Source: Gemmatimonadota bacterium
Lineage (GTDB): Bacteria; Gemmatimonadota; Gemmatimonadetes; Longimicrobiales; RSA9
Direction: 5' to 3'
Length of the DNA stretch: 64,000 bases
NCBI GenBank assembly: GCA_040905425.1
Contig: JBBDRO010000032.1
Location: forward strand, 93,730 to 157,729
Part shown: positions 1 to 64,000 of the stretch, piece after piece
How positions within the stretch are numbered: the stretch's first letter is position 1
How the letters are laid out: each line of letters opens with the position of its first letter
The notes under the pieces: model-generated
Seen by the model: the letters and a program-made list of their open reading frames with translations, nothing else
Databases searched by the model: none
Told to the model about the DNA's origin: nothing
Position numbers and translations under genes: made by a program

Positions 1-25
1 GATCACGGGCTGCTCCCTCACTTGA

Positions 26-40
26 TGAGAATGAGTCTCA
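26..40. promoter_or_regulatory. Fur/PerR-like 7-1-7 inverted repeat (TGAGAAT-G-AGTCTCA)
   Basis: AT-rich 7-1-7 palindrome with one mismatch, in intergenic DNA of a GC-rich genome. Resembles the Fur-family box. Its target gene would lie beyond the left edge. Confidence 0.4.
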
Positions 41-90
41 ATCGAAGCTTAACGGGGCCGGCCCGAGTACGCAACGGGGGAGGAGTGCCT

Positions 91-136
91 CGCGGGCCGG
101 GCTGGCTACCAGGCGCGGGCCGGGCTGGCTACCAGG
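91..136. repeat. Perfect 23-bp tandem duplication
   Basis: CGCGGGCCGGGCTGGCTACCAGG occurs at 91-113 and 114-136, spanning the stop codon of the 129-845 gene. Confidence 0.85.
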
Positions 137-845
137 CGATCCAGCGGTCGATGGCACGCAGCGCCGCCAGTGCCCCTGCCTCCTCGATCGAGCGGACGGG
201 TTCCACCGCCACCAAGCCCGACAGGGTGGCCACGCGGCGGCCGGCCGCCGCCTCCACGGAGAGCGCCACGTGCCGCCTGCCGAAGAGTTCCACCGTGGTG
301 GCCCCCTCGAGCCCGAAGGCCATGCCCTCCACGGCGGCGCTGGCCGCGTCGAGGGCCGCGCGCGCGCCGGCCCGCGCGCGCCCCGGCTCGGAGTCCAGTT
401 CCTCACCGCTGCCCTCGAAAAGCGCCTCGCCGCGCCGCAGACGGACCGTGCAGGTGACGCGTGGACCGGAGCGGACTACGGACAGATCCGAGAGGACCAG
501 GTAGCGGCTACGCACAGCGGCCGGCCTGCCGTTCGAGCCGGGTGGCTCGGGGCGCGGGGGCCTGGCGGATGCGGATCGCGTCGCCTCCGCCGATGCGGAG
601 ACCACACGGATGGCTTCGGGCGCGAAGTCGTAGCCGCCGTGTCTCAGGACGTGGCCCGCGGCGTTGGTCAGGATGGCGTGCGCCGCCCCCGCGGCGGCGC
701 GGATGCGGAGTTCCGTGACCTCCCGCGCCCCACCCAGGACAACGGTGGCGTCCCGCACGCCGGGCAGCGCCTCCACCTCGCGCGCCAGACGGTGGGCGGC
801 CGCGTGGCGATCCTCCTCCGGCGGAGCGGGGGTGTCACGGCTCAT
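129..845 (-). CDS. Hypothetical protein, paralog of 842-1516
   Basis: ATG overlaps the upstream TGA (ATGA at 842-845). Shares 'CTVRLRRGE..F.GSG' and 'ATLSGL...RS.EEA..LAAL.A..RW' with its neighbour. Confidence 0.7.
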   Translation of the reverse strand: MSRDTPAPPEEDRHAAAHRLAREVEALPGVRDATVVLGGAREVTELRIRAAAGAAHAILTNAAGHVLRHGGYDFAPEAIRVVSASAEATRSASARPPRPEPPGSNGRPAAVRSRYLVLSDLSVVRSGPRVTCTVRLRRGEALFEGSGEELDSEPGRARAGARAALDAASAAVEGMAFGLEGATTVELFGRRHVALSVEAAAGRRVATLSGLVAVEPVRSIEEAGALAALRAIDRWIAW

Positions 846-1516
846 GCGTCCGTGCCCGTCCAGCGATTGCACGCCTGCAGGGCGGCCAGGATGGCCGCCT
901 CCTCCGGGGAGCGGGAAAGTTCGGCCACCCCCGTGAGGGTGGCGCTGTCGCGGCCCTCAAGCGCCAGGGCGGACACCATCACCCAGGTGCGGCCACCCGC
1001 CTCCACCAGCGCCGCTCCCTCCAGGCCCACGTCGTCATTGTCACGCGCGGCGGCCAGCGCGGCGAACACCGCCCGCGCCGCGGCCTGCGCACGGCCGCTC
1101 GGCGTGCCGGGGCCGGCGCCGGAGCCACCGAAGCGGGTCTCGCCGCGCCGCAGCGTCACCTGGCACGTGCAGTCGGCGTTGGGCTGGCTGCGCGCGTCGT
1201 AGGTCTCGAAGACCAGCCGTTCGCGGACGCGCGGCGTGTGCTCGGCGGGCTCCTCCGGACCGGGCAGGCGGCCCAGGCGGCTCTGCGCCACGCTGATGAT
1301 GCGGCGGTCCACCGTTTCGTCGAGTCCGGCGCTCAGGGCGGACTCGATGTTCCGCACCACCTGCTTTGGATGGAGGTGCGCCGCGGCCAGCACGTGGATC
1401 TCCCGCAGCTGTTGCAGCCCGTCGACCAGCACGCGCACCGAAAGGACGCCGTGCAGCGCTCGAATGAGGCGCTCGGCTTCGGGGTACGGCCGAAGTGGTG
1501 AGGTGTCGATCTGCAT
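842..1516 (-). CDS. Conserved hypothetical protein (EIHVLA...PKQVVRNIESAL...VDRRIISVAQ motif)
   Basis: GGGAGA RBS before ATG 1516. Protein-like composition. Tandem paralog downstream. Confidence 0.75.
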   Translation of the reverse strand: MQIDTSPLRPYPEAERLIRALHGVLSVRVLVDGLQQLREIHVLAAAHLHPKQVVRNIESALSAGLDETVDRRIISVAQSRLGRLPGPEEPAEHTPRVRERLVFETYDARSQPNADCTCQVTLRRGETRFGGSGAGPGTPSGRAQAAARAVFAALAAARDNDDVGLEGAALVEAGGRTWVMVSALALEGRDSATLTGVAELSRSPEEAAILAALQACNRWTGTDA

Positions 1517-1652
1517 AGGTCTCCCGGATGGGATCCAAGGTAGCACGGCCGTGGCTGGCGCGCACCGGGGATCCATCTAACTTTGCTCCGGGTCAGGGCG
1601 CCGGCCAGAGCGGTCGGGTGCTCCCGGTATGAAGGTGCTGTGCGGAGGCAAC

Positions 1653-2687
1653 ATGGCGGAGACGAAGCGAGAGACGCTGGTGATCATCGGATCGGGACCG
1701 GCGGCCTGGACGGCGGCCATTTACGGTGCCCGCGCGAGCCTGAATCCGGTGGTCTACGAGGGCGAGCCGAGCCGGGAGATGATCCCGGGCGGCCAGCTCA
1801 TGTACACCACGGAGGTGGAGAACTACCCCGGCTTTCCGGATGGCGTCACCGGCGCAGAGATGATGGACGCGTTCAAGCGGCAGGCGGTGCGCTTCGAAAC
1901 CCGGGTGGTGTCGGAGAACATCACGGCCGTGGACTTCTCCCGGCACCCCTTCGTGCTGACACCCAGCTACGGCGAGCCGTTCGAGGCGCTCACCGTGGTG
2001 GTGGCCACGGGCGCCCGGGCGCGCTGGCTGGGCGTGCCCAACGAGGAGCGCCTGGCGCAGAGTGGGGGCGGCGTGTCGGCGTGCGCCGTGTGCGACGGCG
2101 CGTTGCCGGCCTTCCGCGACAAGGTTCTGGCGGTCGTCGGCGGCGGGGACAGCGCCATGGAGGAGTCCCTCTACCTCACCAAGTTCGCCAGCGAGGTGGT
2201 GCTCATCCACCGGCGCGAGGAGTTCCGCGCTTCCCAGATCATGGCGGACCGCGTGCTCAACCACCCCAAGATCAGGGTGCTGTGGAATACCGTGGTCACG
2301 GAGGTGGTGGGCTACGACTATGTGGAGGGGATCAAGGTGGAAAACGTGGTCACGGAGGAGAAGGACGAACTTCCCGTCGGGGGCTTCTTCGTGGCCATCG
2401 GCCACCAGCCCAATACGGCGTTCCTGGGCCATGCGCTGGCGCTCACCGAGCACGGCTACGTACAGACGCCGCACGCGTGGCGCACCTGCACGAGCGTGGA
2501 CGGGGTCTTCGCCGCCGGTGACGCGATGGACGACTACTATCGCCAGGCGGTGACGGCGGCGGGAACGGGCTGCATGGCGGCGCTGGAGGCGGAGCGCTGG
2601 CTCGCGCACCACGGGCTCGGCGAGTCGTCCGTGCTGGAAACGGCCGAGGCACCGGTGGACGAGCAGGCTACGCGGCCGCAGGGGTAG
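1653..2687 (+). CDS. trxB: Thioredoxin-disulfide reductase
   Basis: IIGSGPAA FAD motif, GGQLMYTTEVENYPGF, CAVC active site, VVGGGDSAMEE NADPH motif, YRQAVTAAGTGC. GGAGG RBS. Confidence 0.95.
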   Translation: MAETKRETLVIIGSGPAAWTAAIYGARASLNPVVYEGEPSREMIPGGQLMYTTEVENYPGFPDGVTGAEMMDAFKRQAVRFETRVVSENITAVDFSRHPFVLTPSYGEPFEALTVVVATGARARWLGVPNEERLAQSGGGVSACAVCDGALPAFRDKVLAVVGGGDSAMEESLYLTKFASEVVLIHRREEFRASQIMADRVLNHPKIRVLWNTVVTEVVGYDYVEGIKVENVVTEEKDELPVGGFFVAIGHQPNTAFLGHALALTEHGYVQTPHAWRTCTSVDGVFAAGDAMDDYYRQAVTAAGTGCMAALEAERWLAHHGLGESSVLETAEAPVDEQATRPQG

Positions 2688-2718
2688 CCGCGCGCCGGAC
2701 GTGGACGGGCGTCGTCGC

Positions 2719-4776
2719 TTAAAAGATCCGGCGCAGGCCTTGTACGATGCGGTTGAAGAGCCCGTCGGACCCGTGCAGCGGGCAGTATTCGGTGGGCTCG
2801 GTGCCGGGCAGGAAGTACTCCACGCGCAGATCCTGCGGCGGGCAGGCGTCCGTGGCCAGGCCACCCGTGACCGCGTCGATGGGAGCGCTCACGAGCCCCG
2901 CCGGTGGCTGCCAGGGCCCTGGTGCCGGACGCTCGGCATAGGCGGCTTTCATGATCTCGGTCCAGACCGGCGCGGCCAGGGTGCCGCCGTAGGCGGTGGG
3001 CAGGATGGTCTTCGGCGTGTCGAAACCGAGCCACACCGCACCGGCCAGCTCCGGAGTCATGCCCACGAACCAGACGTCCCGGGCATCATTGGTGGTGCCC
3101 GTCTTGCCGGCGGCCGGGAGCCAGAAGCCCTCTTTGCGTACCACGGTGGCCGTGCCGCGGTCGACCACGTCCTCCATCAGGCTCACCGTGAGAAACGCCA
3201 CGCCGGCATCCACCGCGGCGGCCTCGGCCGCGGGTGCCTGCCAGAGGATGCGGCCCCGGTTGTCTTCCACGCGCGTGATGAGGGTGGGCCGTACCCGGTT
3301 GCCGCCATTGCCCAGGGTGGCGTACGCCGCCACCAGTTCGGCGGCGCTCACCTCCGCGGAGCCCAGGAAGATGGACGGGTAATCGGGGATGGGCGTGGTG
3401 ATGCCCAGGGCGCGTGCCATGCGGATGACACGGTCCGTGCCCGCCCACTGACCCACCCGCACGGCGCCATTGTTGGAGGAGAGCGCCAGGGCGCTGCGCA
3501 CCGTGAGCGATTTCACCGTGTCGGGGGCCAGGTCCTCGGGCCGCCAGGTGCCCTGCGTGCCCACCACGCTGACCGGACCCGTCTCGATGCGGGCGCTGGC
3601 CGGCAGGCCCGCCTCCAGCGCCGCCGCGTAGACGATCGGCTTGAAGGCGGAGCCCGGCTGGCGGCGCGCCTGCAGCGCGCGATCGTAGGAGGAGTGCGTG
3701 AAATCGCGCCCGCCCACCAGGGCACGCACCGCACCGGTGCGCGTGTCCACGATGATCGCCGTGCCCTGCAGGTAGGGCGAGCCGCTGCCCTCGGCGGGCG
3801 CCAGGGCGCCCTCGGGGCGGGCATGCGGATAGCTGCCGAAGCCACCGTTCTCCACGCGCTCGATCTGGGCCACGAGTGCGGCGTGCGCGGCACGCTGGAT
3901 GAGTGGGTCGATCCCGGTGAAGACCCGGAGGCCCTGGACGTCGGCGTCCGTACCGAAACGCTCGCGCAACTCCTCGCGCACGGCGGCGACCACGTAGGGT
4001 GCGGAGCCGCCCGCCTCCCGCGGCGGCGCCAGGTCGAGCGGCGCCTCCGCGGCCGTACGGCGCTCCTCCTCGGTGATGAGGCCTTCGCGCGTCATGACGC
4101 TCAGCACCACGTTGCGCCGCTGAATGGCGCGCATGGGGTGCTTGCGGGGATTGTAGCCCTCGGGGCTCTTCACCAGGCCCACGAGCAGCGCTGACTGGGG
4201 GAGCGTGAGCTGGCGCGCGCTGCGTCGGAAATAACCCTGCGCCGCTTCCTCCACGCCATAGAGGCCATCCCCCATGTAGACCTGGTTGATATAGCGCTCC
4301 AGGATCTGGCGCTTGCTGAACCGCCGCTCGATGGCGCCGGCCAGCTGGACCTCACACATCTTCCGGCGCAGCTTCTTGGCGCGGGGCAGTTCCTCCGGGA
4401 AGACGTTGCGGGCAAGCTGCATGGTGATGGTGCTGAAGCCTTCCGCAAAGGAAAGGCTCTTCAGGTTGGCCACCACGGCGCGTGGCACGGCGCGGTAGTC
4501 CACGCCGCCGTGCTGGAAGAAGCGGCGGTCTTCCACGGCCACGAAGCCGCCCGAGACCGCGCGCGGCACCTCGTCCAGCTCCACCACGATGCGGCGGTAG
4601 GGCGAGAGGTCGGCCAGGCGCGAGCCGTCCAGGGCCAGGATGCGCGTGGCCTCCGGCGGGCGATACGTGGCAAAGCGGGAGACGGGAGGACAGTCGCGGG
4701 TCCCGACCTCCCCGCCGCCACAGGCGGAGAGGGTCAGGGCCAGCAGCCCGGCCGTCATCGGCGTCCTGATTCTCAT
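2719..4776 (-). CDS. Class A penicillin-binding protein (PBP1A family)
   Basis: Transglycosylase motifs EDRRFFQHGGVD, GFSTITMQLARN and RKxxE. Transpeptidase motifs SAFK, SNN and KTG. N-terminal lipobox-like LSAC. Confidence 0.93.
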   Translation of the reverse strand: MRIRTPMTAGLLALTLSACGGGEVGTRDCPPVSRFATYRPPEATRILALDGSRLADLSPYRRIVVELDEVPRAVSGGFVAVEDRRFFQHGGVDYRAVPRAVVANLKSLSFAEGFSTITMQLARNVFPEELPRAKKLRRKMCEVQLAGAIERRFSKRQILERYINQVYMGDGLYGVEEAAQGYFRRSARQLTLPQSALLVGLVKSPEGYNPRKHPMRAIQRRNVVLSVMTREGLITEEERRTAAEAPLDLAPPREAGGSAPYVVAAVREELRERFGTDADVQGLRVFTGIDPLIQRAAHAALVAQIERVENGGFGSYPHARPEGALAPAEGSGSPYLQGTAIIVDTRTGAVRALVGGRDFTHSSYDRALQARRQPGSAFKPIVYAAALEAGLPASARIETGPVSVVGTQGTWRPEDLAPDTVKSLTVRSALALSSNNGAVRVGQWAGTDRVIRMARALGITTPIPDYPSIFLGSAEVSAAELVAAYATLGNGGNRVRPTLITRVEDNRGRILWQAPAAEAAAVDAGVAFLTVSLMEDVVDRGTATVVRKEGFWLPAAGKTGTTNDARDVWFVGMTPELAGAVWLGFDTPKTILPTAYGGTLAAPVWTEIMKAAYAERPAPGPWQPPAGLVSAPIDAVTGGLATDACPPQDLRVEYFLPGTEPTEYCPLHGSDGLFNRIVQGLRRIF

Positions 4777-4792
4777 ACGCGGTGGTACACCG

Positions 4793-5521
4793 TTAGAGCA
4801 GCATCCTTCCACCGTCCAGCACGAGCGTCTGACCGGTGGTGAAATCGCCCCGCAGAAGGTAGAGCAGCGCGTCCGCCGCATCCTGGGGCCGTCCTGCGCG
4901 CGCGGTTACCCGGCGTTCCCGGCCACCGGCGTTGTCCGTGCCGTCCCAGTCGGGGGGCGGCAGTACCGTACCCGGCGCGATGGCGTTGACCCGGATGGTG
5001 GGGGCCAGCGCTCGCGCCAGCACCTTCGTGAGATGCACGAGGCCGGCCTTGGCCACGGCGTGATGCGCGAAGGCCGGCCACGCCTGAAAAGCGGACAGGT
5101 CCACGATGTTGACGATGGCGCCACCCCCCTCCCGGAGATAGGGCACGGCGGCCTGGCTGAGCAGGAAGGGAGCGCGCAGGTTCAGCCCCATCACCCGGTC
5201 CCAGTCGGCGGCGCTGATCTCCTCCACCGGCGCCGACTCGAAGAGGCTGGCGCTGTTCACCAGCACGTCCAGGCCGCCGAGTGCCGCGGTGGCTTCCTCG
5301 ATGAGGGGGTCGCAGGCCCCGGCCTGGCTCAGGTCCGCCTGGATGGGGATGGCGCGGATGCCCAGTTCGTTGGCGTCGGCGGCGGTCGATTGAGCGGCGT
5401 CGTGCGACGCGTTGTAATGTACCGCCACGTCCATCCCCGCCTCGGCCAGCGCCAGGACGAACGCGCGGCCCAGGCGGTGGGCGCCGCCGGTGACGAGCGC
5501 CGCGCGACCTGCCAACTCCAT
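4793..5521 (-). CDS. SDR oxidoreductase, pteridine reductase/FolM-like
   Basis: TGGAHRLG, VAVHYN, LVNSAS, VNIVD and RVNAIAPG motifs. The catalytic Y of YxxxK is replaced (HAVAK). Confidence 0.8.
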   Translation of the reverse strand: MELAGRAALVTGGAHRLGRAFVLALAEAGMDVAVHYNASHDAAQSTAADANELGIRAIPIQADLSQAGACDPLIEEATAALGGLDVLVNSASLFESAPVEEISAADWDRVMGLNLRAPFLLSQAAVPYLREGGGAIVNIVDLSAFQAWPAFAHHAVAKAGLVHLTKVLARALAPTIRVNAIAPGTVLPPPDWDGTDNAGGRERRVTARAGRPQDAADALLYLLRGDFTTGQTLVLDGGRMLL

Positions 5522-5610
5522 CGATGCCTCGCTGGTGAACGGGGAGAACGAGCCGGTGGAACACTAGTAGCGGTATGGCGGCGCAGCAATCACATAACCG
5601 GAGGAGGAGC

Positions 5611-6339
5611 ATGAAGGACATACGAGGCAAGGCCGCCATCGTCACCGGAGGCACCCGGGGCATCGGGCGCGCCATCGCGCTTGATCTGCTGCGCGCGGGG
5701 CTGGACGTTGTGGTGGCCGCCCGCACGATCGCGCACGTGGAGGAGGTGCCCGCCCGCCTGATGGAGGAAGCGGGGCAGGGCGGGGGTCGGGCGCTGGGTG
5801 TGCGCGCGGACGTCTCCAGCAGGGCGGATTGCGAGCGCTTGGTGGCGGAGGCGGTGGACGCCTTCGGCCGGCTCGACGTGCTGGTCAACAACGCCGGCAT
5901 CGGCCGCTTTGCCCCTGTGGCCGAGATGGATCCCGCCGACTGGGACGCGGTGCAGGGCACGAACGTGGACTCGCTCTTCTACATGACGCACGCGGCGCTG
6001 CCCCATCTGCAGCAGGCGGGCGGTTCGTGGATCATCAACATCGGCTCACTGGCCGGCAAGAACGCCTTTCCCGGGGGCGCGGCCTACAATGCCAGCAAGT
6101 TCGCGCTCATCGGCTTCAGTGAGGCGCTGATGCAGGAGGTGCGGCATGACGGCGTGCGCGTCAGCTACATCATGCCCGGCAGCGTGGCCACGGATTTTGC
6201 CCATCCGGAAGCGGGGGCGGATGACTGGAAGATCCAGCCGGAGGACGTGGCCGCGCTGGTCATGGACCTCCTGGCCATGCCGCAGCGTACGCTGCCCAGC
6301 CGCATCGAGGTGCGGCCGTCGGCGCCGCCGAAGAAGTAG
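5611..6339 (+). CDS. SDR oxidoreductase
   Basis: TGGTRGIG, NNAG and YNASK motifs. GGAGGAGG RBS. Confidence 0.9.
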   Translation: MKDIRGKAAIVTGGTRGIGRAIALDLLRAGLDVVVAARTIAHVEEVPARLMEEAGQGGGRALGVRADVSSRADCERLVAEAVDAFGRLDVLVNNAGIGRFAPVAEMDPADWDAVQGTNVDSLFYMTHAALPHLQQAGGSWIINIGSLAGKNAFPGGAAYNASKFALIGFSEALMQEVRHDGVRVSYIMPGSVATDFAHPEAGADDWKIQPEDVAALVMDLLAMPQRTLPSRIEVRPSAPPKK

Positions 6340-6354
6340 GAGGCGGAGGCACCC

Positions 6355-7353
6355 GTGAGCGCCGTGACTCCACAGGTCACCATCATCATCCCGTGCTACA
6401 ATTACGGCCGCTACGTGGGGGAGGCGGTGGCGAGCGCCCTGGCACAGGATGCGGCGCCGCCGTTCGAGGTGGTCGTGGTGGACGATGGATCGACCGATGA
6501 AACCGAGGAAGTGCTGGCGGGGTTTACGGACCCCCGCCTGCGGGTCATCAGGCATCCATCCAACCGGGGTCTACTTCGTACCCTCGAAACGGCGCTCGGC
6601 GCGGCCGGCGGCACGTTCGTGGCCCGCCTGGATGCGGATGATCGCCTGCGCCCGCATTTCCTGCGTACCACCGTGCCCTGCTTTGCCGGGCACCCCCGGA
6701 CAGGTGTGGTCTGGGGTGACGTGGCCCTCATGGACCAGCGAGGGGGCGTCACCTTCCCGCGGGCCGCCGGTCCGCATGGCCGCGAGGCCTTCGTGGGCAA
6801 CGAATTCCTGCGCCTGCTCGAGCGTAACGTGGTGCCGGTGCCGGGCATGATCGCCCGCCGTGAATGCTGGCTCGAGCTGTTGCCGATCCCACCGGTGGAT
6901 TTTGTGGATGACTGGTACTTCACGCTGAACATGGCCCGCCGGTGGGATTTCCATTATCTGCCCCGGGTGCTGGCCGACTATCGCGTGCATGGCGCCAATC
7001 AACACACGAGCGCCGCCCGCACGGGACGTGAGGAAGAAGCCGTGCGGGCCATTCTGGACGCCGTGTTCGCGGTTCAGGAAGCGGACCCGGAACTGGACGA
7101 GGCCAAGCGAGCATCACGCCGGATGGTGTACGCCGGGCACGCCGTTCAAGCCGGCGAGAAGTACTTCGGCTTCGACGACTTCGGGAGCGCGCGCCGCTGC
7201 TATCTGCGGGCGCTGCGACTGGACCCGTCCTCCGTGCTGCGCGGTCCCGTGTTGAGACACCTGGCGGGAACGCTGTTGGGCCAGCGCGGCTACGCCGCCG
7301 TGAAGGCGGCTGCCAGGCGCATGTCGAGGAAGCATGGGGAGGCCGGCCGCTGA
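6355..7353 (+). CDS. Glycosyltransferase family 2
   Basis: IIIPCYNYG, VVDDGSTD and LDADD (DxD) motifs. Confidence 0.9.
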   Translation: MSAVTPQVTIIIPCYNYGRYVGEAVASALAQDAAPPFEVVVVDDGSTDETEEVLAGFTDPRLRVIRHPSNRGLLRTLETALGAAGGTFVARLDADDRLRPHFLRTTVPCFAGHPRTGVVWGDVALMDQRGGVTFPRAAGPHGREAFVGNEFLRLLERNVVPVPGMIARRECWLELLPIPPVDFVDDWYFTLNMARRWDFHYLPRVLADYRVHGANQHTSAARTGREEEAVRAILDAVFAVQEADPELDEAKRASRRMVYAGHAVQAGEKYFGFDDFGSARRCYLRALRLDPSSVLRGPVLRHLAGTLLGQRGYAAVKAAARRMSRKHGEAGR

Positions 7354-7442
7354 GCCGCGGGGCTCGCGCGCGCCACGCTCCGCCCCCATCATGGATCACC
7401 CAACCGAACGAACGATCCGGCCGCGTGCCGGAAGGAGATTTC

Positions 7443-8840
7443 ATGGGCACGGACGAGACCCGCACCGAAAAGGATTCCCTGGGTGAGATGCGCGTCCCCG
7501 CCGACGCGCTCTGGGGCGCGCAGACGCAGCGCGCCGTGGAGAACTTCCCCATCAGCGAGCTACGTTTCCCGCGCGCCTTCATCGCCGCGCTGGGCGCCAT
7601 CAAGCGCGCCGCCGCGGAGACCAACGCCGATCTCGGCCTGCTGGACGAGGACATTGCCCGCCACATCGCGGCCGCCGCGGCCGAGGTGGCCGCCGGTGAC
7701 CATGACGGCCACTTCGTGGTGGACATCTTCCAGACGGGCAGTGGCACGTCCACCAACATGAACGCCAACGAGGTCATTGCCCGGCGCGCCAGCCAGCTCG
7801 GCCAGGGGGACGGCCGCAGCGTCCACCCCAACGACCACGTGAACGCCGGGCAGTCCTCCAACGACGTGATCCCCACCGCCATGCAGGTGGCCGCCTGCGT
7901 GGCCATCCGGGAGCGGCTGCTGCCCGGCCTCGAGCACCTCGAACGCGCCCTGGAGGACAAGGCGCGCCAGTTCGACCACGTGGTCAAGTCCGGTCGGACG
8001 CACCTGATGGACGCCACGCCGGTGCGCCTGGGCCAGGAGTTCGGCGGTTTTGCCGCCCAGGTGCGGCAGAGCCGCCGGCGCCTGGAGGAGGCGTTGGCCG
8101 ACCTGGCCGAGTTGCCGCTGGGCGGCACGGCCGTGGGGACCGGCATCAACACGCACCCGGAGTTCGCCGAGCGCGCCATCGCGCGGCTCAGCGCCGCCAC
8201 CGGGATGGAGTTCCGCGAGGCCGCGGATCACTTCGAGCGCCAGGCCACCCGTGACACCGTGGTCTACGCGCACGGCGCGCTGAACACGCTGGCCGTCTCC
8301 CTCTTCAAGATTGCCAACGACATCCGCTGGCTCGGGAGCGGTCCGCGCGCCGGCCTCTTCGAGATCTCCCTGCCCGCCATCCAGCCGGGCTCCAGCATCA
8401 TGCCCGGCAAGGTGAATCCGGTGATCCCCGAGGCCGTGACCATGGTGGCGGCGCAGGTCATGGGCAATCACACCACCATCACCGTGGGCGGTCTGGGCAG
8501 CTTCTTCGAACTGAACGTCATGATGCCGGGCATGACGCACGCGCTGCTGCAGTCCATCGAGTTAATGGCCGCCGTGGCGCCGGTCTTCGCCGCCAAGTGC
8601 ATTGCCGGCATCACGGTGAACGAGGAGCGCTGCCGCGAGCTGCTCGAGGGCAACCTCTCGCTGGCCACGGCGCTGGCGCCGCACATCGGCTATGACGAGG
8701 CCGCGGCCATTGCCAAGCAGGCGTTCAAGGAGGGCAAGACCGCGCGCCAGGTGGCCCAGGAGCGTGCTTCACTGCCGGACGAGGAGCTGGACCGCATGCT
8801 CGACGCCCGCGGCATGACGGAGCCCGGCATACCCGGGTAA
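7443..8840 (+). CDS. fumC: Class II fumarate hydratase
   Basis: TGSGTSTNMNANE, GRTHLMDATP and the GSSIMPGKVNP signature. Confidence 0.93.
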   Translation: MGTDETRTEKDSLGEMRVPADALWGAQTQRAVENFPISELRFPRAFIAALGAIKRAAAETNADLGLLDEDIARHIAAAAAEVAAGDHDGHFVVDIFQTGSGTSTNMNANEVIARRASQLGQGDGRSVHPNDHVNAGQSSNDVIPTAMQVAACVAIRERLLPGLEHLERALEDKARQFDHVVKSGRTHLMDATPVRLGQEFGGFAAQVRQSRRRLEEALADLAELPLGGTAVGTGINTHPEFAERAIARLSAATGMEFREAADHFERQATRDTVVYAHGALNTLAVSLFKIANDIRWLGSGPRAGLFEISLPAIQPGSSIMPGKVNPVIPEAVTMVAAQVMGNHTTITVGGLGSFFELNVMMPGMTHALLQSIELMAAVAPVFAAKCIAGITVNEERCRELLEGNLSLATALAPHIGYDEAAAIAKQAFKEGKTARQVAQERASLPDEELDRMLDARGMTEPGIPG

Positions 8841-8954
8841 GCGACGTTCGCTCGTCCACCCGCCGCCCGCCGGTCCGGGCACCCCGGCGGCGGCCGCGTT
8901 CGTGAGGCCGCCCGGGGGGCGGCCCCGGGGCGCGGACGGACGGGCCCGGCAAGG

Positions 8955-8990
8955 ATGACGCCCGCCCCGGTGATCGGGAGCGGGCGTCGT
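8955..8990. terminator. Hairpin between convergent fumC and symporter genes
   Basis: ATGACGCCCGC-CCCG...CGGG-A-GCGGGCGTCGT inverted repeat. Weak U-tract. Confidence 0.45.
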
Positions 8991-9012
8991 CGCTTGGATC
9001 CTACGAAGCGGT

Positions 9013-10419
9013 TCACCTCTCTGGCGAGGCCATGTCCACCAGGCTCACGGGTTCGCCATGCGGCTGGACGTCCCCCGGCAGGTGCGCCTTCTCCGCCGCC
9101 GCGGCGGAGGAGAAGTCCGGCGCCCTGGAGGGGACGAGTACGTAGCCCTCGCTCCGGGCCACCACCACCGAGGTGAGCAGGTCGGTGGTGACGTTCGGTA
9201 CCGTGCGGGCCATGTCCAGGATGCGGTCCACGCCCAGGACCAGTGCGATGGCCTCCCCGGGCACGCCCACCATGATCAGTACCATGACCAGGAGCGGAAT
9301 GGAGCCGCTCGGCACGCCGGCCGCCCCGATGGCGGTGACGATGGACATGACCACCACCACGGCCTGCATGCCCAGGGACAGATCCACGCCGAACACCTGC
9401 GCCAGGAACAGCACGGTCATCCCTTCGAAGAGCGCCGTGCCGTTCATGTTCATGGTGGCCCCAAGCGGCACCACGAAGCCCGACACCTCCCGCGGCACGC
9501 CGAACTCCTCCTCGGCGGTGCGCAGGGTGGTGGGCATGGTGGCGTTGGAGCTGGAGGTGGAGAAGGCCGTGATCATGAGGTAGCGGCAGCGCCTCAGGAA
9601 GACGCGCGGACCGATGCCGGTGAAGATCCTGGCCAGGGCGGTGAGCACCACGAACTGGTGGATGGCCAGCGCCGTCAGCACCATGACCACGTAGAGTCCC
9701 AGCGAGCGCAGCACGTCGAAGCCAAACTGAGAGGTGACCGAGAAGATGAGGCCGGCTACACCGTAGGGCGCCAGCTTCATGGCGAAGCCGATGATCTCGA
9801 TGACCGCCTGCGCCACCCCCTCCAGCACCCTGATGACCGGGTACGCGACGTGCTTCGGCAGACGCGTGAGGGCCACGCCGAACATGAGGGTGAAGAAGAT
9901 GATGCCCAGCATGTCCCCGCTGGCCGCCGCGCCCACGAAGTTGCGGGGCACGATGTTCACGAAGGTGCTGATGCCGAAGCCGGTGGTCTCCGAGGCGGCC
10001 ACGCGGTCGGCGGCCTGCGTGGCATACTCCGCCAGCAGGCCCTCCCGCACCGTGGGGTCGAGGCCGGCGCCCGGCTGGAAGACGTTGGCCGCCGTGAGCC
10101 CCAGCATCACCGCCAGGAAGGTGGTGAAGAGGAAGAAGGCGAACGTCTTGCCGCCGATGCGCCCCAGGCTGCGCAGGTCGCCGAGTCCCGCCACGCCCAG
10201 CGCCAGCGTGGTGAAGACCAGGGGTACCACCACCATGAAGAGCATGCGCAGGAAGATCTGGCCCACCGGCTGCGCAACGTAGGTGTTGACCGTCTCCACC
10301 CAGGGGGCGCCACCGGCCAGGAGATTGGCGGCCACGCCGGCGCCCGCCCCGAGGACCAGGCCCAGGAGGATCTTGGTGTGCAGGGGGACGCCGCGGCGCC
10401 CGCCCGACTCTGCGCTCAT
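9013..10419 (-). CDS. Dicarboxylate/amino acid:cation symporter (DAACS, GltP/DctA family)
   Basis: AFSTSSSNATMP and PLGATMNMNG motifs, DRILDMARTVPNV, multiple TM helices. Confidence 0.93.
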   Translation of the reverse strand: MSAESGGRRGVPLHTKILLGLVLGAGAGVAANLLAGGAPWVETVNTYVAQPVGQIFLRMLFMVVVPLVFTTLALGVAGLGDLRSLGRIGGKTFAFFLFTTFLAVMLGLTAANVFQPGAGLDPTVREGLLAEYATQAADRVAASETTGFGISTFVNIVPRNFVGAAASGDMLGIIFFTLMFGVALTRLPKHVAYPVIRVLEGVAQAVIEIIGFAMKLAPYGVAGLIFSVTSQFGFDVLRSLGLYVVMVLTALAIHQFVVLTALARIFTGIGPRVFLRRCRYLMITAFSTSSSNATMPTTLRTAEEEFGVPREVSGFVVPLGATMNMNGTALFEGMTVLFLAQVFGVDLSLGMQAVVVVMSIVTAIGAAGVPSGSIPLLVMVLIMVGVPGEAIALVLGVDRILDMARTVPNVTTDLLTSVVVARSEGYVLVPSRAPDFSSAAAAEKAHLPGDVQPHGEPVSLVDMASPER

Positions 10420-10529
10420 AGCTTCTCCGGCTCATTGTACTGAAGCCCGCCAGGACGGCGGGCTCGGCTCCGGAGCGGACGCTCCGGCGGGATGGCTGAT
10501 CTCGACGCGCGGGTGCGGCTACATGTTGG

Positions 10530-10844
10530 TCAGCTCGCGGCCGCGACCGGATCGACGATGCGCTGCAGGGTGGAGAAGCGACGGCGCAGTTCGTCGCGGC
10601 GGAGGCGATTGAGCGTCCAGAGGCCGTTCTTACGGCGCTCGATCACGCTGGCGGACTCCAGTACCGAGAGGTGATGGGAGATGAGCGAGGGGGACAGGCC
10701 GAGGGAGCGGCCGATGTCACCACACGTGATCTCGGCGCCTTCCGGGGCCAGCAACTCCACAATGCGATAGCGATTCACATCCGAGAGCGCGGCCAGCACG
10801 CGCACCACCTCCTGGTGCGACGATGGCTTCTGGGCTGCGTCCAC
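10530..10844 (-). CDS. ArsR/SmtB family transcriptional regulator
   Basis: ALSDVNRYRIVELL...LSPSLISHHLSVLESASVI winged HTH. GGAGG RBS before GTG 10844. Confidence 0.85.
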   Translation of the reverse strand: MDAAQKPSSHQEVVRVLAALSDVNRYRIVELLAPEGAEITCGDIGRSLGLSPSLISHHLSVLESASVIERRKNGLWTLNRLRRDELRRRFSTLQRIVDPVAAAS

Positions 10845-10996
10845 GCACCCTCCAAATTCGATGGCACTTCCCGGCTTGCGGGGCACGGCAGGATACCGCA
10901 CGGGCTCTGTACCCCGGGTGCCCGGGCGGGGTCCGCGTCCCGGGCCCGTTGCCGGCGGTCGTGGGCGGTGGGGTGGAGCCGAGGGGCGCGGGGTGC

Positions 10997-11413
10997 TCAG
11001 CGCCCGGGTTCCTGGTCCGCCTCCCGCTCCACCAGATGGACGGAGCAGGCCCGCACCGTGTCGCCGCCGGCAATCAGCTCGAAGGTGAAGCGGCCGGCGT
11101 GCGGGAAGACCACCCGCTCCATGGGCATGATGAGGCGCGTCTGCGGGGGCGGCATGCCCGCGCGGGGGGGCGCCACCTCCGTGTGCCCCTGGATGGTGAG
11201 CACGCGCGTGCCGTCCCCGTCCACTAGGTCGGCGCGCAGCGGCTGCCGGCCGGCTTCATCCGGCGCCCACTCCACCACGAACACGGCCGTCATCCGGTCC
11301 TGTAGGGCCGGGAAGCCGGGCGCGCTGAGTTCATGAAAGACGCCCCGCAGGTCGAGCTTCCCGTCGGGGCGTTCCATGGCTGTGTCACAGACGACCGCAA
11401 GCACTAGTTCCAT
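10997..11413 (-). CDS. Conserved beta-sandwich hypothetical protein (DUF6941-like)
   Basis: LAVVCDTA..RPDGKLDLRGVF...FPHAGRFTFEL pattern. Confidence 0.7.
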   Translation of the reverse strand: MELVLAVVCDTAMERPDGKLDLRGVFHELSAPGFPALQDRMTAVFVVEWAPDEAGRQPLRADLVDGDGTRVLTIQGHTEVAPPRAGMPPPQTRLIMPMERVVFPHAGRFTFELIAGGDTVRACSVHLVEREADQEPGR

Positions 11414-11535
11414 GGCGGCGCAAGATGTCCGTGGCCGGAGGGGGTTGTCAATCGCGCGTGTGTCCGGCACCGTGAGCGCCCCAGGCTGCGGCGAGCTGCC
11501 GCCGTCCCGAAGGATCCAGGACCGTGGAAGGCCCT

Positions 11536-12243
11536 ATGAAGACCATTCTCGTGGCACTCGCGCACCCTGATGACGAGGTGGGCTGTGCCGGTACCATGGC
11601 TACGCACGCCGCGCGGGGTGACCGGGTGGTGGCGCTCTTCCTCACCCGGGGAGAGATGACGGAGGCGCTCGGCACGAGCGACCCCGCCGAGGTGGCGCGC
11701 CGACGCGTGGAGCAGGGCCGGGAAGCCGCGGCCATCGTGGGCGCGGAAGCCCGGTTTCTGGATCTGCCGGATACCGGCGTGCGGGATACGCCGGAGGCGG
11801 CCGCGCGGGTGGCTCGGGTGGTGGCGGAGGTCCGGCCGGACGCCGTCGTGACCTGGGGCGAGGCGTGGATCCGCGGCATGCGCCATCCGGATCATCAGGC
11901 CACCGGACGTGTGGTGCGGGCGGCCGTGACGCTGGCACGCATGGCACGAGCCGTGGCGCCGGCGGAGCCGCATCGCCTGCCCGCGCCGGTGTTCACGTTG
12001 CGCGACCGCCACTCCGGCCTGCCCGCGGCCGCCATCGACGTCTCCCCCGGTTGCGCGGCGGCGCTGGCGCTGGGCGAGTACTACCGCGCCCGGATCGGCT
12101 GGCCCTGGGAGGGCTGGCACGAGGCGCGGCTGCGTCGCTTCGGCAAGCAGTGGGGCGTGGCGGCCGCGGAGGTGCTGGATGCCTGGGAAACGGAGCCGGG
12201 ACTCTGGCCGGGCCTCACGGATGCGCCCCTCGTGCCGTACTGA
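11536..12243 (+). CDS. PIG-L/LmbE family deacetylase (BshB-like)
   Basis: AHPDDE and HPDH metal-binding motifs, TRGE. Confidence 0.9.
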   Translation: MKTILVALAHPDDEVGCAGTMATHAARGDRVVALFLTRGEMTEALGTSDPAEVARRRVEQGREAAAIVGAEARFLDLPDTGVRDTPEAAARVARVVAEVRPDAVVTWGEAWIRGMRHPDHQATGRVVRAAVTLARMARAVAPAEPHRLPAPVFTLRDRHSGLPAAAIDVSPGCAAALALGEYYRARIGWPWEGWHEARLRRFGKQWGVAAAEVLDAWETEPGLWPGLTDAPLVPY

Positions 12244-12252
12244 CGCCGACGC

Positions 12253-13140
12253 TCAGTCGGAGTAGAGCGCGAAATCCGGGCGCAGGTAGCGGCGCTCCTC
12301 CACCAGCAGGTCATCCAGGGTATCCCGGATGGCCTCCTCCAGGTCACGCGAGACATGGCTCCCTGCCCATGCGGGTAGCGCGGCCAGGTCGGCGGACCGC
12401 AGGCCGGGCGCCGTGACCACCTCACCCTCATGGTCCAGGCGTAGGAAGCCGATCGGCAGCAGCGTGCGGTCGCCGGCATCCCGGTCCACGGCCAGGTAAC
12501 GGACCCGTGCCCGGGCCGGCTCCACGATCAGTTCCACCACCGTTCCCGTGGCCTCCCCACCGGCCGTCAGCGTCCAGCCGCGCACGTCCGGCTCACCGCG
12601 GGCCACCTCCCAGCCCTCCAGCGCGTCCAGCGGGAGGAGGGCCGGCGTGGCTCTGCCTTCCGCCTGCGCGGCCGTGGGAGTGTGGTCGTCCGTTCCCGGC
12701 GCCGCGGGCACCAGTGGCTCCTGGCTGCTGAACAGTCCGGTGTGGTCGTACGCGGGATGAGCGTAATAGCGCTCACCGTGGAAAAGGCGGCCGTGGGCGT
12801 GCAGCAGGGCACGCTCGTAGGGATCATCCAGGTCCGTAGCGGAGGGGTCGAAAGCGGGGATGCGGTCCAGGTCTTCGAGCAGCGCCGCGCGCAAGCGCAC
12901 TTCGGGCAGCTCACGGTCTTCCCGCAGGAAGCGGGCGTGGCCCACGGGAACCAGCACATGCTTGGTCCGCTTTTCCAGACCTATGTCCAGATAGCGGACC
13001 AGGCCGCTGGCCGACTCGGCCACGGCGCCCACGGTGCGGCCGATCCCCACGCCGCTGGCGTCCTCCACCCGGAGATCGCCCAGATCCGCCACGACGCGGA
13101 GCGCACGACCTCCTCCGACCTCTTTCGCAGCAGCGCTCAC
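12253..13140 (-). CDS. Tandem PRC-barrel domain protein
   Basis: Two repeats of 'G.V..L.V......VRYL........K.VL.P.G..R'. GTG overlaps the upstream TGA. Confidence 0.75.
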   Translation of the reverse strand: MSAAAKEVGGGRALRVVADLGDLRVEDASGVGIGRTVGAVAESASGLVRYLDIGLEKRTKHVLVPVGHARFLREDRELPEVRLRAALLEDLDRIPAFDPSATDLDDPYERALLHAHGRLFHGERYYAHPAYDHTGLFSSQEPLVPAAPGTDDHTPTAAQAEGRATPALLPLDALEGWEVARGEPDVRGWTLTAGGEATGTVVELIVEPARARVRYLAVDRDAGDRTLLPIGFLRLDHEGEVVTAPGLRSADLAALPAWAGSHVSRDLEEAIRDTLDDLLVEERRYLRPDFALYSD

Positions 13141-13697
13141 TCGGTCACGAGATGGCGCAGGCGGTGGGCAAGGCTGCCCTCGGAGAGGGAAAGGGCCTGG
13201 CCAACCACTTCGCTCCGGGTGCGCCCCGCAAAGGACCGCACCGCGTCTGTGCAGCGACGACCGTCCGGACCCAGGAAGACGAAGCGCCCGAAGCACTGGC
13301 CCGTCCGCTCCCAGAACTCGAGCCGCACGCGCCAGGCGGACCCGTCCACATCTAGCCATCGCAGGTCCACCCCATCGGAATGCGGAGCGCTGGGCGCACG
13401 CGGCTCCTGCGTGTCCGGCTCCGGCGCCGGCGCCGCCGCAGCCATCGTCGCCGATCGGGCGGGCAGGCACCGCACGGCGCCCTCCCAGCCGCAGGCCAGA
13501 CACCAGCGCCGTTGCACCACCACCCTGCGCAACATGGTGGAGGCCAACCGGAGGGCGCCGTCCGCGAGCAGCAGGCTGTCACCTCCGCAATGGGGACAGC
13601 GCTTACCCCAGGGGAGGGAACGGAAGCCCACCCAGCCGCTCAGGGCCAGGGGGAAGAGGAAGATCAGTGCAATGTACGCTGTTGCGAGTAAGGCCAC
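13137..13697 (-). CDS. Membrane-anchored zinc-ribbon protein
   Basis: N-terminal TM helix followed by CPHCG...CLACGW. Confidence 0.65.
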   Translation of the reverse strand: MALLATAYIALIFLFPLALSGWVGFRSLPWGKRCPHCGGDSLLLADGALRLASTMLRRVVVQRRWCLACGWEGAVRCLPARSATMAAAAPAPEPDTQEPRAPSAPHSDGVDLRWLDVDGSAWRVRLEFWERTGQCFGRFVFLGPDGRRCTDAVRSFAGRTRSEVVGQALSLSEGSLAHRLRHLVTE

Positions 13698-13743
13698 GGT
13701 GGTCTCGGGGGCCGGGTTGCGATTCGTTTGCGCATGCTGGGAA

Positions 13744-13759
13744 AGCAAGATGCGTTCCC
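13744..13759 (-). promoter_or_regulatory. Putative sigma54 (-24/-12) promoter
   Basis: GGGAACGCATCTTGCT on the minus strand, GG-N10-GC spacing, ~47 bp upstream of GTG 13697. Confidence 0.5.
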
Positions 13760-14025
13760 CGTTCCGGGAGGGCGCGACCGCCCCTCCACAGCCCTGTGGA
13801 CCCGGGTGCTATGCCCCGTTTTTCCTGGTTTTCGCGGCCGTACGGCATGAATCTTCCGCAAAGGGCCCGCGACGCCACCGGTACGCTCATGCCAGCCGCG
13901 CCTTCATTGCGGTTGTTGCTGCCGGCCGGCATCATCAGCGCCGCAGCACGGCCGGCCGCCGCACAGGACGTGGCGGTGGCGCGCCGCTGTTAGGCGGCGC
14001 CATTGAACCACTCGAAGGAGGAAAG

Positions 14026-14235
14026 ATGAAACGCTCCCTGATCACCGCATTCGGCGTTGCCGCCATCGTGGGCCTGGCCGCCTGTGGCGAGCCGGAGGAC
14101 GAGGGGCTGGAAGTGCCGGATGTGGAGGAGACGGCGCCGCCGCCGGCCGCACCCATGACGCCGCCCGATACCATGATGATGGGTGACACCATGATGGGTG
14201 ACACCATGATGGTGGACACGATGGGCACGCTCTAG
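14026..14235 (+). CDS. Small Met-rich lipoprotein (69 aa)
   Basis: AAGGAGG RBS. MKRSLITAFGVAAIVGLAAC lipobox. C-terminal DTMMMG-DTMMG-DTMMV-DTMG repeats. Appears in the ORF track only as the tail of a spurious 517-aa ORF. Confidence 0.85.
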   Translation: MKRSLITAFGVAAIVGLAACGEPEDEGLEVPDVEETAPPPAAPMTPPDTMMMGDTMMGDTMMVDTMGTL

Positions 14236-14399
14236 GACCGCCCGGGGGCAGGACGGCGGGCGGGCCGCAACGGACCGCACCGCCGTTCCCGTCGCCCCCG
14301 TCCGGCGCTGCCGAGCCGGTTGCCGCCCCGGGCGGTGCCGGCTCTATTCATGTGCGGGGGGGCCGCAGGGGAACCCCCGCTCCCCGGGAACCCAGGACG

Positions 14400-15272
14400 A
14401 TGCCGCAGGATCCGTCGATGATGGTGGACGAGCTGGGCGCACACGTTTCGGTGGCGGGTGGCGTGGACCGCGCTCCGGAGCGGGCGGCGGCGATCCGCTC
14501 CGCGGTGGTGCAGGTCTTTACGAAGCAGCCCAATCGCTGGGCGGAACGGGAGGTGGAGGCGGCGCTGGCCGAAGCCTTTGCCACCGAGCGAGCGCGTCAC
14601 CGGATCACGCAGGTGGCGTCCCACGACTCCTACCTCATCAATCTGGCCTCCCCGGACTCCACCTTGCACGCGCGTTCCTACGCGTCCTTCACGGCCGAGC
14701 TGCGCCGCTGTGCGGCGCTGCGGGTGGATTTCCTGGTGACGCATCCCGGGAATGCCACCGATGACGACCCCCCGAGCGGACTGGCCCGCAACGCGGCGGC
14801 CATCGAGCGTGCCGTGCTCGAGGTGCCCGGTGACACGGTGGTGCTCCTGGAAACCACTGCCGGTGCCGGGCGGGTGCTCGGCGCTACCTTCGAAGAACTG
14901 GCGGACATGCTCGAGCGCATGTCCCCGGAGGCGCGCGCACGCATGGGTGTGTGCCTGGACACCTGCCATGTCTGGGCGGCGGGCTACGATCTGGTGGCGG
15001 ACTGGGATGACGTGTTCGCGCGGTTCGACGACGTGCTGGGGCTGGAGCGCCTGCGCCTCTTCCATCTCAACGACTCGGTGGGCCAGCTCGGCAGCCGGCG
15101 CGATCGGCACGCGTGGATCGGGGATGGCACCATCGGCCAGGAGCCCTTCCGCAGGCTGATGACCGATGAGCGCTTCACGAGTGTGCCGAAGGTGCTGGAG
15201 ACGCCCAAGGGAGACGATCACGTGGCTTCGGACCTGCGCAATCTGGAGCTGCTGCGCAGCTTCCGAAGCTGA
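14400..15272 (+). CDS. nfo: Endonuclease IV (AP endonuclease)
   Basis: LGAHVSVAGG, HDSYLINLAS, HPG, LLETTAG, CLDTCH, HLNDS, DRH and ETP motifs. Confidence 0.93.
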   Translation: MPQDPSMMVDELGAHVSVAGGVDRAPERAAAIRSAVVQVFTKQPNRWAEREVEAALAEAFATERARHRITQVASHDSYLINLASPDSTLHARSYASFTAELRRCAALRVDFLVTHPGNATDDDPPSGLARNAAAIERAVLEVPGDTVVLLETTAGAGRVLGATFEELADMLERMSPEARARMGVCLDTCHVWAAGYDLVADWDDVFARFDDVLGLERLRLFHLNDSVGQLGSRRDRHAWIGDGTIGQEPFRRLMTDERFTSVPKVLETPKGDDHVASDLRNLELLRSFRS

Positions 15273-15416
15273 TGCCATGGGCGCGCCCGCGGAGCGCCAT
15301 TTTTGCGAACAAAGGGACGAAAACCGGAAAAAAGTTGGCGGTATGGCGCTTCAGTCGAAACGCATGAAATCTGACAAACCACTGAAGGCAAACGATTTAT
15401 GAGGTTTGGCACGTGC

Positions 15417-15432
15417 TGGCCCGGCTCCTGCT
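15417..15432 (+). promoter_or_regulatory. Putative sigma54 promoter
   Basis: TGGCCCGGCTCCTGCT (GG-N10-GC), downstream of an AT-rich stretch and ~50 bp before GTG 15483. Confidence 0.35.
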
Positions 15433-15482
15433 TTATCCTCCGGCACAAAGCTGCGGCGAGCGGGAACTCCGGGGAGAGCGCC

Positions 15483-16166
15483 GTGGCAAAAGGCGGGCGG
15501 TCAGCTTTCGAGCGGGCCGTCCCGTCTTTTTTTGTACCTGCGTCCCTGCTGGCGCTCTGCCTGGCACCGGGGACGCTCGCCGCGCAGGGACCGCGGCTGG
15601 AGTTCCGCCTGGGCGTGGTGGCCTCGAGCGCGCTGGCCCGCGACGAAGTGGCCAGCACGCTGCTACGGCAGAGGGTGGCGGCGCCCGTCAGCCGTGAGGT
15701 GCTGGCCGGCCCCCGTCCCGCACCCGCCCTGGAGATGGCCCTGCAACTGCCGCTCCGGCCCGGGTTGGCCGCCGAACTGGCGCTCGGCTACTCGCGGAGC
15801 GCCCTCGGCGTCGAGGAGGCGGAGGGAAGCTCCTGGGACGCCGGTAACCTGTACGTGTTGCAGGGTCTGCTCGGCATCCGCTGGCAATGGCGGCCCGGGG
15901 TGGGCGTGAGCGGCGCCTTCGGGGCACTGCGCTACGGGGCGGACGGGCGGGCCTTCTTCGCGGCGGGAGGGGAGATGAATCCCGGCATCGAAACCGCGCT
16001 CGACGTGCGGCTGCCGTGGCACGACGGCCGCACCGGCGTACGTGCTTTCGCGCAGGTGCATGGCTTCAACACTCCCGCGCTACGCCGGGCGGGGGCCGCG
16101 GACGGCGGCGTCATGCGCTTCGGTGTACAGGTGACGCAGCGCTTTTTCGGCGGGAGGGGTTCATGA
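15483..16166 (+). CDS. Secreted protein, probable small outer-membrane beta-barrel
   Basis: Signal peptide ending TLAA-Q. Alternating hydrophobic strands (AELALGYS, LLGIRWQW, FGVQVTQRF). Confidence 0.6.
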   Translation: MAKGGRSAFERAVPSFFVPASLLALCLAPGTLAAQGPRLEFRLGVVASSALARDEVASTLLRQRVAAPVSREVLAGPRPAPALEMALQLPLRPGLAAELALGYSRSALGVEEAEGSSWDAGNLYVLQGLLGIRWQWRPGVGVSGAFGALRYGADGRAFFAAGGEMNPGIETALDVRLPWHDGRTGVRAFAQVHGFNTPALRRAGAADGGVMRFGVQVTQRFFGGRGS

Positions 16167-16945
16167 GCGGCGCGTTCGGGGGCCCGAGCGCCGCCGCGTG
16201 CTCGCGCGGTAGCGCTGCCTGCCGGCGCGGCCTGCGCGCCGCCTCCCGACACGTCCCGCGCGCCGCCTCCCGGCACGTCCTCGGGCTTGCGGTGGCGGCG
16301 AACCTGGGGCTGGCCGGAGCCTGCGACGCGCCCACGATCCCGGAGCGCCGGCTCGACGACACCTACGCCTTCACCCTCCCCACCGCCACCGGCGATACGC
16401 TGGTGCTGCGCTGGCCCCAGGGGTCCGTGGTGCGTGTCTGGGCCGCGGACGCCGATGCGGGTGCCCCGCTGCGCGCGGCCTTCGAGGCAGGCGCGGCGCT
16501 CTGGAACGAGCGGGCGCTGTTCGGCGAGTATCGCCTGGTGGCCGCCGCCGCGCCGGCGGAGGCCGACATCCTCCTGGCCTGGGCGCCCGGGCCGCTGCCC
16601 GTGGACACGGAGGCCTGCCCGCCCCTCACGCGACGCGGGACCACCACCTTCTGTCTACGCGACCAGGACGGCAGGAGGCGGCTCGACGTCTTTCCACTGC
16701 TCGCTGGGGAGGATCACGGGCAGGTTCGCATGCTGGTGACGTTCCTCCGGGAGGCCGGCGCGCCGCCCGCCGACCTGGCCGCGCTGGTGGCGCACGAACT
16801 GGGACACGTGCTGGGCTTGACGCGTCACTCCCCGAACCCGCTGGACCTGATGTACGAGAGTCCGGGCATGCCGCCCGCGCTCAGTCTTCGCGACGCTGCC
16901 ACGGTCCAGGTCCTCTACCATACGCGGGCCGATATCGTCCCCTGA
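16163..16945 (+). CDS. Matrixin-like (metzincin) zinc metalloprotease, probable lipoprotein
   Basis: HELGHVLGLTRH zinc motif, LMY Met-turn, LAGAC lipobox-like. ATGA overlap with the upstream gene. Confidence 0.8.
   Translation: MSGAFGGPSAAACSRGSAACRRGLRAASRHVPRAASRHVLGLAVAANLGLAGACDAPTIPERRLDDTYAFTLPTATGDTLVLRWPQGSVVRVWAADADAGAPLRAAFEAGAALWNERALFGEYRLVAAAAPAEADILLAWAPGPLPVDTEACPPLTRRGTTTFCLRDQDGRRRLDVFPLLAGEDHGQVRMLVTFLREAGAPPADLAALVAHELGHVLGLTRHSPNPLDLMYESPGMPPALSLRDAATVQVLYHTRADIVP
16234..16281. repeat. 24-bp tandem duplication (RAASRHV x2) in the protease N-terminus
   Basis: GCGCGCCGCCTCCCGACACGTCCC followed by GCGCGCCGCCTCCCGGCACGTCCT. Confidence 0.8.
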
Positions 16946-17009
16946 GACGGGACGCCTCACGGGCTCGCAACCCGCCGCCGCAGGGGGGTGCCGGGTGGTG
17001 TTGGACGCG

Positions 17010-17038
17010 TTGACGAGGAGGGGGTACCCCGCTACATT
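17010..17038 (+). promoter_or_regulatory. Sigma70-type promoter
   Basis: TTGACG-17 bp-TACATT immediately upstream of the predicted structured RNA. Confidence 0.75.
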
Positions 17039-17044
17039 TCTTCA

Positions 17045-17215
17045 GCACGGAACAGACGTGCTGGAGGGTCCATTTTTGGGCCTACAGCAATACCAGATGG
17101 GGCCGACTTCCGGGTCGGACGTCACGCCTCGCGAGAGGAAGGCGGAAAAGCCTGGAGTGGTCACCAGTCGATTACGACTGGGCTCCATAAAATACCCTTC
17201 GGTACGTCGATCCTG
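17045..17215 (+). ncRNA. ssrS: Probable 6S RNA
   Basis: 17055-17069 GACGTGCTGGAGGGT pairs with 17194-17208 ACCCTTCGGTACGTC (15 bp, 3 G-U). The stem extends via ATTTTTGGGCC/GGGCTCCATAAAAT. A-rich central bubble ACAGCAATACCAGAT lies opposite a CCAGTCG-ATTA-CGACTGG hairpin, followed by an apical stem. Has its own promoter and terminator. Confidence 0.75.
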
Positions 17216-17253
17216 GACCGACCCGCGGTTAATCGCGGGTCGGTTCCTTTTGT
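17216..17253 (+). terminator. Rho-independent terminator
   Basis: GACCGACCCGCG-GTTAAT-CGCGGGTCGGTT hairpin followed by CCTTTTGT. Confidence 0.8.
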
Positions 17254-17412
17254 AGGAACGCGGGCGGGCGAGCCGCGCTGCCGGGCGCCTCCGCTCCTTG
17301 CCCCCGTAGCACGGCGCGGCCACCTTGCCCGGAACCCATGCACCCCGGGACCGGTTCGCTCTCCGGATGCCCGCGTCCCGGGCCGCGCACCCTGCATGAA
17401 GGAAAGGATCCC

Positions 17413-17829
17413 ATGTCCCGCGTTCGCGTAACGCGCCGCGTCCATTTCAGTGCGGCGCATCGCCTCGGACGCTCCGATTGGAGCGACGAGCGGAACCGGG
17501 AGGTCTTCGGCGACTGCGCCAATCCGAACTGGCACGGGCACAATTACGAGTTGGACGTGACGGTGGAGGGTCCCGTGGATCCCGCCACCGGGTTCGTGCT
17601 CGATCTGAAGGAACTGCGCAGCCTGGTCGAGGACCGCGTGGTGGCCGACGTGGACCACCGCAACCTCAATCTGGACGTAGCCTGGATGGAAGGCCTGAAC
17701 CCCACCACGGAACACCTCGTCGTGGCCATCTGGCGGCGGCTGGTGGACGCGCTGCCGGGCGAGGCCCGGCTGGTGCGCCTCGTCCTCTGGGAAACCCCCC
17801 GCAACTACGTGGAGTACGCCGGCGAATAG
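17413..17829 (+). CDS. 6-pyruvoyl-tetrahydropterin synthase (COG0720, C-x5-HGH type)
   Basis: [28 protein letters not shown] and ETPRN motifs. Confidence 0.88.
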
Positions 17830-17842
17830 CCGGGCACGAGCA

Positions 17843-18442
17843 ATGACCGAGGAACGCACGAACACCGATCTGAGCGGAGCCAGCTTTCCGGACCTCGTGG
17901 CGGAGATGCTGCGGCGCCTGGGTGAGGATCCCTTCCGCGAGGGTCTGGCGCGCACCCCCGAACGGGTGGATCGAAGCCTCCAATGGCTCACGCGCGGCTA
18001 CGGGATGAGCGTGGCCGATGTGGTGGGGGAGGGCATCTTCCACGAGGACCACCACAACATGGTCATCGTGAAGGACATCGAGATGTACTCCCTGTGCGAG
18101 CATCACATGCTGCCGTTCTTCGGCAAGGTGCACGTGGCGTACATCCCGCAGGGTCGCATCGTGGGCCTCTCCAAGGTCCCCCGGGTGGTGGAGGTCTTTG
18201 CCCGCCGCCTGCAGGTGCAGGAGCGGCTCACCGAGCAGATAGCCTGCGCCCTCAATGACATCCTGGAGCCCGAGGGTGTGGGGGTCATCATCGAGGCCTA
18301 CCACCTGTGCATGATGATGCGCGGCGTGGAGAAGCAGAATTCCAAGACCATCACGAGCAGCATGCGGGGCGTCTTTCTGGACGACCTGCGCACGCGGGAG
18401 GAATTCCTGCGCCTGTGCACCATCAACGGCATCGTGGGATGA
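17843..18442 (+). CDS. folE: GTP cyclohydrolase I
   Basis: [33 protein letters not shown] and [11 protein letters not shown] motifs. Confidence 0.96.
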
Positions 18443-19152
18443 GCGGCCCGCTGGCGGCGCGGCGCGCGCTCGTCACCGGCGCATCGCGTGGCATCGGCCG
18501 CGCGGTGGCGGCCTCCCTGGCCGGTGCCGGCGCGCGGGTGGCTCTGGTCGCGCGGGGCGTGGCGCCGCTGGAGGCGGCGGCGGCGGCCGTGGGCGGTGTG
18601 GCCGTGCCCGGCGACGTGTCGGAGGCACGGGGTCTCGCGGAGTTGGTGCGGCGCGCGGCGGAGCGGTTGGGGGGCCCCCCGGACATCGTGGTCCACGCGG
18701 CGGGAGCGTTCGCCCTGCAGCGTGTCGTTGAAAGCGACGTGGCCGAGCTGGACGCCATGCTCGGCGCGAATCTGCGCGGCCCCTTCCTGCTAACGCGCGC
18801 GTTGCTGCCGGCGCTGCTGGAGCAGGGCCGCGGCGACGTGGTCTTCATAGGATCGGTGGCCGGACGCCGCGCCTTTCCCGAGAATGGTGCCTACTCCGCC
18901 ACCAAGTTCGGCGTGCGGGGGCTGCATGAAGTGCTGGCGGAGGAATTGCGCGGCAGCGGTGTGCGTACCACCCTCATCGAGCCGGCCGCCACCGACACCC
19001 CGCTGTGGGATCCGGTGGATCCGGACGCTCGGCCGCACCTGCCGTCGCGGTCCGCCATGCTGCGGCCGGAGGCGGTGGCGGAGGCCGTCCTCTGGGCGCT
19101 CACGCGGCCGCCGGAGGTACGCGTGGACACCCTTGCCATCGAGCGGGCCTGA
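18439..19152 (+). CDS. SDR oxidoreductase (candidate sepiapterin/pterin reductase)
   Basis: TGASRGIG and YSATK motifs. ATGA-coupled to folE. Confidence 0.8.
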
Positions 19153-19178
19153 GGCCCTGAACTGAACGGGATAAAAGC

Positions 19179-19565
19179 ATGTTCGTCGTCAGCGTACAGG
19201 CGCACTATGACAGCGCCCACTTCCTGCGCAACTACCACGGCAAATGCGAGCGGCTGCACGGGCACCGCTACATCGTGGAACTGGCCCTGGCCAGCGACAC
19301 CCTGGATCAGGCCGGCCTGGCCTTCGACTTCGTGGACGTCAAGCGGCACCTGCGCGAGCTGTCGGAGAGCCTGGACCACCAGAACATCAACGAACTGCCC
19401 CCGTTCGACGAGCTCGAACCCTCCGCGGAGAATCAGGCCAGATGGTTCTACGACGAACTCAAGCGCCGGCTGCCGGAGCGCATGGCGGAAGCGGTGCTCT
19501 ACGTGAAGGTGTGGGAGACGCCCACGCAGTTCGCACAGTATTCGGAACGGGCGTTGTTCGTATGA
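19179..19565 (+). CDS. queD: 6-carboxytetrahydropterin synthase (COG0720, C-x3-HGH type)
   Basis: DSAHFL, CERLHGHRY, LDH, PSAENQA and WETP motifs. Confidence 0.85.
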   Translation: MFVVSVQAHYDSAHFLRNYHGKCERLHGHRYIVELALASDTLDQAGLAFDFVDVKRHLRELSESLDHQNINELPPFDELEPSAENQARWFYDELKRRLPERMAEAVLYVKVWETPTQFAQYSERALFV

Positions 19566-21484
19566 GCGCCCGGTGGCGGGGGATGGGCGGCACGGCGTTG
19601 CTGGGCTGCGTGCTGGCGGCTTGCGCGGGCTCCGCGCCACCGCCGCGGGACACGGTTCCCGCACTGGCCGAGCTTCCCCCGCCGCTCCCACCGAACGGCC
19701 CCTTCGGCACCCATGTTCTCGCCGCGGTGCGCGCCGCGGACGCTTCGCTCTGGGTGGGAACGTACGGCCACGGCATCTATCGGCTGCTGCCACGTGACAG
19801 CGTGTGGACCCACATGGATGCCGATGCCGAGGATGAAGGCTCCATCTCGTGGGGCTTTGTCAACAGCATCGCGATCGGTGCGGACAGCACGGTCTGGTAC
19901 GGCACGGTGGGCAACGGTTTCGGCCGTTCGCTGGACGGCGGGCGATCGTGGCGCAACTGGACCTTCTCCGAACTCGGGCCGGCGTGGCAATATGTGGCGC
20001 CCGACGGCATCGAGCTGCGCGGCGACACGGTTTACGTAGCCACCGCGGACGGCCTGCGCATTTCGTGGGACGGTGGGGAGCGCTGGCGCTGCGTGGTCGG
20101 CCCGGGCACCTATGCCGGTGGCGCGCGCGAGAACGACGGCTGCGCGGAACACATCCCGGGGTTGCCCACCGAGTACCTCCTGGCGCTCGAGGTGGGGCCG
20201 GACGGCGCCATATGGGCGGGGCACCTGGAGGGCCTTTCGGTGTCCCGGGACGCTGGACGCACCTGGGAAAACGCGGTCGGCGGGGACTTCGAAGGCGGTC
20301 GCGTCCGTGCCCTGGCCGTGACGCAGGACTCGGCCCTCTGGGTGGCCACCGAGGAGGACATCTTCGTGGATTCGGCTGGCAGCGGAACGTTCACGCGCCG
20401 TGACCTGGAGATCCCCGGCTGGGACGGCCTTCCCGGGCGCCCGCGGGCCATCGTGCCCTCGCCGGGGGCCCTGCCGCCCTCGGTGGCCACGTCCTACGGG
20501 CTGGCCGCCGCAACCAGCAGCGCCCGCGCCTACCGGCTGCTCTATATTGCCGCCGCCGATCGCTGGCGGCCGCGCGCCGACATGTGGGCCGTGGCGTGGT
20601 ACGGTCCGCCGCTGTGGCCCATCGGCGCCTCCTCGGGCGGACTCAACCGTGTGCTCGGCGGCGAGGAAACGCCGGTGCCGCTCGGCAGTGTGGGTGCGGC
20701 TGAGCCACCGCGTGCGCCGGCGCGCACCTGGCTCGGGCGGCCCGTTGCCACGGCGCCGGGTCACAACCCTTACATCGACGGGACCTATCGCTACGGTTCC
20801 ACCATGGGCGGCAACTTCCAGCAGCATCAGGGAGTGGAGTTCAACAATCCGGCCGGCACGCCGGTGCACGCCGTGGCCGGCGGCACCGTGGTCTTCTCAG
20901 GCCCCGCCGAGGCCGGCGCCAACACCGTGGTCGTCCGCCACGATACGCGCGCGGATGGCGCCTGGGTCTTTTCCGCGTACTACCACAACACCACGCTGGA
21001 GGTGGCGTTGGGAGAGCGCGTGCGCGCCGGTGACCTGCTGGCCCGGGTTGGCAATACCGGCCGGGCCACCAACGATCACCTGCATTTCGAGGTGCACGTG
21101 GCGCCGGACACCGCCGTGGGCGCCGTGGTGGATCCCGCCGTGCGCTTCCCCCCGCACACGGTGAATCCCGAGCTCTGGATCGAGCCGTTGCCCGGCACCG
21201 GCGTGGTGGCCGGGATCGTCGTGGACGCCGCGGGTGATCCCGTGGCGGGCGCCCGTGTGCACGGCCTGGTGCTGCCCTACCCGGAAGAAACGCCCTTCTC
21301 CTTTGCGGAGACCTACCAGGATCGCGCGCACCCTGATCCCGCGTACAACGAGAACTTTGCCGTGGGTGACGTGCCCGCCGGCGAGTACGTGCTGGGTGTC
21401 GAGATCGGGGACGACCTCGTGTGGCGCCGCATCCGCGTGGAGCCCGGTCAGGTCACCTGGGTGGAGTTCGCGCCGGGAGGTTGA
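19562..21484 (+). CDS. Lipoprotein with beta-propeller, M23 peptidase and C-terminal beta-sandwich
   Basis: LAAC lipobox. LWVGT and SxDGGxxW propeller repeats. HQGVEF...GTPVHAVAGGTV...VGNTGRATNDHLHFEV. Confidence 0.85.
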   Translation: MSARWRGMGGTALLGCVLAACAGSAPPPRDTVPALAELPPPLPPNGPFGTHVLAAVRAADASLWVGTYGHGIYRLLPRDSVWTHMDADAEDEGSISWGFVNSIAIGADSTVWYGTVGNGFGRSLDGGRSWRNWTFSELGPAWQYVAPDGIELRGDTVYVATADGLRISWDGGERWRCVVGPGTYAGGARENDGCAEHIPGLPTEYLLALEVGPDGAIWAGHLEGLSVSRDAGRTWENAVGGDFEGGRVRALAVTQDSALWVATEEDIFVDSAGSGTFTRRDLEIPGWDGLPGRPRAIVPSPGALPPSVATSYGLAAATSSARAYRLLYIAAADRWRPRADMWAVAWYGPPLWPIGASSGGLNRVLGGEETPVPLGSVGAAEPPRAPARTWLGRPVATAPGHNPYIDGTYRYGSTMGGNFQQHQGVEFNNPAGTPVHAVAGGTVVFSGPAEAGANTVVVRHDTRADGAWVFSAYYHNTTLEVALGERVRAGDLLARVGNTGRATNDHLHFEVHVAPDTAVGAVVDPAVRFPPHTVNPELWIEPLPGTGVVAGIVVDAAGDPVAGARVHGLVLPYPEETPFSFAETYQDRAHPDPAYNENFAVGDVPAGEYVLGVEIGDDLVWRRIRVEPGQVTWVEFAPGG

Positions 21485-21696
21485 CCGGATCCGTGGCTGC
21501 TGCCGGATAGCCAAGCGGTTTGCGCGGCGGCGTTTGCGCCACGTTCCGTCTTGACACGTCCGCCTTGCACAGGACACGTTCGAGGGGGCATGCGCGCGTC
21601 CGCGCGAGGCCGGTCCCGCTCCCGGAGAACGAAGCTCATCGCATCGACGTCAAGCCGGTACCGGCTCTTGCTGCCCGTGAGGCACAGGGGGCAGAC

Positions 21697-23589
21697 GTGT
21701 GTGGCCTAGCGGGCTTCGTACGTTCCGGCCCCCCGGAAGGTGCGGGAGCGGGATTCGACGCGTTGCATGCCCTGGCGGGGTGCATGGAGCATCGCGGCCC
21801 CGATGACGTGGGAGTGCGCCTGGCTGCGCTGGCGCCGGGTGGGCCGGCCACGGTCGGGTTGGCCGCGACCCGCCTGGCCGTTCGTGATCCCTCCCCCGCC
21901 GGCCACATGCCCATGGAACGGGACGGGCGCGCGGTGGTCTTCAATGGCGAGATCTACAACGCCGCCACCCTGCGTCCCGAACTGGAGCGCGCTGGCTGGC
22001 GCTTTCACTCGGCCGCCGACACCGAAGTGGTGCTCGCGGGCCTGTCCATCTGGGGTGCGGAAGCGCTGCCGCGATTGCGCGGCATGTTCGCCCTGGCCTT
22101 CCATGACTCCGGCAATGGCGGATCGCTTCTCCTGGCACGCGACCCCCTCGGCATCAAGCCGCTCTACTGGACGTCCGGGCCGCAAGCGGTAGCCTTCGCC
22201 TCCGAGCTGCGTGCCCTGCGGAGTGCGGGCCTGCTGGACGGCCGCCTCTCCTCCCACGCGCTGGGCGCCTTCCTGCTGCTGGGTTCGGTACCCGGTCCGC
22301 TGACCATATACGAGGGGGCCCGGGCGCTGCCGCCCGGCCACCTGCTCCTGATCGGTGAGGACGGGCCCGGCGAGCCACGCCCGTACTGGCATTTCCCCAC
22401 CCTGGAGGACGGGCCCGCTGACGCGGCCGAGGCCGCTGCCACCGTGCGGAGCGCACTGGAGGACGCGGTCGGCACGCACCTGATCAGTGATGTGCCCCTG
22501 GGAGCCTTTCTGAGCGGCGGGCTGGACTCGGCGGCGATCGTGGCGCTCATGCGTCGCGCGCATGACGGTCCGGTGCGGAGCTGCTCGTTGACGGTGCCCG
22601 GCCATGAGGAGGACGAGGGCGCGGCGGCGCGCCGGTCCGCGCAGGCGCTCGGCACCGAGCATCACGAGTGTGCCATTCGCATGGCCGACGTTGTGGGCGC
22701 GGGCGAGCGGATCTTCACAGCGCTCGACCAGCCCTCGATCGATGGTGTGAACACCTGGTTCGTGGCCCGGGCGGCCCGCGAGGCCGGCCTCACCGTGGCC
22801 CTTTCCGGACTGGGGGCGGACGAGCTGTTCGGGGGCTATGACACTACGTTCGTCACGCTTCCCAGACTGCTGCGGACGGTGCGGGTTGCCCATCGGCTTC
22901 CCGGTGCGGCCGCCGTGGGCGCCGGCATGCTCGACGGGCTCGGCACGCAGCGCTGGCGCAAGGTGGCGGATGCGTTGCGGCGGCCGCCCGCGCTGGAGAG
23001 TGGCTATCTGGCCGTGCGGGGACTCTTTGCGCCCGCGGAGGTCGAGCGCATGCTGGAGCCGGGCGTGTGGGACCGCGGCGCGGGCACGCGGCAGGTGCTC
23101 CGCTTCCTGCAGCCGGAGACGGCATCCCCCACTGTGCCGCTCGACTCACGGGTGGCACGCATGGAACTGCACGGCTACACGGCCTGGCAACTGCTTCGGG
23201 ACACGGATGTCATGAGCATGGCGCATGGCCTCGAGGTACGCGTCCCCTTCCTGGATACGGCGCTGGTGGAGACCGTACTGCGCGTGCCGGCCGCGACCCG
23301 CTACGCCGGGGCCGGTACGAAGCCGCTGCTGCGCCGTGCACTGGCCGATCTTCTGCCCGCCGGTGCCGGCAGCGGTCCCAAGCAGGGCTTCACCCTGCCG
23401 CTCGACGCCTGGCTACGCGAGGGGCTGGCCGAGTCCCTGCCGGGCGGGCGGACCGAGTTGCCGCCACCGTTTCGGGCGGGCGTCCTCGGGGATGCCCGGG
23501 CCATGCTGGGTCGCGGCCGGCTGCACTGGTCGCGCCTCTGGGCGCTCGTTGCGCTCCGCTCCTGGTGGGTCCTGACGGAGAATCCATGA
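21697..23589 (+). CDS. Asparagine synthase-like glutamine amidotransferase (polysaccharide-associated)
   Basis: N-terminal MCGLAG (Ntn Cys), HRGPDD, FNGEIYN, RDPLGIKPLY, LSGGLDS, LSGLGADE and EVRVPFLD motifs. Confidence 0.9.
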   Translation: MCGLAGFVRSGPPEGAGAGFDALHALAGCMEHRGPDDVGVRLAALAPGGPATVGLAATRLAVRDPSPAGHMPMERDGRAVVFNGEIYNAATLRPELERAGWRFHSAADTEVVLAGLSIWGAEALPRLRGMFALAFHDSGNGGSLLLARDPLGIKPLYWTSGPQAVAFASELRALRSAGLLDGRLSSHALGAFLLLGSVPGPLTIYEGARALPPGHLLLIGEDGPGEPRPYWHFPTLEDGPADAAEAAATVRSALEDAVGTHLISDVPLGAFLSGGLDSAAIVALMRRAHDGPVRSCSLTVPGHEEDEGAAARRSAQALGTEHHECAIRMADVVGAGERIFTALDQPSIDGVNTWFVARAAREAGLTVALSGLGADELFGGYDTTFVTLPRLLRTVRVAHRLPGAAAVGAGMLDGLGTQRWRKVADALRRPPALESGYLAVRGLFAPAEVERMLEPGVWDRGAGTRQVLRFLQPETASPTVPLDSRVARMELHGYTAWQLLRDTDVMSMAHGLEVRVPFLDTALVETVLRVPAATRYAGAGTKPLLRRALADLLPAGAGSGPKQGFTLPLDAWLREGLAESLPGGRTELPPPFRAGVLGDARAMLGRGRLHWSRLWALVALRSWWVLTENP

Positions 23590-24473
23590 GCACCACGGCG
23601 GAGGCGGTCCCGGCTGTGGTTCCCGAGGAGGCGCACCGGGTCCTGCGCGTGGAGCCGGGCGCTACCCGCTCACTGGGCCTGGGCGAGATCTGGCGCTACC
23701 GCGAACTGCTCTACTTCCTCACGTGGCGCGACGTGAAGGTGCGCTACAAGCAGACCGCACTGGGCGCCTCATGGGCCGTCATCCAGCCGCTCATGACCAT
23801 GGTGGTCTTCACCATTTTCTTCGGTAAGCTGGCGCGCATGCCTTCGGACGACATTCCCTATCCCCTTTTTTCCTACGCCGGATTGCTGCCGTGGACGTAT
23901 TTCGCGCAGGTGGTGGGCGCCTCCGCCACCAGCGTGGTGGGCAGCAGCAATCTGATCACCAAGGTCTATTTCCCACGCATGGTGATCCCCGGCGCGTCCG
24001 CCCTGGCGGCGCTGGTGGATTTTGCCATGGCCTTCGCGGTGCTCCTGGTGCTCCTGGCCGCCTACCATTTCCATCCGGCGCTGGATTACCAGGTTTCGCT
24101 GCGCTGGAGCTTGCTGCTGCTGCCCCTGTTCCTGCTCATGGCCATGGCCACCGCGCTCGGCGTGGGGCTCTGGCTGGCCGCGGTGAACGTGCGCTATCGC
24201 GATGTCCGCCACGTGGTGCCGTTCATCATCCAGTTCTGGCTCTTCGCCACGCCCGTCATCTATCCCAGCAGTCTTCTCCAGGGCCAGTGGCGGTTGGTCA
24301 TCTACGCGCTCAACCCCATGGTGGGCGTGGTGGAGGGGTTCCGCTGGGGGCTGTTCGGCCTGGTGCCGAGGGGTGGGATGGTCTGGGTTTCCGCCCTGGT
24401 CACCGTGACGGTGCTCGTCAGCGGCGCCTTCTACTTCCGGCGCATGGAGCGGATCTTTGCCGACCTCATCTGA
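23586..24473 (+). CDS. Polysaccharide ABC transporter permease (Wzm-like)
   Basis: RDVKVRYKQTALGASWAVIQPL, LITKVYFPR and NPM motifs. ATGA overlap. Confidence 0.92.
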   Translation: MSTTAEAVPAVVPEEAHRVLRVEPGATRSLGLGEIWRYRELLYFLTWRDVKVRYKQTALGASWAVIQPLMTMVVFTIFFGKLARMPSDDIPYPLFSYAGLLPWTYFAQVVGASATSVVGSSNLITKVYFPRMVIPGASALAALVDFAMAFAVLLVLLAAYHFHPALDYQVSLRWSLLLLPLFLLMAMATALGVGLWLAAVNVRYRDVRHVVPFIIQFWLFATPVIYPSSLLQGQWRLVIYALNPMVGVVEGFRWGLFGLVPRGGMVWVSALVTVTVLVSGAFYFRRMERIFADLI

Positions 24474-25767
24474 CCGAGCGCCGGGGTCCGTGCACGTCCG
24501 TGACCTGAGCAAGCAGTACCTGATCGGCTCCGGCGCACCCGTCATGTACGGCAACCTCAGGGAGCGTCTGGCCGGCCTGGGGCCGGCGCTGTTGCGGCGC
24601 CTGCGCCTGCTGCGCCGCAGCACGAAGGGAGCCGATCCCGGCGAACTCATCTGGGCGCTGCGCGAGGTGAGCTTCGACATTCGTCCCGGGGAGGTGGTCG
24701 GCCTCATCGGGCGCAATGGCGCTGGCAAGAGCACTCTGCTCAAGGTGCTCTCCAGGATCACGGCCCCCTCCGCGGGCTACATCGAGTTCACGGGACGGGT
24801 GGGATCGCTGCTCGAGGTGGGTACTGGGTTTCATGCTGAACTGTCGGGCCGCGAGAACATCTTCCTGAACGGGGCCATCCTGGGTATGAGGCGGGCGGAG
24901 ATCGTGGCCAAGCTGGATGCCATCGTGGAATTCGCGGAGATCGAGCGCTTCGTGGATACACCCGTCAAGCACTTCTCCAGCGGCATGTACGTGCGCCTGG
25001 CCTTCGCCGTTGCGGCGCACATGGAAACGGAAATCCTGTTGGTGGATGAAGTGCTGGCGGTGGGCGACCTGGCCTTCCAGCGCAAGTGCCTGGGCAAGAT
25101 GGGAGAGGTGGCCCGCTCGGGCCGCACCGTGGTCTTCGTCAGCCACAACATGGGCTCCATCGCCCGCCTCTGTGACCGGGGTCTGGTGCTGGACGAGGGC
25201 TGCCTGATCTTCGACGGTCAGGTGGACAGCGCGATCGCCCGTTACAATGACACCTTCGCGGGCCCCGAGTCCGGCCCGGCAGCGCAACGGCACGTGCTAT
25301 TCGACGAGACGCCGGGCCAGGCTGAGCGCTTTGCCGTGAGTCGCGTGGAGGTGCTGGACACGTCCGGGCGTCCCATGCCCGCGCCCCACACCTGGGATGA
25401 CGTGGTGTTGCGGGTCCACTGCCGGTGCCTGGACCGGATCCGGGGCGGCGTGGTCCTGGAGGTCCGGCACGCCAGCGGTCCCCGCGTCCTCTACCTGAGC
25501 ACGGAGCCCGATCGGGGCCAGCCGGTGGTCCTGGAGCGCGGCGCCTGGAGCGTGGACTGCACGGTGCGCAGGCTGCCCCTGGGCGCGGGGGAATACTATG
25601 TGGGCGTGGGGCTCACCATTCCCGGAGTGGAGAACCTGTGGCACCGCGCCGAGGTGGGACGCATGCTCGTCCTGCCCAGGGACGTGTACGGTTCGGGGCA
25701 GGCGCCGGACGCGGCCCGGGGCCTGGTGGTGCCCGAGTACGACTGGTCGCCGCCACGGCGCACGTGA
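24457..25767 (+). CDS. Polysaccharide ABC transporter ATPase with C-terminal domain (Wzt-like)
   Basis: GRNGAGKST, FSSGMYVRLAFA, LVDEVLAVGD and VSH motifs. Wzt_C-type extension. Confidence 0.92.
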   Translation: MPTSSDRAPGSVHVRDLSKQYLIGSGAPVMYGNLRERLAGLGPALLRRLRLLRRSTKGADPGELIWALREVSFDIRPGEVVGLIGRNGAGKSTLLKVLSRITAPSAGYIEFTGRVGSLLEVGTGFHAELSGRENIFLNGAILGMRRAEIVAKLDAIVEFAEIERFVDTPVKHFSSGMYVRLAFAVAAHMETEILLVDEVLAVGDLAFQRKCLGKMGEVARSGRTVVFVSHNMGSIARLCDRGLVLDEGCLIFDGQVDSAIARYNDTFAGPESGPAAQRHVLFDETPGQAERFAVSRVEVLDTSGRPMPAPHTWDDVVLRVHCRCLDRIRGGVVLEVRHASGPRVLYLSTEPDRGQPVVLERGAWSVDCTVRRLPLGAGEYYVGVGLTIPGVENLWHRAEVGRMLVLPRDVYGSGQAPDAARGLVVPEYDWSPPRRT

Positions 25768-27104
25768 AGGTGCTGCACGTGGTCTACGGGTGGCGTCCGG
25801 ACGCGATGGGCGGTACGGAGGTCTACGTGGCGGGCCTGGCCGCGGCACTCGCGAGGCTGGATGTAGCCTCCGTGATCGCGGCGCCCGGGGACGACAGTGA
25901 GGTAGAGAGCGATCAGGGGCCCCTGCAGGTATACCGCTACCGCGCGCCGCCGCCACGCCTGCAGGATCTGTACGGTCATGTGAACACCACCGCTGACGAA
26001 CACTTCGCGGCCATCGTGCGGACGGAGGCCCCGGATGTGGTGCACTTTCACGCGTTCAGCCCCGCAGTGACCCCCGTAATGGCCGCTGGCGCCGCAGAGC
26101 GCGGGGCGGTGGTCCTCACCTACCATACCCCCACCGTCACCTGCCAGCGCGGCTCGTTGCGGCGCTGGGGCCGGATCCCGTGCGATGGTGAGCTGCGGCC
26201 GCGCCGCTGTGCCGCATGCGCGCTGCAGGGAGGCGGGGCGCCCCTGCCGCTGGCGCTGCTGGCCGCATCCGCACCGGCTGTCCTGAGCCGGGCGGTCGAC
26301 GCGGTCGGCCGCTCGGGGGGGGGCTGGACGGCGCTGCGCATGCCCGCGCTGCTGGAAGCACGTCGACGTGCGCTGAGAGCTTTCCTGGCCGCCGCGGACG
26401 CGGTCGTGGCCCCCGTTCCGTGGGCCGTGGACGTGCTGGTCCGCAACGGCGTACCCGCGGCGCGCATAAGCGTCATCTCGCAGGGCGTGCGGGATCATGC
26501 GCTGGCCGTTGCGGATGACCGCGCCGCAGCGGGGCCGGCGCGGGCGCCCGACCATGCTGCGGAGCTGCGGATGGCGTTCCTCGGCCGCCTGGACCCACTC
26601 AAGGGCGCACATGTGCTTGTCGAAGCGCTGGCCCGCGTGCCCCGCGCCGGAGTGACGCTCGATGTGTTCGGTCTACCTACGGGCGCCACGGACTACGTGG
26701 AGCGGCTGAACGCCGCAGCGGCGGCGGACCCGCGCGTGCGGATGGCTCCGCCCGTCGGCGCGGACGGCGTCCTCTCGCTCCTCGGCGATTACGACCTGAT
26801 TGTGGTTCCGTCCCAGGGTGCGGAGACGGGCCCGCTCGTGGTTCTGGAGGCGCAGGCCGCCGGTGTGCCGGTGCTGGGCAGTGCGGTGGGTGGCATTGCC
26901 GATCGGGTGGAGGACGGCCGGGACGGTCGCCTCGTCGCGGACTTCCAGACCCCCGCGGCGTGGGCGCGGGCAATCGCCCATCTGGCAGCGGATCCAGCGC
27001 GGCTCGCACAGCTGCGCGCCGGCCAGCGCCCCCCGCCCACGATGACCGACGCGGCGGCGCGCATGGCCGAGCTCTACCGCACCGTGCTGGCACGGAGGAA
27101 CTGA
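25764..27104 (+). CDS. Glycosyltransferase family 4
   Basis: GGTEVY, FLGRLDPLKG and ETGPLVVLEA motifs. GTGA overlap. Confidence 0.9.
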   Translation: MKVLHVVYGWRPDAMGGTEVYVAGLAAALARLDVASVIAAPGDDSEVESDQGPLQVYRYRAPPPRLQDLYGHVNTTADEHFAAIVRTEAPDVVHFHAFSPAVTPVMAAGAAERGAVVLTYHTPTVTCQRGSLRRWGRIPCDGELRPRRCAACALQGGGAPLPLALLAASAPAVLSRAVDAVGRSGGGWTALRMPALLEARRRALRAFLAAADAVVAPVPWAVDVLVRNGVPAARISVISQGVRDHALAVADDRAAAGPARAPDHAAELRMAFLGRLDPLKGAHVLVEALARVPRAGVTLDVFGLPTGATDYVERLNAAAAADPRVRMAPPVGADGVLSLLGDYDLIVVPSQGAETGPLVVLEAQAAGVPVLGSAVGGIADRVEDGRDGRLVADFQTPAAWARAIAHLAADPARLAQLRAGQRPPPTMTDAAARMAELYRTVLARRN

Positions 27105-28249
27105 TGCGTGTGCTCTTCCTCCAGTTTACCGATCCGGCGGCGCTGCCGCCGCTGCGGCGCGCCATGACCCTCCTGCTGGCACATGGTGCCGCCGTCGACG
27201 CGGTCGGCATCCGGCTTCACGGCGGCAAGGTGATGCCGCTTCTGGAGGATGATCGACTTTCGGTGCACCTCGTGGACCGTACGGCATCCGTGCGCCGCAA
27301 TTACGCACGTTGGTTCCGCCGTACACTGGGCGTGGCGCGGGCCCGGCGCCCTGACTGGCTCTACGCGTCTGACCCGCTCTCCGCACCGGCCGCGCTGGCG
27401 CTGGCGCGCCTGCTTGCCGTCCCCGTCATCTACCATGAACACGACGCCCCGCAACGCTCCGGGCAAGGCGTGCTCGTCCGCCTGGCGGTCCGGGCGCGCG
27501 ACATGCTCGCGCGCCGCGCCGAGCTCTGCGTCCTGCCGTCTGAGGAGCGGCGGCGCTCCCTGGCGGACCATCTGGATGGCCAGATCGCCGCCGTTACGGC
27601 GTGGAACTGTCCGCTACGCACGGAGGTCGGGCCGCCGCGGGCCGCGCCGGACCGATCCCGCTTCCGCATCTGGTATCACGGTTCCCTGGTGCCTGAGCGA
27701 CTGCCGCACGCCTTGCTCGAAGCGCTTGCCGTCCTGCCGGCCGAAGTGACATTCACGTTCGGTGGCTACGAGACCCAGGGAGCGTCGGGATTCACCGCCG
27801 ACTTTCTGGCGCGCGCCGGGCGGATGGGTCTGGAAGGGCGGGTGTTCGCCACAGGCTTCCTGGACCTCGAGGAGCTGCGCGCGCGCATCGGCGAAGCCGA
27901 TCTCGGCTGCGCCTTCGTGGATCCGACCGCCTCGGATACGAACCTGCATTCGTTGGCCGGCGCATCCAACAAGGTCTTCGAGTATCTCGCGGCCGGAGTG
28001 CCGGCGCTGGTTCCGCCGGGCGATGCGTGGCGCGCCCTGGTCGTCGGACCGGGCTACGGGGTGGCCGCGGCGGCGGAAGCGTCCGCCATCGCCGCCGCCG
28101 TGATGGGGCTGATGGACGATCGCCAGGCCACGTATGCCATGGGGGAGGCGGGGCGTCAGCGCATTCTGGCCGCGTGGAACTACGACACGCAGTTTGCGCC
28201 GGTCCTGCGCCGCATGCTGCCGAGCGCCGACGGGGTGGCCGCGCCATGA
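27104..28249 (+). CDS. Glycosyltransferase family 4
   Basis: YHEHD, YHGSL and SNKVFEYLAAGVP motifs. TGATG overlap. Confidence 0.88.
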   Translation: MRVLFLQFTDPAALPPLRRAMTLLLAHGAAVDAVGIRLHGGKVMPLLEDDRLSVHLVDRTASVRRNYARWFRRTLGVARARRPDWLYASDPLSAPAALALARLLAVPVIYHEHDAPQRSGQGVLVRLAVRARDMLARRAELCVLPSEERRRSLADHLDGQIAAVTAWNCPLRTEVGPPRAAPDRSRFRIWYHGSLVPERLPHALLEALAVLPAEVTFTFGGYETQGASGFTADFLARAGRMGLEGRVFATGFLDLEELRARIGEADLGCAFVDPTASDTNLHSLAGASNKVFEYLAAGVPALVPPGDAWRALVVGPGYGVAAAAEASAIAAAVMGLMDDRQATYAMGEAGRQRILAAWNYDTQFAPVLRRMLPSADGVAAP

Positions 28250-29238
28250 GCGCCCCCCGCGTGGTCATCGCCGGACAGGCGGGCGGGACCCACGTAGGCT
28301 CCAGTCTGCTCCGCGCGGCACACGAGCTGGGCATGGACGCGTGGCTCCTCGACGCGGCGCGTGCGTATGCCGGTCCGCGGCTGGTGCGCAGCATGGCCTG
28401 GCGCGTGGCACGGCGGGCGCCCCGCGGGCGCCGTTTCGGCGTGGAGCTCCTGCGCATGGTGAAGGAGCGCGCGGCCGACCTGGTGCTGGCAGTCGGGCTG
28501 GGTCCCATTGATTCGACGGTGCTGCGCGAGCTGGGTGAGCATGGCGTGCGCCGCGTGGCGTTCCTCACCGACGATCCGTGGAACCCGGCGCTCTGCGGAC
28601 CCCGGTGGCGCAGGACTCTGCCGCAGTATGATCGGGTCTTCACCACGCGCACGGCCAATCTCGTGGATCTGCGCGCTGCGGGGTGCGGCCGGGTGAACTG
28701 GCTGCCGTTCGGCTACGATCCCGTCCTGTTCCGGCCGCCCACCGAGCGGCCGGCGGAGGATCACGACGTGGTCTTTGCCGGCGGGGCCGACGCCGATCGG
28801 GCGCCGGTGTTCGCGGCGTTGGCCGACGCGGGTTTCAGTGTGGCCCTCTATGGCGGGTACTGGAATCGGTTCCGTGGGACCCGCGCGCTGGCGCGGGGCC
28901 ATGCGGAACCTGCCGCGTTGCCCGGCATTCTGGCGGCGGGCCGCGTGGCGCTGTGCCTGGTCCGGCGCGCCAACCGGGACGGCCATGCCATGCGTTCCCT
29001 GGAGCTGCCCGCCGTGGGTACGTGCATGCTCGTGGAGGACACCCCGGAGCATCGGGTGCTCCTGGGAGAGGACCGGGAAGCCGTGGTCTACTTCAGTGAC
29101 GCGCCGTCCATGCGGGCACGTCTGACGGAGCTCCTGGAGGCTCCCGCCGAGCGCCGCCGACTGGCGGCGGCCGTGCACGCTCGGATCACCGCCGGCGGAC
29201 ACACGTATCGCCAGCGCCTGCTGGCCCTCGTGTCGTGA
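28246..29238 (+). CDS. CgeB-like glycosyltransferase (GT-B)
   Basis: FLTDDP, LPFGYDP, MRSLELPAVG and HTYRQR motifs. Confidence 0.82.
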   Translation: MSAPRVVIAGQAGGTHVGSSLLRAAHELGMDAWLLDAARAYAGPRLVRSMAWRVARRAPRGRRFGVELLRMVKERAADLVLAVGLGPIDSTVLRELGEHGVRRVAFLTDDPWNPALCGPRWRRTLPQYDRVFTTRTANLVDLRAAGCGRVNWLPFGYDPVLFRPPTERPAEDHDVVFAGGADADRAPVFAALADAGFSVALYGGYWNRFRGTRALARGHAEPAALPGILAAGRVALCLVRRANRDGHAMRSLELPAVGTCMLVEDTPEHRVLLGEDREAVVYFSDAPSMRARLTELLEAPAERRRLAAAVHARITAGGHTYRQRLLALVS

Positions 29239-29245
29239 GGCGCCG

Positions 29246-30421
29246 TTGAGAATCGCCATCGTGGTGCATGGCCGCTTCCATGCATTCGATCTGGCGCGGG
29301 CGCTCCGCCGCCGTGGCCATGATGTGCTGGTGGTGACGAATCTGCCTCAGCGGCGCGCCGCCGCCTGGGACTTGCCGCGCGCCGCAATCCGTTCGCTGCC
29401 CGTGGAGGGTGCTATCAACGCCGTGGCGGCCCGGGCCGGCGCCAGTGTGTATGCCGCGCTCGACGCGCCCCTGCACCTCTGGTTCGGACGCTGGGCCGCG
29501 CGCCGCCTCCTGCCCGGCCCCTGGGACCTGGTGGTGGCCTTCAGTGGCGTGGCCGCCGAGACGCTCCTGCTGGCCCGCCGCCATGGCTGGCCGACGCTCT
29601 GCACGCGCAGCTCCGCCCATATTCGCGTGCAGGATCGCATCCTGGCCGAGGAGGAGGCGCGCACGGGCCGCCGCATACAGCGACCCACTCGCTGGAAGAT
29701 CGAGCGCGAGGAGAGGGAGTACGGCCTGGCTACCGCGGTTCAGGTGCCGTCCACGTTCGTGCGGGGTACCTTCCAGGAGATGGGGGTGCCGCTGGAGCGC
29801 ACGCTGCTCGTGCCGCTGGGCGTGGAGGTGGCGGACTTTCGAGCGTCGGCACAGGTGCTTGCCGCGCGGCTGGCCCGGATCGAGGAAGGCCAGCCGCTCC
29901 GGGTTCTTTGCGCGGGGAGTCTGTCTCTGCGGAAGGGTATGTATGACCTTGCCGCGGCTGTCCAGCGCCTGCCGGACGGAGTCTTCCAATTCCATCTGGT
30001 GGGTGACGTGACCCGTGCCGCCAGATCTTGGGTGGACGCAATGCGAGACCGCATCCGCATCACTTCTCGGGTCCCACAGGAAGAGTTGCCGGGAATCTAC
30101 GAGGAGGCTGATGTCCTGGTCCTGCCCACCCTGGAGGACGGCTTCGCGGTGGTGCTGGCGCAGGCGCTGGCCGCGGGCGTCCCGATCGTCACCACACCCC
30201 ATTCCGCCGGACCTGACCTGGTGGAGGAGGGGCGCACCGGCTGGATCGTCCCGGTCCGTGATCCCGAGGCGCTGGCGGCACGCTTGCTGGCGCTGCACCA
30301 TGACCGGCCACTGCTCGCGGCCGCCGTGCGGGCGTTGGCGGAACGTCCCGGGCTGCGCGATTGGGACGACATGGCCGCGGATTACGAACGATTCGCACGT
30401 GCCATGAAGGAAAGCGGCTGA
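29246..30421 (+). CDS. Glycosyltransferase family 4
   Basis: GSLSLRKG and PTLEDGFAVVLAQALAAGVP motifs. Confidence 0.9.
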   Translation: MRIAIVVHGRFHAFDLARALRRRGHDVLVVTNLPQRRAAAWDLPRAAIRSLPVEGAINAVAARAGASVYAALDAPLHLWFGRWAARRLLPGPWDLVVAFSGVAAETLLLARRHGWPTLCTRSSAHIRVQDRILAEEEARTGRRIQRPTRWKIEREEREYGLATAVQVPSTFVRGTFQEMGVPLERTLLVPLGVEVADFRASAQVLAARLARIEEGQPLRVLCAGSLSLRKGMYDLAAAVQRLPDGVFQFHLVGDVTRAARSWVDAMRDRIRITSRVPQEELPGIYEEADVLVLPTLEDGFAVVLAQALAAGVPIVTTPHSAGPDLVEEGRTGWIVPVRDPEALAARLLALHHDRPLLAAAVRALAERPGLRDWDDMAADYERFARAMKESG

Positions 30422-31803
30422 TGCTGGACGCAGGGGAATGGATCGTTGTACTGGCAGTCTGGATCCTGCCGGTATTCATACTCATCGGTGCGGCATGGGC
30501 CCAACCCGACCGTACGGCCGGGCTGCTCATTGCCTACGTGGCCAATCTGTGGCTGATCCACTGGCCAGCGGCCGGGATCCAGGCATTGCCCTGGATGCAC
30601 TCCCTGTCCCCCGTCGAGACGTTGGCGGGTTTCCAGTTGAGTCTGCTCGGCGTGTGGGCGTTCACAATCGGCGGGCTGATTTTGGCTCCGCTGACGCTCA
30701 GCCTCTTCGAATCCAGCCGGGCCGCGGCGGTAGCCCCCGCTCCCCGTGAGCCTTCCGCGCGCGTGCCCGGTCTCTATCTGGCCCTTGGTGTAATGGCGTT
30801 CCTTGCCCTGCCAATTGCCGGGGCGGTGATTCCGGGGATTGCGGCCGTAGGCTCGGGGGTGACCCTGCTGGTGGTGGTGGGTCTGGCACTGAAGGCGTGG
30901 ACGGCCTATCACCATGGGAACACAGCCAGGCAGCTGTTGTGGCTCGGCGCCGGCGCCGTGCTGCCCCTCCTCACGCTCGTCAGCCGCGGATTCGTGAGCT
31001 TCGGAGCGGCCGCATTCATCTCGCTGGCGGCACTGACACTGGTCTATGTTCGCCCACGGTGGCGTCTGCTCGCCGGCATGCTGTTGGTCGGCTACGTGGG
31101 TTTTTCCTTCTATGTCACGTATATGCGGGATCGTGGCGCCATCCGCTCGGTGGTCTGGGGCGGCGGCGCCGTGGCCGAGCGTCTGGGCACGCTATCCAAC
31201 CTGGCTACCGATTTCGAGTGGTTCGACCCCACGGACCTGACGCACCTGCGGCGTATCGATGCGCGCCTCAATCAGAACTTCCTGGTGGGGGCCTCGGTGG
31301 CGCACATGGAGGCGGGTCTGGCACATCCGGCCGTGGGCGAGACGCTGTGGCTGGCTGCGATCGCCGCCATCCCCCGCGCGATCTGGCCCGAGAAGCCCAG
31401 CGCCGGGGGCAGCGGTGACCTGGTCACGCGGTTCACCGGAATTCCCTTTGCCGAAGGCACCAGCGTGGGCATTGGCCAGGTGATGGAGTTCTACGTGAAC
31501 TTCGGCGTGCCGGGGGTGGCGATCGGCTTTCTCCTCTTCGGATTGGCGCTGGGCGTTATCGACACCGTGGCGGGCAGGCGCCTGTGGCGGGGTGACTGGG
31601 AAGGATACGCCGTGGTTCTCGTCGTGGGGTTGGCGACCATCCAGCCGGGGGGAGCCATCGTTGAGGTGGTAGCCAGCGCCTTCGGTGGACTCGTCGGCGT
31701 GCTGGCCATCAACCGTCTGGCCCTCCCCGCAATGCTGCGGTACCTGGAACCTGGTGCGGCGCCGGCGCGGGTCTCCGCGCCCGCCGCGGAGGAAGGAACG
31801 TGA
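30421..31803 (+). CDS. Multi-pass membrane protein, Wzy-like polymerase/ligase candidate
   Basis: About 10-11 TM helices with a large loop (RIDARLNQ...IPRAIWPEKP...EFYVNFG), located among glycosyltransferases. Confidence 0.65.
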   Translation: MLDAGEWIVVLAVWILPVFILIGAAWAQPDRTAGLLIAYVANLWLIHWPAAGIQALPWMHSLSPVETLAGFQLSLLGVWAFTIGGLILAPLTLSLFESSRAAAVAPAPREPSARVPGLYLALGVMAFLALPIAGAVIPGIAAVGSGVTLLVVVGLALKAWTAYHHGNTARQLLWLGAGAVLPLLTLVSRGFVSFGAAAFISLAALTLVYVRPRWRLLAGMLLVGYVGFSFYVTYMRDRGAIRSVVWGGGAVAERLGTLSNLATDFEWFDPTDLTHLRRIDARLNQNFLVGASVAHMEAGLAHPAVGETLWLAAIAAIPRAIWPEKPSAGGSGDLVTRFTGIPFAEGTSVGIGQVMEFYVNFGVPGVAIGFLLFGLALGVIDTVAGRRLWRGDWEGYAVVLVVGLATIQPGGAIVEVVASAFGGLVGVLAINRLALPAMLRYLEPGAAPARVSAPAAEEGT

Positions 31804-32933
31804 CGATCCGGCGGCTCGGACGGATCGTGGGCCTCTTCCCCGGGGAGCATGCAGGCGGCTGGGGCGGCATCCAGGTGAGTGGGATGGAGGCGTGGAGCGC
31901 GCTCCGGGAAGCGGCCCGCCAGGAAGGCGGTGAGGCGCGTAGCTTGTGGTATTCGCAAGGCGCTCTGCCCGCTGGCGTGGATCCCGGTCCTGACGCCGTC
32001 GTGGCGCATTCGCGCACGGTGTTGGCGGGCAGGGCGCTGGGCATGCGGGCCAGGGTCGACGTCGTGCTCTGCTGGCATCTCGGGCTCCTGCCCCTGCTGC
32101 CGCTGGTGGCTCCGGGGGCGCCGCTGGTGGTGCTCTATCTGCATGGGGTCGAGGCCTGGCAGCCAGGTTCCGTGCGCGCGCGCAGACGCCTTCGTGCGGT
32201 GGACCTGGTGCTGACCAACACGCGGCAGACCTGGAGGCGCGCCGCCGCCGTGAGGGCTGTGGTCGGAGACATCCGTCACCGCACGGTGCCCCTGGGCATC
32301 GGCGCCCCGCTGCAGGTGCCCACCCCACCCACTCTGCGTACTCCCGTGGCACTCATGCTGGGTCGCCTGGTGCGGGGTGAGGCGTACAAGGGCCATCGCG
32401 AGATGATCCAGGTCTGGCCCCGGGTGGTGGAGCGCCTCCCGGAGGCGGAACTCTGGATTGCCGGAGACGGCGACCTGCGTCAGGAACTCCAGGCGCTGGC
32501 GGCCCGGGGGGAGGTACCGCAGCGTATCCGCTTCTGGGGCAGAGTGGATGAAGCCACGAAGGAACGCCTGCTCGAGCGGGCATGGTGCCTGGCGTTGCCC
32601 AGCCGGAACGAAGGCTTCGGACTGGTTTACGCCGAGGCCATGCGCGTCGGTCGCCCCTGCCTGGTGGGAACTTCCGACGGCGGGGTCGAGGTGGTGCAGC
32701 CCCCGCGCGCCGGGCTGGCTGCCGACCCCGCTGATGCCGAGGGCCTCGTGGAGGCCATGGTGGAGCTGCTGCGTGCGGGGCCGGCATGGGAGCGGCGCTC
32801 TGCGGCCGCCCGTCTGCGCTACGAGGCGCACTTCACCGCGGCCGCGTTTCATCGGCGACTCCTGGCCGTGCTGCGTGCGGCGCATGCGCGGCGGACCCGC
32901 GAGGCACCGGACGCGGTGCGCGGCACCACATGA
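31800..32933 (+). CDS. Glycosyltransferase family 4
   Basis: GGIQ, LHGVE, YKGHREMI and EGFGLVYAEA motifs. Confidence 0.9.
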   Translation: MTIRRLGRIVGLFPGEHAGGWGGIQVSGMEAWSALREAARQEGGEARSLWYSQGALPAGVDPGPDAVVAHSRTVLAGRALGMRARVDVVLCWHLGLLPLLPLVAPGAPLVVLYLHGVEAWQPGSVRARRRLRAVDLVLTNTRQTWRRAAAVRAVVGDIRHRTVPLGIGAPLQVPTPPTLRTPVALMLGRLVRGEAYKGHREMIQVWPRVVERLPEAELWIAGDGDLRQELQALAARGEVPQRIRFWGRVDEATKERLLERAWCLALPSRNEGFGLVYAEAMRVGRPCLVGTSDGGVEVVQPPRAGLAADPADAEGLVEAMVELLRAGPAWERRSAAARLRYEAHFTAAAFHRRLLAVLRAAHARRTREAPDAVRGTT

Positions 32934-34129
32934 TGCCGCCTCGCCTGCGCCTGCTCCATGTGATCGCCTCCGTCGGCCCGGTCCACGGTGGGCCCAGTCT
33001 CATGGTGCACGAGATGGCTGCCGGGTTGGTGGCCGCCGGACATCGGGCGGAGGTGGCCACCACCGATGACAACGGGGAGCGGCGGCTCGACGTGCCTCTA
33101 GATGGCGCTCTCGAGCGGGACGGCGTGGTCTACCGCCACTTCGAGCGCCAGTGGCGTGCGGGTACCTCGTCGCTGCCGCTGGCCCGCTGGCTGCGTGGCG
33201 CCGCGGGCAGCTACGACGTGCTGCACGTGCACGGGCTCTTTTCCCACCCCACCACCGCGGCGGCGCGGGCCGCGCAGCGTGCCCGGGTGCCGTATGTGGT
33301 CCGGCCTCTGGGGGCGCTACAGCCGTGGGGAATGGCCCAGGGCAGGCGGCACCTCAAGCGTTTCCTGTTGCGCTTCGTGGACGGTCCCTTGCTGGCCGCC
33401 GCCGCGGCGGTGCATTTCACCAGTGCCGAGGAACGGGACCAGGCTGCCGCCGCCGGTGTACCGGGGCGGCCAGTGGTGGTCCCGCTCGGCATTCGCCTGC
33501 CGCCGACTTCGAGCGCCTCCGGGCAATCCTGGCTGAGGGTTCGCCATCCGGACTGGACGGACCGCGTGATCGTGCTCTTCCTGTCGCGCATCCACCCCAA
33601 GAAGGGGTTGGACCTGCTGCTACCCGCTTTTGCCGACGTGCGGGCACGGCACCCGCGGGCGGCGCTGTTGCTGGCCGGTGACGGCGAGCCGGACTACCTG
33701 CGTGCCCTGGCGGGGCGCGCCGCCGACCTGGGCGTGGCACGCCACGTACGCTTCGCGGGGCATCTCAGCGGCCCGGACAAGCAAGGCGCGTTCGCGGCCG
33801 CGGACCTGTTCGTGCTCCCCTCCCGCGCCGAGAACTTCGGCGTGGCGGCGGTCGAGGCGCTGGGCGCAGGCTGCCCGGTCCTCGTGAGCACCGCCGTGCC
33901 GCTGGCCGCGGCCGTGCGGGAGGCCCGTGCGGGGTGGGCAGCGGTCCCCGAGCGCGCGCAATTCACCGCCGCGTTGGACCGGGCGCTGGCCACGCCGGCC
34001 GTCGAACGCCGGGCCATGGGTGAGCGTGGCAGAGCACTGGCCGTTGCGCGCTGGAGCAGGGACCGCATGGTGGCGGACCTGGTAGAGCTCTACCAGCGGC
34101 TGGCCACACCGCGCGCGGGGCGCACGTGA
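32930..34129 (+). CDS. Glycosyltransferase family 4
   Basis: GGPS, FLSRIHPKKG and ENFGVAAVEA motifs. Confidence 0.9.
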   Translation: MMPPRLRLLHVIASVGPVHGGPSLMVHEMAAGLVAAGHRAEVATTDDNGERRLDVPLDGALERDGVVYRHFERQWRAGTSSLPLARWLRGAAGSYDVLHVHGLFSHPTTAAARAAQRARVPYVVRPLGALQPWGMAQGRRHLKRFLLRFVDGPLLAAAAAVHFTSAEERDQAAAAGVPGRPVVVPLGIRLPPTSSASGQSWLRVRHPDWTDRVIVLFLSRIHPKKGLDLLLPAFADVRARHPRAALLLAGDGEPDYLRALAGRAADLGVARHVRFAGHLSGPDKQGAFAAADLFVLPSRAENFGVAAVEALGAGCPVLVSTAVPLAAAVREARAGWAAVPERAQFTAALDRALATPAVERRAMGERGRALAVARWSRDRMVADLVELYQRLATPRAGRT

Positions 34130-35097
34130 ACGCTCCGCCGATGCTCTCCGTGGTCATCCTCACGCGCGACGAGGAGCTGAATCTGCCCGCCTGCCTGGCC
34201 AGTCTGGAGCCGCTCCGTGTCCCGGTGTTCGTGGTGGATTCCGGCAGCACCGACCGTACCGTGGCCATTGCCCGCGCGGCGGGCGCACAAGTGGCGAATC
34301 ACCCTTTCGAGACGCACACCCTGCAGTGGCGCTGGGCCCTCGAGCACCTGCCCACACCCACGCCATGGATACTGGGGCTGGATGCGGATCAGCGCCTCAC
34401 CCCGGAGCTGGCGGCAGAGCTGAACGCCATGCTGGCCGATGGCGGCCGCGCGCTCGAGGGCGTGGACGGCGTGTACCTGAACCGTCGACAGATCTTTCGT
34501 GGCCGCTGGATCCGGCACGGCGGCTACTATCCCAAGTACCTGCTGAAGCTCTTCCGCCGCGCGGCGGTGCGCCTGGACGAACGGGACCTGATGGACCATC
34601 ACTTTCACGTGGATGGCCCCACCCGGCGCGCCCGCGCCGACCTGGTGGAGGAGAATCACAAGGAGGACGGCATCCTCTTCTGGAGCGCCAAACACATCCG
34701 CTACGCCGATCTCCACGCACGCGAATACCTGGCCCGGGAGGCGGGCGAGTGGGGCGCGCGGGCGCGGCTCGGCGGCACACCCGACGAGCGCGCCGCATGG
34801 CTCCGACGCACCGGCTACCGGCTGCCTCCCTATCTGCGCGCGGTGCTCTACTTCCTGTACCGCTATGTCCTGCGGTTGGGTTTTCTGGACGGTCGGGAGG
34901 GATTCGTCTTCCACGCCATGCAGGGCTTCTGGTACCGTCTGCTCGTGGACGTCCGTATGGAGGAGATACGGCACTCAAGCCGCGTCCCCGCGCCGGCGCC
35001 GACGCGCACGCTGGATCCCGGCGCGGCTTCCTTCCTGGCGGCCCCCTTGCCGGCGGTCCCCGAGGACCCGGATCCTCGCACGGACGAGCGGCCGTGA
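34126..35097 (+). CDS. Glycosyltransferase family 2
   Basis: VVDSGSTD, LDADQ and LGFLDGREG motifs. Confidence 0.9.
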   Translation: MNAPPMLSVVILTRDEELNLPACLASLEPLRVPVFVVDSGSTDRTVAIARAAGAQVANHPFETHTLQWRWALEHLPTPTPWILGLDADQRLTPELAAELNAMLADGGRALEGVDGVYLNRRQIFRGRWIRHGGYYPKYLLKLFRRAAVRLDERDLMDHHFHVDGPTRRARADLVEENHKEDGILFWSAKHIRYADLHAREYLAREAGEWGARARLGGTPDERAAWLRRTGYRLPPYLRAVLYFLYRYVLRLGFLDGREGFVFHAMQGFWYRLLVDVRMEEIRHSSRVPAPAPTRTLDPGAASFLAAPLPAVPEDPDPRTDERP

Positions 35098-36830
35098 GCC
35101 TGCACGTACTCGGCATCAACGCCTTCCACGGCGGCGCCGCGGCGTGCCTGCTGCGCGACGGTGTGGTCGTCGCGGCCGCGGAGGAGGAGCGCTTCACGCG
35201 GGTGAAGTACACCGCGGACTACCCCACGCACGCCATCCGCTGGTGCCTGGCGGCCGGCGGCGTGGCGCCGCAGGAGCTGGATCACATTGCCATCTCGCGC
35301 GATCCCGCCTCCAACCTGCGCCGCCGCATGGGCTTCGTGCTGCGGCGTTGGCGCCAGGCCGGCTACCTGGTGGACCGGGTGCGCAACCAGCTAAGGGTAG
35401 CCAACCCCGAGCGGCTCTTCCGTGCCGCACTGGGCCAGGAGGGTGCGCGGCTACGCGCGTCGTTTCACCACGTGGAGCATCATCGCGCCCATATGGCCAG
35501 CGCGTTCTTCGTCTCACCCTTCGAGGACGCCGCCATCCTCTCCATCGACGGCATGGGGGACCTGACGAGCACCATGTGGGGCTACGGCTCGGGTCGGCAC
35601 ATCCGGGTGGATGGCGCCGTCCACTATCCCCACTCCCTGGGCTACCTCTACACGGCCGTCTCGCAGTGGCTGGGCTTTCCGCACTACGGGGACGAGGGCA
35701 AGGTCATGGGCCTGGCCCCGTACGGCCGACCCACACGTCTAGAGGACATCCGCCGCCTCGTCCACGTCCAGCGCGACGGCACCTTCGAGCTGGGCCTGGA
35801 GTTCTTCCGGCACGCCACCGAGGGGATGGAGATGACGTGGAGCGCGGGTACGCCCGTCATCGGCCGCATGTTCGGGGATCGTATGGTGGAGTTGCTGGGC
35901 ACGCCGCGTGCCCCCGGGGAGCCGCTCGAGCGCCGGCACGAGGACGTGGCGTCGTCGCTTCAAGCCATACTGGAGGAAGCGGAACTGGCGCTGCTCGAGA
36001 AGATCCACCGGGAGACCGGCTCCACCCGGCTGTGCTTGGCCGGAGGCGTGGCGCTGAACAGCGTCATGAACGGCAAGATCCGGCGCCTGACGCCCTTCCG
36101 CGAGGTGTTTGTGCAGCCCGCGGCCGGCGACGCGGGCACCGCCCTGGGCGCGGCGGCCTGGGTCCACCACCAGGTGCTCGGCCACCCGCGCGCGTTCGTC
36201 ATGCGCCACGCCTTCACCGGACCCTCCTACGACGGCGCGCGGATCCGCCAGGCGCTCGATGCCGCCGGGGCCGCATGGACCGAACTGAACGGGACGGACG
36301 CCGTGGCGGCGGCCGCAGCGCGGCGGATTGCGTCGGGGCAGGTGGTCGGCTGGTTCCAGGGCGCCATGGAGTGGGGGCCGCGCGCGCTGGGGAATCGCAG
36401 CATCGTGGCCGACCCCCGTAGCGCTACCATGAAGGACGTGCTGAACGCGCGCATCAAGCAGCGCGAGCCGTTTCGACCCTTCGCGCCATCGGTGCTGGAG
36501 GAAGCCACCGCGGCCTGGTTCGAGCAGGACTGGGTGGACCCGTTCATGGTGACGGTGGCACCGGTGCGGCCCGAGCGGCTCGCTCAGCTGGCCGCGGTCA
36601 CGCACGTGGACGGGTCGGCGCGCGTGCAGACGGTGGCCGCGGCCGACGCCCCCCGTTATGCCGCGCTCATCCGTGCCTGCGCTGCGGAGACCGGCGTCCC
36701 CGCGGTCCTGAACACCTCATTCAACGAGAACGAGCCCATCGTGCGCACGCCGGAGGAGGCGCTGGACTGCTTCGCGCGTACGCGCATGGACGTGCTCGTG
36801 CTGGGGGATTTCCTGGTGGAGCGCGCGTGA
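35094..36830 (+). CDS. O-carbamoyltransferase (NodU/CmcH family)
   Basis: AAEEERFTRVK, EHHRAHMASAF, DGMGD, EGKVMGLAPYG, GGVALN, GPRALGNRS and LNTSFN motifs. Confidence 0.93.
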   Translation: MSLHVLGINAFHGGAAACLLRDGVVVAAAEEERFTRVKYTADYPTHAIRWCLAAGGVAPQELDHIAISRDPASNLRRRMGFVLRRWRQAGYLVDRVRNQLRVANPERLFRAALGQEGARLRASFHHVEHHRAHMASAFFVSPFEDAAILSIDGMGDLTSTMWGYGSGRHIRVDGAVHYPHSLGYLYTAVSQWLGFPHYGDEGKVMGLAPYGRPTRLEDIRRLVHVQRDGTFELGLEFFRHATEGMEMTWSAGTPVIGRMFGDRMVELLGTPRAPGEPLERRHEDVASSLQAILEEAELALLEKIHRETGSTRLCLAGGVALNSVMNGKIRRLTPFREVFVQPAAGDAGTALGAAAWVHHQVLGHPRAFVMRHAFTGPSYDGARIRQALDAAGAAWTELNGTDAVAAAAARRIASGQVVGWFQGAMEWGPRALGNRSIVADPRSATMKDVLNARIKQREPFRPFAPSVLEEATAAWFEQDWVDPFMVTVAPVRPERLAQLAAVTHVDGSARVQTVAAADAPRYAALIRACAAETGVPAVLNTSFNENEPIVRTPEEALDCFARTRMDVLVLGDFLVERA

Positions 36831-36872
36831 AACGCCGCGTTCCACGCTACCGAATCGTCATGATCGCATGGG

Positions 36873-37709
36873 TTGACAGAGGAGGACCCGCGGCGGCAAA
36901 CTGGTAGCAACCCCGTGGAATCAAACGCGCGTCGTGCCAGCGAGCTCGGGGCATCGGCAGGCCGTAGTGCCGTCGGTGCCGGAGGGGCCCGTGTGCTCGA
37001 CGTGCGTGATGACCACGACCATGACCGTATGATGGAGCAGCAGCGGATGCACGCGTCGGCAGGGCGCGCGTCGGCAGGCCCGGGTGAAACACCCTCCGGC
37101 CAACGCCGCAAGCGCTGGTTCGACGTGGGGCTGGCCGCGGTGGGGCTGGTCCTGTCCGCGCCACTCTGGCCGCTGGTGGCGGCGGCCGTGAAGCTGGAGG
37201 ATGGCGGGCCGGTGTTCTTCCGGCAGCGGCGCTGGGGATGGCGCGGCGAACGCTTCACGGCGCTGAAGTTTCGCACCATGAACCACGATGCCGACGCCAG
37301 TGGTGGCAGCCGGCCGGCCACGGTCGCGGACCCCCGGGTGACCCGGACAGGCCGGGTGCTGCGTGCCACCGGGCTCGACGAACTGCCGCAGCTGCTCCAC
37401 ATCCTGCGGGGGCAGATGAGCTTCGTGGGACCGCGTGCGCTGGCCGTCGATGAGCGTGTGCCGGATGCCGATGGCGTGCTGCGGCGGTATGAGGAGATCC
37501 CGGGGTTCGCCGAGCGGTTGCAGGTGAGACCGGGGCTGACGGGACATACCACGGTGCATCGGCCCAAGGACATGCCGGTGCGGGAGAAGTTTGCGGCCGA
37601 CGTGGCGTACGTGCGCAGTCGCACCTTTGCCGGTGATGTGGTGCTGGTAGCGCTTTCGTTGTGGATCAGTCTGCGCGGCCGCTGGGAGCACAGGGGAAGG
37701 AAGCTCTAG
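36873..37709 (+). CDS. Priming sugar (phosphoglycosyl) transferase, catalytic domain only
   Basis: KRWFDV...LKFRTM...DPRVT...LDELPQL..ILRGQMSFVGPR...RPGLTG. The true start may be ~37030-37047. Confidence 0.88.
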   Translation: MTEEDPRRQTGSNPVESNARRASELGASAGRSAVGAGGARVLDVRDDHDHDRMMEQQRMHASAGRASAGPGETPSGQRRKRWFDVGLAAVGLVLSAPLWPLVAAAVKLEDGGPVFFRQRRWGWRGERFTALKFRTMNHDADASGGSRPATVADPRVTRTGRVLRATGLDELPQLLHILRGQMSFVGPRALAVDERVPDADGVLRRYEEIPGFAERLQVRPGLTGHTTVHRPKDMPVREKFAADVAYVRSRTFAGDVVLVALSLWISLRGRWEHRGRKL

Positions 37710-37713
37710 GAAC

Positions 37714-38925
37714 ATGGAGGCGGCGGAAAGGCTTAGTGTGAAACAGCACTTCGATGTCGATTGCGTGGTCGTGGGCGGCTCGGCCTCGGGGCTCCGGGTG
37801 GCCGCGCTGCTGGCCGCGGGCGGTGCCCGCGTGCAGGTACTGGAGCGGCGGGCGGTCATCGGGGATCTGGAGCGCTCCTGGATCGTGACCGACGCCCTGA
37901 ATCCGGTGCTGGGCTACGACGCCGGCCCGGCCGTGGTCCATCGCACCGGCGTCATGCGGGTGCACGCTGCGGGGCGCCACGCGGACGTGCCGCTCCCCCG
38001 GGCGGACCTGATCGTGGAGCGCGCCCGCATGCTCCCGCTCCTGCGCGCCCGGGCCGAGGCGGCTGGAGCCGACATCCGGACGAACGCACGGGTAACCGGC
38101 ACGGTGCCGGCCGTTGGTGGCTACCGCGTGGAGGTGGAGGGCGGCACGGCGCCGATCCTGACCCGTCACCTGGTGGGTGCGGACGGGGTAAGCAGCGGCG
38201 TGGCCCGCGCGTTAGGTGCGCGGCCGAACCAGGCCGTGCCGGTTGTCCAGGCGCGGGTCCGTCTGCCCGCGGACTTGGACCCGGACGTCACCCACGTCTG
38301 GTTTCAGACACGGCGCACGCGCTTCTTCTACTGGCTGATTCCGGAATCCCCGGAAACGGCCGTGGTGGGGCTCATTGCCAACGGTGCGGGTCAGACCCGG
38401 GGCCCGCTCGACGCGTTCCTGGTCGAGGAGGGTTTCCAGCCGCTGGAGTACCAGGGGGCCATGATCCCGTTGCATCGGCCGCTGCGTCGCATTTCGTGGC
38501 GGCACGGCCGTGCCCGTGCGTTGCTCGTGGGAGACGCAGCCGCGCACGTGAAGGTGACCACGGTGGGCGGACTCGTGTCGGGTCTGTGGGGCGCCAACGC
38601 GGCCGCTCGGGCCCTGCTGGATGGTAAGTCCTACGGGCGTGAGTTGCGCGGCCTGCACGCGGAACTACACCTGCACGACCTCATGCGTTGGGCCCTGGAT
38701 CGCTTCACGGATGCGGATTACGGCCGGCTCGTGGACGCCATACCGGGACGGCTGGCGGACGCGCTGGGCAGCCACAACCGGGACAGTGTGGCAAGCGCGA
38801 AGTGGCATATCCTGAGCGCGCGTCCCGGGGTGCTGCTCCTGGCCGCACGCGCGCTGCTGCGCTTACCACGTGGTAACCATGAAGCCCCGCGGGGGTACCC
38901 ACTGGCACTCGAAGCGGGAGATTGA
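37714..38925 (+). CDS. FAD-dependent oxidoreductase (geranylgeranyl reductase-like)
   Basis: VVVGGSASG, VGADGVSS and LLVGDAAAHVKVTTVGG motifs. Confidence 0.8.
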   Translation: MEAAERLSVKQHFDVDCVVVGGSASGLRVAALLAAGGARVQVLERRAVIGDLERSWIVTDALNPVLGYDAGPAVVHRTGVMRVHAAGRHADVPLPRADLIVERARMLPLLRARAEAAGADIRTNARVTGTVPAVGGYRVEVEGGTAPILTRHLVGADGVSSGVARALGARPNQAVPVVQARVRLPADLDPDVTHVWFQTRRTRFFYWLIPESPETAVVGLIANGAGQTRGPLDAFLVEEGFQPLEYQGAMIPLHRPLRRISWRHGRARALLVGDAAAHVKVTTVGGLVSGLWGANAAARALLDGKSYGRELRGLHAELHLHDLMRWALDRFTDADYGRLVDAIPGRLADALGSHNRDSVASAKWHILSARPGVLLLAARALLRLPRGNHEAPRGYPLALEAGD

Positions 38926-39632
38926 CCATGACGGTTCGGGCCTGGATCCTGGGAGCCACCACGGCCGTCTGGCTCGTGGCCGCTGCCGGCGCGCCGCCGG
39001 TCGCCGGTCAGGTGACCACTCCGATCGCGCCGAATCCGGGCCTGGCCGAGAATTACGTCATCGGGGTGGGCAACGTGCTCCGCCTGGTGTTGCCCGACCG
39101 TGGCGCTTCGTACAGCGGTGACTACGTGGTCGAGGAGGACGGCATGGTCTACCTGCCGCCCTTCGGTGCCGTGGAGGTCGTGGGCCTGACGCTCCCGGAA
39201 TTGCGGGAGCGCCTGCGGACCGATTACCGAGCCCACTTTTCCAACGATCCCGCCGTGGTGGTCACGGTTATGGCCTATTTCATGGCGGCGGTGATGGGTG
39301 AGGTGGCCCAGCCTGGAAACTACCAGCTTCCCGCCGGCTCCACGTCGCTGCAGGCGGTCGCCGCCGCGGGCGGGTTCCGCGACAACGCCAATGAGCGCGG
39401 GACCTACCTGCTGCGCGGTCAGCAGCGCATCGAGCTGGGCGGCATGCCGGCGGACGATGACATGGACACCGAATCCGCCGCCTCGGTGGTGGCGGCGCTC
39501 GGCGCGCACGTGCTGAGTTCGGGGGATGCCGTGGTGGTGCCCCGGGCCAGTTTCACGTGGCTGACGGCAGGCAATCTGTTTACGCTGGCGCAATTCCTGG
39601 TGAGCGTCGTCACCCTGATACGGCTCTTCTGA
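38922..39632 (+). CDS. Polysaccharide export protein (Wza/OPX-like, with SLBB domain)
   Basis: Signal peptide. YVIGVGNVL..V.EDG...LP..G.V.V.GLTL.EL and V.GEV..PG.Y...A.A.AGG motifs. Confidence 0.85.
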   Translation: MTMTVRAWILGATTAVWLVAAAGAPPVAGQVTTPIAPNPGLAENYVIGVGNVLRLVLPDRGASYSGDYVVEEDGMVYLPPFGAVEVVGLTLPELRERLRTDYRAHFSNDPAVVVTVMAYFMAAVMGEVAQPGNYQLPAGSTSLQAVAAAGGFRDNANERGTYLLRGQQRIELGGMPADDDMDTESAASVVAALGAHVLSSGDAVVVPRASFTWLTAGNLFTLAQFLVSVVTLIRLF

Positions 39633-39648
39633 GCACGGGACAGTGGCC

Positions 39649-41997
39649 ATGACGAACCTGAACGGGCCTCCAGCCGGACCGGTACTGCCGGCGTCCGATG
39701 GCCCTGCCGCGCCACCGCGGGTGCGCGAGCATCTGCATGTCCTCAGGCGGCGCTGGTGGATCGTGGCGCTCGTGGCCGTGGCGCTCGTGGCGGGGTCCTG
39801 GTGGCGGCAGCGGGGGCAGGTGCCGCACTACCAGGCCGTGGCATCGGTGAAGACCTCTCCGTACGCGGGTGATTTTCTCAGTGGCGGTTATGCGGCTTGG
39901 TTGGCCAGTGATCCGGCCCAGCTGGCCACACAGGTGCGCATCATCCGCACCCAGGGCGTCCTCGCGCCTGTCGTGGATTCCCTGGGACTGCGCTTTCAGG
40001 TGGAGGGATCCGAATACCAGTTCCACGACGTAGTGGATCGTGCACTCGTGGCGCCGGGCGCACCATCGCAGGGCTATCAGTTGACTTCCGAGCAGGGCCT
40101 GATCGTGTTGCAGGAGCGGGGCACCGGGCGGACGGTGGACGTAGCCTCGGCCCATGTGCTGATCGGTCCCGGGCTGACCCTGTTCCTGAACCCGGACTTC
40201 ACTCCGCCGCAGCCGGTGGCAGTGGCGGTTGTCAGCGCCGACGCGGCGCTCGGGAGGCTGCGCGGCGGCCTGGATGCCTCCCTGGCCCGCAACAGCGTCC
40301 TCATCGACATCGCGTACACGTCGCCCGACTCCATCATGGCGGCGCGCGTGGCCCAGCAGGTGGCCGAGCAGTATCGGTGGCACGCCGGAGGAGAGCTGCG
40401 CCGGAAGGCTCAGGAAACGCTGGACCTGGTGCGCGCCCAACGTGCCGAGTTGGAAGGCACGATGAGCGAGCGGCTCACCGGCGGGTCGGGCGGCAGTTCC
40501 GTCGCGTCGATCTTCGAGCAGAATCTCATGGGCATCGGGGACGCGGAGGCGTCGGCCCGTACGTACGCGGGGCAGGCGGCGATCGTGAGCAGAGCGGTGG
40601 GCATCTATGAGAACACGGGCAACATCGCCGTCCTGACCGCGCTCGGCGAGTTAGTGCCCGGCGCCAGCAGCCTCTACGACCGCCTTGCCGTCCTGCAGCG
40701 GGACCGTCAGCAGGCCATCGAGGATCGCGGTCCGGGCCCGGCCGTGGCCACGTACGACACGCTCATCGTTGCCGCGCGCGATCAGCTGGCCGATCAGGCG
40801 GCGCAGCGGCTGCGTGTGCTCGAGCAGCAGGAGCAAGCGGCTGTGGCCGAGGCCATTCGGTTGCGGCGCGAACAGGACGCGCTCCGTCCCCAGGTGGCCG
40901 TCTCGCAGGGCGTGGACCGGGAGTTGCTGGCGCTCCAGGAGCGGCAGCGCATGCTCTACGAGGAGGAGTTTGAGGCGGAGGTCGAGGCGGCCATCGAGGG
41001 TAGCCCGGTCGAGATCGTCCAACCAGCCGTAGTACCCACGGTGCCGCTGCCCCAGCGTCGCACGCGGACCCTGCTCCTGTCGCTCGTGCTGGGGCTGGCG
41101 CTCGGCATGCTCGCCGCCTTGCTGCTGGAACAGCTCGACACCCGGGTGCGGGACCCGGAGGACGTGCAGCGGTCCGCGGGGGTCGGCGTGATCGGCTTGA
41201 TCCCCGCGCTGCGCGAATCGTCCGGGGGGCGGCCGCTGGCGCTCTCCCAGGCGGAGCAGCAGACGGCCGGTGCGGAAGCATTCCGCAAGCTGCGCACGAA
41301 CCTGCGCTTCATCCGCGCGGAGCGGCCGCAGGTGGTGGCCGTCACCAGCGCGGGCCCGCACGAGGGCAAGAGCGTGCTCTCCGCGAACCTTGCTCTTGCG
41401 CTCGTGCAGCAGCGCTCCCGGGTGCTCCTGGTGGACGGGGACCTGCGCCGTCCGGTGCAGCACACGATCTTCGGACTGAAGCGTGACCCGGGGCTGTCGG
41501 ACGTGCTGGTGGGCATCCTGCCGCCCACCCAGGCCATTCGCAAGGACGTGCAGATCCCCGGGCTCTACGTCATGCCCTGCGGCACCGAGGCGCCGAATCC
41601 GTCGGAACTACTGGGCAGCGAGGAGTTCGTGAATCTACTCAACCAGATGCGCAAGCATTTCGACACCATCATCCTGGACACACCGCCCGTGAACCTGGTG
41701 AGTGACGCCGCCATCGTATCCACGGTGGCCGATGGCACGCTGGTGGTGGTGGACGCCGGCCGCACGGATCGGCACGTGCTGGCCAGTGCCGTGAACGAAT
41801 TGCGGCAGGCGCGGGCCACCCTGCTGGGGGTGGTGCTGAACCGGGTCGACAGCCGGTCGGCCTATGGATACGGATACGGACGCTTCGGACGCTATTATCG
41901 CTCGGGGTACTACAAGACCGAATCCGCGGCCAACGGGGACCGGGAGTGGCGGGAGACGCTCGACTCGCTGTGGCAACAGGTCTCCCCCTACGTCTGA
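39649..41997 (+). CDS. Polysaccharide co-polymerase / BY tyrosine kinase (Wzc-like)
   Basis: Two TM helices and a coiled coil. EAFRKLRTN, TSAGPHEGKS, LVDGDLRRP and DTPP motifs. C-terminal Tyr cluster YGYGYG..YY..YY. Confidence 0.93.
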   Translation: MTNLNGPPAGPVLPASDGPAAPPRVREHLHVLRRRWWIVALVAVALVAGSWWRQRGQVPHYQAVASVKTSPYAGDFLSGGYAAWLASDPAQLATQVRIIRTQGVLAPVVDSLGLRFQVEGSEYQFHDVVDRALVAPGAPSQGYQLTSEQGLIVLQERGTGRTVDVASAHVLIGPGLTLFLNPDFTPPQPVAVAVVSADAALGRLRGGLDASLARNSVLIDIAYTSPDSIMAARVAQQVAEQYRWHAGGELRRKAQETLDLVRAQRAELEGTMSERLTGGSGGSSVASIFEQNLMGIGDAEASARTYAGQAAIVSRAVGIYENTGNIAVLTALGELVPGASSLYDRLAVLQRDRQQAIEDRGPGPAVATYDTLIVAARDQLADQAAQRLRVLEQQEQAAVAEAIRLRREQDALRPQVAVSQGVDRELLALQERQRMLYEEEFEAEVEAAIEGSPVEIVQPAVVPTVPLPQRRTRTLLLSLVLGLALGMLAALLLEQLDTRVRDPEDVQRSAGVGVIGLIPALRESSGGRPLALSQAEQQTAGAEAFRKLRTNLRFIRAERPQVVAVTSAGPHEGKSVLSANLALALVQQRSRVLLVDGDLRRPVQHTIFGLKRDPGLSDVLVGILPPTQAIRKDVQIPGLYVMPCGTEAPNPSELLGSEEFVNLLNQMRKHFDTIILDTPPVNLVSDAAIVSTVADGTLVVVDAGRTDRHVLASAVNELRQARATLLGVVLNRVDSRSAYGYGYGRFGRYYRSGYYKTESAANGDREWRETLDSLWQQVSPYV

Positions 41998-42004
41998 GGT
42001 CGGC

Positions 42005-42295
42005 GTGCTGCGCGTGAGCGACGATTGTGTGGTCCGGGCCGCCCCGACGCAGGTATCGGCCGATCTCGAGGGGGAGGCGGCCGTGCTGGACACGCTGAGC
42101 GGCGTCTACTGGGGTCTGGACGAGGTGGGCGCGGCCGTCTGGCGGCATCTGCGCGAGCCCGTCAGTGTGCTCCGCCTGCGCGATGCCCTGCTGAGCGAAT
42201 TCAACGTGGACCGTGCAGCGTGCGAGCGAGATCTGCTCGGCTTCCTGATGGAACTGCGGGAGGCGGGGCTGCTCGAAGTGACCACGCTGGGTTGA
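42005..42295 (+). CDS. RiPP recognition element (PqqD family), lasso peptide B1
   Basis: 96 aa: 'SADLEGEAAVLD...GVYWGLDEVGAAVW..L....SV..L...L..EF.V.....E.DL..FL.EL...GLL'. GAGG RBS 7 bp after the wzc stop. Confidence 0.92.
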   Translation: MLRVSDDCVVRAAPTQVSADLEGEAAVLDTLSGVYWGLDEVGAAVWRHLREPVSVLRLRDALLSEFNVDRAACERDLLGFLMELREAGLLEVTTLG

Positions 42296-42305
42296 ACGGC
42301 CAGTC

Positions 42306-43310
42306 TCACCCCTCCAGGAACGCCACCAGGGGGTGGTCCGGCTGACTGCGGGTCGGCTGTCCGAACCCCGCGGCGAGCAATAGCTCGGCCACGGTCCCCG
42401 TCTGCCACTCCGCCGCCTGCAGGGCGAGTACCCCACCCGGCTGGAGGTACTCCGCGGCCCGCGGAATGAAACCCCGCAGCAACGCCAGGCCGTCCTGACC
42501 GCCTCCGCTCATGGTCTCCGCCGGCGCGAGCCAGAGGCGGCCACGGGCACGTTCCGCCGCCAGTAACACGGGTGGGAGCCAGGGCAGGTTGGCCGCGATC
42601 AGGTCCACCGTTCCAGCAAGCTCCCGGGGCAGCGGCTCCAGCAAAGACCCCCGCAGGAAGACGGCCCGCTGCAGGTCGAGTCGTCGTGCGTTGGCGCGGG
42701 CGGCCCGGCATGCGCGCGCGGAGGTGTCCGTGCCCCAGACCCGGGCGCGTGGCCGGTAACGCGCCAGCGCCAGGGCCACCGCCCCGCCGCCCGTCCCCCC
42801 GTCCACGGCGCGGGTCTCCCTGTCCGGATCCAGGTGGGCGAGCGCCGTCTTTGCCAGCAGTTCCGTGGTGGGGTTGGGCGCGAAGACGCCGGGCGGGATG
42901 ATCAGGTCAAGGTCCATGAAATGTACGCTGCGCCGGCGTTGCCCGGCCAGGCCAGCACGCAGCAGGGCCGCGATATGGTGGAGGCCATACTGCGCGCGGG
43001 CGGCCCATGGCGCCCCTACACCGATGGGTATCAGCTCGAGCGGCACGCCCTCCCTGATGAGGGCGGCGTCGGCCGGGTCCGCTGAGGGCTGCCAGCCCGC
43101 GGCGCGCAACGCCGCCCGGGCGGGGAGCAGCGCCGCCACCGCCACCTCCACGCGAATCTTCTCCGGATCCTCGGGCGTACGCGCTTCCACCCCCGCGGCG
43201 CGCAGGGCAGCGGCGGCCACCCTCCGCTCGGCACGAACGCGGAGCTGCCACGCCGCCCGCAATCGTGGCAGCGAGAAGCCGGAAGATTCCGGGGAGGCGG
43301 TGTGGGTCAT
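42306..43310 (-). CDS. PrmC/HemK-like SAM methyltransferase with atypical N-terminal domain
   Basis: GVFAPNPTTELL, VDGGTGGGAVALALA, GTDTS, ANLPW (an NPPY variant) and GG.DGL motifs. Confidence 0.85.
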   Translation of the reverse strand: MTHTASPESSGFSLPRLRAAWQLRVRAERRVAAAALRAAGVEARTPEDPEKIRVEVAVAALLPARAALRAAGWQPSADPADAALIREGVPLELIPIGVGAPWAARAQYGLHHIAALLRAGLAGQRRRSVHFMDLDLIIPPGVFAPNPTTELLAKTALAHLDPDRETRAVDGGTGGGAVALALARYRPRARVWGTDTSARACRAARANARRLDLQRAVFLRGSLLEPLPRELAGTVDLIAANLPWLPPVLLAAERARGRLWLAPAETMSGGGQDGLALLRGFIPRAAEYLQPGGVLALQAAEWQTGTVAELLLAAGFGQPTRSQPDHPLVAFLEG

Positions 43311-43371
43311 GATCGGCCAAGGAGCTCGGGTGGCGTTGACCTGAGCGGGCATTTCAAGCTACCGTCCATGC

Positions 43372-43824
43372 ATGCCCTCGCGCACCCCACCCCGCGCCGC
43401 CGAAAGGTGGCCGTTGCGCCGCCTGCTGGCACTGCCACGGATCGAGCGGCGGCTGCTGCTGCGCGCTGCGTGCGCACTATTCCTGGCCCGACGCGCGCTC
43501 CACCCGGTTCGTCGGCGTACGCCATCCCTCCTGGAAACGCGACCGGTGGTGTCCGGTAGGGTGGCCGGTGTCGAACCCGTGGCCGTGGCACTTGCGGTGA
43601 GCCGCGCCGGCCGTTATCTGCCGGGCGAGTGGACCTGCCTCGAGCAGGCGCTGGCGGGGCGCACCCTGCTTGCGGCGTTTGGCAGATCTTCCCGGGTGCG
43701 GCTCGGAGCCGCACGCTCCGCCCCCGGCGGGCAGCGCTTCCATGCCTGGCTCGAATGTGATGGGGTCGTGGTTCTGGGCGGCGATCAGCCGCGCGCCTAC
43801 GTGCCGCTGGACGCACGGCCCTGA
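43372..43824 (+). CDS. Lasso peptide leader peptidase B2 (transglutaminase-like)
   Basis: TCLEQALA (catalytic Cys), VRLG and FHAWLECDG (catalytic His) motifs. 150 aa. Confidence 0.92.
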   Translation: MPSRTPPRAAERWPLRRLLALPRIERRLLLRAACALFLARRALHPVRRRTPSLLETRPVVSGRVAGVEPVAVALAVSRAGRYLPGEWTCLEQALAGRTLLAAFGRSSRVRLGAARSAPGGQRFHAWLECDGVVVLGGDQPRAYVPLDARP

Positions 43825-43859
43825 GGGCCCTCCCTGCGCGCCACGCCACCGGCGCGCCC

Positions 43860-45008
43860 GTGAATCCCACCGATCACCTGCCCCTGCTCGCGGCCGCCGC
43901 GGCCCCGGGTGCCGCCGCGCGGGTGCGCTTCCACCGCCTGGCCGGGTCACTGGATCCGGAGCAGTGGCCTGCGGTGCTCGATGCCGCGGAGCGCCACCGG
44001 CTGCGTCCGCTGCTCCACCGTGCGCTCCAACGTACGACCGGCCTGGTCCCTTTTGCGGCGCAGGAATCCCTGGCCGAGGCGGTGCGCCACGACGCCGTCC
44101 TGGCGCTGGCCGCGCTCCGCGAGGGCCGGGCGGCGGCCGCGCTCCTGGCAGAGGCGGGAATCGCCTCGCTGGCGCTGAAGGGGCCGGTGCTGGCGTGCGC
44201 CCTCCACGGGGACCCTGCGCTGCGTGCCGCCGGGGACTTCGACCTGCTGGTGGCGCGGCGCCATGCCGCCCGCGCCGGCGCGCTGCTGGCCGACGGGGGC
44301 TGGGCGTGCGCCGTTCACCTGACGCCCCGGATGGCCGCCTCCCACTTGCGCACGCAGCATGAGCTGCCGTTTCGCCGGGGCGCGGCGCCCGTCCTGGAAC
44401 TCCACTGGGCCGTGGCCCAGCGGCACTGGGCGGTGCCGCTCGCGGCCGAGGCACTCCTGACGCGTGCACAGCCGGCGGGCCCGGGAGAAGCCTTCGGCCA
44501 GCCGAGCACGGAGGACCGGCTCCTGCTGGCGTGTATCCACGGGGCGCGGCACCGCTTCGCCACGCTGGACCTGCTCGCGGACGTGGCGGGCTGCGTGGCC
44601 CTCGGCGGCATCGACTGGAACAGGCTGTGGGCGGAAGCGGAGCGCGCGGGGGTGCGGCGCATTGTGGCCGTGGCGCTGGCCGTGGCGGAGCGCACCATGG
44701 ACGCCCGCCTGCCTGCCGCGGCCGGACGGCCGTTGTCGATAGATCGGACCGGAGGCCTGCTGGCCGCGCGGGCCGCGGAGCGCCTCGAGCGGGGCGTCGG
44801 CCCCGTGACCGGGTGGCGCGGGTTACGGGCCGAGTTGCTACTGCGCGAGCGCCGCGCGGACCGGGTACGCCGCCTGGGGCGGCTCGCGCTCACCCCTACC
44901 GCCGGGGACTGGGGCTGGGTGCGCCTGCCGGACCCCCTCCATCCGCTCTACCACGCGCTCCGTCCGGTCCGCCTGCTGGGTGTGGCCTGGGGTCGTCTGC
45001 GCAGCTGA
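43860..45008 (+). CDS. Nucleotidyltransferase (NTP_transf_5 family), lasso-cluster associated
   Basis: LALKGPVL, R..GDFDLLV, LELHW and C.HG.RH....L..L.D motifs. Confidence 0.88.
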   Translation: MNPTDHLPLLAAAAAPGAAARVRFHRLAGSLDPEQWPAVLDAAERHRLRPLLHRALQRTTGLVPFAAQESLAEAVRHDAVLALAALREGRAAAALLAEAGIASLALKGPVLACALHGDPALRAAGDFDLLVARRHAARAGALLADGGWACAVHLTPRMAASHLRTQHELPFRRGAAPVLELHWAVAQRHWAVPLAAEALLTRAQPAGPGEAFGQPSTEDRLLLACIHGARHRFATLDLLADVAGCVALGGIDWNRLWAEAERAGVRRIVAVALAVAERTMDARLPAAAGRPLSIDRTGGLLAARAAERLERGVGPVTGWRGLRAELLLRERRADRVRRLGRLALTPTAGDWGWVRLPDPLHPLYHALRPVRLLGVAWGRLRS

Positions 45009-45016
45009 GGACGCGC

Positions 45017-45967
45017 TCAGCGCTCTGCCGGCACCTCCACCAACGCCGCCACCCGCGCGGCAAAGCCCGGCAGCAACTCCAGTCCCCGGGGCGGCCGGGC
45101 GTGCCACACGGGAATCCGTGCCGCGCAGGCGGCGGCGGCCAGTTGACGGCGCAGGCGGTCCGGGTCCGTGACCACCCGGTTGAAGGTGGCCGCGAGGAGT
45201 GCGCGGACCGCCTGCCCCCCCCGGACCCGCTCGGGCGGGCCGCCCCTGTCCCCGGGGAGAGCGAGTGTCACCCATGCCCGGAGCGGCACGTCCGTCCGCA
45301 CGGCGCGGGGCACGGCGTACGCCCGCTTGGCGCTGTCCGGATGGAGGAGGACGCTGGCGCTTGACGGCAGTCCCAGAAGCAGCTCCGCAGCCTCCGGAAA
45401 CAGCTTCAAGCGCGCGGGTCCGGCGCGGGCCATCCGGCTGCCGGGGGCCAGCACCAGGACATCATCCGTCACGAGCCGGCCGCCGGCGGCCAGGAGCGCC
45501 GCGGCCAGCGTGGACTTGCCCACGCCCGGGGGGCCGGTGAGCGCCACGGCTCCCGCAGGCAGTGCCACCACCGTGGCGTGATAGGGCTCCAGGCCGCGTG
45601 CCACGAGGGAGAAGGACAGGAGCTGGGCATAGAGGTAGCCCGCCAGGGCGGCAGGCGCCGCGGGGGCCAGCGGGGCCACGCGGAGGCGGGCTCCGGCCGG
45701 GTCCGTGCGCGCCAGCAGCAGGTCGCGCCAGCGGAGCAGGAAGCCACCGTCCGCCGTGTCCTGCCAGGCCGCGTCCCCCATGACCCGCCACGCATCGTTC
45801 GTCGGCTGCAACCCCGCCGCCGGCACGGCGCGGATCACCACGTCCGGAGGGCCCTCCTCGAAAGCGGCGTCGGGGAAGGGCCACGGGCTCTCCACGGAGA
45901 GGCCGTAGACGCGGAAGCGGTGGGCGGCTGAAGGCGGACGGGGTGCGGACGTTGCGGGACGCCTCAG
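45017..45967 (-). CDS. HPr-kinase-like Ser/Thr kinase (lasso tailoring)
   Basis: FRVYGL N-terminus, YHATVV, Walker A GPPGVGKST, LVTDD. Start uncertain (CTG 45967 or GTG 46078). Confidence 0.85.
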   Translation of the reverse strand: MRRPATSAPRPPSAAHRFRVYGLSVESPWPFPDAAFEEGPPDVVIRAVPAAGLQPTNDAWRVMGDAAWQDTADGGFLLRWRDLLLARTDPAGARLRVAPLAPAAPAALAGYLYAQLLSFSLVARGLEPYHATVVALPAGAVALTGPPGVGKSTLAAALLAAGGRLVTDDVLVLAPGSRMARAGPARLKLFPEAAELLLGLPSSASVLLHPDSAKRAYAVPRAVRTDVPLRAWVTLALPGDRGGPPERVRGGQAVRALLAATFNRVVTDPDRLRRQLAAAACAARIPVWHARPPRGLELLPGFAARVAALVEVPAER

Positions 45968-46143
45968 AAGCGCGTGAACCCGCCGCCGGTCTTGGAGGGC
46001 TGCTCCTTGCTGGCGCCGCCCCCGCCGCGGGTGAGTTCCGCCAGGTCCCCCCAGCGCGTCAGGGTCGGCCGGACCCACGGCTTGAGCGGACGCTCCGGGC
46101 CGGGGGATGCCTCACGCGCCGGCGGTTCGGGTGCTTCGGCCAT
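45964..46143 (-). CDS. Lasso peptide precursor (59 aa)
   Basis: MAEAPEPPAREASPGPERPLKPWVRPTLTRWGDLAELTR|GGGGASKEQPSKTGGGFTRF. WxxPxL..xG....T(-2) leader, Gly1 and Glu8. GGAG RBS. Starts 2 bp after the cyclase stop. Confidence 0.9.
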   Translation of the reverse strand: MAEAPEPPAREASPGPERPLKPWVRPTLTRWGDLAELTRGGGGASKEQPSKTGGGFTRF

Positions 46144-46145
46144 GC

Positions 46146-48038
46146 TCACTCCAGGGGATCCGACGTGACGAAGGCGCGCAGCCAGAGCTCCAGGCCCAGG
46201 GCCGCGAGGAGCGGAGCCGCGGCGCGCGTACGTCCAATTTCGCTGGCCGCGTGCAGCCGCGCCAGTTCCGCGTCCAGTCCGGCGGTGTCCAGGTAGCCGG
46301 CCCGCACGGCTGCGCCGTGGCTCAGCAGGCGCGCGAGTGGCTCGGCGGCCCCGGCCATGGCTGCATGAAACAGACCGGTGGCGTTGCCCTTGTCGCGGCG
46401 GGCCAGGATGGCGTCGGGCACGATGCCCCGCAGCCCGTCCCGCAGGATGCCCCGGGGGACCCCCTGCGGTGCCGCGGCCGTGCCGGGAAGCCCCGCCAGG
46501 AAGACCAGCAGGTCCTCGTCGGCGAAGGGCGGCAGGAGCGTGAGGCCGTGCGCGGCGCATCCCTTGACGCCCCATTCCATACGCAGCGTGTTGAAGGGCA
46601 GTCGCACCGCTTCCAGGACGGCTGCGCCGTGGGAGCTGATGCCGCGTACGGCCGCCGCTTGCCGGTCGCCGGTGCCCGCTGGCGCGGCCGCATCCGGCGG
46701 CGTCGGGCTGGTCCCATGCGGCAGCCGTGCCGCGCGGAGGCGCTCACCCCAGAGGGAGCTGCCCTTCCGCCGCTGTCGGAGCGGTGCCAGCAGTGCCCGG
46801 CGCGCCCGCAGCAGACGTCCGGGCAGCAGCTGGCGCGCCAGTTCCTCCAGTGCGGCCCGATGCAGCACGGCGGCGGGGACGTCCGCGTGCCAGCGCGGCA
46901 TCTCCAACAGGTGCCGCGCCAGGGTGGGAAGCCGCCCGGCGCGGAGCAGTTCGGCCAGGTAGGCGGGCGGATTCGGAAACAGCACCTGGTCCCCGAGTCC
47001 GCCGGACAGGATGATTGCCGCCCCGTGCTCGCGGGCCGCCGTGAGCGCACGGGTGGCCGGGCCGGGGGCAAAGCCCACTGCCGGTGCCTCGCTCTCCAGG
47101 ACCTCGTCCATGGACTCGGCCGGAAAGCCGCCCGGCTCCGCCGGCACGCGTATCACCGCCTCACCCCAGCGCTCCTCCAGGACCCGGAGCCAGGCTGTCT
47201 CATCGGCCGCCGAGCCGTCCGCGGTGCCGTGATAGACGCCGAAGGCCGGCGGGAAGCGCGCAGGATCGCGGGCGTGCAGCATGCGCGCCACGCTGTAGAC
47301 GGCGGACGAGTCGATGCCGCCGGAGAGCAACACGGCCACCGGTGCGGGACCCACCAGGCGGCGGGCGACCGCCGCTACGAAACGATCGCGGAACGAGATG
47401 GCCGCGGCTGCCGGATCCAGTTGCAGGGCCGGGACCTGAAACGCCCGCGCCCGATCGATGTTCAGGCCCCGTTCGTGGGCCAGCAGATAGTGGCCGGGGG
47501 GCAGCGCCCGGACCTCCTTCAGGAACGTGACCGAGGCCGGGAAGGTACGCGTGCCCAGGAAGAGTTCGGCCAGCGCGGGGTCATCCGGCGTGCGGTCCAC
47601 CGCGCCGTGCGCCAGCACGGCCCGCACGGTCGTGGCGAACACCACGCCTCCCGGTAGCTCCGCCCAGTAGAGCGGCCGGGTGCCGACCAGGTCTCTGGCC
47701 AGCAGCAGCCTACCGTCGGCGATCACGGCCAGGGCATAATCACCGCGCAGCTCCGCGGCGAGCGTCGCGCCGCTCGTGCGCAGCGCGGCGGGCAGGGAGT
47801 CGGCCGCGCCCGCCAGGCGGCCCGAGAGTGCCCACGCCTCCCCTGGCTGAGCCGTCCCTACGGATGACGGTCCGTTGCTCCAACCGCTCCACGGACCGGG
47901 GGCAGTGGCCAGGCCCGCACCGGGCAGCAAGGCGATGCCGGCTGCCGATCCGCCTGGCAGAGCCGCGGCCATGCGCTCGAGTGCGGCGGGGTCCACGGCC
48001 CGGCCGTGGCCGTACCAGATGCCTGCGAATGCGCTCAA
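46146..48038 (-). CDS. Lasso peptide cyclase (asparagine synthetase-like, C protein)
   Basis: Starts MSAFAGI with no Ntn Cys. RDLVGTRPLY, LLSGGIDSS, LSGGLGDQ, PF.D..L and R.ILR....G.VPD.I..R.DK motifs. Adjacent to the precursor. Confidence 0.9.
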   Translation of the reverse strand: MSAFAGIWYGHGRAVDPAALERMAAALPGGSAAGIALLPGAGLATAPGPWSGWSNGPSSVGTAQPGEAWALSGRLAGAADSLPAALRTSGATLAAELRGDYALAVIADGRLLLARDLVGTRPLYWAELPGGVVFATTVRAVLAHGAVDRTPDDPALAELFLGTRTFPASVTFLKEVRALPPGHYLLAHERGLNIDRARAFQVPALQLDPAAAAISFRDRFVAAVARRLVGPAPVAVLLSGGIDSSAVYSVARMLHARDPARFPPAFGVYHGTADGSAADETAWLRVLEERWGEAVIRVPAEPGGFPAESMDEVLESEAPAVGFAPGPATRALTAAREHGAAIILSGGLGDQVLFPNPPAYLAELLRAGRLPTLARHLLEMPRWHADVPAAVLHRAALEELARQLLPGRLLRARRALLAPLRQRRKGSSLWGERLRAARLPHGTSPTPPDAAAPAGTGDRQAAAVRGISSHGAAVLEAVRLPFNTLRMEWGVKGCAAHGLTLLPPFADEDLLVFLAGLPGTAAAPQGVPRGILRDGLRGIVPDAILARRDKGNATGLFHAAMAGAAEPLARLLSHGAAVRAGYLDTAGLDAELARLHAASEIGRTRAAAPLLAALGLELWLRAFVTSDPLE

Positions 48039-48270
48039 GGGCCGTGGGGTTCGGGGGCACGTCTGCCCTGCGGCAGCAGCGTGCCGCAAGGGTACGCCGG
48101 GTACGCCCGCCGCGAAAGCGTCGGGCAGGCGGCAGGTGGCGGAAATCCGGCAATACGGGGTCCGCCGCCGGTGGACGCGCGTCGGGTGCCGACGTACGGA
48201 AGCGCCGCCCGGTCCTCCGGACGACGCCCCGTTCTCCCACGGCGGCCGTGGCCGTCGCTCCCCGGGAGGG

Positions 48271-48990
48271 TTACTGGATAATGAGCGGCAGGATGGTGGA
48301 GCGGGCCTGCTCCAGAGTGATGGAGCTTGGAGCAGTCTCCACGACCGGCTCGCCGTTTCCGGCCAGGCCAACGCCAATCAGGAAGGCAGCGGCCACCAGC
48401 GCTGTGGCTGCGACTGCCTGCACGCGGCGATAGCGAGGGCGGGGGCGGCGCGGGCTCGCCTCCATCAGCAGCACCACCGGACGCGGCGGCTCGGCACGTA
48501 ACGCGGCCGCCCCGAAGGTGGCCACCGACCACGACTCATCGACCCGCTCACCGGTCAGCGGCTCGTCCTCCGAGGGCAGCATCGTGACGCAGCCGGCCGT
48601 GGTCAGGTCGCGGCCGCGGGTGATGCCCGCCACCAGCGCGTCGAGCTCGAAGAGCTGGAACGGCTTGAGCAGGTATCCGGCCGCACCCTGCTCGAGCGCG
48701 CGGCGCGCGGTGGCCTCGTCCGTGTCCCCGGTGACGAAGACCACCGGCTGTTCCGGAACCTGCTCGTGAATGAAGCGTGCGAGTGCCACCCCTGATTCCC
48801 CGGGCAGGTGGATATCCGTCACCACGAGGTCGAAGCGGGGGGTGTGGTCCGGAAAGGAACGCTGCGCCGTGGCCGCGTCGCCTGCCTCAGCCACATCGAA
48901 GCCGTTGCGGACGAAATGGCGCACGAGCAACCGGCGCACGGCCGTATCGTCCTCCACGATGAGAATGCGGCGTTGCCGTGACTCGATCAT
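48271..48990 (-). CDS. Response regulator: receiver domain plus C-terminal TM segment
   Basis: ILIVEDD, DLVVTDIHLPGESG, VTG and YLLKPF motifs, then VAATALVAAAFLIGVGLAG. Confidence 0.85.
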   Translation of the reverse strand: MIESRQRRILIVEDDTAVRRLLVRHFVRNGFDVAEAGDAATAQRSFPDHTPRFDLVVTDIHLPGESGVALARFIHEQVPEQPVVFVTGDTDEATARRALEQGAAGYLLKPFQLFELDALVAGITRGRDLTTAGCVTMLPSEDEPLTGERVDESWSVATFGAAALRAEPPRPVVLLMEASPRRPRPRYRRVQAVAATALVAAAFLIGVGLAGNGEPVVETAPSSITLEQARSTILPLIIQ

Positions 48991-49055
48991 GCTGACACTC
49001 TTCCCGTGGAAGGGGATGGATGCCGCCGGAAGCGGCGCGATTGATACGTATCTAT

Positions 49056-49071
49056 TGCCAGGTGCGTGCCC
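49056..49071 (-). promoter_or_regulatory. Putative sigma54 promoter
   Basis: GGGCACGCACCTGGCA (GG-N10-GC, GGCACG intact), ~65 bp upstream of the response regulator. Confidence 0.5.
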
Positions 49072-49255
49072 GAGCTCACCGATGCTTCGGAGCCGTTGCG
49101 GCGCAGGGGTTATCATCGAATCCTCGCTGCCCGGCGGCGGCCCCGGGTATGTTCAAAATCCGGACGTCCCCGGTAGTATGCAGCGTGGAGATCAGTGAGG
49201 ACGCCACGAAATAGACACATGTCCGATAACCGGATACTGTAGGGAATCCATACAC

Positions 49256-49942
49256 ATGCACATCGTCGCCACCGATCTGCTCACGTGTCCGCGTTGCGGA
49301 CCTTCGTTCGGCCTCATCCTGCTGGCCGACAGGGTCAGCGAGCGGCGCGTGCTCGCAGGTATGCTGGGCTGCTCGAACTGCAGGGAGCGCTGGCCCATCA
49401 CCGGCGGTCTGGCGCGGCTGGGTACGGGGGTCGCGCCATGGGCGGAAGGTGCGCGGGGGGACGCGCCGGGCCGCCCGCCCGGGCACGCGCGGCCCCGCGT
49501 CCCTCTGGATGGCGACGCTCACGCCGGCGGCGCCGATGCGGACTCCGGCGGCACCTGGGCGGCGCTCATGGGTGTGACCCAGGGGCCGGCCTTCGTCCTG
49601 GTGGCGGGCGGGGCCGTGGCGGTGGCCGGCGCCGTCGCGGACCTGGTCGAGCGATTGGAGGTGCTGGCGGTGGGACCCGGCGCGGCGGACCTGCCCGAGC
49701 GCGCCGGGGTGAGTCGGTTGGAGGCCGGCGCCCGCCTGCCACTGGCCACAGGGAAGATTGCGGCCGCCACGCTGACCGGGCCCGCGGCGGATGCCTGGCT
49801 CGAGGAAGCCTCCCGCGCCCTGCGGCCCACCGGCCGGCTGGTGCTCTCCCCTGTGCCCCTGGATGCCGATGCCCGGCTGGCGGCCGCAGGCTGCAGGGTC
49901 ATGGCGCGCGAAGCCACCACGTTGATCGCACTCCGGGAGTAA
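49256..49942 (+). CDS. Trm112-like zinc-binding domain plus degenerate methyltransferase-like domain
   Basis: DLLTCPRCG...GMLGCSNCRERWPITGG, then RLPLA...LEEASRALRPTGRLVL. Confidence 0.65.
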   Translation: MHIVATDLLTCPRCGPSFGLILLADRVSERRVLAGMLGCSNCRERWPITGGLARLGTGVAPWAEGARGDAPGRPPGHARPRVPLDGDAHAGGADADSGGTWAALMGVTQGPAFVLVAGGAVAVAGAVADLVERLEVLAVGPGAADLPERAGVSRLEAGARLPLATGKIAAATLTGPAADAWLEEASRALRPTGRLVLSPVPLDADARLAAAGCRVMAREATTLIALRE

Positions 49943-50109
49943 GCGGGTCGCGAGGCGTCGCGGGCCGTTCTCCGCACGGCGTGAGTGGCGCGCGCCGCAT
50001 TGCGTCCGGCCTCCGGCGGCGTCTATGTTGTGCCGCTGATGCCGAGTCGTGCTCGCGCGGGGGCGCCCGCCTGCACGGCCGACCTTCGTTCCCGCCTGCG
50101 ACCAGGTGC

Positions 50110-50541
50110 ATGGGGCTTTTCAAGCGACTGTTCAAGGACGAAAAGGACGGCGTCGACTACTACCGGGAGGGCCTCGAGCTCCTCAAGGTGGGTAAGTACC
50201 ACGAGGCGCTCACGTCCTTCCGCCTGGCGTTGAGGGAAGCGCCCGACGACCAGGCCGTGCTGCAACAGATCGCCATCACCTACACCCGCATCGGCATGAC
50301 CGACGAGGCCGCCCGCACCTACCGCCAGGTGCTGGCGCGCACGCCTGAGGCGGCGGGTGCCCATTACGGACTGGCATTCCTGCTCCTCCGTGAGGGAAGA
50401 GACGAAGACGCCAGGCAGCATCTGGAAACGTTTCTGGCCGCACCCCCGGAAGGTCCCGAGGCCGCGCGCCACATAGCGCATGCCCGCGAGACCCTGGCTG
50501 AACTGCGGGGTGGGACAGCGCCGCCGGTGGAGAACACGTGA
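50110..50541 (+). CDS. Tetratricopeptide repeat protein
   Basis: About 3 TPR motifs (YYREGLELL..GKYHEAL; AHYGLAFLL). Confidence 0.85.
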   Translation: MGLFKRLFKDEKDGVDYYREGLELLKVGKYHEALTSFRLALREAPDDQAVLQQIAITYTRIGMTDEAARTYRQVLARTPEAAGAHYGLAFLLLREGRDEDARQHLETFLAAPPEGPEAARHIAHARETLAELRGGTAPPVENT

Positions 50542-50584
50542 AGCAGCCCTCTTTCGGCAGCGTGCCCCTCGTGGAGGCGCACTG

Positions 50585-50995
50585 ATGGCGGACGTGGATG
50601 TGGTCCTGCACTGGACGGGTGAGGGGCTACGGTTCCGGGGCGGTCGCGCGGAGGGGCCCCAGGTCACGCTGGATGGCGATGGCAATCAGGGGCCGTCCCC
50701 CATGACCACGCTGCTCCTCGGTCTGGCCGGCTGCATGTCCGCGGACATCGTGGACATCGCACAGAAATCCCGGGCGGAGTTCGCCACCCTCGAGGCGCAC
50801 CTGGAGGGAGATCGTGCCACAGAGCCGCCCAGGCGCTACACCGCCGTGCGAATGCGTTTCGTGGCGGGAGGCGTGAGCCAGGCCGACGAGTCGAAGCTGC
50901 GCCGCGCGCTCGAGCTGTCCACCGCGACGTACTGCAGCGTGCTCCATTCCCTGCGCCCTGACGTCAAGGTCACCACGGAGTTGGAGCTGACCTGA
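50585..50995 (+). CDS. OsmC family protein
   Basis: GPSPMTTLLLGLAGC and YCSVLHSL motifs. Confidence 0.9.
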   Translation: MADVDVVLHWTGEGLRFRGGRAEGPQVTLDGDGNQGPSPMTTLLLGLAGCMSADIVDIAQKSRAEFATLEAHLEGDRATEPPRRYTAVRMRFVAGGVSQADESKLRRALELSTATYCSVLHSLRPDVKVTTELELT

Positions 50996-51112
50996 GGCCG
51001 TCACGCTGACGGCTGGTGGCGGCGCGCCGGTCGGGGTGCCGCTGCCACCGCCGGTGCGCCGGCAGCCGGAGGGGCCCCGACCGCCCCGCCTCACACGCAA
51101 CCGCGAGGTAGC

Positions 51113-52975
51113 ATGTCGATCCCCGCAGACGGTCGCCGCCATGCGTCCAATCCGGCAGAGGTGCCGGTGGGGACGCTCGTGGAGCTGTTCTTCGACGCCG
51201 TGGATGCCCACGCCGCGCCGGACGCGCTACGCTGGCGTGAGGCGGACGCCTGGCGGCAGATGGGCCACGCCGAGTTGGAGGCGAACGTGCGGGCCCTGGC
51301 CGGCGCGCTGGAGGGCATGGGGGTCGCCCGCGGCGATCGTGTGGCGCTCCTCTCGGAGAGCCGGCCCGAATGGGCGCTCACCGACTACGCGTTGCTGTGC
51401 GCCGGCCTGCTCACCGTCCCGGTCTACGCCACGCTGCCGGCGGGCCAGGTGGCCGGCATCGTGGAGCACTCGGGCGCACGCGTGCTGTTCGTCTCCACCG
51501 GTGAGCAACTGGAGAAGGCCCTGGCGGTGCGCCGCAAGGTGCCCACGCTGGAGACGATCGTGGTCTTCGAGGACGCCTATGCCGGCGCGGAGGGCGTACG
51601 CACGCTGCGCGAGCTACTGGCCGAGGGCGGGGAGCGAAACAAGGATGCCGCCGCATTCCGCGAGCGGGCGCGCGCCGCCCGGCCCGAGGACGTGGCCACC
51701 CTCATCTACACATCGGGGACCACAGGCAAGCCGAAGGGCGTGATGCTCACGCATGCCAACCTGTACGGCAATGCCGTGGCCGCGGCGAACCTGGATCTGA
51801 CCGATCCCGGCGACGTGGCGCTCAGCTTCCTGCCGCTCTCCCACGTGCTGCAGCGGATGGTGGACTACTGGTTCTTCTCCAGCGGCGTGAGCATTGCCTA
51901 CGTGCCCGACCTGGACGAACTCTCCCGCGCGTTCAACGAGGTGCGACCCACCGTGGCGGTGGCCGTCCCGCGCGTCTACGAGAAGGTGTATGCCCGCATC
52001 CTGGCCGAGAAGGGACTCAAGCGGCCGATCGTCCTCTGGGCCAGGGGCGTTGCGCTGGCCTGGGCCGACGAGACGCTGGCGGGGCGCCGGCCCTCCGCGG
52101 GCCTGCGGCTGCAGCATGCGCTGGCGGACCGCCTGGTTTTTGCCAAGGTGCGCGCGCGCCTGGGCGGACGGATCCGCTTCTTCGTGTCCGGCGGCGGGCC
52201 GCTGGCGCCGCAGGTGGCGCGCTTCTTCTACGGGGCGGGCGTGCTCATCCTCGAGGGCTACGGTCTCACGGAGACGTCACCCGTGACGAACGTGAACCTG
52301 CCGGGTGCGATGCGGATCGGTACGGTCGGTCGGGCCTTTCCCGGTACGGAGATCCGGATCGCCGACGATGGCGAAATCCTGATCCGTGGACCCCAGGTGA
52401 TGAAGGGTTATTTTGACGACCCGGAGGCCACGGCGGCGGTCATCGATGCCGAGGGCTGGTTCAGCACGGGGGATATCGGTGAGCTGGACGCGGATGGCTT
52501 CCTGCGCATCACTGATCGGAAGAAGGACATCCTGGTCACGGCGGGCGGCAAGAACGTGGCGCCGCAGCCGGTGCAGAACGCCGCCAAGGAAAGCCCCTTT
52601 GTGGCCGAGGCCGTGATGCTGGGTGACCGCCGGCCTTACCCGATTCTGCTGGTCGTGCCGAACTTCGATACGCTGGAGGCGTGGGCCCGCCACAAGGGGT
52701 TCTCCTGGAAGGACCAGGAGGCGCTGGCGGCGTTGCCGGAGGTGCGCGCCAAGCTGGAGCGGGAGGTATCGGCGCGGCTGCAGGACTTTGCCCGCTACGA
52801 GCAGCCCAAGAAGGTCCTGCCCATCGGCCGGGACCTGAGTCTCGAAGAGGGTGAGATCACCCCCACCCTCAAGGTCAAGCGCGCGGTGGTGGAGGAGCGC
52901 TTCAGGGACCGCATTCAGGCGCTCTACGACGAGCCGCAACGGGACCCGGGGGACGGAACGGAGGCAGGGGGGTAA
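51113..52975 (+). CDS. Long-chain fatty acid--CoA ligase
   Basis: YTSGTTGKPKG, GYGLTET, TGDIG, DRKKD and TPTLKVKR motifs. Confidence 0.93.
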   Translation: MSIPADGRRHASNPAEVPVGTLVELFFDAVDAHAAPDALRWREADAWRQMGHAELEANVRALAGALEGMGVARGDRVALLSESRPEWALTDYALLCAGLLTVPVYATLPAGQVAGIVEHSGARVLFVSTGEQLEKALAVRRKVPTLETIVVFEDAYAGAEGVRTLRELLAEGGERNKDAAAFRERARAARPEDVATLIYTSGTTGKPKGVMLTHANLYGNAVAAANLDLTDPGDVALSFLPLSHVLQRMVDYWFFSSGVSIAYVPDLDELSRAFNEVRPTVAVAVPRVYEKVYARILAEKGLKRPIVLWARGVALAWADETLAGRRPSAGLRLQHALADRLVFAKVRARLGGRIRFFVSGGGPLAPQVARFFYGAGVLILEGYGLTETSPVTNVNLPGAMRIGTVGRAFPGTEIRIADDGEILIRGPQVMKGYFDDPEATAAVIDAEGWFSTGDIGELDADGFLRITDRKKDILVTAGGKNVAPQPVQNAAKESPFVAEAVMLGDRRPYPILLVVPNFDTLEAWARHKGFSWKDQEALAALPEVRAKLEREVSARLQDFARYEQPKKVLPIGRDLSLEEGEITPTLKVKRAVVEERFRDRIQALYDEPQRDPGDGTEAGG

Positions 52976-53313
52976 TGGAGCATTCCGCCACCCATGTGGT
53001 GCTGATGACCGCGCCCGACGAGGACACGGCGGTGGGCATCGTGCGGACCGTGGTGGAGGAGCGCCTGGCGGCATGTGGCAACGTGCTGCCCGGTGTACGC
53101 TCCATCTACCGATGGCAGGAAGAGGTGCAGGAAGACCGGGAAGTACTCGTTGTCTTCAAGACGGTGGAGCGGGCGGTGCCGCGGCTGGTGGCGCGCATCG
53201 AGGAACTACATCCGTACGACGTTCCCGAGGCGCTGGCACTGCAGGTGCACGCAGGGGCCGCGGCCTACCTCCGGTGGGTGGCCGCCAACGCCGACGGCCA
53301 GGCGCCGTCCTAG
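52975..53313 (+). CDS. cutA: Divalent-cation tolerance protein CutA
   Basis: EERLAACGN, SIYRW and LHPYDVPE motifs. Confidence 0.92.
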   Translation: MEHSATHVVLMTAPDEDTAVGIVRTVVEERLAACGNVLPGVRSIYRWQEEVQEDREVLVVFKTVERAVPRLVARIEELHPYDVPEALALQVHAGAAAYLRWVAANADGQAPS

Positions 53314-53327
53314 AGGAAAATAGCAGC

Positions 53328-54068
53328 ATGGTGAGACGCAGTACACGCGCGCGGGTGGCCGCGGAGGCGGGCGGCACGCCGCCCGGTGGGGTGGCGGATG
53401 CACAGGAGAATGGCATGGTGGACGGCCACGCAGCGGACGCAGATGGAGCCCCGCGCACCAACGGGCGCCTGGAGGAGGCGCGCCGTCTGGCCGCGGATGG
53501 AGAGCTGGACGCGGCCATCGAAGCGTACCGCGCCCTGGTGGTGGCCGAACCGGCGCTGGTGGTTGCCCGCCTCGAGATGGGGCGCCTGCACGCCGCGCGC
53601 GAGGAGCACCTTCTGGCGCTCGAGCAGTTCGAGGCCGCCCGCGGCGCGGAGCCCGACAATGTCCACGCGCTCGAAGCGGTTGCGCTGGCGCAGGCCGCGC
53701 TGGGCCATTTCGACGCGGCGGAGAAGCCGTTGCGCCGCATCCTGCGCCTGCAGCCAGACCACGCGGCCGCCCACGGCCACCTGGGCATGGTGAGCTTCCG
53801 GCGGGGACTGTACGCCGAGGCGGAGGCAGATCTGAAGCGCGCGCTGGAGCTGGATCCCGAACTGGCCGCCGCCTATTTCTACCGCGGTGAGGCGCTGAAC
53901 CAGCTCGGCCGGGTGGACGAGGCCCTCGAGATGCTGGAGCTGGCGGTCCAGCTGAACCCCACGAACGCACGCGCCTTCTACGTCATGGGCATCGTCTATG
54001 ACAAGAAGGCTCGGCCGCAGGAGGCGGGCGCCATGTACCGCAAGGCGCGGGAGGTCGCGGCCGGGTGA
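53328..54068 (+). CDS. Tetratricopeptide repeat protein
   Basis: About 6 TPR motifs. Confidence 0.88.
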   Translation: MVRRSTRARVAAEAGGTPPGGVADAQENGMVDGHAADADGAPRTNGRLEEARRLAADGELDAAIEAYRALVVAEPALVVARLEMGRLHAAREEHLLALEQFEAARGAEPDNVHALEAVALAQAALGHFDAAEKPLRRILRLQPDHAAAHGHLGMVSFRRGLYAEAEADLKRALELDPELAAAYFYRGEALNQLGRVDEALEMLELAVQLNPTNARAFYVMGIVYDKKARPQEAGAMYRKAREVAAG

Positions 54069-54601
54069 TGCGGGTGCGCATAGCCGACCTGAGCGTGGTG
54101 GTGGCGGAAGCCATTCTGCGGCCGGTGGCGGCCGACTGGGGCGCCGCCACGCCCGCCTCGCGACGGGTGGAGATGCTGGCGGGGCCCGCCCTGGACGAGC
54201 AGTGCCGCCGCCTGGGGGAGTGTCCCGTCGGCTCGGCCGTGCTCACTACGGCGGGGAAGCTGCGCGCAACCTACCTCATCAACGTGGTGGTGCGCTCGCT
54301 GGACGAGCCCGTCTCCAAGTCCGGGGTCGAGCGCGGTCTGAGGAACGGGCTCCGCCGGGTGACCGAGTACGCGCTCCGCTCCGTGGCGGTGGCGCCGCTC
54401 GGCACGGGCGCGGGCAACCTGGACGCCGAGGAGGCCGCGCGCGTCATGGTGCCGCTGCTGCTGGAGTATCTGGGTACGGTGGACGAGCCGGCGGAGATCG
54501 AGGTGGTGGTGGACAACGAGTACGAACGGGATGCCTTCGAGGCGGTCGCGCGCAGCTTCGAACTGCCGTTCCTGGCCACGCAGCGGGAGGTGGAAGAGTG
54601 A
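54068..54601 (+). CDS. Macro domain protein (degenerate)
   Basis: ADLS...EAIL, GSAVLTTAGKL...YLINVV and SVAVAPLGTGAG motifs. Lacks the canonical N..L..GGG loop. Confidence 0.8.
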   Translation: MRVRIADLSVVVAEAILRPVAADWGAATPASRRVEMLAGPALDEQCRRLGECPVGSAVLTTAGKLRATYLINVVVRSLDEPVSKSGVERGLRNGLRRVTEYALRSVAVAPLGTGAGNLDAEEAARVMVPLLLEYLGTVDEPAEIEVVVDNEYERDAFEAVARSFELPFLATQREVEE

Positions 54602-54617
54602 TGCGGGAGGTGGAGGC

Positions 54618-56171
54618 GTGAGGCGGCTGCCGACCGGACGCCTGCTGGGCGTGGCCATTCTCGTGGGATGGGCCACGGTCGTGGGCTTCCATGTCAAGCG
54701 TGAGTATTTCAAGTCCGACGCCGTGCGGCTGGCGGAAGGCGCGGCCATGCTCGCGGCGGGCACGCATTTCTACACGGTGCTCATGGACAGCGTGGCCATC
54801 GGCTTCTCCAGCACGCGGCTGGATACGATGCCCGATGGCTTCTACTTCGAAGACTTCATCAGGCTGGACATCCCGGCCATGGGCGAGCTCCAGCAGGCGG
54901 TGGTGCAGACGCGCATCAACCTCAGCCACACGCTCTCCCTGCGTGATTTCCGCTTCATCCTGAACTCCGAAATCGGTGCGTTCGAGGCCAGCGGGGAGAT
55001 GACCGGAGACTCCACGCTCACGGTGCGCCTGGGCGCCGACGGGCAGGGGCAACCCTCAAACGTGGAGCTGCCGTCCGGCGCGCTGCTGGACGCGGCCGTC
55101 CCCCTGCGTATGGCGGCGGCCGGCGCGCTGCGGGCCGGTAACGCGGTGAGCGCCATCGTCTTCGATCCGTCTTCCATGTCCACCCGCGAGCTGGAGATCC
55201 GGGTGAGCGCCGTGGACACCATGATCGTGCCGGACAGCGCGCGCTACGACGAGGCCACGGAGCGCTGGGTGGTGCAGGTCTATGACACCGTCCCGGTGTG
55301 GCGTCTGGAGCAGAGCTACGGCTCGGTCGGTGTGTCCACCTGGGTGGACAACGACGGCATGGTGGTGCGCGCGGAGAGCCCGCTCGGCTTCGTCATCCAG
55401 CGCACCGCCTACGAGCTGGCCGACCAGGCGTTCGAGGCCAGCCGCGCTTCCCCCCGGATGGCCGAGGGCTACGGCGTGCTGATCGAGCGCACCGCCATCG
55501 CGGCCAACGCCGACCTGAGCGACGTGGCCGCGGCGCCGCGGCTGGCCGTGCGCCTGCTGGACGTGGAGCTGGAGGGGTTCGATCTGGCCGGCGGACGTCA
55601 GGCTCTGCGCGGCGACACGCTGGTGGTGACGCGGGAGCCGGAGTCCGTCCTGACCGCGGGGGCCGCGGGGTACACGCTCCCCTACACGGGCGGGGGCGCC
55701 GCCGGGGAGGAACTCGGCGCCACGCCGCTCATCCAGGCGGAGGACCCGCGCATCCGCGCCGCCGCGCTGGAGGCGGTGGGCGGCACCACCGATCCAGCGC
55801 TGGCAGCGCGGCGGCTGACGGACTGGGTGTACGAGTACATCGACAAGAACATCACCCTGAGCGTGCCTAGCGCGCTCCAGGTGCTCGAGGCCGCCGAGGG
55901 GGACTGCAACGAGCACACGGTGCTGTACGTGGCCATGGCCCGCTCGCTCGGCCTGCCCACGCGCACCGCCGTGGGCCTGGTGCAGATCGACGGGCGCTTC
56001 TACTACCACGCATGGCCGGAAGTCTGGTTGGACGGGGACTGGGTGGCGGTGGATCCCACGCTCGGCCAGGTCCCCGCGGACGCCAGCCACCTGCGCTTCC
56101 TCGTGGGCGGGCTGGCGCGCCAGGTGGAACTCATCCGCCTCATCGGCAGACTCGGACTGGAGGTCGTGTGA
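54618..56171 (+). CDS. Membrane-anchored transglutaminase-like protein
   Basis: N-terminal TM helix. GDCNEH, YHAWPEV and VDPT (Cys-His-Asp triad). Confidence 0.85.
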   Translation: MRRLPTGRLLGVAILVGWATVVGFHVKREYFKSDAVRLAEGAAMLAAGTHFYTVLMDSVAIGFSSTRLDTMPDGFYFEDFIRLDIPAMGELQQAVVQTRINLSHTLSLRDFRFILNSEIGAFEASGEMTGDSTLTVRLGADGQGQPSNVELPSGALLDAAVPLRMAAAGALRAGNAVSAIVFDPSSMSTRELEIRVSAVDTMIVPDSARYDEATERWVVQVYDTVPVWRLEQSYGSVGVSTWVDNDGMVVRAESPLGFVIQRTAYELADQAFEASRASPRMAEGYGVLIERTAIAANADLSDVAAAPRLAVRLLDVELEGFDLAGGRQALRGDTLVVTREPESVLTAGAAGYTLPYTGGGAAGEELGATPLIQAEDPRIRAAALEAVGGTTDPALAARRLTDWVYEYIDKNITLSVPSALQVLEAAEGDCNEHTVLYVAMARSLGLPTRTAVGLVQIDGRFYYHAWPEVWLDGDWVAVDPTLGQVPADASHLRFLVGGLARQVELIRLIGRLGLEVV

Positions 56172-56184
56172 CCCGGGAGCGTTC

Positions 56185-56955
56185 ATGATCCGGCTGGAAG
56201 GCGTGATGAAGCGCTACGGGCAGTTCACCGCCGTGCACCCGCTCGACCTGCACGTGCGCCGCGGTGAGCTGTTCGGCTTCCTGGGTCCGAACGGCGCGGG
56301 CAAGACTACCACCATCCGCATCGTGACGGGCGTGCTGCGGCCCACGGCGGGTGCGCTCAGCATCGGCGGTGTGGACATGCTGCGCGACCCGGTCACGGCC
56401 AAGCGCCACATCGGCTACATCCCGGACCGGCCCGCCCTCTACGAGAAGCTCACCGGGCGGGAGTTCCTGCGTTTCACGAGCGGCCTCTGGGGCCGTTCCG
56501 GGCCGGCCGCGGAGGAGCGAGCTGACGAGCTGCTCGAACTCTTCGAACTCTCCGCCTGGGCGGACACCGTCATCGAGAGCTACAGCCACGGCATGCGCCA
56601 GAAGATCCTCATCTCCTCGGCGCTGGTGCACTCGCCCGACGTAATCGTGGTGGACGAGCCCATGGTGGGGCTGGATCCCAAGGCGGCGCGCCTCATCAAG
56701 GAGCTGCTGCGCACCTTCGCGGAGCAGGGCGGCACGGTCTTCCTCTCCACGCATACGCTGGAGGTGGCGGAGACGCTCTGCGACCGCATTGCCATCCTTC
56801 TCGAGGGCCGGATCCGCGCCATGGGCACCATGACCGAGTTGCGCCGCGAGGCCGAGATCGGCACCGCCGGTCTGGAAGACGTCTTCCTGAAGCTCACCGG
56901 CACGGAGAACGTGCAGGAGCTGGTCAGTTCGCTGCGCCGCGCCGAAGCCGGATGA
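56185..56955 (+). CDS. ABC transporter ATP-binding protein
   Basis: GPNGAGKTT, YSHGMRQK, VVDEP and STH motifs. Confidence 0.93.
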   Translation: MIRLEGVMKRYGQFTAVHPLDLHVRRGELFGFLGPNGAGKTTTIRIVTGVLRPTAGALSIGGVDMLRDPVTAKRHIGYIPDRPALYEKLTGREFLRFTSGLWGRSGPAAEERADELLELFELSAWADTVIESYSHGMRQKILISSALVHSPDVIVVDEPMVGLDPKAARLIKELLRTFAEQGGTVFLSTHTLEVAETLCDRIAILLEGRIRAMGTMTELRREAEIGTAGLEDVFLKLTGTENVQELVSSLRRAEAG

Positions 56956-57115
56956 GTGCCCCCACCCAACATCCTGTAAGCGACGACGCCGCGGCCGCGC
57001 TCCGCGCGCGCCGCACCTCTCCGGCTGGCCGCACGCCCGCGCGCCGCTGCGCGTTGCCGCAGCGCGCTGCGCCACCGCGTGACGGCATGGCCGCAGTGCC
57101 CCGCAGCGCCTCCTG

Positions 57116-58849
57116 ATGGAGGCCAAGACGGTCCGCCTGCGCCAGCCGCGCCAACCCGGCATCCTGCATCTGCTGGCGCCCAAGTGGCGCGGGGCGCGCC
57201 GGCGGCTCATGCAGGAGGCCTCGGTGGCGCGTGCCGCCATCCTGGGCTTCGTGGGCCTGATCTTCTGGGCCCTGCTCTTCGGCGTCATGTACCGCATGGT
57301 GAGTTACTTCCGGCGCACGGAAGGCATCGGCGACGTGCTGGCCACCAAGCTGCTCGGCCTCATCCTGCTGGCGTTCCTGGCCATCCTGCTGCTCTCCAAC
57401 GTCATCACGGCGCTCTCCTCCTTCTTCCTGGCGCGGGACCTGGAGCTGCTCTCGGCCTCGCCGGTGGCCGCGGCGCGCGTGTATGGCGCGCGGCTGCTGG
57501 AAACCATGGTGAACTCGTCATGGATGATGGTGCTGGTGCTCCTCCCGATCCTCATGTCCTTCGGCGTGGCCTACGACGGTGGTTGGACGTACGTGGGCGT
57601 GGCGGCACTCACCCTGCTGGCCTACCTGGTGCTGCCCGCGGTCGTGGGCGCGGCCCTCACGCTGGTGCTGGTCAACGTTTTTCCCGCACGCCGGGCGCGT
57701 GACCTGTTGGCGCTCCTGGCCCTCTTCGGCGCGGCCGGTCTCATTTTGCTCTTCCGCCTGCTCCGTCCCGAACAGCTGGCCGGCCCCGAGGGCTTCCTGG
57801 ACCTGGTGGACTTCGTAGCCTCCCTGCAGACGCCGCAGTCCGTCTGGCTGCCGAGCGAGTGGGCCGCCCAGGCCATGCTCGCGCCGCTCGGGGTGGGCGT
57901 GCGTGTGGGCGGCCCGGACTACTTCCCGCTGCTGCTGCTCGGCAGCACCGCGGCGGCCTTTCTGGTGCTCGGCGCCTGGCTGCACGAGCGCCTCTACGGG
58001 GACGGCTTCAGCAAGGCGCAGGAGGGGGCGCTGCTGCGCGAGGGCGCCTCGCGCCGGCCGCCCTTCCTGGAGCGGATCCTGGCCGGCGTGCCGGTGATGG
58101 CTCGCACCGTGGTGGCCAAGGACATCCGCACCTTCTTCCGGGACACCACCCAGTGGTCCCAGCTCATCCTGCTGGTGGTCCTCGTGGTGGTCTACGTCTA
58201 CAACATCAAGGTGCTGCCGCTCTTCTCGGGGGAGGAGGTGGGCTTCTTCCTGGTCAACGTGGTGGCCTTCCTGAACCTGGGGCTGGCCGGCTTCGTGCTG
58301 GCCGCCATCGCCGCCCGTTTCATCTTTCCAGCGGTGAGCCTGGAGGGCCGCACGCTGTGGCTGCTGCGCTCCTCGCCGCTGGACCTGCGCGCCCTGCTGT
58401 GGAGCAAGTTCTGGGTGGGTGTGGTGCCGCTCCTCATCCTGGCCGTGGCGCTCACCGTGGGGACGAACATCATGCTGCGCGTGAGCACCTTCATGATGGT
58501 GCTCTCGCTGGTCACCATTGTGCTGGTGACCTTTGCGGTGGCCTCGCTGGCGCTGGGCTTCGGGGCGCTCTTCCCCAAGTTCGACACGGACAACGCCGCC
58601 GAGATTTCCACCGGCTTCGGCGGGCTCCTCTTCATGATGAGCGCGGTGGCCTACCTGGCCATGGTGATCTCCCTGGAGGCGTGGCCGGTCTACGCCATCC
58701 TGCGGGCCCGCCAGCAGGAGGTGGAGCTCACGGTGGGCCACTGGCTGGGCTTCTCGGGCGGGCTGGCGCTGGCGGTGCTGGTCTCGCTCGGTGCCATCCT
58801 CCTGCCGCTGGCCGTGGCCCGCCGGCGCATCGCGGCGCTGGACCATTGA
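57116..58849 (+). CDS. Putative ABC-2-type exporter permease
   Basis: About 12 TM helices, KDIRTFFRD and EGRTLWLLRSSP motifs. Follows the ABC ATPase. Confidence 0.85.
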   Translation: MEAKTVRLRQPRQPGILHLLAPKWRGARRRLMQEASVARAAILGFVGLIFWALLFGVMYRMVSYFRRTEGIGDVLATKLLGLILLAFLAILLLSNVITALSSFFLARDLELLSASPVAAARVYGARLLETMVNSSWMMVLVLLPILMSFGVAYDGGWTYVGVAALTLLAYLVLPAVVGAALTLVLVNVFPARRARDLLALLALFGAAGLILLFRLLRPEQLAGPEGFLDLVDFVASLQTPQSVWLPSEWAAQAMLAPLGVGVRVGGPDYFPLLLLGSTAAAFLVLGAWLHERLYGDGFSKAQEGALLREGASRRPPFLERILAGVPVMARTVVAKDIRTFFRDTTQWSQLILLVVLVVVYVYNIKVLPLFSGEEVGFFLVNVVAFLNLGLAGFVLAAIAARFIFPAVSLEGRTLWLLRSSPLDLRALLWSKFWVGVVPLLILAVALTVGTNIMLRVSTFMMVLSLVTIVLVTFAVASLALGFGALFPKFDTDNAAEISTGFGGLLFMMSAVAYLAMVISLEAWPVYAILRARQQEVELTVGHWLGFSGGLALAVLVSLGAILLPLAVARRRIAALDH

Positions 58850-58904
58850 CGCACGCACATGGAGACCGTGGACCGACGGCGCCCGGATTGATGCGGAGAA
58901 TCCG

Positions 58905-59744
58905 TTGACGTACGCCCGCGTGGAGGACCTGGCGCTGGCCACCGCGGCCGCCTGGGAGGCGGGCCGCCGCGTCATGGAGAACTTCCGCGCCGGGCTGGCG
59001 GTGACCATGAAGTCCCCGGGGCAGCCGGTCACGCAGGCGGACCTGGACGCCGACGCCATCCTGCGCCAGCGCCTGCTGGCCGACCGGCCCGACTACGGCT
59101 GGCTCTCCGAGGAGACGGTGGACACGCCGGACCGCCTGGCGCATCAGCGGGTATGGATCGTGGACCCCATCGACGGCACCCGTTCCTTCATTGCGGGTCG
59201 TGCGGAGTTCAGCATCTCCGTGGGGCTGGCCGAGGAGGGGGAAGCGGTGGTGGGGGTGGTCCTGAACCCGGCCACCGGCGAGCTGTTCACCGCCGTGCGC
59301 GGCGGCGGCGCCTGGGGCGCCCGTGGGCCGGACGGCGAGCGCCGCCGCCTGGCGGTCCGCCAGCCGCCGCCCGCCGCGCCCGGCGCGATCCTGGCGTCGC
59401 GGAGTGAGATCGCCGCTCGCACGCTGGACGGGCTCGGCGAGGCCCGGGGCACGGACCATGGCTGGCGCACCGACCCGCTGGGCAGCACCGCCTACAAGCT
59501 GGCCCGCGTGGCGGCCGGGGACGCGGACGCCTTCGTCAGCCTGAGCCCCAAGGGTGAATGGGACGTCTGCGCCGGCATCCTCCTGGTGGAGGAGGCGGGC
59601 GGGCGTGCCTCGGACGGCGCGGGCGATCTGCCCGCCTACAATCAGCCCGATCCGCACCTGCGCGGCGTCATCGCCGGCAGCAGTGCGGCCTGGGAACTGC
59701 TGCGGGAGCGCGTGCGCGCGCTGCCCGACCGGCGGAGCGAATAA
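58905..59744 (+). CDS. Inositol monophosphatase / CysQ-like phosphatase
   Basis: PVTQAD, LSEE, WIVDPIDGT and EWDVCAG motifs. GGAG RBS before TTG. Confidence 0.88.
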   Translation: MTYARVEDLALATAAAWEAGRRVMENFRAGLAVTMKSPGQPVTQADLDADAILRQRLLADRPDYGWLSEETVDTPDRLAHQRVWIVDPIDGTRSFIAGRAEFSISVGLAEEGEAVVGVVLNPATGELFTAVRGGGAWGARGPDGERRRLAVRQPPPAAPGAILASRSEIAARTLDGLGEARGTDHGWRTDPLGSTAYKLARVAAGDADAFVSLSPKGEWDVCAGILLVEEAGGRASDGAGDLPAYNQPDPHLRGVIAGSSAAWELLRERVRALPDRRSE

Positions 59745-59764
59745 AGACCAATGGAGGGAGCAGG

Positions 59765-59941
59765 ATGATCTGGTTCGGTATGGTCGTGGCACTGGCGGTG
59801 GGCATCTGGATCGGCGTGGGTGCGCCCGGCTTGCCGGGCGCCCGCGAGGACGAGTACAAGCCGCACGGCTCCAGGCGCCGCATGAAGAAGCGCGCCTACG
59901 TGCCGCTCGACTGGCTGAAGGGCCCCGGAGTGCGGCGCTGA
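59765..59941 (+). CDS. Small single-TM protein (58 aa)
   Basis: GGAGGGAG RBS. MIWFGMVVALAVGIWIGVGAPG followed by a basic tail. Confidence 0.65.
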   Translation: MIWFGMVVALAVGIWIGVGAPGLPGAREDEYKPHGSRRRMKKRAYVPLDWLKGPGVRR

Positions 59942-59988
59942 GCGCGCCAACGAGCCGGGCCGTGCCCAGAGAGCCCGCGGCAACAGCC

Positions 59989-60168
59989 GTGAAATACCTG
60001 CTGCCCGCCGGCGTGGCCGCGCTCGTGCTGGGCATGGCGCTGGTCTTCGCAGGCGTGGCGGGGCTACCGTTCTTCCGCGCGGGCACCTGGACGGTGGCGC
60101 TCGGCCTGCTGCTGGTGGCCGCGGCCGCCATCTTGAGGGTGATCCCGCGCACACCCCCCGCCCGTTGA
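59989..60168 (+). CDS. Small two-TM membrane protein (59 aa)
   Basis: Two hydrophobic helices. Its stop overlaps the thioesterase start. Confidence 0.55.
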   Translation: MKYLLPAGVAALVLGMALVFAGVAGLPFFRAGTWTVALGLLLVAAAAILRVIPRTPPAR

Positions 60169-60596
60169 ACGCCCCGGCGTTCCGCTTCACCCACGTCGTG
60201 GCGGTCCGCTTCCGCGACCTGGACGCCATGGGCCACGCTCACCACACCCTGCCGCTCGTCTACCTGGAAGAGGCCCGCGCCGCCTACTGGCGGGAGGTGG
60301 CGGGCCGCGCCGAGCTGGACGACATCGACTATGTCCTGGCGGAGGTGCGCGTGCGCTTCCACGCCCGTATCCTGTGGCCCGCCACGCTGACCGTGGCGCT
60401 GGCCACCACCCGCCTGGGCGGCAGCAGTTTCGAGATGGCTTTCGAGATCCGCGACAGCGCCGGCCAGCTCCTCTCCAGCGGCACCACCAGCCACGTCATG
60501 TTCGACTACGACGCAGAGCGCTCCATGAAGCTGCCCCGCGAACTGCGGAAGCGGCTGGCTGCTTTTGAGGGCCTCGAGGAGAACGCCTCCGGCTGA
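60165..60596 (+). CDS. Acyl-CoA thioesterase (4HBT/hotdog fold)
   Basis: VRFRDLDAMGH and YLEEAR motifs. Confidence 0.88.
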   Translation: MNAPAFRFTHVVAVRFRDLDAMGHAHHTLPLVYLEEARAAYWREVAGRAELDDIDYVLAEVRVRFHARILWPATLTVALATTRLGGSSFEMAFEIRDSAGQLLSSGTTSHVMFDYDAERSMKLPRELRKRLAAFEGLEENASG

Positions 60597-60815
60597 GCGC
60601 GGCTGCCCCGCCCGGTGGGGCCGTTGTGGACCGGCTCGGCACGAAAAAGGTTGCGTTGACCGCCGTCCCACCCCATATAGGGAATCACCGTGGGGGTGTC
60701 GATGCCTCCGCCCTCGCCCGCGGCCTCACCCTGCCACCCGCCGGCGTTGTACCTCCGAAGTCCATCCGCGTTGGCGCCGTTCCCCGCGGGCCAGCGCCCG
60801 TCGCGGGAGTGCGCC

Positions 60816-61409
60816 GTGGCCGAATCAGCCAGGTCCCGACACCCGGCCGGCATCATCGAACAGCTCTATCGCGAGCATGCCGATACCCTGCGGAAGGTAG
60901 CGTTCCGCATCCTGCGCGACCTCGATGACGCAGAAGACGCGGTCCAGGAGGTCTTCAGAAAGCTTCGTCCCGATCGGGTCACTGCCATCGCTCCGGATGA
61001 GCGCGTGGCGTATCTCATGCGCGCCGTGAAGAATGAGGCGTTGCGGATCGCAGCGTGTGTCCCGCCGCGCATGCCGCTGCTCGAGGAGACGCTGCCAACA
61101 TCCGTCCAGCTCCCGCCGAAACGAAGCCACCGGTTTCGCTACCGCTGGCTCCGGCGGGCCATCGCGCATGCCCTCCGCACGCTTCCCCGCGGGCAGCGCC
61201 GGGCTGTGTGGCTCACCAAGCTGCGTGGTTGCACCCGACGCGAAGCCGCGGCGCAGCTCGGTATCCGGCCTACCGCGCTGGAGAAGCGGCTCACACCTGC
61301 CTTTCACAACTTGCACAGAGCGTTGCGGCAGAGAGGGATTCGAGGAATGGACGATGTGTCCTCTTTTTTGGACGGGGGGGGTAAGGACGTTCGCGGGTTA
61401 TTAGGGTAG
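60816..61409 (+). CDS. ECF-type RNA polymerase sigma factor
   Basis: LYREH...DAEDAVQEVF (region 2). L..LP..QR.A..L......R.EAA..LGI (region 4). Confidence 0.8.
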   Translation: MAESARSRHPAGIIEQLYREHADTLRKVAFRILRDLDDAEDAVQEVFRKLRPDRVTAIAPDERVAYLMRAVKNEALRIAACVPPRMPLLEETLPTSVQLPPKRSHRFRYRWLRRAIAHALRTLPRGQRRAVWLTKLRGCTRREAAAQLGIRPTALEKRLTPAFHNLHRALRQRGIRGMDDVSSFLDGGGKDVRGLLG

Positions 61410-61482
61410 ACGATCCGACGATCCCCCGGTCCCCGTACAGCCGGAATGTGGCCATGATGACACATCAGCGGCGCGAGGCAAC

Positions 61483-62655
61483 GTGACTCGAACAAGTCGT
61501 ATCATAAGCGCTCTGGAGCAACGGATGCCTCAGTCACTCACGGGCGAATTGCGCGTCCCCAGCAATGCAAACCGTTGGCCAGCCCAGGTGCGGGTTTTCG
61601 TTGCTGCTGTGCATCTTGTAGGCCTCTTGTTTTTTGCCGGGCACCTGCATGGCCAGCATACCATTCAGGTCACCGACGGATGCGCTACGTGCCGCGTGAC
61701 ACTAGACACTCTCCTGGTCGTTTCGGATGAAGCAATGCCGGGCGCGTTCGGCATCGGTCCGCAAGTGACCCGCGATCCCATCGGCCGTTGGTATGTCACA
61801 TCATATGGCGCCGGACAGGTTTTCGTTCTCGGACCCGACGGTCAGCACGTCGCTACGATTGGCCGGTCTGGGGAGGGCCCTGGTGAGTTTCGCACCATCA
61901 GTGAGCTCGCATGGGTGAACGGCCACTTGCTTGCATACGACTACCGGCTGTTGCGGCGCAGTCATTTCGACAGCACCTTTCAATATGTTCAGGGTGACCC
62001 GCTGCCCGCATCATTTTCATCCATCGAGCATTTTCAGAACGGAACTTCAGCAGTGGCTGTTCATATTGCCACTCCTGACCTGGTCGGGTACACCATACAC
62101 CTGCTTGACTCCGATGGTGCGTCAAGACATGCGTTGGGATATACAGGTGATGTTGTCCGTCCGGACCAAAGCGCAAACACGATGCGTCGACGGCTGGGTT
62201 TGGAGGGTGACAGCGTTATATGGAGCGCTCCACTATTCAAATATCGGCTCGAGGCATATGCGCTCGACGGAAGCCTGAGACGTGTTCTAACGCGCGATGT
62301 TGACTGGTTTCCCGAATCTAGTGGATCATCAATGTACCCGGAGAGACCACCAGCAGGACTGACCGATATTCACTTCGATGATCGTGCGGGGATTCTGTGG
62401 GCCTTGGCGCAAGCTCAGGACCCGGACTGGACCCCTCCGCCACGCCCTGGTCCTGCAACCCAGGAAAAGTCCAATTCGGCATACGACAGCGTCGTGGAGG
62501 CTATTGACGTCCAGACGGGTGAGGCGCTTGCGCACATCAGGCTGCCTGACATGATGTGGGGCTTCTCTGACCAGGGGTTCATCAGTCATATCGAGACTGA
62601 CACAGAAGCTGGTGTGGTATGGCTACGTGTAGTTTCACCAACACTCCGGAGGTGA
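61483..62655 (+). CDS. Secreted 6-bladed beta-propeller protein
   Basis: Signal-like segment, TIGRSGEGPGEF motif, repeated beta blades. Lower GC. Start uncertain. Confidence 0.75.
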   Translation: MTRTSRIISALEQRMPQSLTGELRVPSNANRWPAQVRVFVAAVHLVGLLFFAGHLHGQHTIQVTDGCATCRVTLDTLLVVSDEAMPGAFGIGPQVTRDPIGRWYVTSYGAGQVFVLGPDGQHVATIGRSGEGPGEFRTISELAWVNGHLLAYDYRLLRRSHFDSTFQYVQGDPLPASFSSIEHFQNGTSAVAVHIATPDLVGYTIHLLDSDGASRHALGYTGDVVRPDQSANTMRRRLGLEGDSVIWSAPLFKYRLEAYALDGSLRRVLTRDVDWFPESSGSSMYPERPPAGLTDIHFDDRAGILWALAQAQDPDWTPPPRPGPATQEKSNSAYDSVVEAIDVQTGEALAHIRLPDMMWGFSDQGFISHIETDTEAGVVWLRVVSPTLRR

Positions 62656-62658
62656 CAA

Positions 62659-63234
62659 ATGATGGTGGGAATCAACAAGTTCATCACGGTGCTCTTCTCG
62701 GCGGTGATTATTGCCGGCTGGGGCACTGAGCACACCGCCGTTACGGCGAATGGGACTTCTCACGGGTTGGATGCACCGGAGTACTCGTTGATCGCCGTGA
62801 GCAGCTTGGCCGGAGCTGAGACGCCGCTCAGCTGGCAGGAGTGGTGCATCGTCTGCGACCCGGAGTGCGGTGGAGGTGGACTCAATTACCACGAGCTCCC
62901 CGAAAGTGGACAAGGGTTCGGCATCGAGGTGGTCCCGCCGGGCGAGCCGCATTGGGACGAGTGCTGGGACTCCGGTACATGCGACCGGTGGCACCCCGTG
63001 GGATGCTACGATACCGAGGAAGCGTTGCCTGACCTCATCGTCCTCTGGGACGGTCTGAAGACTGGGATGGTCATGACTGATGTGGCCTCCCTCGTGAAGT
63101 CTCATCCAGGCATTATTGAGCTAAACGTGAATCGGTCTGCCATCCAGGTTATCGGCTGCAACGGTGGCATCATGGCCCATATTCCCATCGACAGGGAATC
63201 AGTTGCTCTCCTTGACCACGCTCTGCAACAGTGA
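62659..63234 (+). CDS. Secreted Cys-rich hypothetical protein
   Basis: GGAGG RBS, N-terminal hydrophobic signal, 7 Cys (CIVCDPEC...C.....C......C...C). Confidence 0.65.
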   Translation: MMVGINKFITVLFSAVIIAGWGTEHTAVTANGTSHGLDAPEYSLIAVSSLAGAETPLSWQEWCIVCDPECGGGGLNYHELPESGQGFGIEVVPPGEPHWDECWDSGTCDRWHPVGCYDTEEALPDLIVLWDGLKTGMVMTDVASLVKSHPGIIELNVNRSAIQVIGCNGGIMAHIPIDRESVALLDHALQQ

Positions 63235-63462
63235 GAGGCGTCAAGCGGGCCGAGACGCAGTTGCGAATCGCCAGCGGGATGGATCAGCCGTAGTTGTTGT
63301 AACGAAGCTGGGATTTGGTCGGATCACGGCCCGATCTAGCCGGCGCTCCGGCGGTTCACCCGCCGGAGCGCCGGTGTTTCCGGTACGGGTCGCTGACATC
63401 ACACCCTCGTTCACCCCACCAATAGCTCCGCCGCCACGGCGGCTGTAGTGGTTCGGCCATGG

Positions 63463-64000
63463 TCAACCGGGCGGCACATCATGGAGCGCCTCCCGCTCCA
63501 CCCACATCCGTACGAAGGGGCTGTCGAATCCAACCTTCCCAGTTTCGGGGTCGCGCACGAGGATGCCGCGGCTGTCTAGGGCGTCGACCGCCGCCGCCAC
63601 GGTGGAGGAGGTCGGCAGGCCGAAGCGCTCCCGCACCGGAACCGAGAAGAGCTGATCGGCTCCCGACGCCACGGCACGGAGGACGTTCTGCTGGTGCGTC
63701 GTCAGGTTGGTCCAGATCGCGCGGATGATCGGGTCCTCCTCGCCCACCACGTCGCTCGCCGCTGCTTCGACCACCTCGCCGCCGGGCTCGCCCGACCCGA
63801 GTCGGCGCGTGTAGACGTGGCGCGCCACCTGGAGAATGTCCTGCGTGCGCGGACCGACCCGTGCCACGATGCTGGCGCCGACGCCGTCCGCCGGGACGCC
63901 CGCCCCCTCCAGGCGGCTGTCGATCCAGCGCGCCAGGTGTCGCGGGTCCACCGGTCCCAGGTGCAGGAGCTCGAACATCCGAAAAAAGGCGCGCTCCGCC
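63463..64000 (-). CDS. C-terminal part of a probable ATPase with winged-helix tail (truncated by window edge)
   Basis: AFFRMFELLHLGPV...WTNLTTHQQNVLRAVA...SSTVAAAVDALDSRGIL...FDSPFVRMW, typical of archaeal-type/AAA ATPase C-termini. The frame is open to the window end. Confidence 0.6.
   Translation of the reverse strand, partial: AERAFFRMFELLHLGPVDPRHLARWIDSRLEGAGVPADGVGASIVARVGPRTQDILQVARHVYTRRLGSGEPGGEVVEAAASDVVGEEDPIIRAIWTNLTTHQQNVLRAVASGADQLFSVPVRERFGLPTSSTVAAAVDALDSRGILVRDPETGKVGFDSPFVRMWVEREALHDVPPG

Follow-up and report, generated by a model that had tools for sequence, protein, structure and literature searches.

We describe a lasso-peptide precursor gene, A, located at 45964-46143 on the minus strand of the window, the 64,000-nt stretch of Gemmatimonadota DNA that was analysed. 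The gene is very probably genuine (we put the probability at about 0.85) and belongs to an uncultured bacterium. A is a new member of the lasso class tailored by a kinase and a nucleotidyltransferase; we infer its tailoring sites and the role of an additional methyltransferase encoded nearby. The features of the cluster are collected in Table 1.

Table 1. Precursor gene A and the neighbouring genes of the cluster, with positions in the window.
Feature	Position	Strand	Remarks
Lasso precursor gene (A)	45964-46143	minus	59 aa + stop; translation, NF033521, homologues
Leader of precursor A	46027-46143	minus	residues 1-39
Core of precursor A	45967-46026	minus	residues 40-59
GGAG Shine-Dalgarno-like site of A	46149-46152	minus	5 nt before ATG; within last cyclase codons
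Lasso cyclase (C)	46146-48038	minus	~630 aa; PF00733 119.9 bits, GATase_7 34.2 bits
HPr-kinase-like peptide kinase (K)	45017-45967	minus	candidate starts GTG 45895, CTG 45967, GTG 46078
PF14907 nucleotidyltransferase (N)	43860-45008	plus	convergent with K; PF14907 155.7 bits
Leader peptidase B2, transglutaminase-like	43372-43824	plus	PF13471 60.5 bits; NF033537 63.6 bits, cut-off 33
PrmC/HemK-like methyltransferase	42306-43352	minus	additional methyltransferase; N-terminal domain of ~140 aa; public call starts at 43310 (334 aa)
B1, PqqD-type RiPP recognition element	42005-42295	plus	96 aa; PF05402 58.6 bits

The precursor gene, its predicted product and its relatives

The translation of A is MAEAPEPPAREASPGPERPLKPWVRPTLTRWGDLAELTRGGGGASKEQPSKTGGGFTRF, followed by a stop. 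The 59-aa gene is as the earlier note had described it, with GGAG 5 nt before the ATG and the ATG 2 nt past the cyclase stop. Read directly along the minus strand, the GGAG (46152-46149) is followed by the cyclase stop TGA (46148-46146), then by GC and by the ATG of A at 46143. The GGAG site is identical in the relative L023. In the mechanical ORF list A is shown solely as the tail of a 203-aa ORF (45964-46575, minus), which runs, in a different frame, over the 3′ end of the cyclase gene. The gene had been called hidden; this is right for the ORF list, in which it has no entry of its own, and does not hold for a public protein collection, in which a gene for the identical 59-aa protein has already been called. 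GC at codon positions 1, 2 and 3 of A is 0.73, 0.69 and 0.88. The third-position value is like those of the cyclase (0.86) and the kinase (0.89) and typical of coding sequence. A signal scan of 44900-48400 gave no promoters and no terminators, and the spacer between precursor and kinase was unstructured as RNA (fold z = −0.16).

The leader of A reads WxxPxLx3Gx5T-R ahead of the first core Gly, which places a Thr at −2 and agrees with the pattern claimed for it. According to the cited parts of PMC13381572 and PMC10368454, a [Y/W]xxPx[L/V/I] RRE-binding motif together with Thr(−2) defines a lasso leader. The model NF033521 (lasso_leader_L3), whose curated cut-off is 19, gave A a score of 23 bits; when the genome was scanned the score was 24.2 bits. 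When the whole genome (4,120,607 bases) was translated in six frames and searched with the expression [YWF]xxPxLx3Gx5Tx, two matches were obtained, and A alone had a stop within 35 residues and G/A/S/C at position 1 together with an acidic residue at positions 7-9. The leader motif is essentially unique in the genome, and chance does not explain A.

The core consists of 20 residues and begins with Gly1. Glu8 is its sole acidic residue, so that no other side chain could accept the isopeptide bond. It thereby conforms to the general pattern of lasso cores, which open with a small residue, most often Gly, and carry Asp or Glu at position 7, 8 or 9. Side-chain hydroxyls are provided by S6, S11, T13 and T18, and the tail is basic and Gly-rich and ends in T-R-F. 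There is no Cys in the whole precursor, which, judged from the translation, fits a class II lasso peptide. The computed monoisotopic mass of the unmodified core is 1924.939 Da in linear form and 1906.929 Da when cyclised, and the value of ~1906.9 Da calculated by hand in the earlier note agrees with the latter. The residues on which the class II pattern had been based (Gly1, Glu8, no Cys) are present as claimed. Every testable element fits, and the assignment of A as a putative class II lasso precursor is thereby supported.

Four relatives of A were found, with identities of 86% (P0002), 85% (L023), 59% (P0003) and 45% (G016). In the conservation check that had been proposed, all five sequences of this family set, two of which are close relatives of A and one of which (G016) is from an unpublished genome, kept P, L, G and T(−2) of the leader and G1-G4, E8, P-S-K and the C-terminal T-R-F of the core. 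The first residue of the leader motif is W in three of the five and Y in two. A itself has the Trp; in the cited part of PMC13381572 a Trp in this place hardly varies in paeninodin-like precursors, with which A shares it. The open frame, start, stop and ribosome-binding site of A are conserved in L023. Codons 25-44, from the motif through G4, differ between the two by two synonymous and no non-synonymous changes; over the whole gene there are six synonymous and nine non-synonymous changes. Another metagenome locus, L024, was rejected as a precursor, being a chance match within a longer unrelated frame.

A profile search of 1.84 billion protein representatives returned 116 matches at E ≤ 1e-3, of which 112 carried a relaxed leader motif. 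Core Gly1 was found in 101 of these 112 and D/E at position 8 in 95, both counts being biased upward because the search profile contained those positions. Ten representative clusters among the 112 combine a GGGG start with a T-R-[FVAL] end (sub-family of the GGGG-x3-E/D...T-R-F type). The sub-family members looked up are all metagenomic and are annotated as unnamed or "hypothetical".

The peptide could be a real lasso peptide made in another register, with the leader cut off within the Gly run. A cut after Gly1, for example, would give a 7-residue Gly2-Glu8 ring, and both mass and ring would be off by at least one Gly. Lasso peptides are known with rings of 7, 8 or 9 residues, and the four identical Gly that follow the cleavage site mean that the cut cannot be fixed from the sequence alone. 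The position of the Thr argues for the first Gly: Thr lies exactly at −2 to it in all five family members and, among 120 stored small proteins that were scanned, in 111. According to the cited part of PMC10368454, the T(−2) rule is critical for recognition. An acidic residue also stands at position 8, counted from the T(−2) cut, in the 95 of 112 matches given above, many of which have no Gly run. We consider a shifted register very improbable, and the 8-residue Gly1-Glu8 ring is used in what follows.

The enzymes encoded around the precursor gene

An Asn-synthase-like cyclase, B2 and a PqqD-like B1 are all encoded near A. The TTG at 48038 was chosen as the cyclase start because conservation with L023 begins there in the N-terminal alignment. 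The cyclase carries an SGGxDS motif at residue 239. It scored 131 bits with the lasso-cyclase model NF033535, far under the cut-off of 525, so its identity rests on the Pfam Asn_synthase match and on context. Cyclases were detected in 15 of 20 fetched loci by tblastn without composition statistics (by Pfam in L056). Their apparent absence from other loci under the default composition statistics of tblastn was an artefact, as other settings recovered them. In the A locus, L023 and G016 alike, cyclase, precursor and kinase follow one another in this order and are succeeded by an opposed nucleotidyltransferase; L023 and G016 are the only relatives with enough context for comparison. The adjacency to homologous cyclases on which the earlier note had made its reading depend is thus found in both.

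B1 starts with GTG, with GAGG 5 nt upstream, and lies 8 nt past the stop of a Wzc-like gene. Its score with NF033536 was 56.9 bits, below the cut-off of 80. A predicted complex of B1 with the precursor scored 0.46 (best of three controls, 0.01); the runs shared at least 95% of contacts, and partner pLDDT was at least 52. Among 157 solved complexes, 116 also attained the mark thereby reached, as did 2 among 215 mismatched pairs; at scores of 0.60 or less it was attained by only 18 of the 157 solved complexes and by both passing mismatches. The prediction gives weak support to docking of the precursor on B1, and the pass may reflect likeness alone, since lasso RRE-leader complexes have already been solved.

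A product that stays linear has to be weighed against the lasso reading. The peptide would be real and processed by B1, B2, the kinase and the nucleotidyltransferase, and would end as a phosphorylated, decorated peptide similar to the linear polyphosphorylated peptides (LPP) that Popov et al. (2026, PMC13381572) describe from Bacillota; the Asn-synthase homologue would do something else. In the cited parts of that study, an RRE in discrete form, a kinase similar to HprK and an NTP transferase form the core that LPP clusters conserve, the leaders carry a lasso-like Y/WxxP motif (YxxPx), and polysaccharide loci lie nearby in Bacilli. The A cluster shares all of these and itself abuts a polysaccharide operon, and the low NF033535 score of the cyclase points in the same direction. 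However, the LPP clusters described there use a signal-peptidase-I-type peptidase and have neither B2 nor a cyclase, whereas the A cluster has both: the score of B2 exceeds the model's cut-off, and 2 nt separate the end of the Asn-synthase homologue from the precursor. No gene for a signal-peptidase-I-type peptidase was seen among the cluster ORFs scanned. The continuation of the LPP leader consensus given there, VLxHQxIxFETxxS, is absent from the leader of A. Glu/Asp8 (95/112) and Gly1 (101/112) are kept among the relatives, although a linear product would not require them. A linear product is very unlikely in our judgement, and A is treated below as a lasso precursor.

The family matches of kinase K are weak and cover the P-loop only (PF07475, 24 bits; TIGR04352, 37.7 bits). 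The motif H-x14-G-x2-G-x-GKS-x15-DD is found at residues 121-160 of its 307-aa translation and also in L023 and G016. Its spacing is identical to that of the catalytic motif reported as essential in BsfK in the cited part of PMC10368454. No canonical start codon lies upstream of the conserved N-terminal motif of K, so the kinase could be poorly translated or decaying. In L023, and in 13 of the 20 loci that were fetched, the kinase has a homologue of the nucleotidyltransferase as its neighbour. Among 23 kinase-linked precursors from the same phylum, two end in Ser and 17 have a Thr within the last five residues. The first characterised kinases, those of the paeninodin type, act on a C-terminal Ser according to the cited part of PMC8498205, whereas the core of A ends in Phe, as do all five members of its family, and lacks the C-terminal Ser of paeninodin-like peptides; the phospho-acceptor in A is for this reason a guess.

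The least probable reading is that A arose by chance as an open frame in DNA rich in GC, or is what is left of a decayed gene, and that no peptide is made from it. Spurious ORFs abound in high-GC genomes (142 ORFs of at least 40 aa in the list overlap 38000-54000), no RNA run containing 45000-48100 was found (the five runs found were DNA, from two studies), and the kinase without a canonical start could hint at decay of the cluster; but NF033521 scores above its curated cut-off, the motif occurs only twice in the six-frame genome with the A match 2 nt from the cyclase, the gene is kept intact in L023 with only synonymous changes in the recognition motif, the distant relative G016 has the same gene order, and neither the 203-aa extension (searched with Pfam) nor the opposite-strand ORFs have a family match.

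The +80, +sugar and +14 adducts for which a search by mass spectrometry had been suggested match the predicted kinase, nucleotidyltransferase and methyltransferase genes present. Where PrmC/HemK proteins have the motif NPPY, the methyltransferase reads N-L-P-W. Its match to the PrmC equivalog model TIGR03534 is partial (121.9 bits, under the cut-off of 199.1; residues 142-332 alone match), and a full-length PrmC/HemK match, with the N-terminal domain by which those enzymes bind release factors, was not found. The best PDB matches are to HemK, in the catalytic domain only. The N-terminal 140 aa gave no match to HemK structures in the PDB or to any Pfam family, no BLASTP match to the neighbouring nucleotidyltransferase (E 2.1), a probability of 0.3% in a profile comparison with the B1/RRE alignment, and no usable match in the ESM Atlas. 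Among 5.8 billion proteins, no more than 2 contained this domain. A full-length orthologue (33% identity over 330 aa) adjoins the G016 cluster, so that the full-length enzyme stands beside lasso genes in both sub-family loci that reach that far, the A locus and G016. A search of 400 other genomes of the phylum did not detect it. The genome of A has a second PrmC-like match, on contig C100, which was taken as the housekeeping PrmC since it is confined to the catalytic domain. Literature searches for a lasso peptide with a HemK, PrmC, glutamine or N-methyltransferase found no report among the papers listed, and metanodin (PMC12670498), which was considered, is unrelated.

Known systems and the proposed pathway

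Two features of the A cluster speak against the lasso reading: its genes are distributed among four transcription units that lie on both strands, and among the cluster genes examined none for an exporter, ABC type included, was seen. Microcin J25-type peptides are class II RNA-polymerase inhibitors with a Gly-rich, 8-residue Gly1-Glu8 ring. The predicted core of A would resemble them in its Gly1-Glu8 ring, in the Gly-richness of the ring and in having no Cys. The Microcin J25 group has an aromatic residue after Glu8 and a C-terminal Tyr-Gly, both of which A lacks. The cluster of A, with split B1/B2 and tailoring enzymes, also differs from the proteobacterial ABCD layout of the Microcin J25 type.

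The paeninodin/pseudomycoidin-type clusters of Bacillota, as described in the part of PMC8498205 cited here, share with A the split B1/B2, an Asn-synthase-like cyclase, an HPr-kinase homologue and a PF14907-type nucleotidyltransferase. Compared with this type, the A cluster differs in that no ABC exporter gene was seen among its genes, in the extra PrmC-like methyltransferase and in having genes on both strands. The bsf cluster of Bradymonas sediminis (BsfA/K/B1/B2/N/C/D), as presented in the cited part of PMC10368454, is like A a kinase and nucleotidyltransferase lasso cluster whose precursor has no Ser end, so that phosphorylation has to be internal. In the same source B1 speeds the phosphorylation of the linear precursor by BsfK, and this model was adopted for A. 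BsfK is described there as targeting Ser3 of the ring, and the bsf leader has Ile(−2), whereas A has Gly at positions 1-4 and Thr(−2). The conserved hydroxyls of A are in the tail (S11 and T18), unlike the ring Ser3 of bsf.

In the pathway proposed from these likenesses, the 39-residue leader would dock through WxxPxL on the separate B1, and the HPr-kinase-like enzyme would phosphorylate a hydroxyl residue of the still-linear precursor. For the acceptor, the invariant Thr at three residues from the C-terminus is our best guess; the Ser of P-S-K, also invariant, comes second. By analogy with pseudomycoidin, the phosphate may then be extended by the PF14907 nucleotidyltransferase. B2 would then cleave after Thr(−2)-Arg(−1), and the cyclase would join the Gly1 amine to the Glu8 side chain. 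The predicted product is an 8-residue ring threaded by a 12-residue tail, of 1906.93 Da when unmodified. The PrmC-like methyltransferase may methylate a side-chain nitrogen, that of Gln9 or of the Lys of P-S-K.

A bolder reading, which we regard as doubtful, is that the GGGG-x3-E/D...T-R-F peptides form a distinct, triply tailored lasso family found in uncultured bacteria. The kinase would act on the conserved, basic-flanked Thr near the C-terminus in place of a terminal or ring Ser, the nucleotidyltransferase would build a lower steric plug on the phosphate, and a PrmC-derived enzyme with a unique docking domain would N-methylate Gln or Lys. The 17 of 23 kinase-linked precursors with Thr near the end, and the methyltransferase beside the lasso genes of A and G016, are observations that speak for it.

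Lasso peptides offer compact scaffolds that resist proteases, and many of them act as antibiotics or inhibit enzymes. Those that have been characterised come almost all from cultured Proteobacteria, Actinobacteria and Bacillota, and A comes from an uncultured sediment lineage. In the cited portion of a Gemmatimonadota survey, lasso clusters were counted only (29 MAGs; PMC11316326). A leaves the knowledge of lasso peptide biosynthesis unchanged. The precursor fixes a predicted peptide of 20 residues with a Gly1-Glu8 ring and a mass of 1906.93 Da, and it defines a small sub-family known only from metagenomes. Combining a kinase, a nucleotidyltransferase and a PrmC-like methyltransferase with a core that has no C-terminal Ser, the cluster lends itself to testing how the site of action is chosen by lasso kinases, and also whether side-chain N-methylation exists among lasso peptides.

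The precursor gene and its relatives

Direct reading of the minus strand gave, in order, a GGAG element (46152-46149), the TGA stop codon of the upstream gene (46148-46146), the dinucleotide GC and an ATG at 46143. Translation from this ATG gave the peptide MAEAPEPPAREASPGPERPLKPWVRPTLTRWGDLAELTRGGGGASKEQPSKTGGGFTRF, in which residues 23-39 match the pattern WxxPxLx3Gx5T-R. The frame, the ribosome-binding site, the 2-nt gap after the cyclase stop and the leader pattern, all of which the earlier note had claimed, were confirmed in this way. In a longest-ORF list the frame appears only as the tail of a 203-aa ORF (45964-46575), which runs, in a different frame, over the 3′ end of the upstream gene; a Pfam search returned no family match for the 203-aa extension or for three opposite-strand ORFs. 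The description of the gene as hidden holds for this longest-ORF view and fails for public data, where the identical 59-aa protein is already a called gene.

The core consists of 20 residues (45967-46026), the first four being Gly. Glu8 is its only acidic residue, Cys is absent, and the hydroxyl residues are S6, S11, T13 and T18. The computed monoisotopic mass is 1924.939 Da for the linear core and 1906.929 Da once water is lost. Both the proposed Gly-rich 20-residue core, with Glu8 as single acidic residue and no Cys, and the cyclised mass of ~1906.9 Da were borne out; from the sequence, motif, core and mass results, the concrete statements of the earlier note are therefore all correct. The sequence alone is compatible with other cuts in the Gly run, which would shift the register of the core, but the position of T(-2) argues against such a shift.

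NF033521 (lasso_leader_L3, NCBIfam) matched the precursor with 23 bits (cut-off 19) and with 24.2 bits in the genome scan. When the entire 4.12-Mb assembly was translated in all six frames, the leader regex [YWF]xxPxLx3Gx5Tx matched twice; the precursor is the only match with a stop at most 35 residues downstream, and the only one to have both G/A/S/C at position 1 and an acidic residue at 7-9. The precursor's GC content at codon positions 1/2/3 is 0.73/0.69/0.88 (window GC 70.5%); the position-3 values of cyclase and kinase are 0.86 and 0.89.

A word-indexed search of 5.8 billion proteins returned two homologues of 59 aa with 86% and 59% identity, and a metagenome scan found a peptide 85% identical at the related locus L023. 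The gene order at L023 is that of the window: cyclase (73% identity), precursor, kinase (86%) and then the opposed nucleotidyltransferase (87%). The ribosome-binding site, 2-nt spacer, start and stop are identical between the two; codons 25-44 differ by just two changes, both synonymous, and the nine replacements fall in the N-terminal leader or at residues 6, 13 and 16 of the core. Among 41 related genomes, a clear precursor homologue was found only in G016 (E 7e-7), a genome assigned to the window's family; it is unpublished, and all statements about G016 rest on it. The G016 peptide lies between the cyclase gene end and the kinase gene (40% identity); next comes the nucleotidyltransferase, and farther along is a full-length methyltransferase orthologue, whose 33% identity extends across 330 residues and takes in the N-terminal domain. 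In L023 and G016 the precursor is thus kept beside homologous cyclases, a check that the earlier note had set. In the five family sequences (the window's peptide, the two public homologues and those of L023 and G016), the four Gly, Glu8, P-S-K, the T-R-F end and the leader P, L, G and T(-2) are all kept. The proposed conservation of W/P/L/T/G1/E8 was upheld for every residue except the first of the leader motif, which is W in three sequences and Y in two.

A linear product like the linear polyphosphorylated peptides (LPP) of Bacillota is unlikely, because B2 and the cyclase are both present and Gly1 and Glu8 are conserved; the LPP clusters described in PMC13381572 have a signal-peptidase-type enzyme and neither B2 nor cyclase. 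That the precursor ORF is spurious is very unlikely in view of the NF033521 score above cut-off, the rarity of the motif in the genome, the coding-like GC at position 3, and the conserved homologues and kept gene order in L023 and G016.

Cluster genes and the predicted maturation pathway

Features of the lasso peptide cluster and its surroundings (window coordinates)
Feature	Position	Strand	Evidence
Polysaccharide operon	31800-41997	+	GT1/GT4 and GT2 glycosyltransferases, Bac_transf priming transferase, Poly_export/SLBB, Wzz-GNVR-P-loop tyrosine autokinase
PqqD-type B1	42005-42295	+	PF05402 58.6 bits
PrmC/HemK-like methyltransferase	42306-43352	-	TIGR03534 121.9 bits, cut-off 199; catalytic domain only
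B2 peptidase	43372-43824	+	NF033537 63.6 bits, cut-off 33
PF14907 nucleotidyltransferase	43860-45008	+	155.7 bits
HPr-kinase-like protein	45017 to about 45967	-	weak matches centred on P-loop
Precursor	45964-46143	-	59 residues plus stop
Asn-synthase-like cyclase	46146-48038	-	PF00733 119.9 bits; GATase_7; SGGxDS at residue 239
Response-regulator receiver protein	48271-49116	-	PF00072 84.8 bits; long C-terminal extension

The cyclase start was set at TTG 48038 because similarity to L023 begins exactly there. The HPr-kinase-like protein contains the motif H-x14-G-x2-G-x-GKS-x15-DD. In BsfK, the lasso kinase of the bsf cluster, H148, G163, G166, G168, K169, S170, D186 and D187 are reported as catalytically important (PMC10368454), and the cluster kinase has the same motif residues with the same spacing. 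At 45895-46078 (-), no ATG, GTG or TTG stands upstream of the conserved N-terminal kinase motif R-F-R-V-Y-G-L-S. A start at GTG 45895 loses this motif, CTG 45967 overlaps the precursor stop codon, and GTG 46078 gives a 115-nt overlap with the precursor. L023 has an in-frame TTG (L023:6213) where the window has TCA, and the motif codons of the two differ only synonymously.

B1 starts at GTG 42005, with GAGG upstream, 8 nt past the Wzc-like tyrosine autokinase gene that ends the polysaccharide operon on the same strand, so the two may be co-transcribed. Bacilli lasso/LPP clusters embedded in capsule loci are described by Popov et al. (PMC13381572). The methyltransferase and B2 are divergent (43310-43372), and the 20-60 nt between their possible starts leave very little space for two promoters. 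The response-regulator gene, located immediately upstream of the cyclase and on its strand, may encode a regulator of the cluster. No exporter gene was seen among the cluster ORFs.

The sequence establishes the gene together with its motifs and conservation, as well as the presence of the enzymes with intact motifs; the pathway steps we infer from protein families. The leader would bind B1. Modelling of the B1-precursor complex, as the earlier note had proposed, scored 0.46 against 0.01 for the best control, with contacts agreeing to at least 95% and a pLDDT of at least 52 for the partner. Of 157 solved complexes, 116 reached the mark applied, as did 2 of 215 mismatches; at 0.60 or under, just 18 of the 157 reached it, and both mismatches that did so lie in this range. 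The prediction thus lends weak support to leader-B1 binding, and the pass may reflect likeness to similar complexes already solved. The kinase, perhaps also the nucleotidyltransferase, would act on the linear precursor, B2 would cut after T-R, and the cyclase would make the Gly1-Glu8 isopeptide ring, with the tail (F17, R19, F20 and perhaps modified T18) locking the thread.

Kinase-linked precursors and methyltransferases in the phylum

Of 401 sampled genomes of the phylum, 67 have a homologue of the kinase. Twenty regions were taken from the phylum; they had been selected for an already-found precursor-like ORF and so are not a random sample, and they contain the cyclase in 15 cases and the kinase in 16. 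With default composition-based statistics, tblastn missed the Asn-synthase-like cyclases of the GC-rich loci L056-L068 and L073, which were recovered by Pfam and by tblastn without these statistics. Seventeen loci with kinase and cyclase, among them the window and also G016, in which the cyclase is cut off by the contig end, hold 23 precursor-like ORFs. According to a review (PMC8498205), paeninodin-type precursors follow a C-terminal Ser rule, whereas only 2 of these 23 end in Ser. Thr occurs within the last five residues in 17 and Ser or Thr in 20, and a basic residue adjoins Ser or Thr within the last ten in 21. BsfK, reported to modify Ser3 (PMC10368454), is a precedent for internal phosphorylation. 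Because the comparison had no control set lacking kinases, the near-C-terminal Thr pattern is a lead and not a result.

Four loci (L069, L070, L071 and L074, in genomes G056, G113 and G028) have precursor-like ORFs with C-terminal motifs of the kinase-linked type, but kinase, cyclase, B1 and B2 are all absent from about 10 kb around them. The kinase is located elsewhere in these genomes, and the ORFs resemble additional precursor copies that are served in trans. A second lasso locus lies on contig C93 of the window's genome (about 4236-6839). Its precursor has a leader of the YxxP type (NF033521, 20 bits), a ring region rich in Trp and Tyr and a strongly acidic tail; B2 (90.5 bits), B1 and, upstream, a cyclase-like end accompany it. 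On this contig tblastn found neither kinase nor nucleotidyltransferase.

A methyltransferase match was present in 233 of the 401 genomes. Among the matches listed, the window's own gene aside, nearly all begin past query residue 100, within or just before the catalytic domain, and the few longer ones are weak, as in G184 (residues 44-331, E 6e-19). We interpret these phylum matches as PrmC-like genes, and a second one of this sort lies on contig C100 of the window's genome. In the 5.8-billion collection only two proteins have the ~140-residue N-terminal domain, namely the window's methyltransferase and a 77% relative; G016 supplies a third. Sequence comparison gave it no likeness to the nucleotidyltransferase, the RRE profile or any solved structure. 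The methyltransferase is present in both sub-family loci that reach far enough, L023 ending earlier. It is thus read as a dedicated paralogue tied to the GGGG/T-R-F sub-family. Going by PrmC/HemK chemistry, a guess at its substrate would be a side-chain amide or amine, Gln9 or the Lys of P-S-K.

The wider family and what is new

A profile of the five family sequences gave 116 matches at E<=1e-3 among 1.84 billion representative proteins, 112 of them small proteins with a relaxed leader motif. Gly starts the core in 101 of these 112, Asp or Glu is at position 8 in 95, and GGGG starts the core in 38, counts biased upward because the profile itself contained these positions. A GGGG start together with a T-R-[FVAL] end was found in ten, mostly as GGGG-x3-[ED]-P...T-R-F. 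The ten members looked up are metagenomic singletons or pairs, unnamed or called 'hypothetical protein', and the window's peptide is therefore placed in a sub-family that is small and uncharacterised.

As a kind, a lasso precursor whose leader is recognised by a curated model, within a kinase/nucleotidyltransferase cluster, is well known. What is new is the core sub-family and its occurrence in an uncultured lineage, a C-terminus other than Ser combined with canonical Thr(-2) in the leader, and a PrmC-like methyltransferase linked to the cluster.
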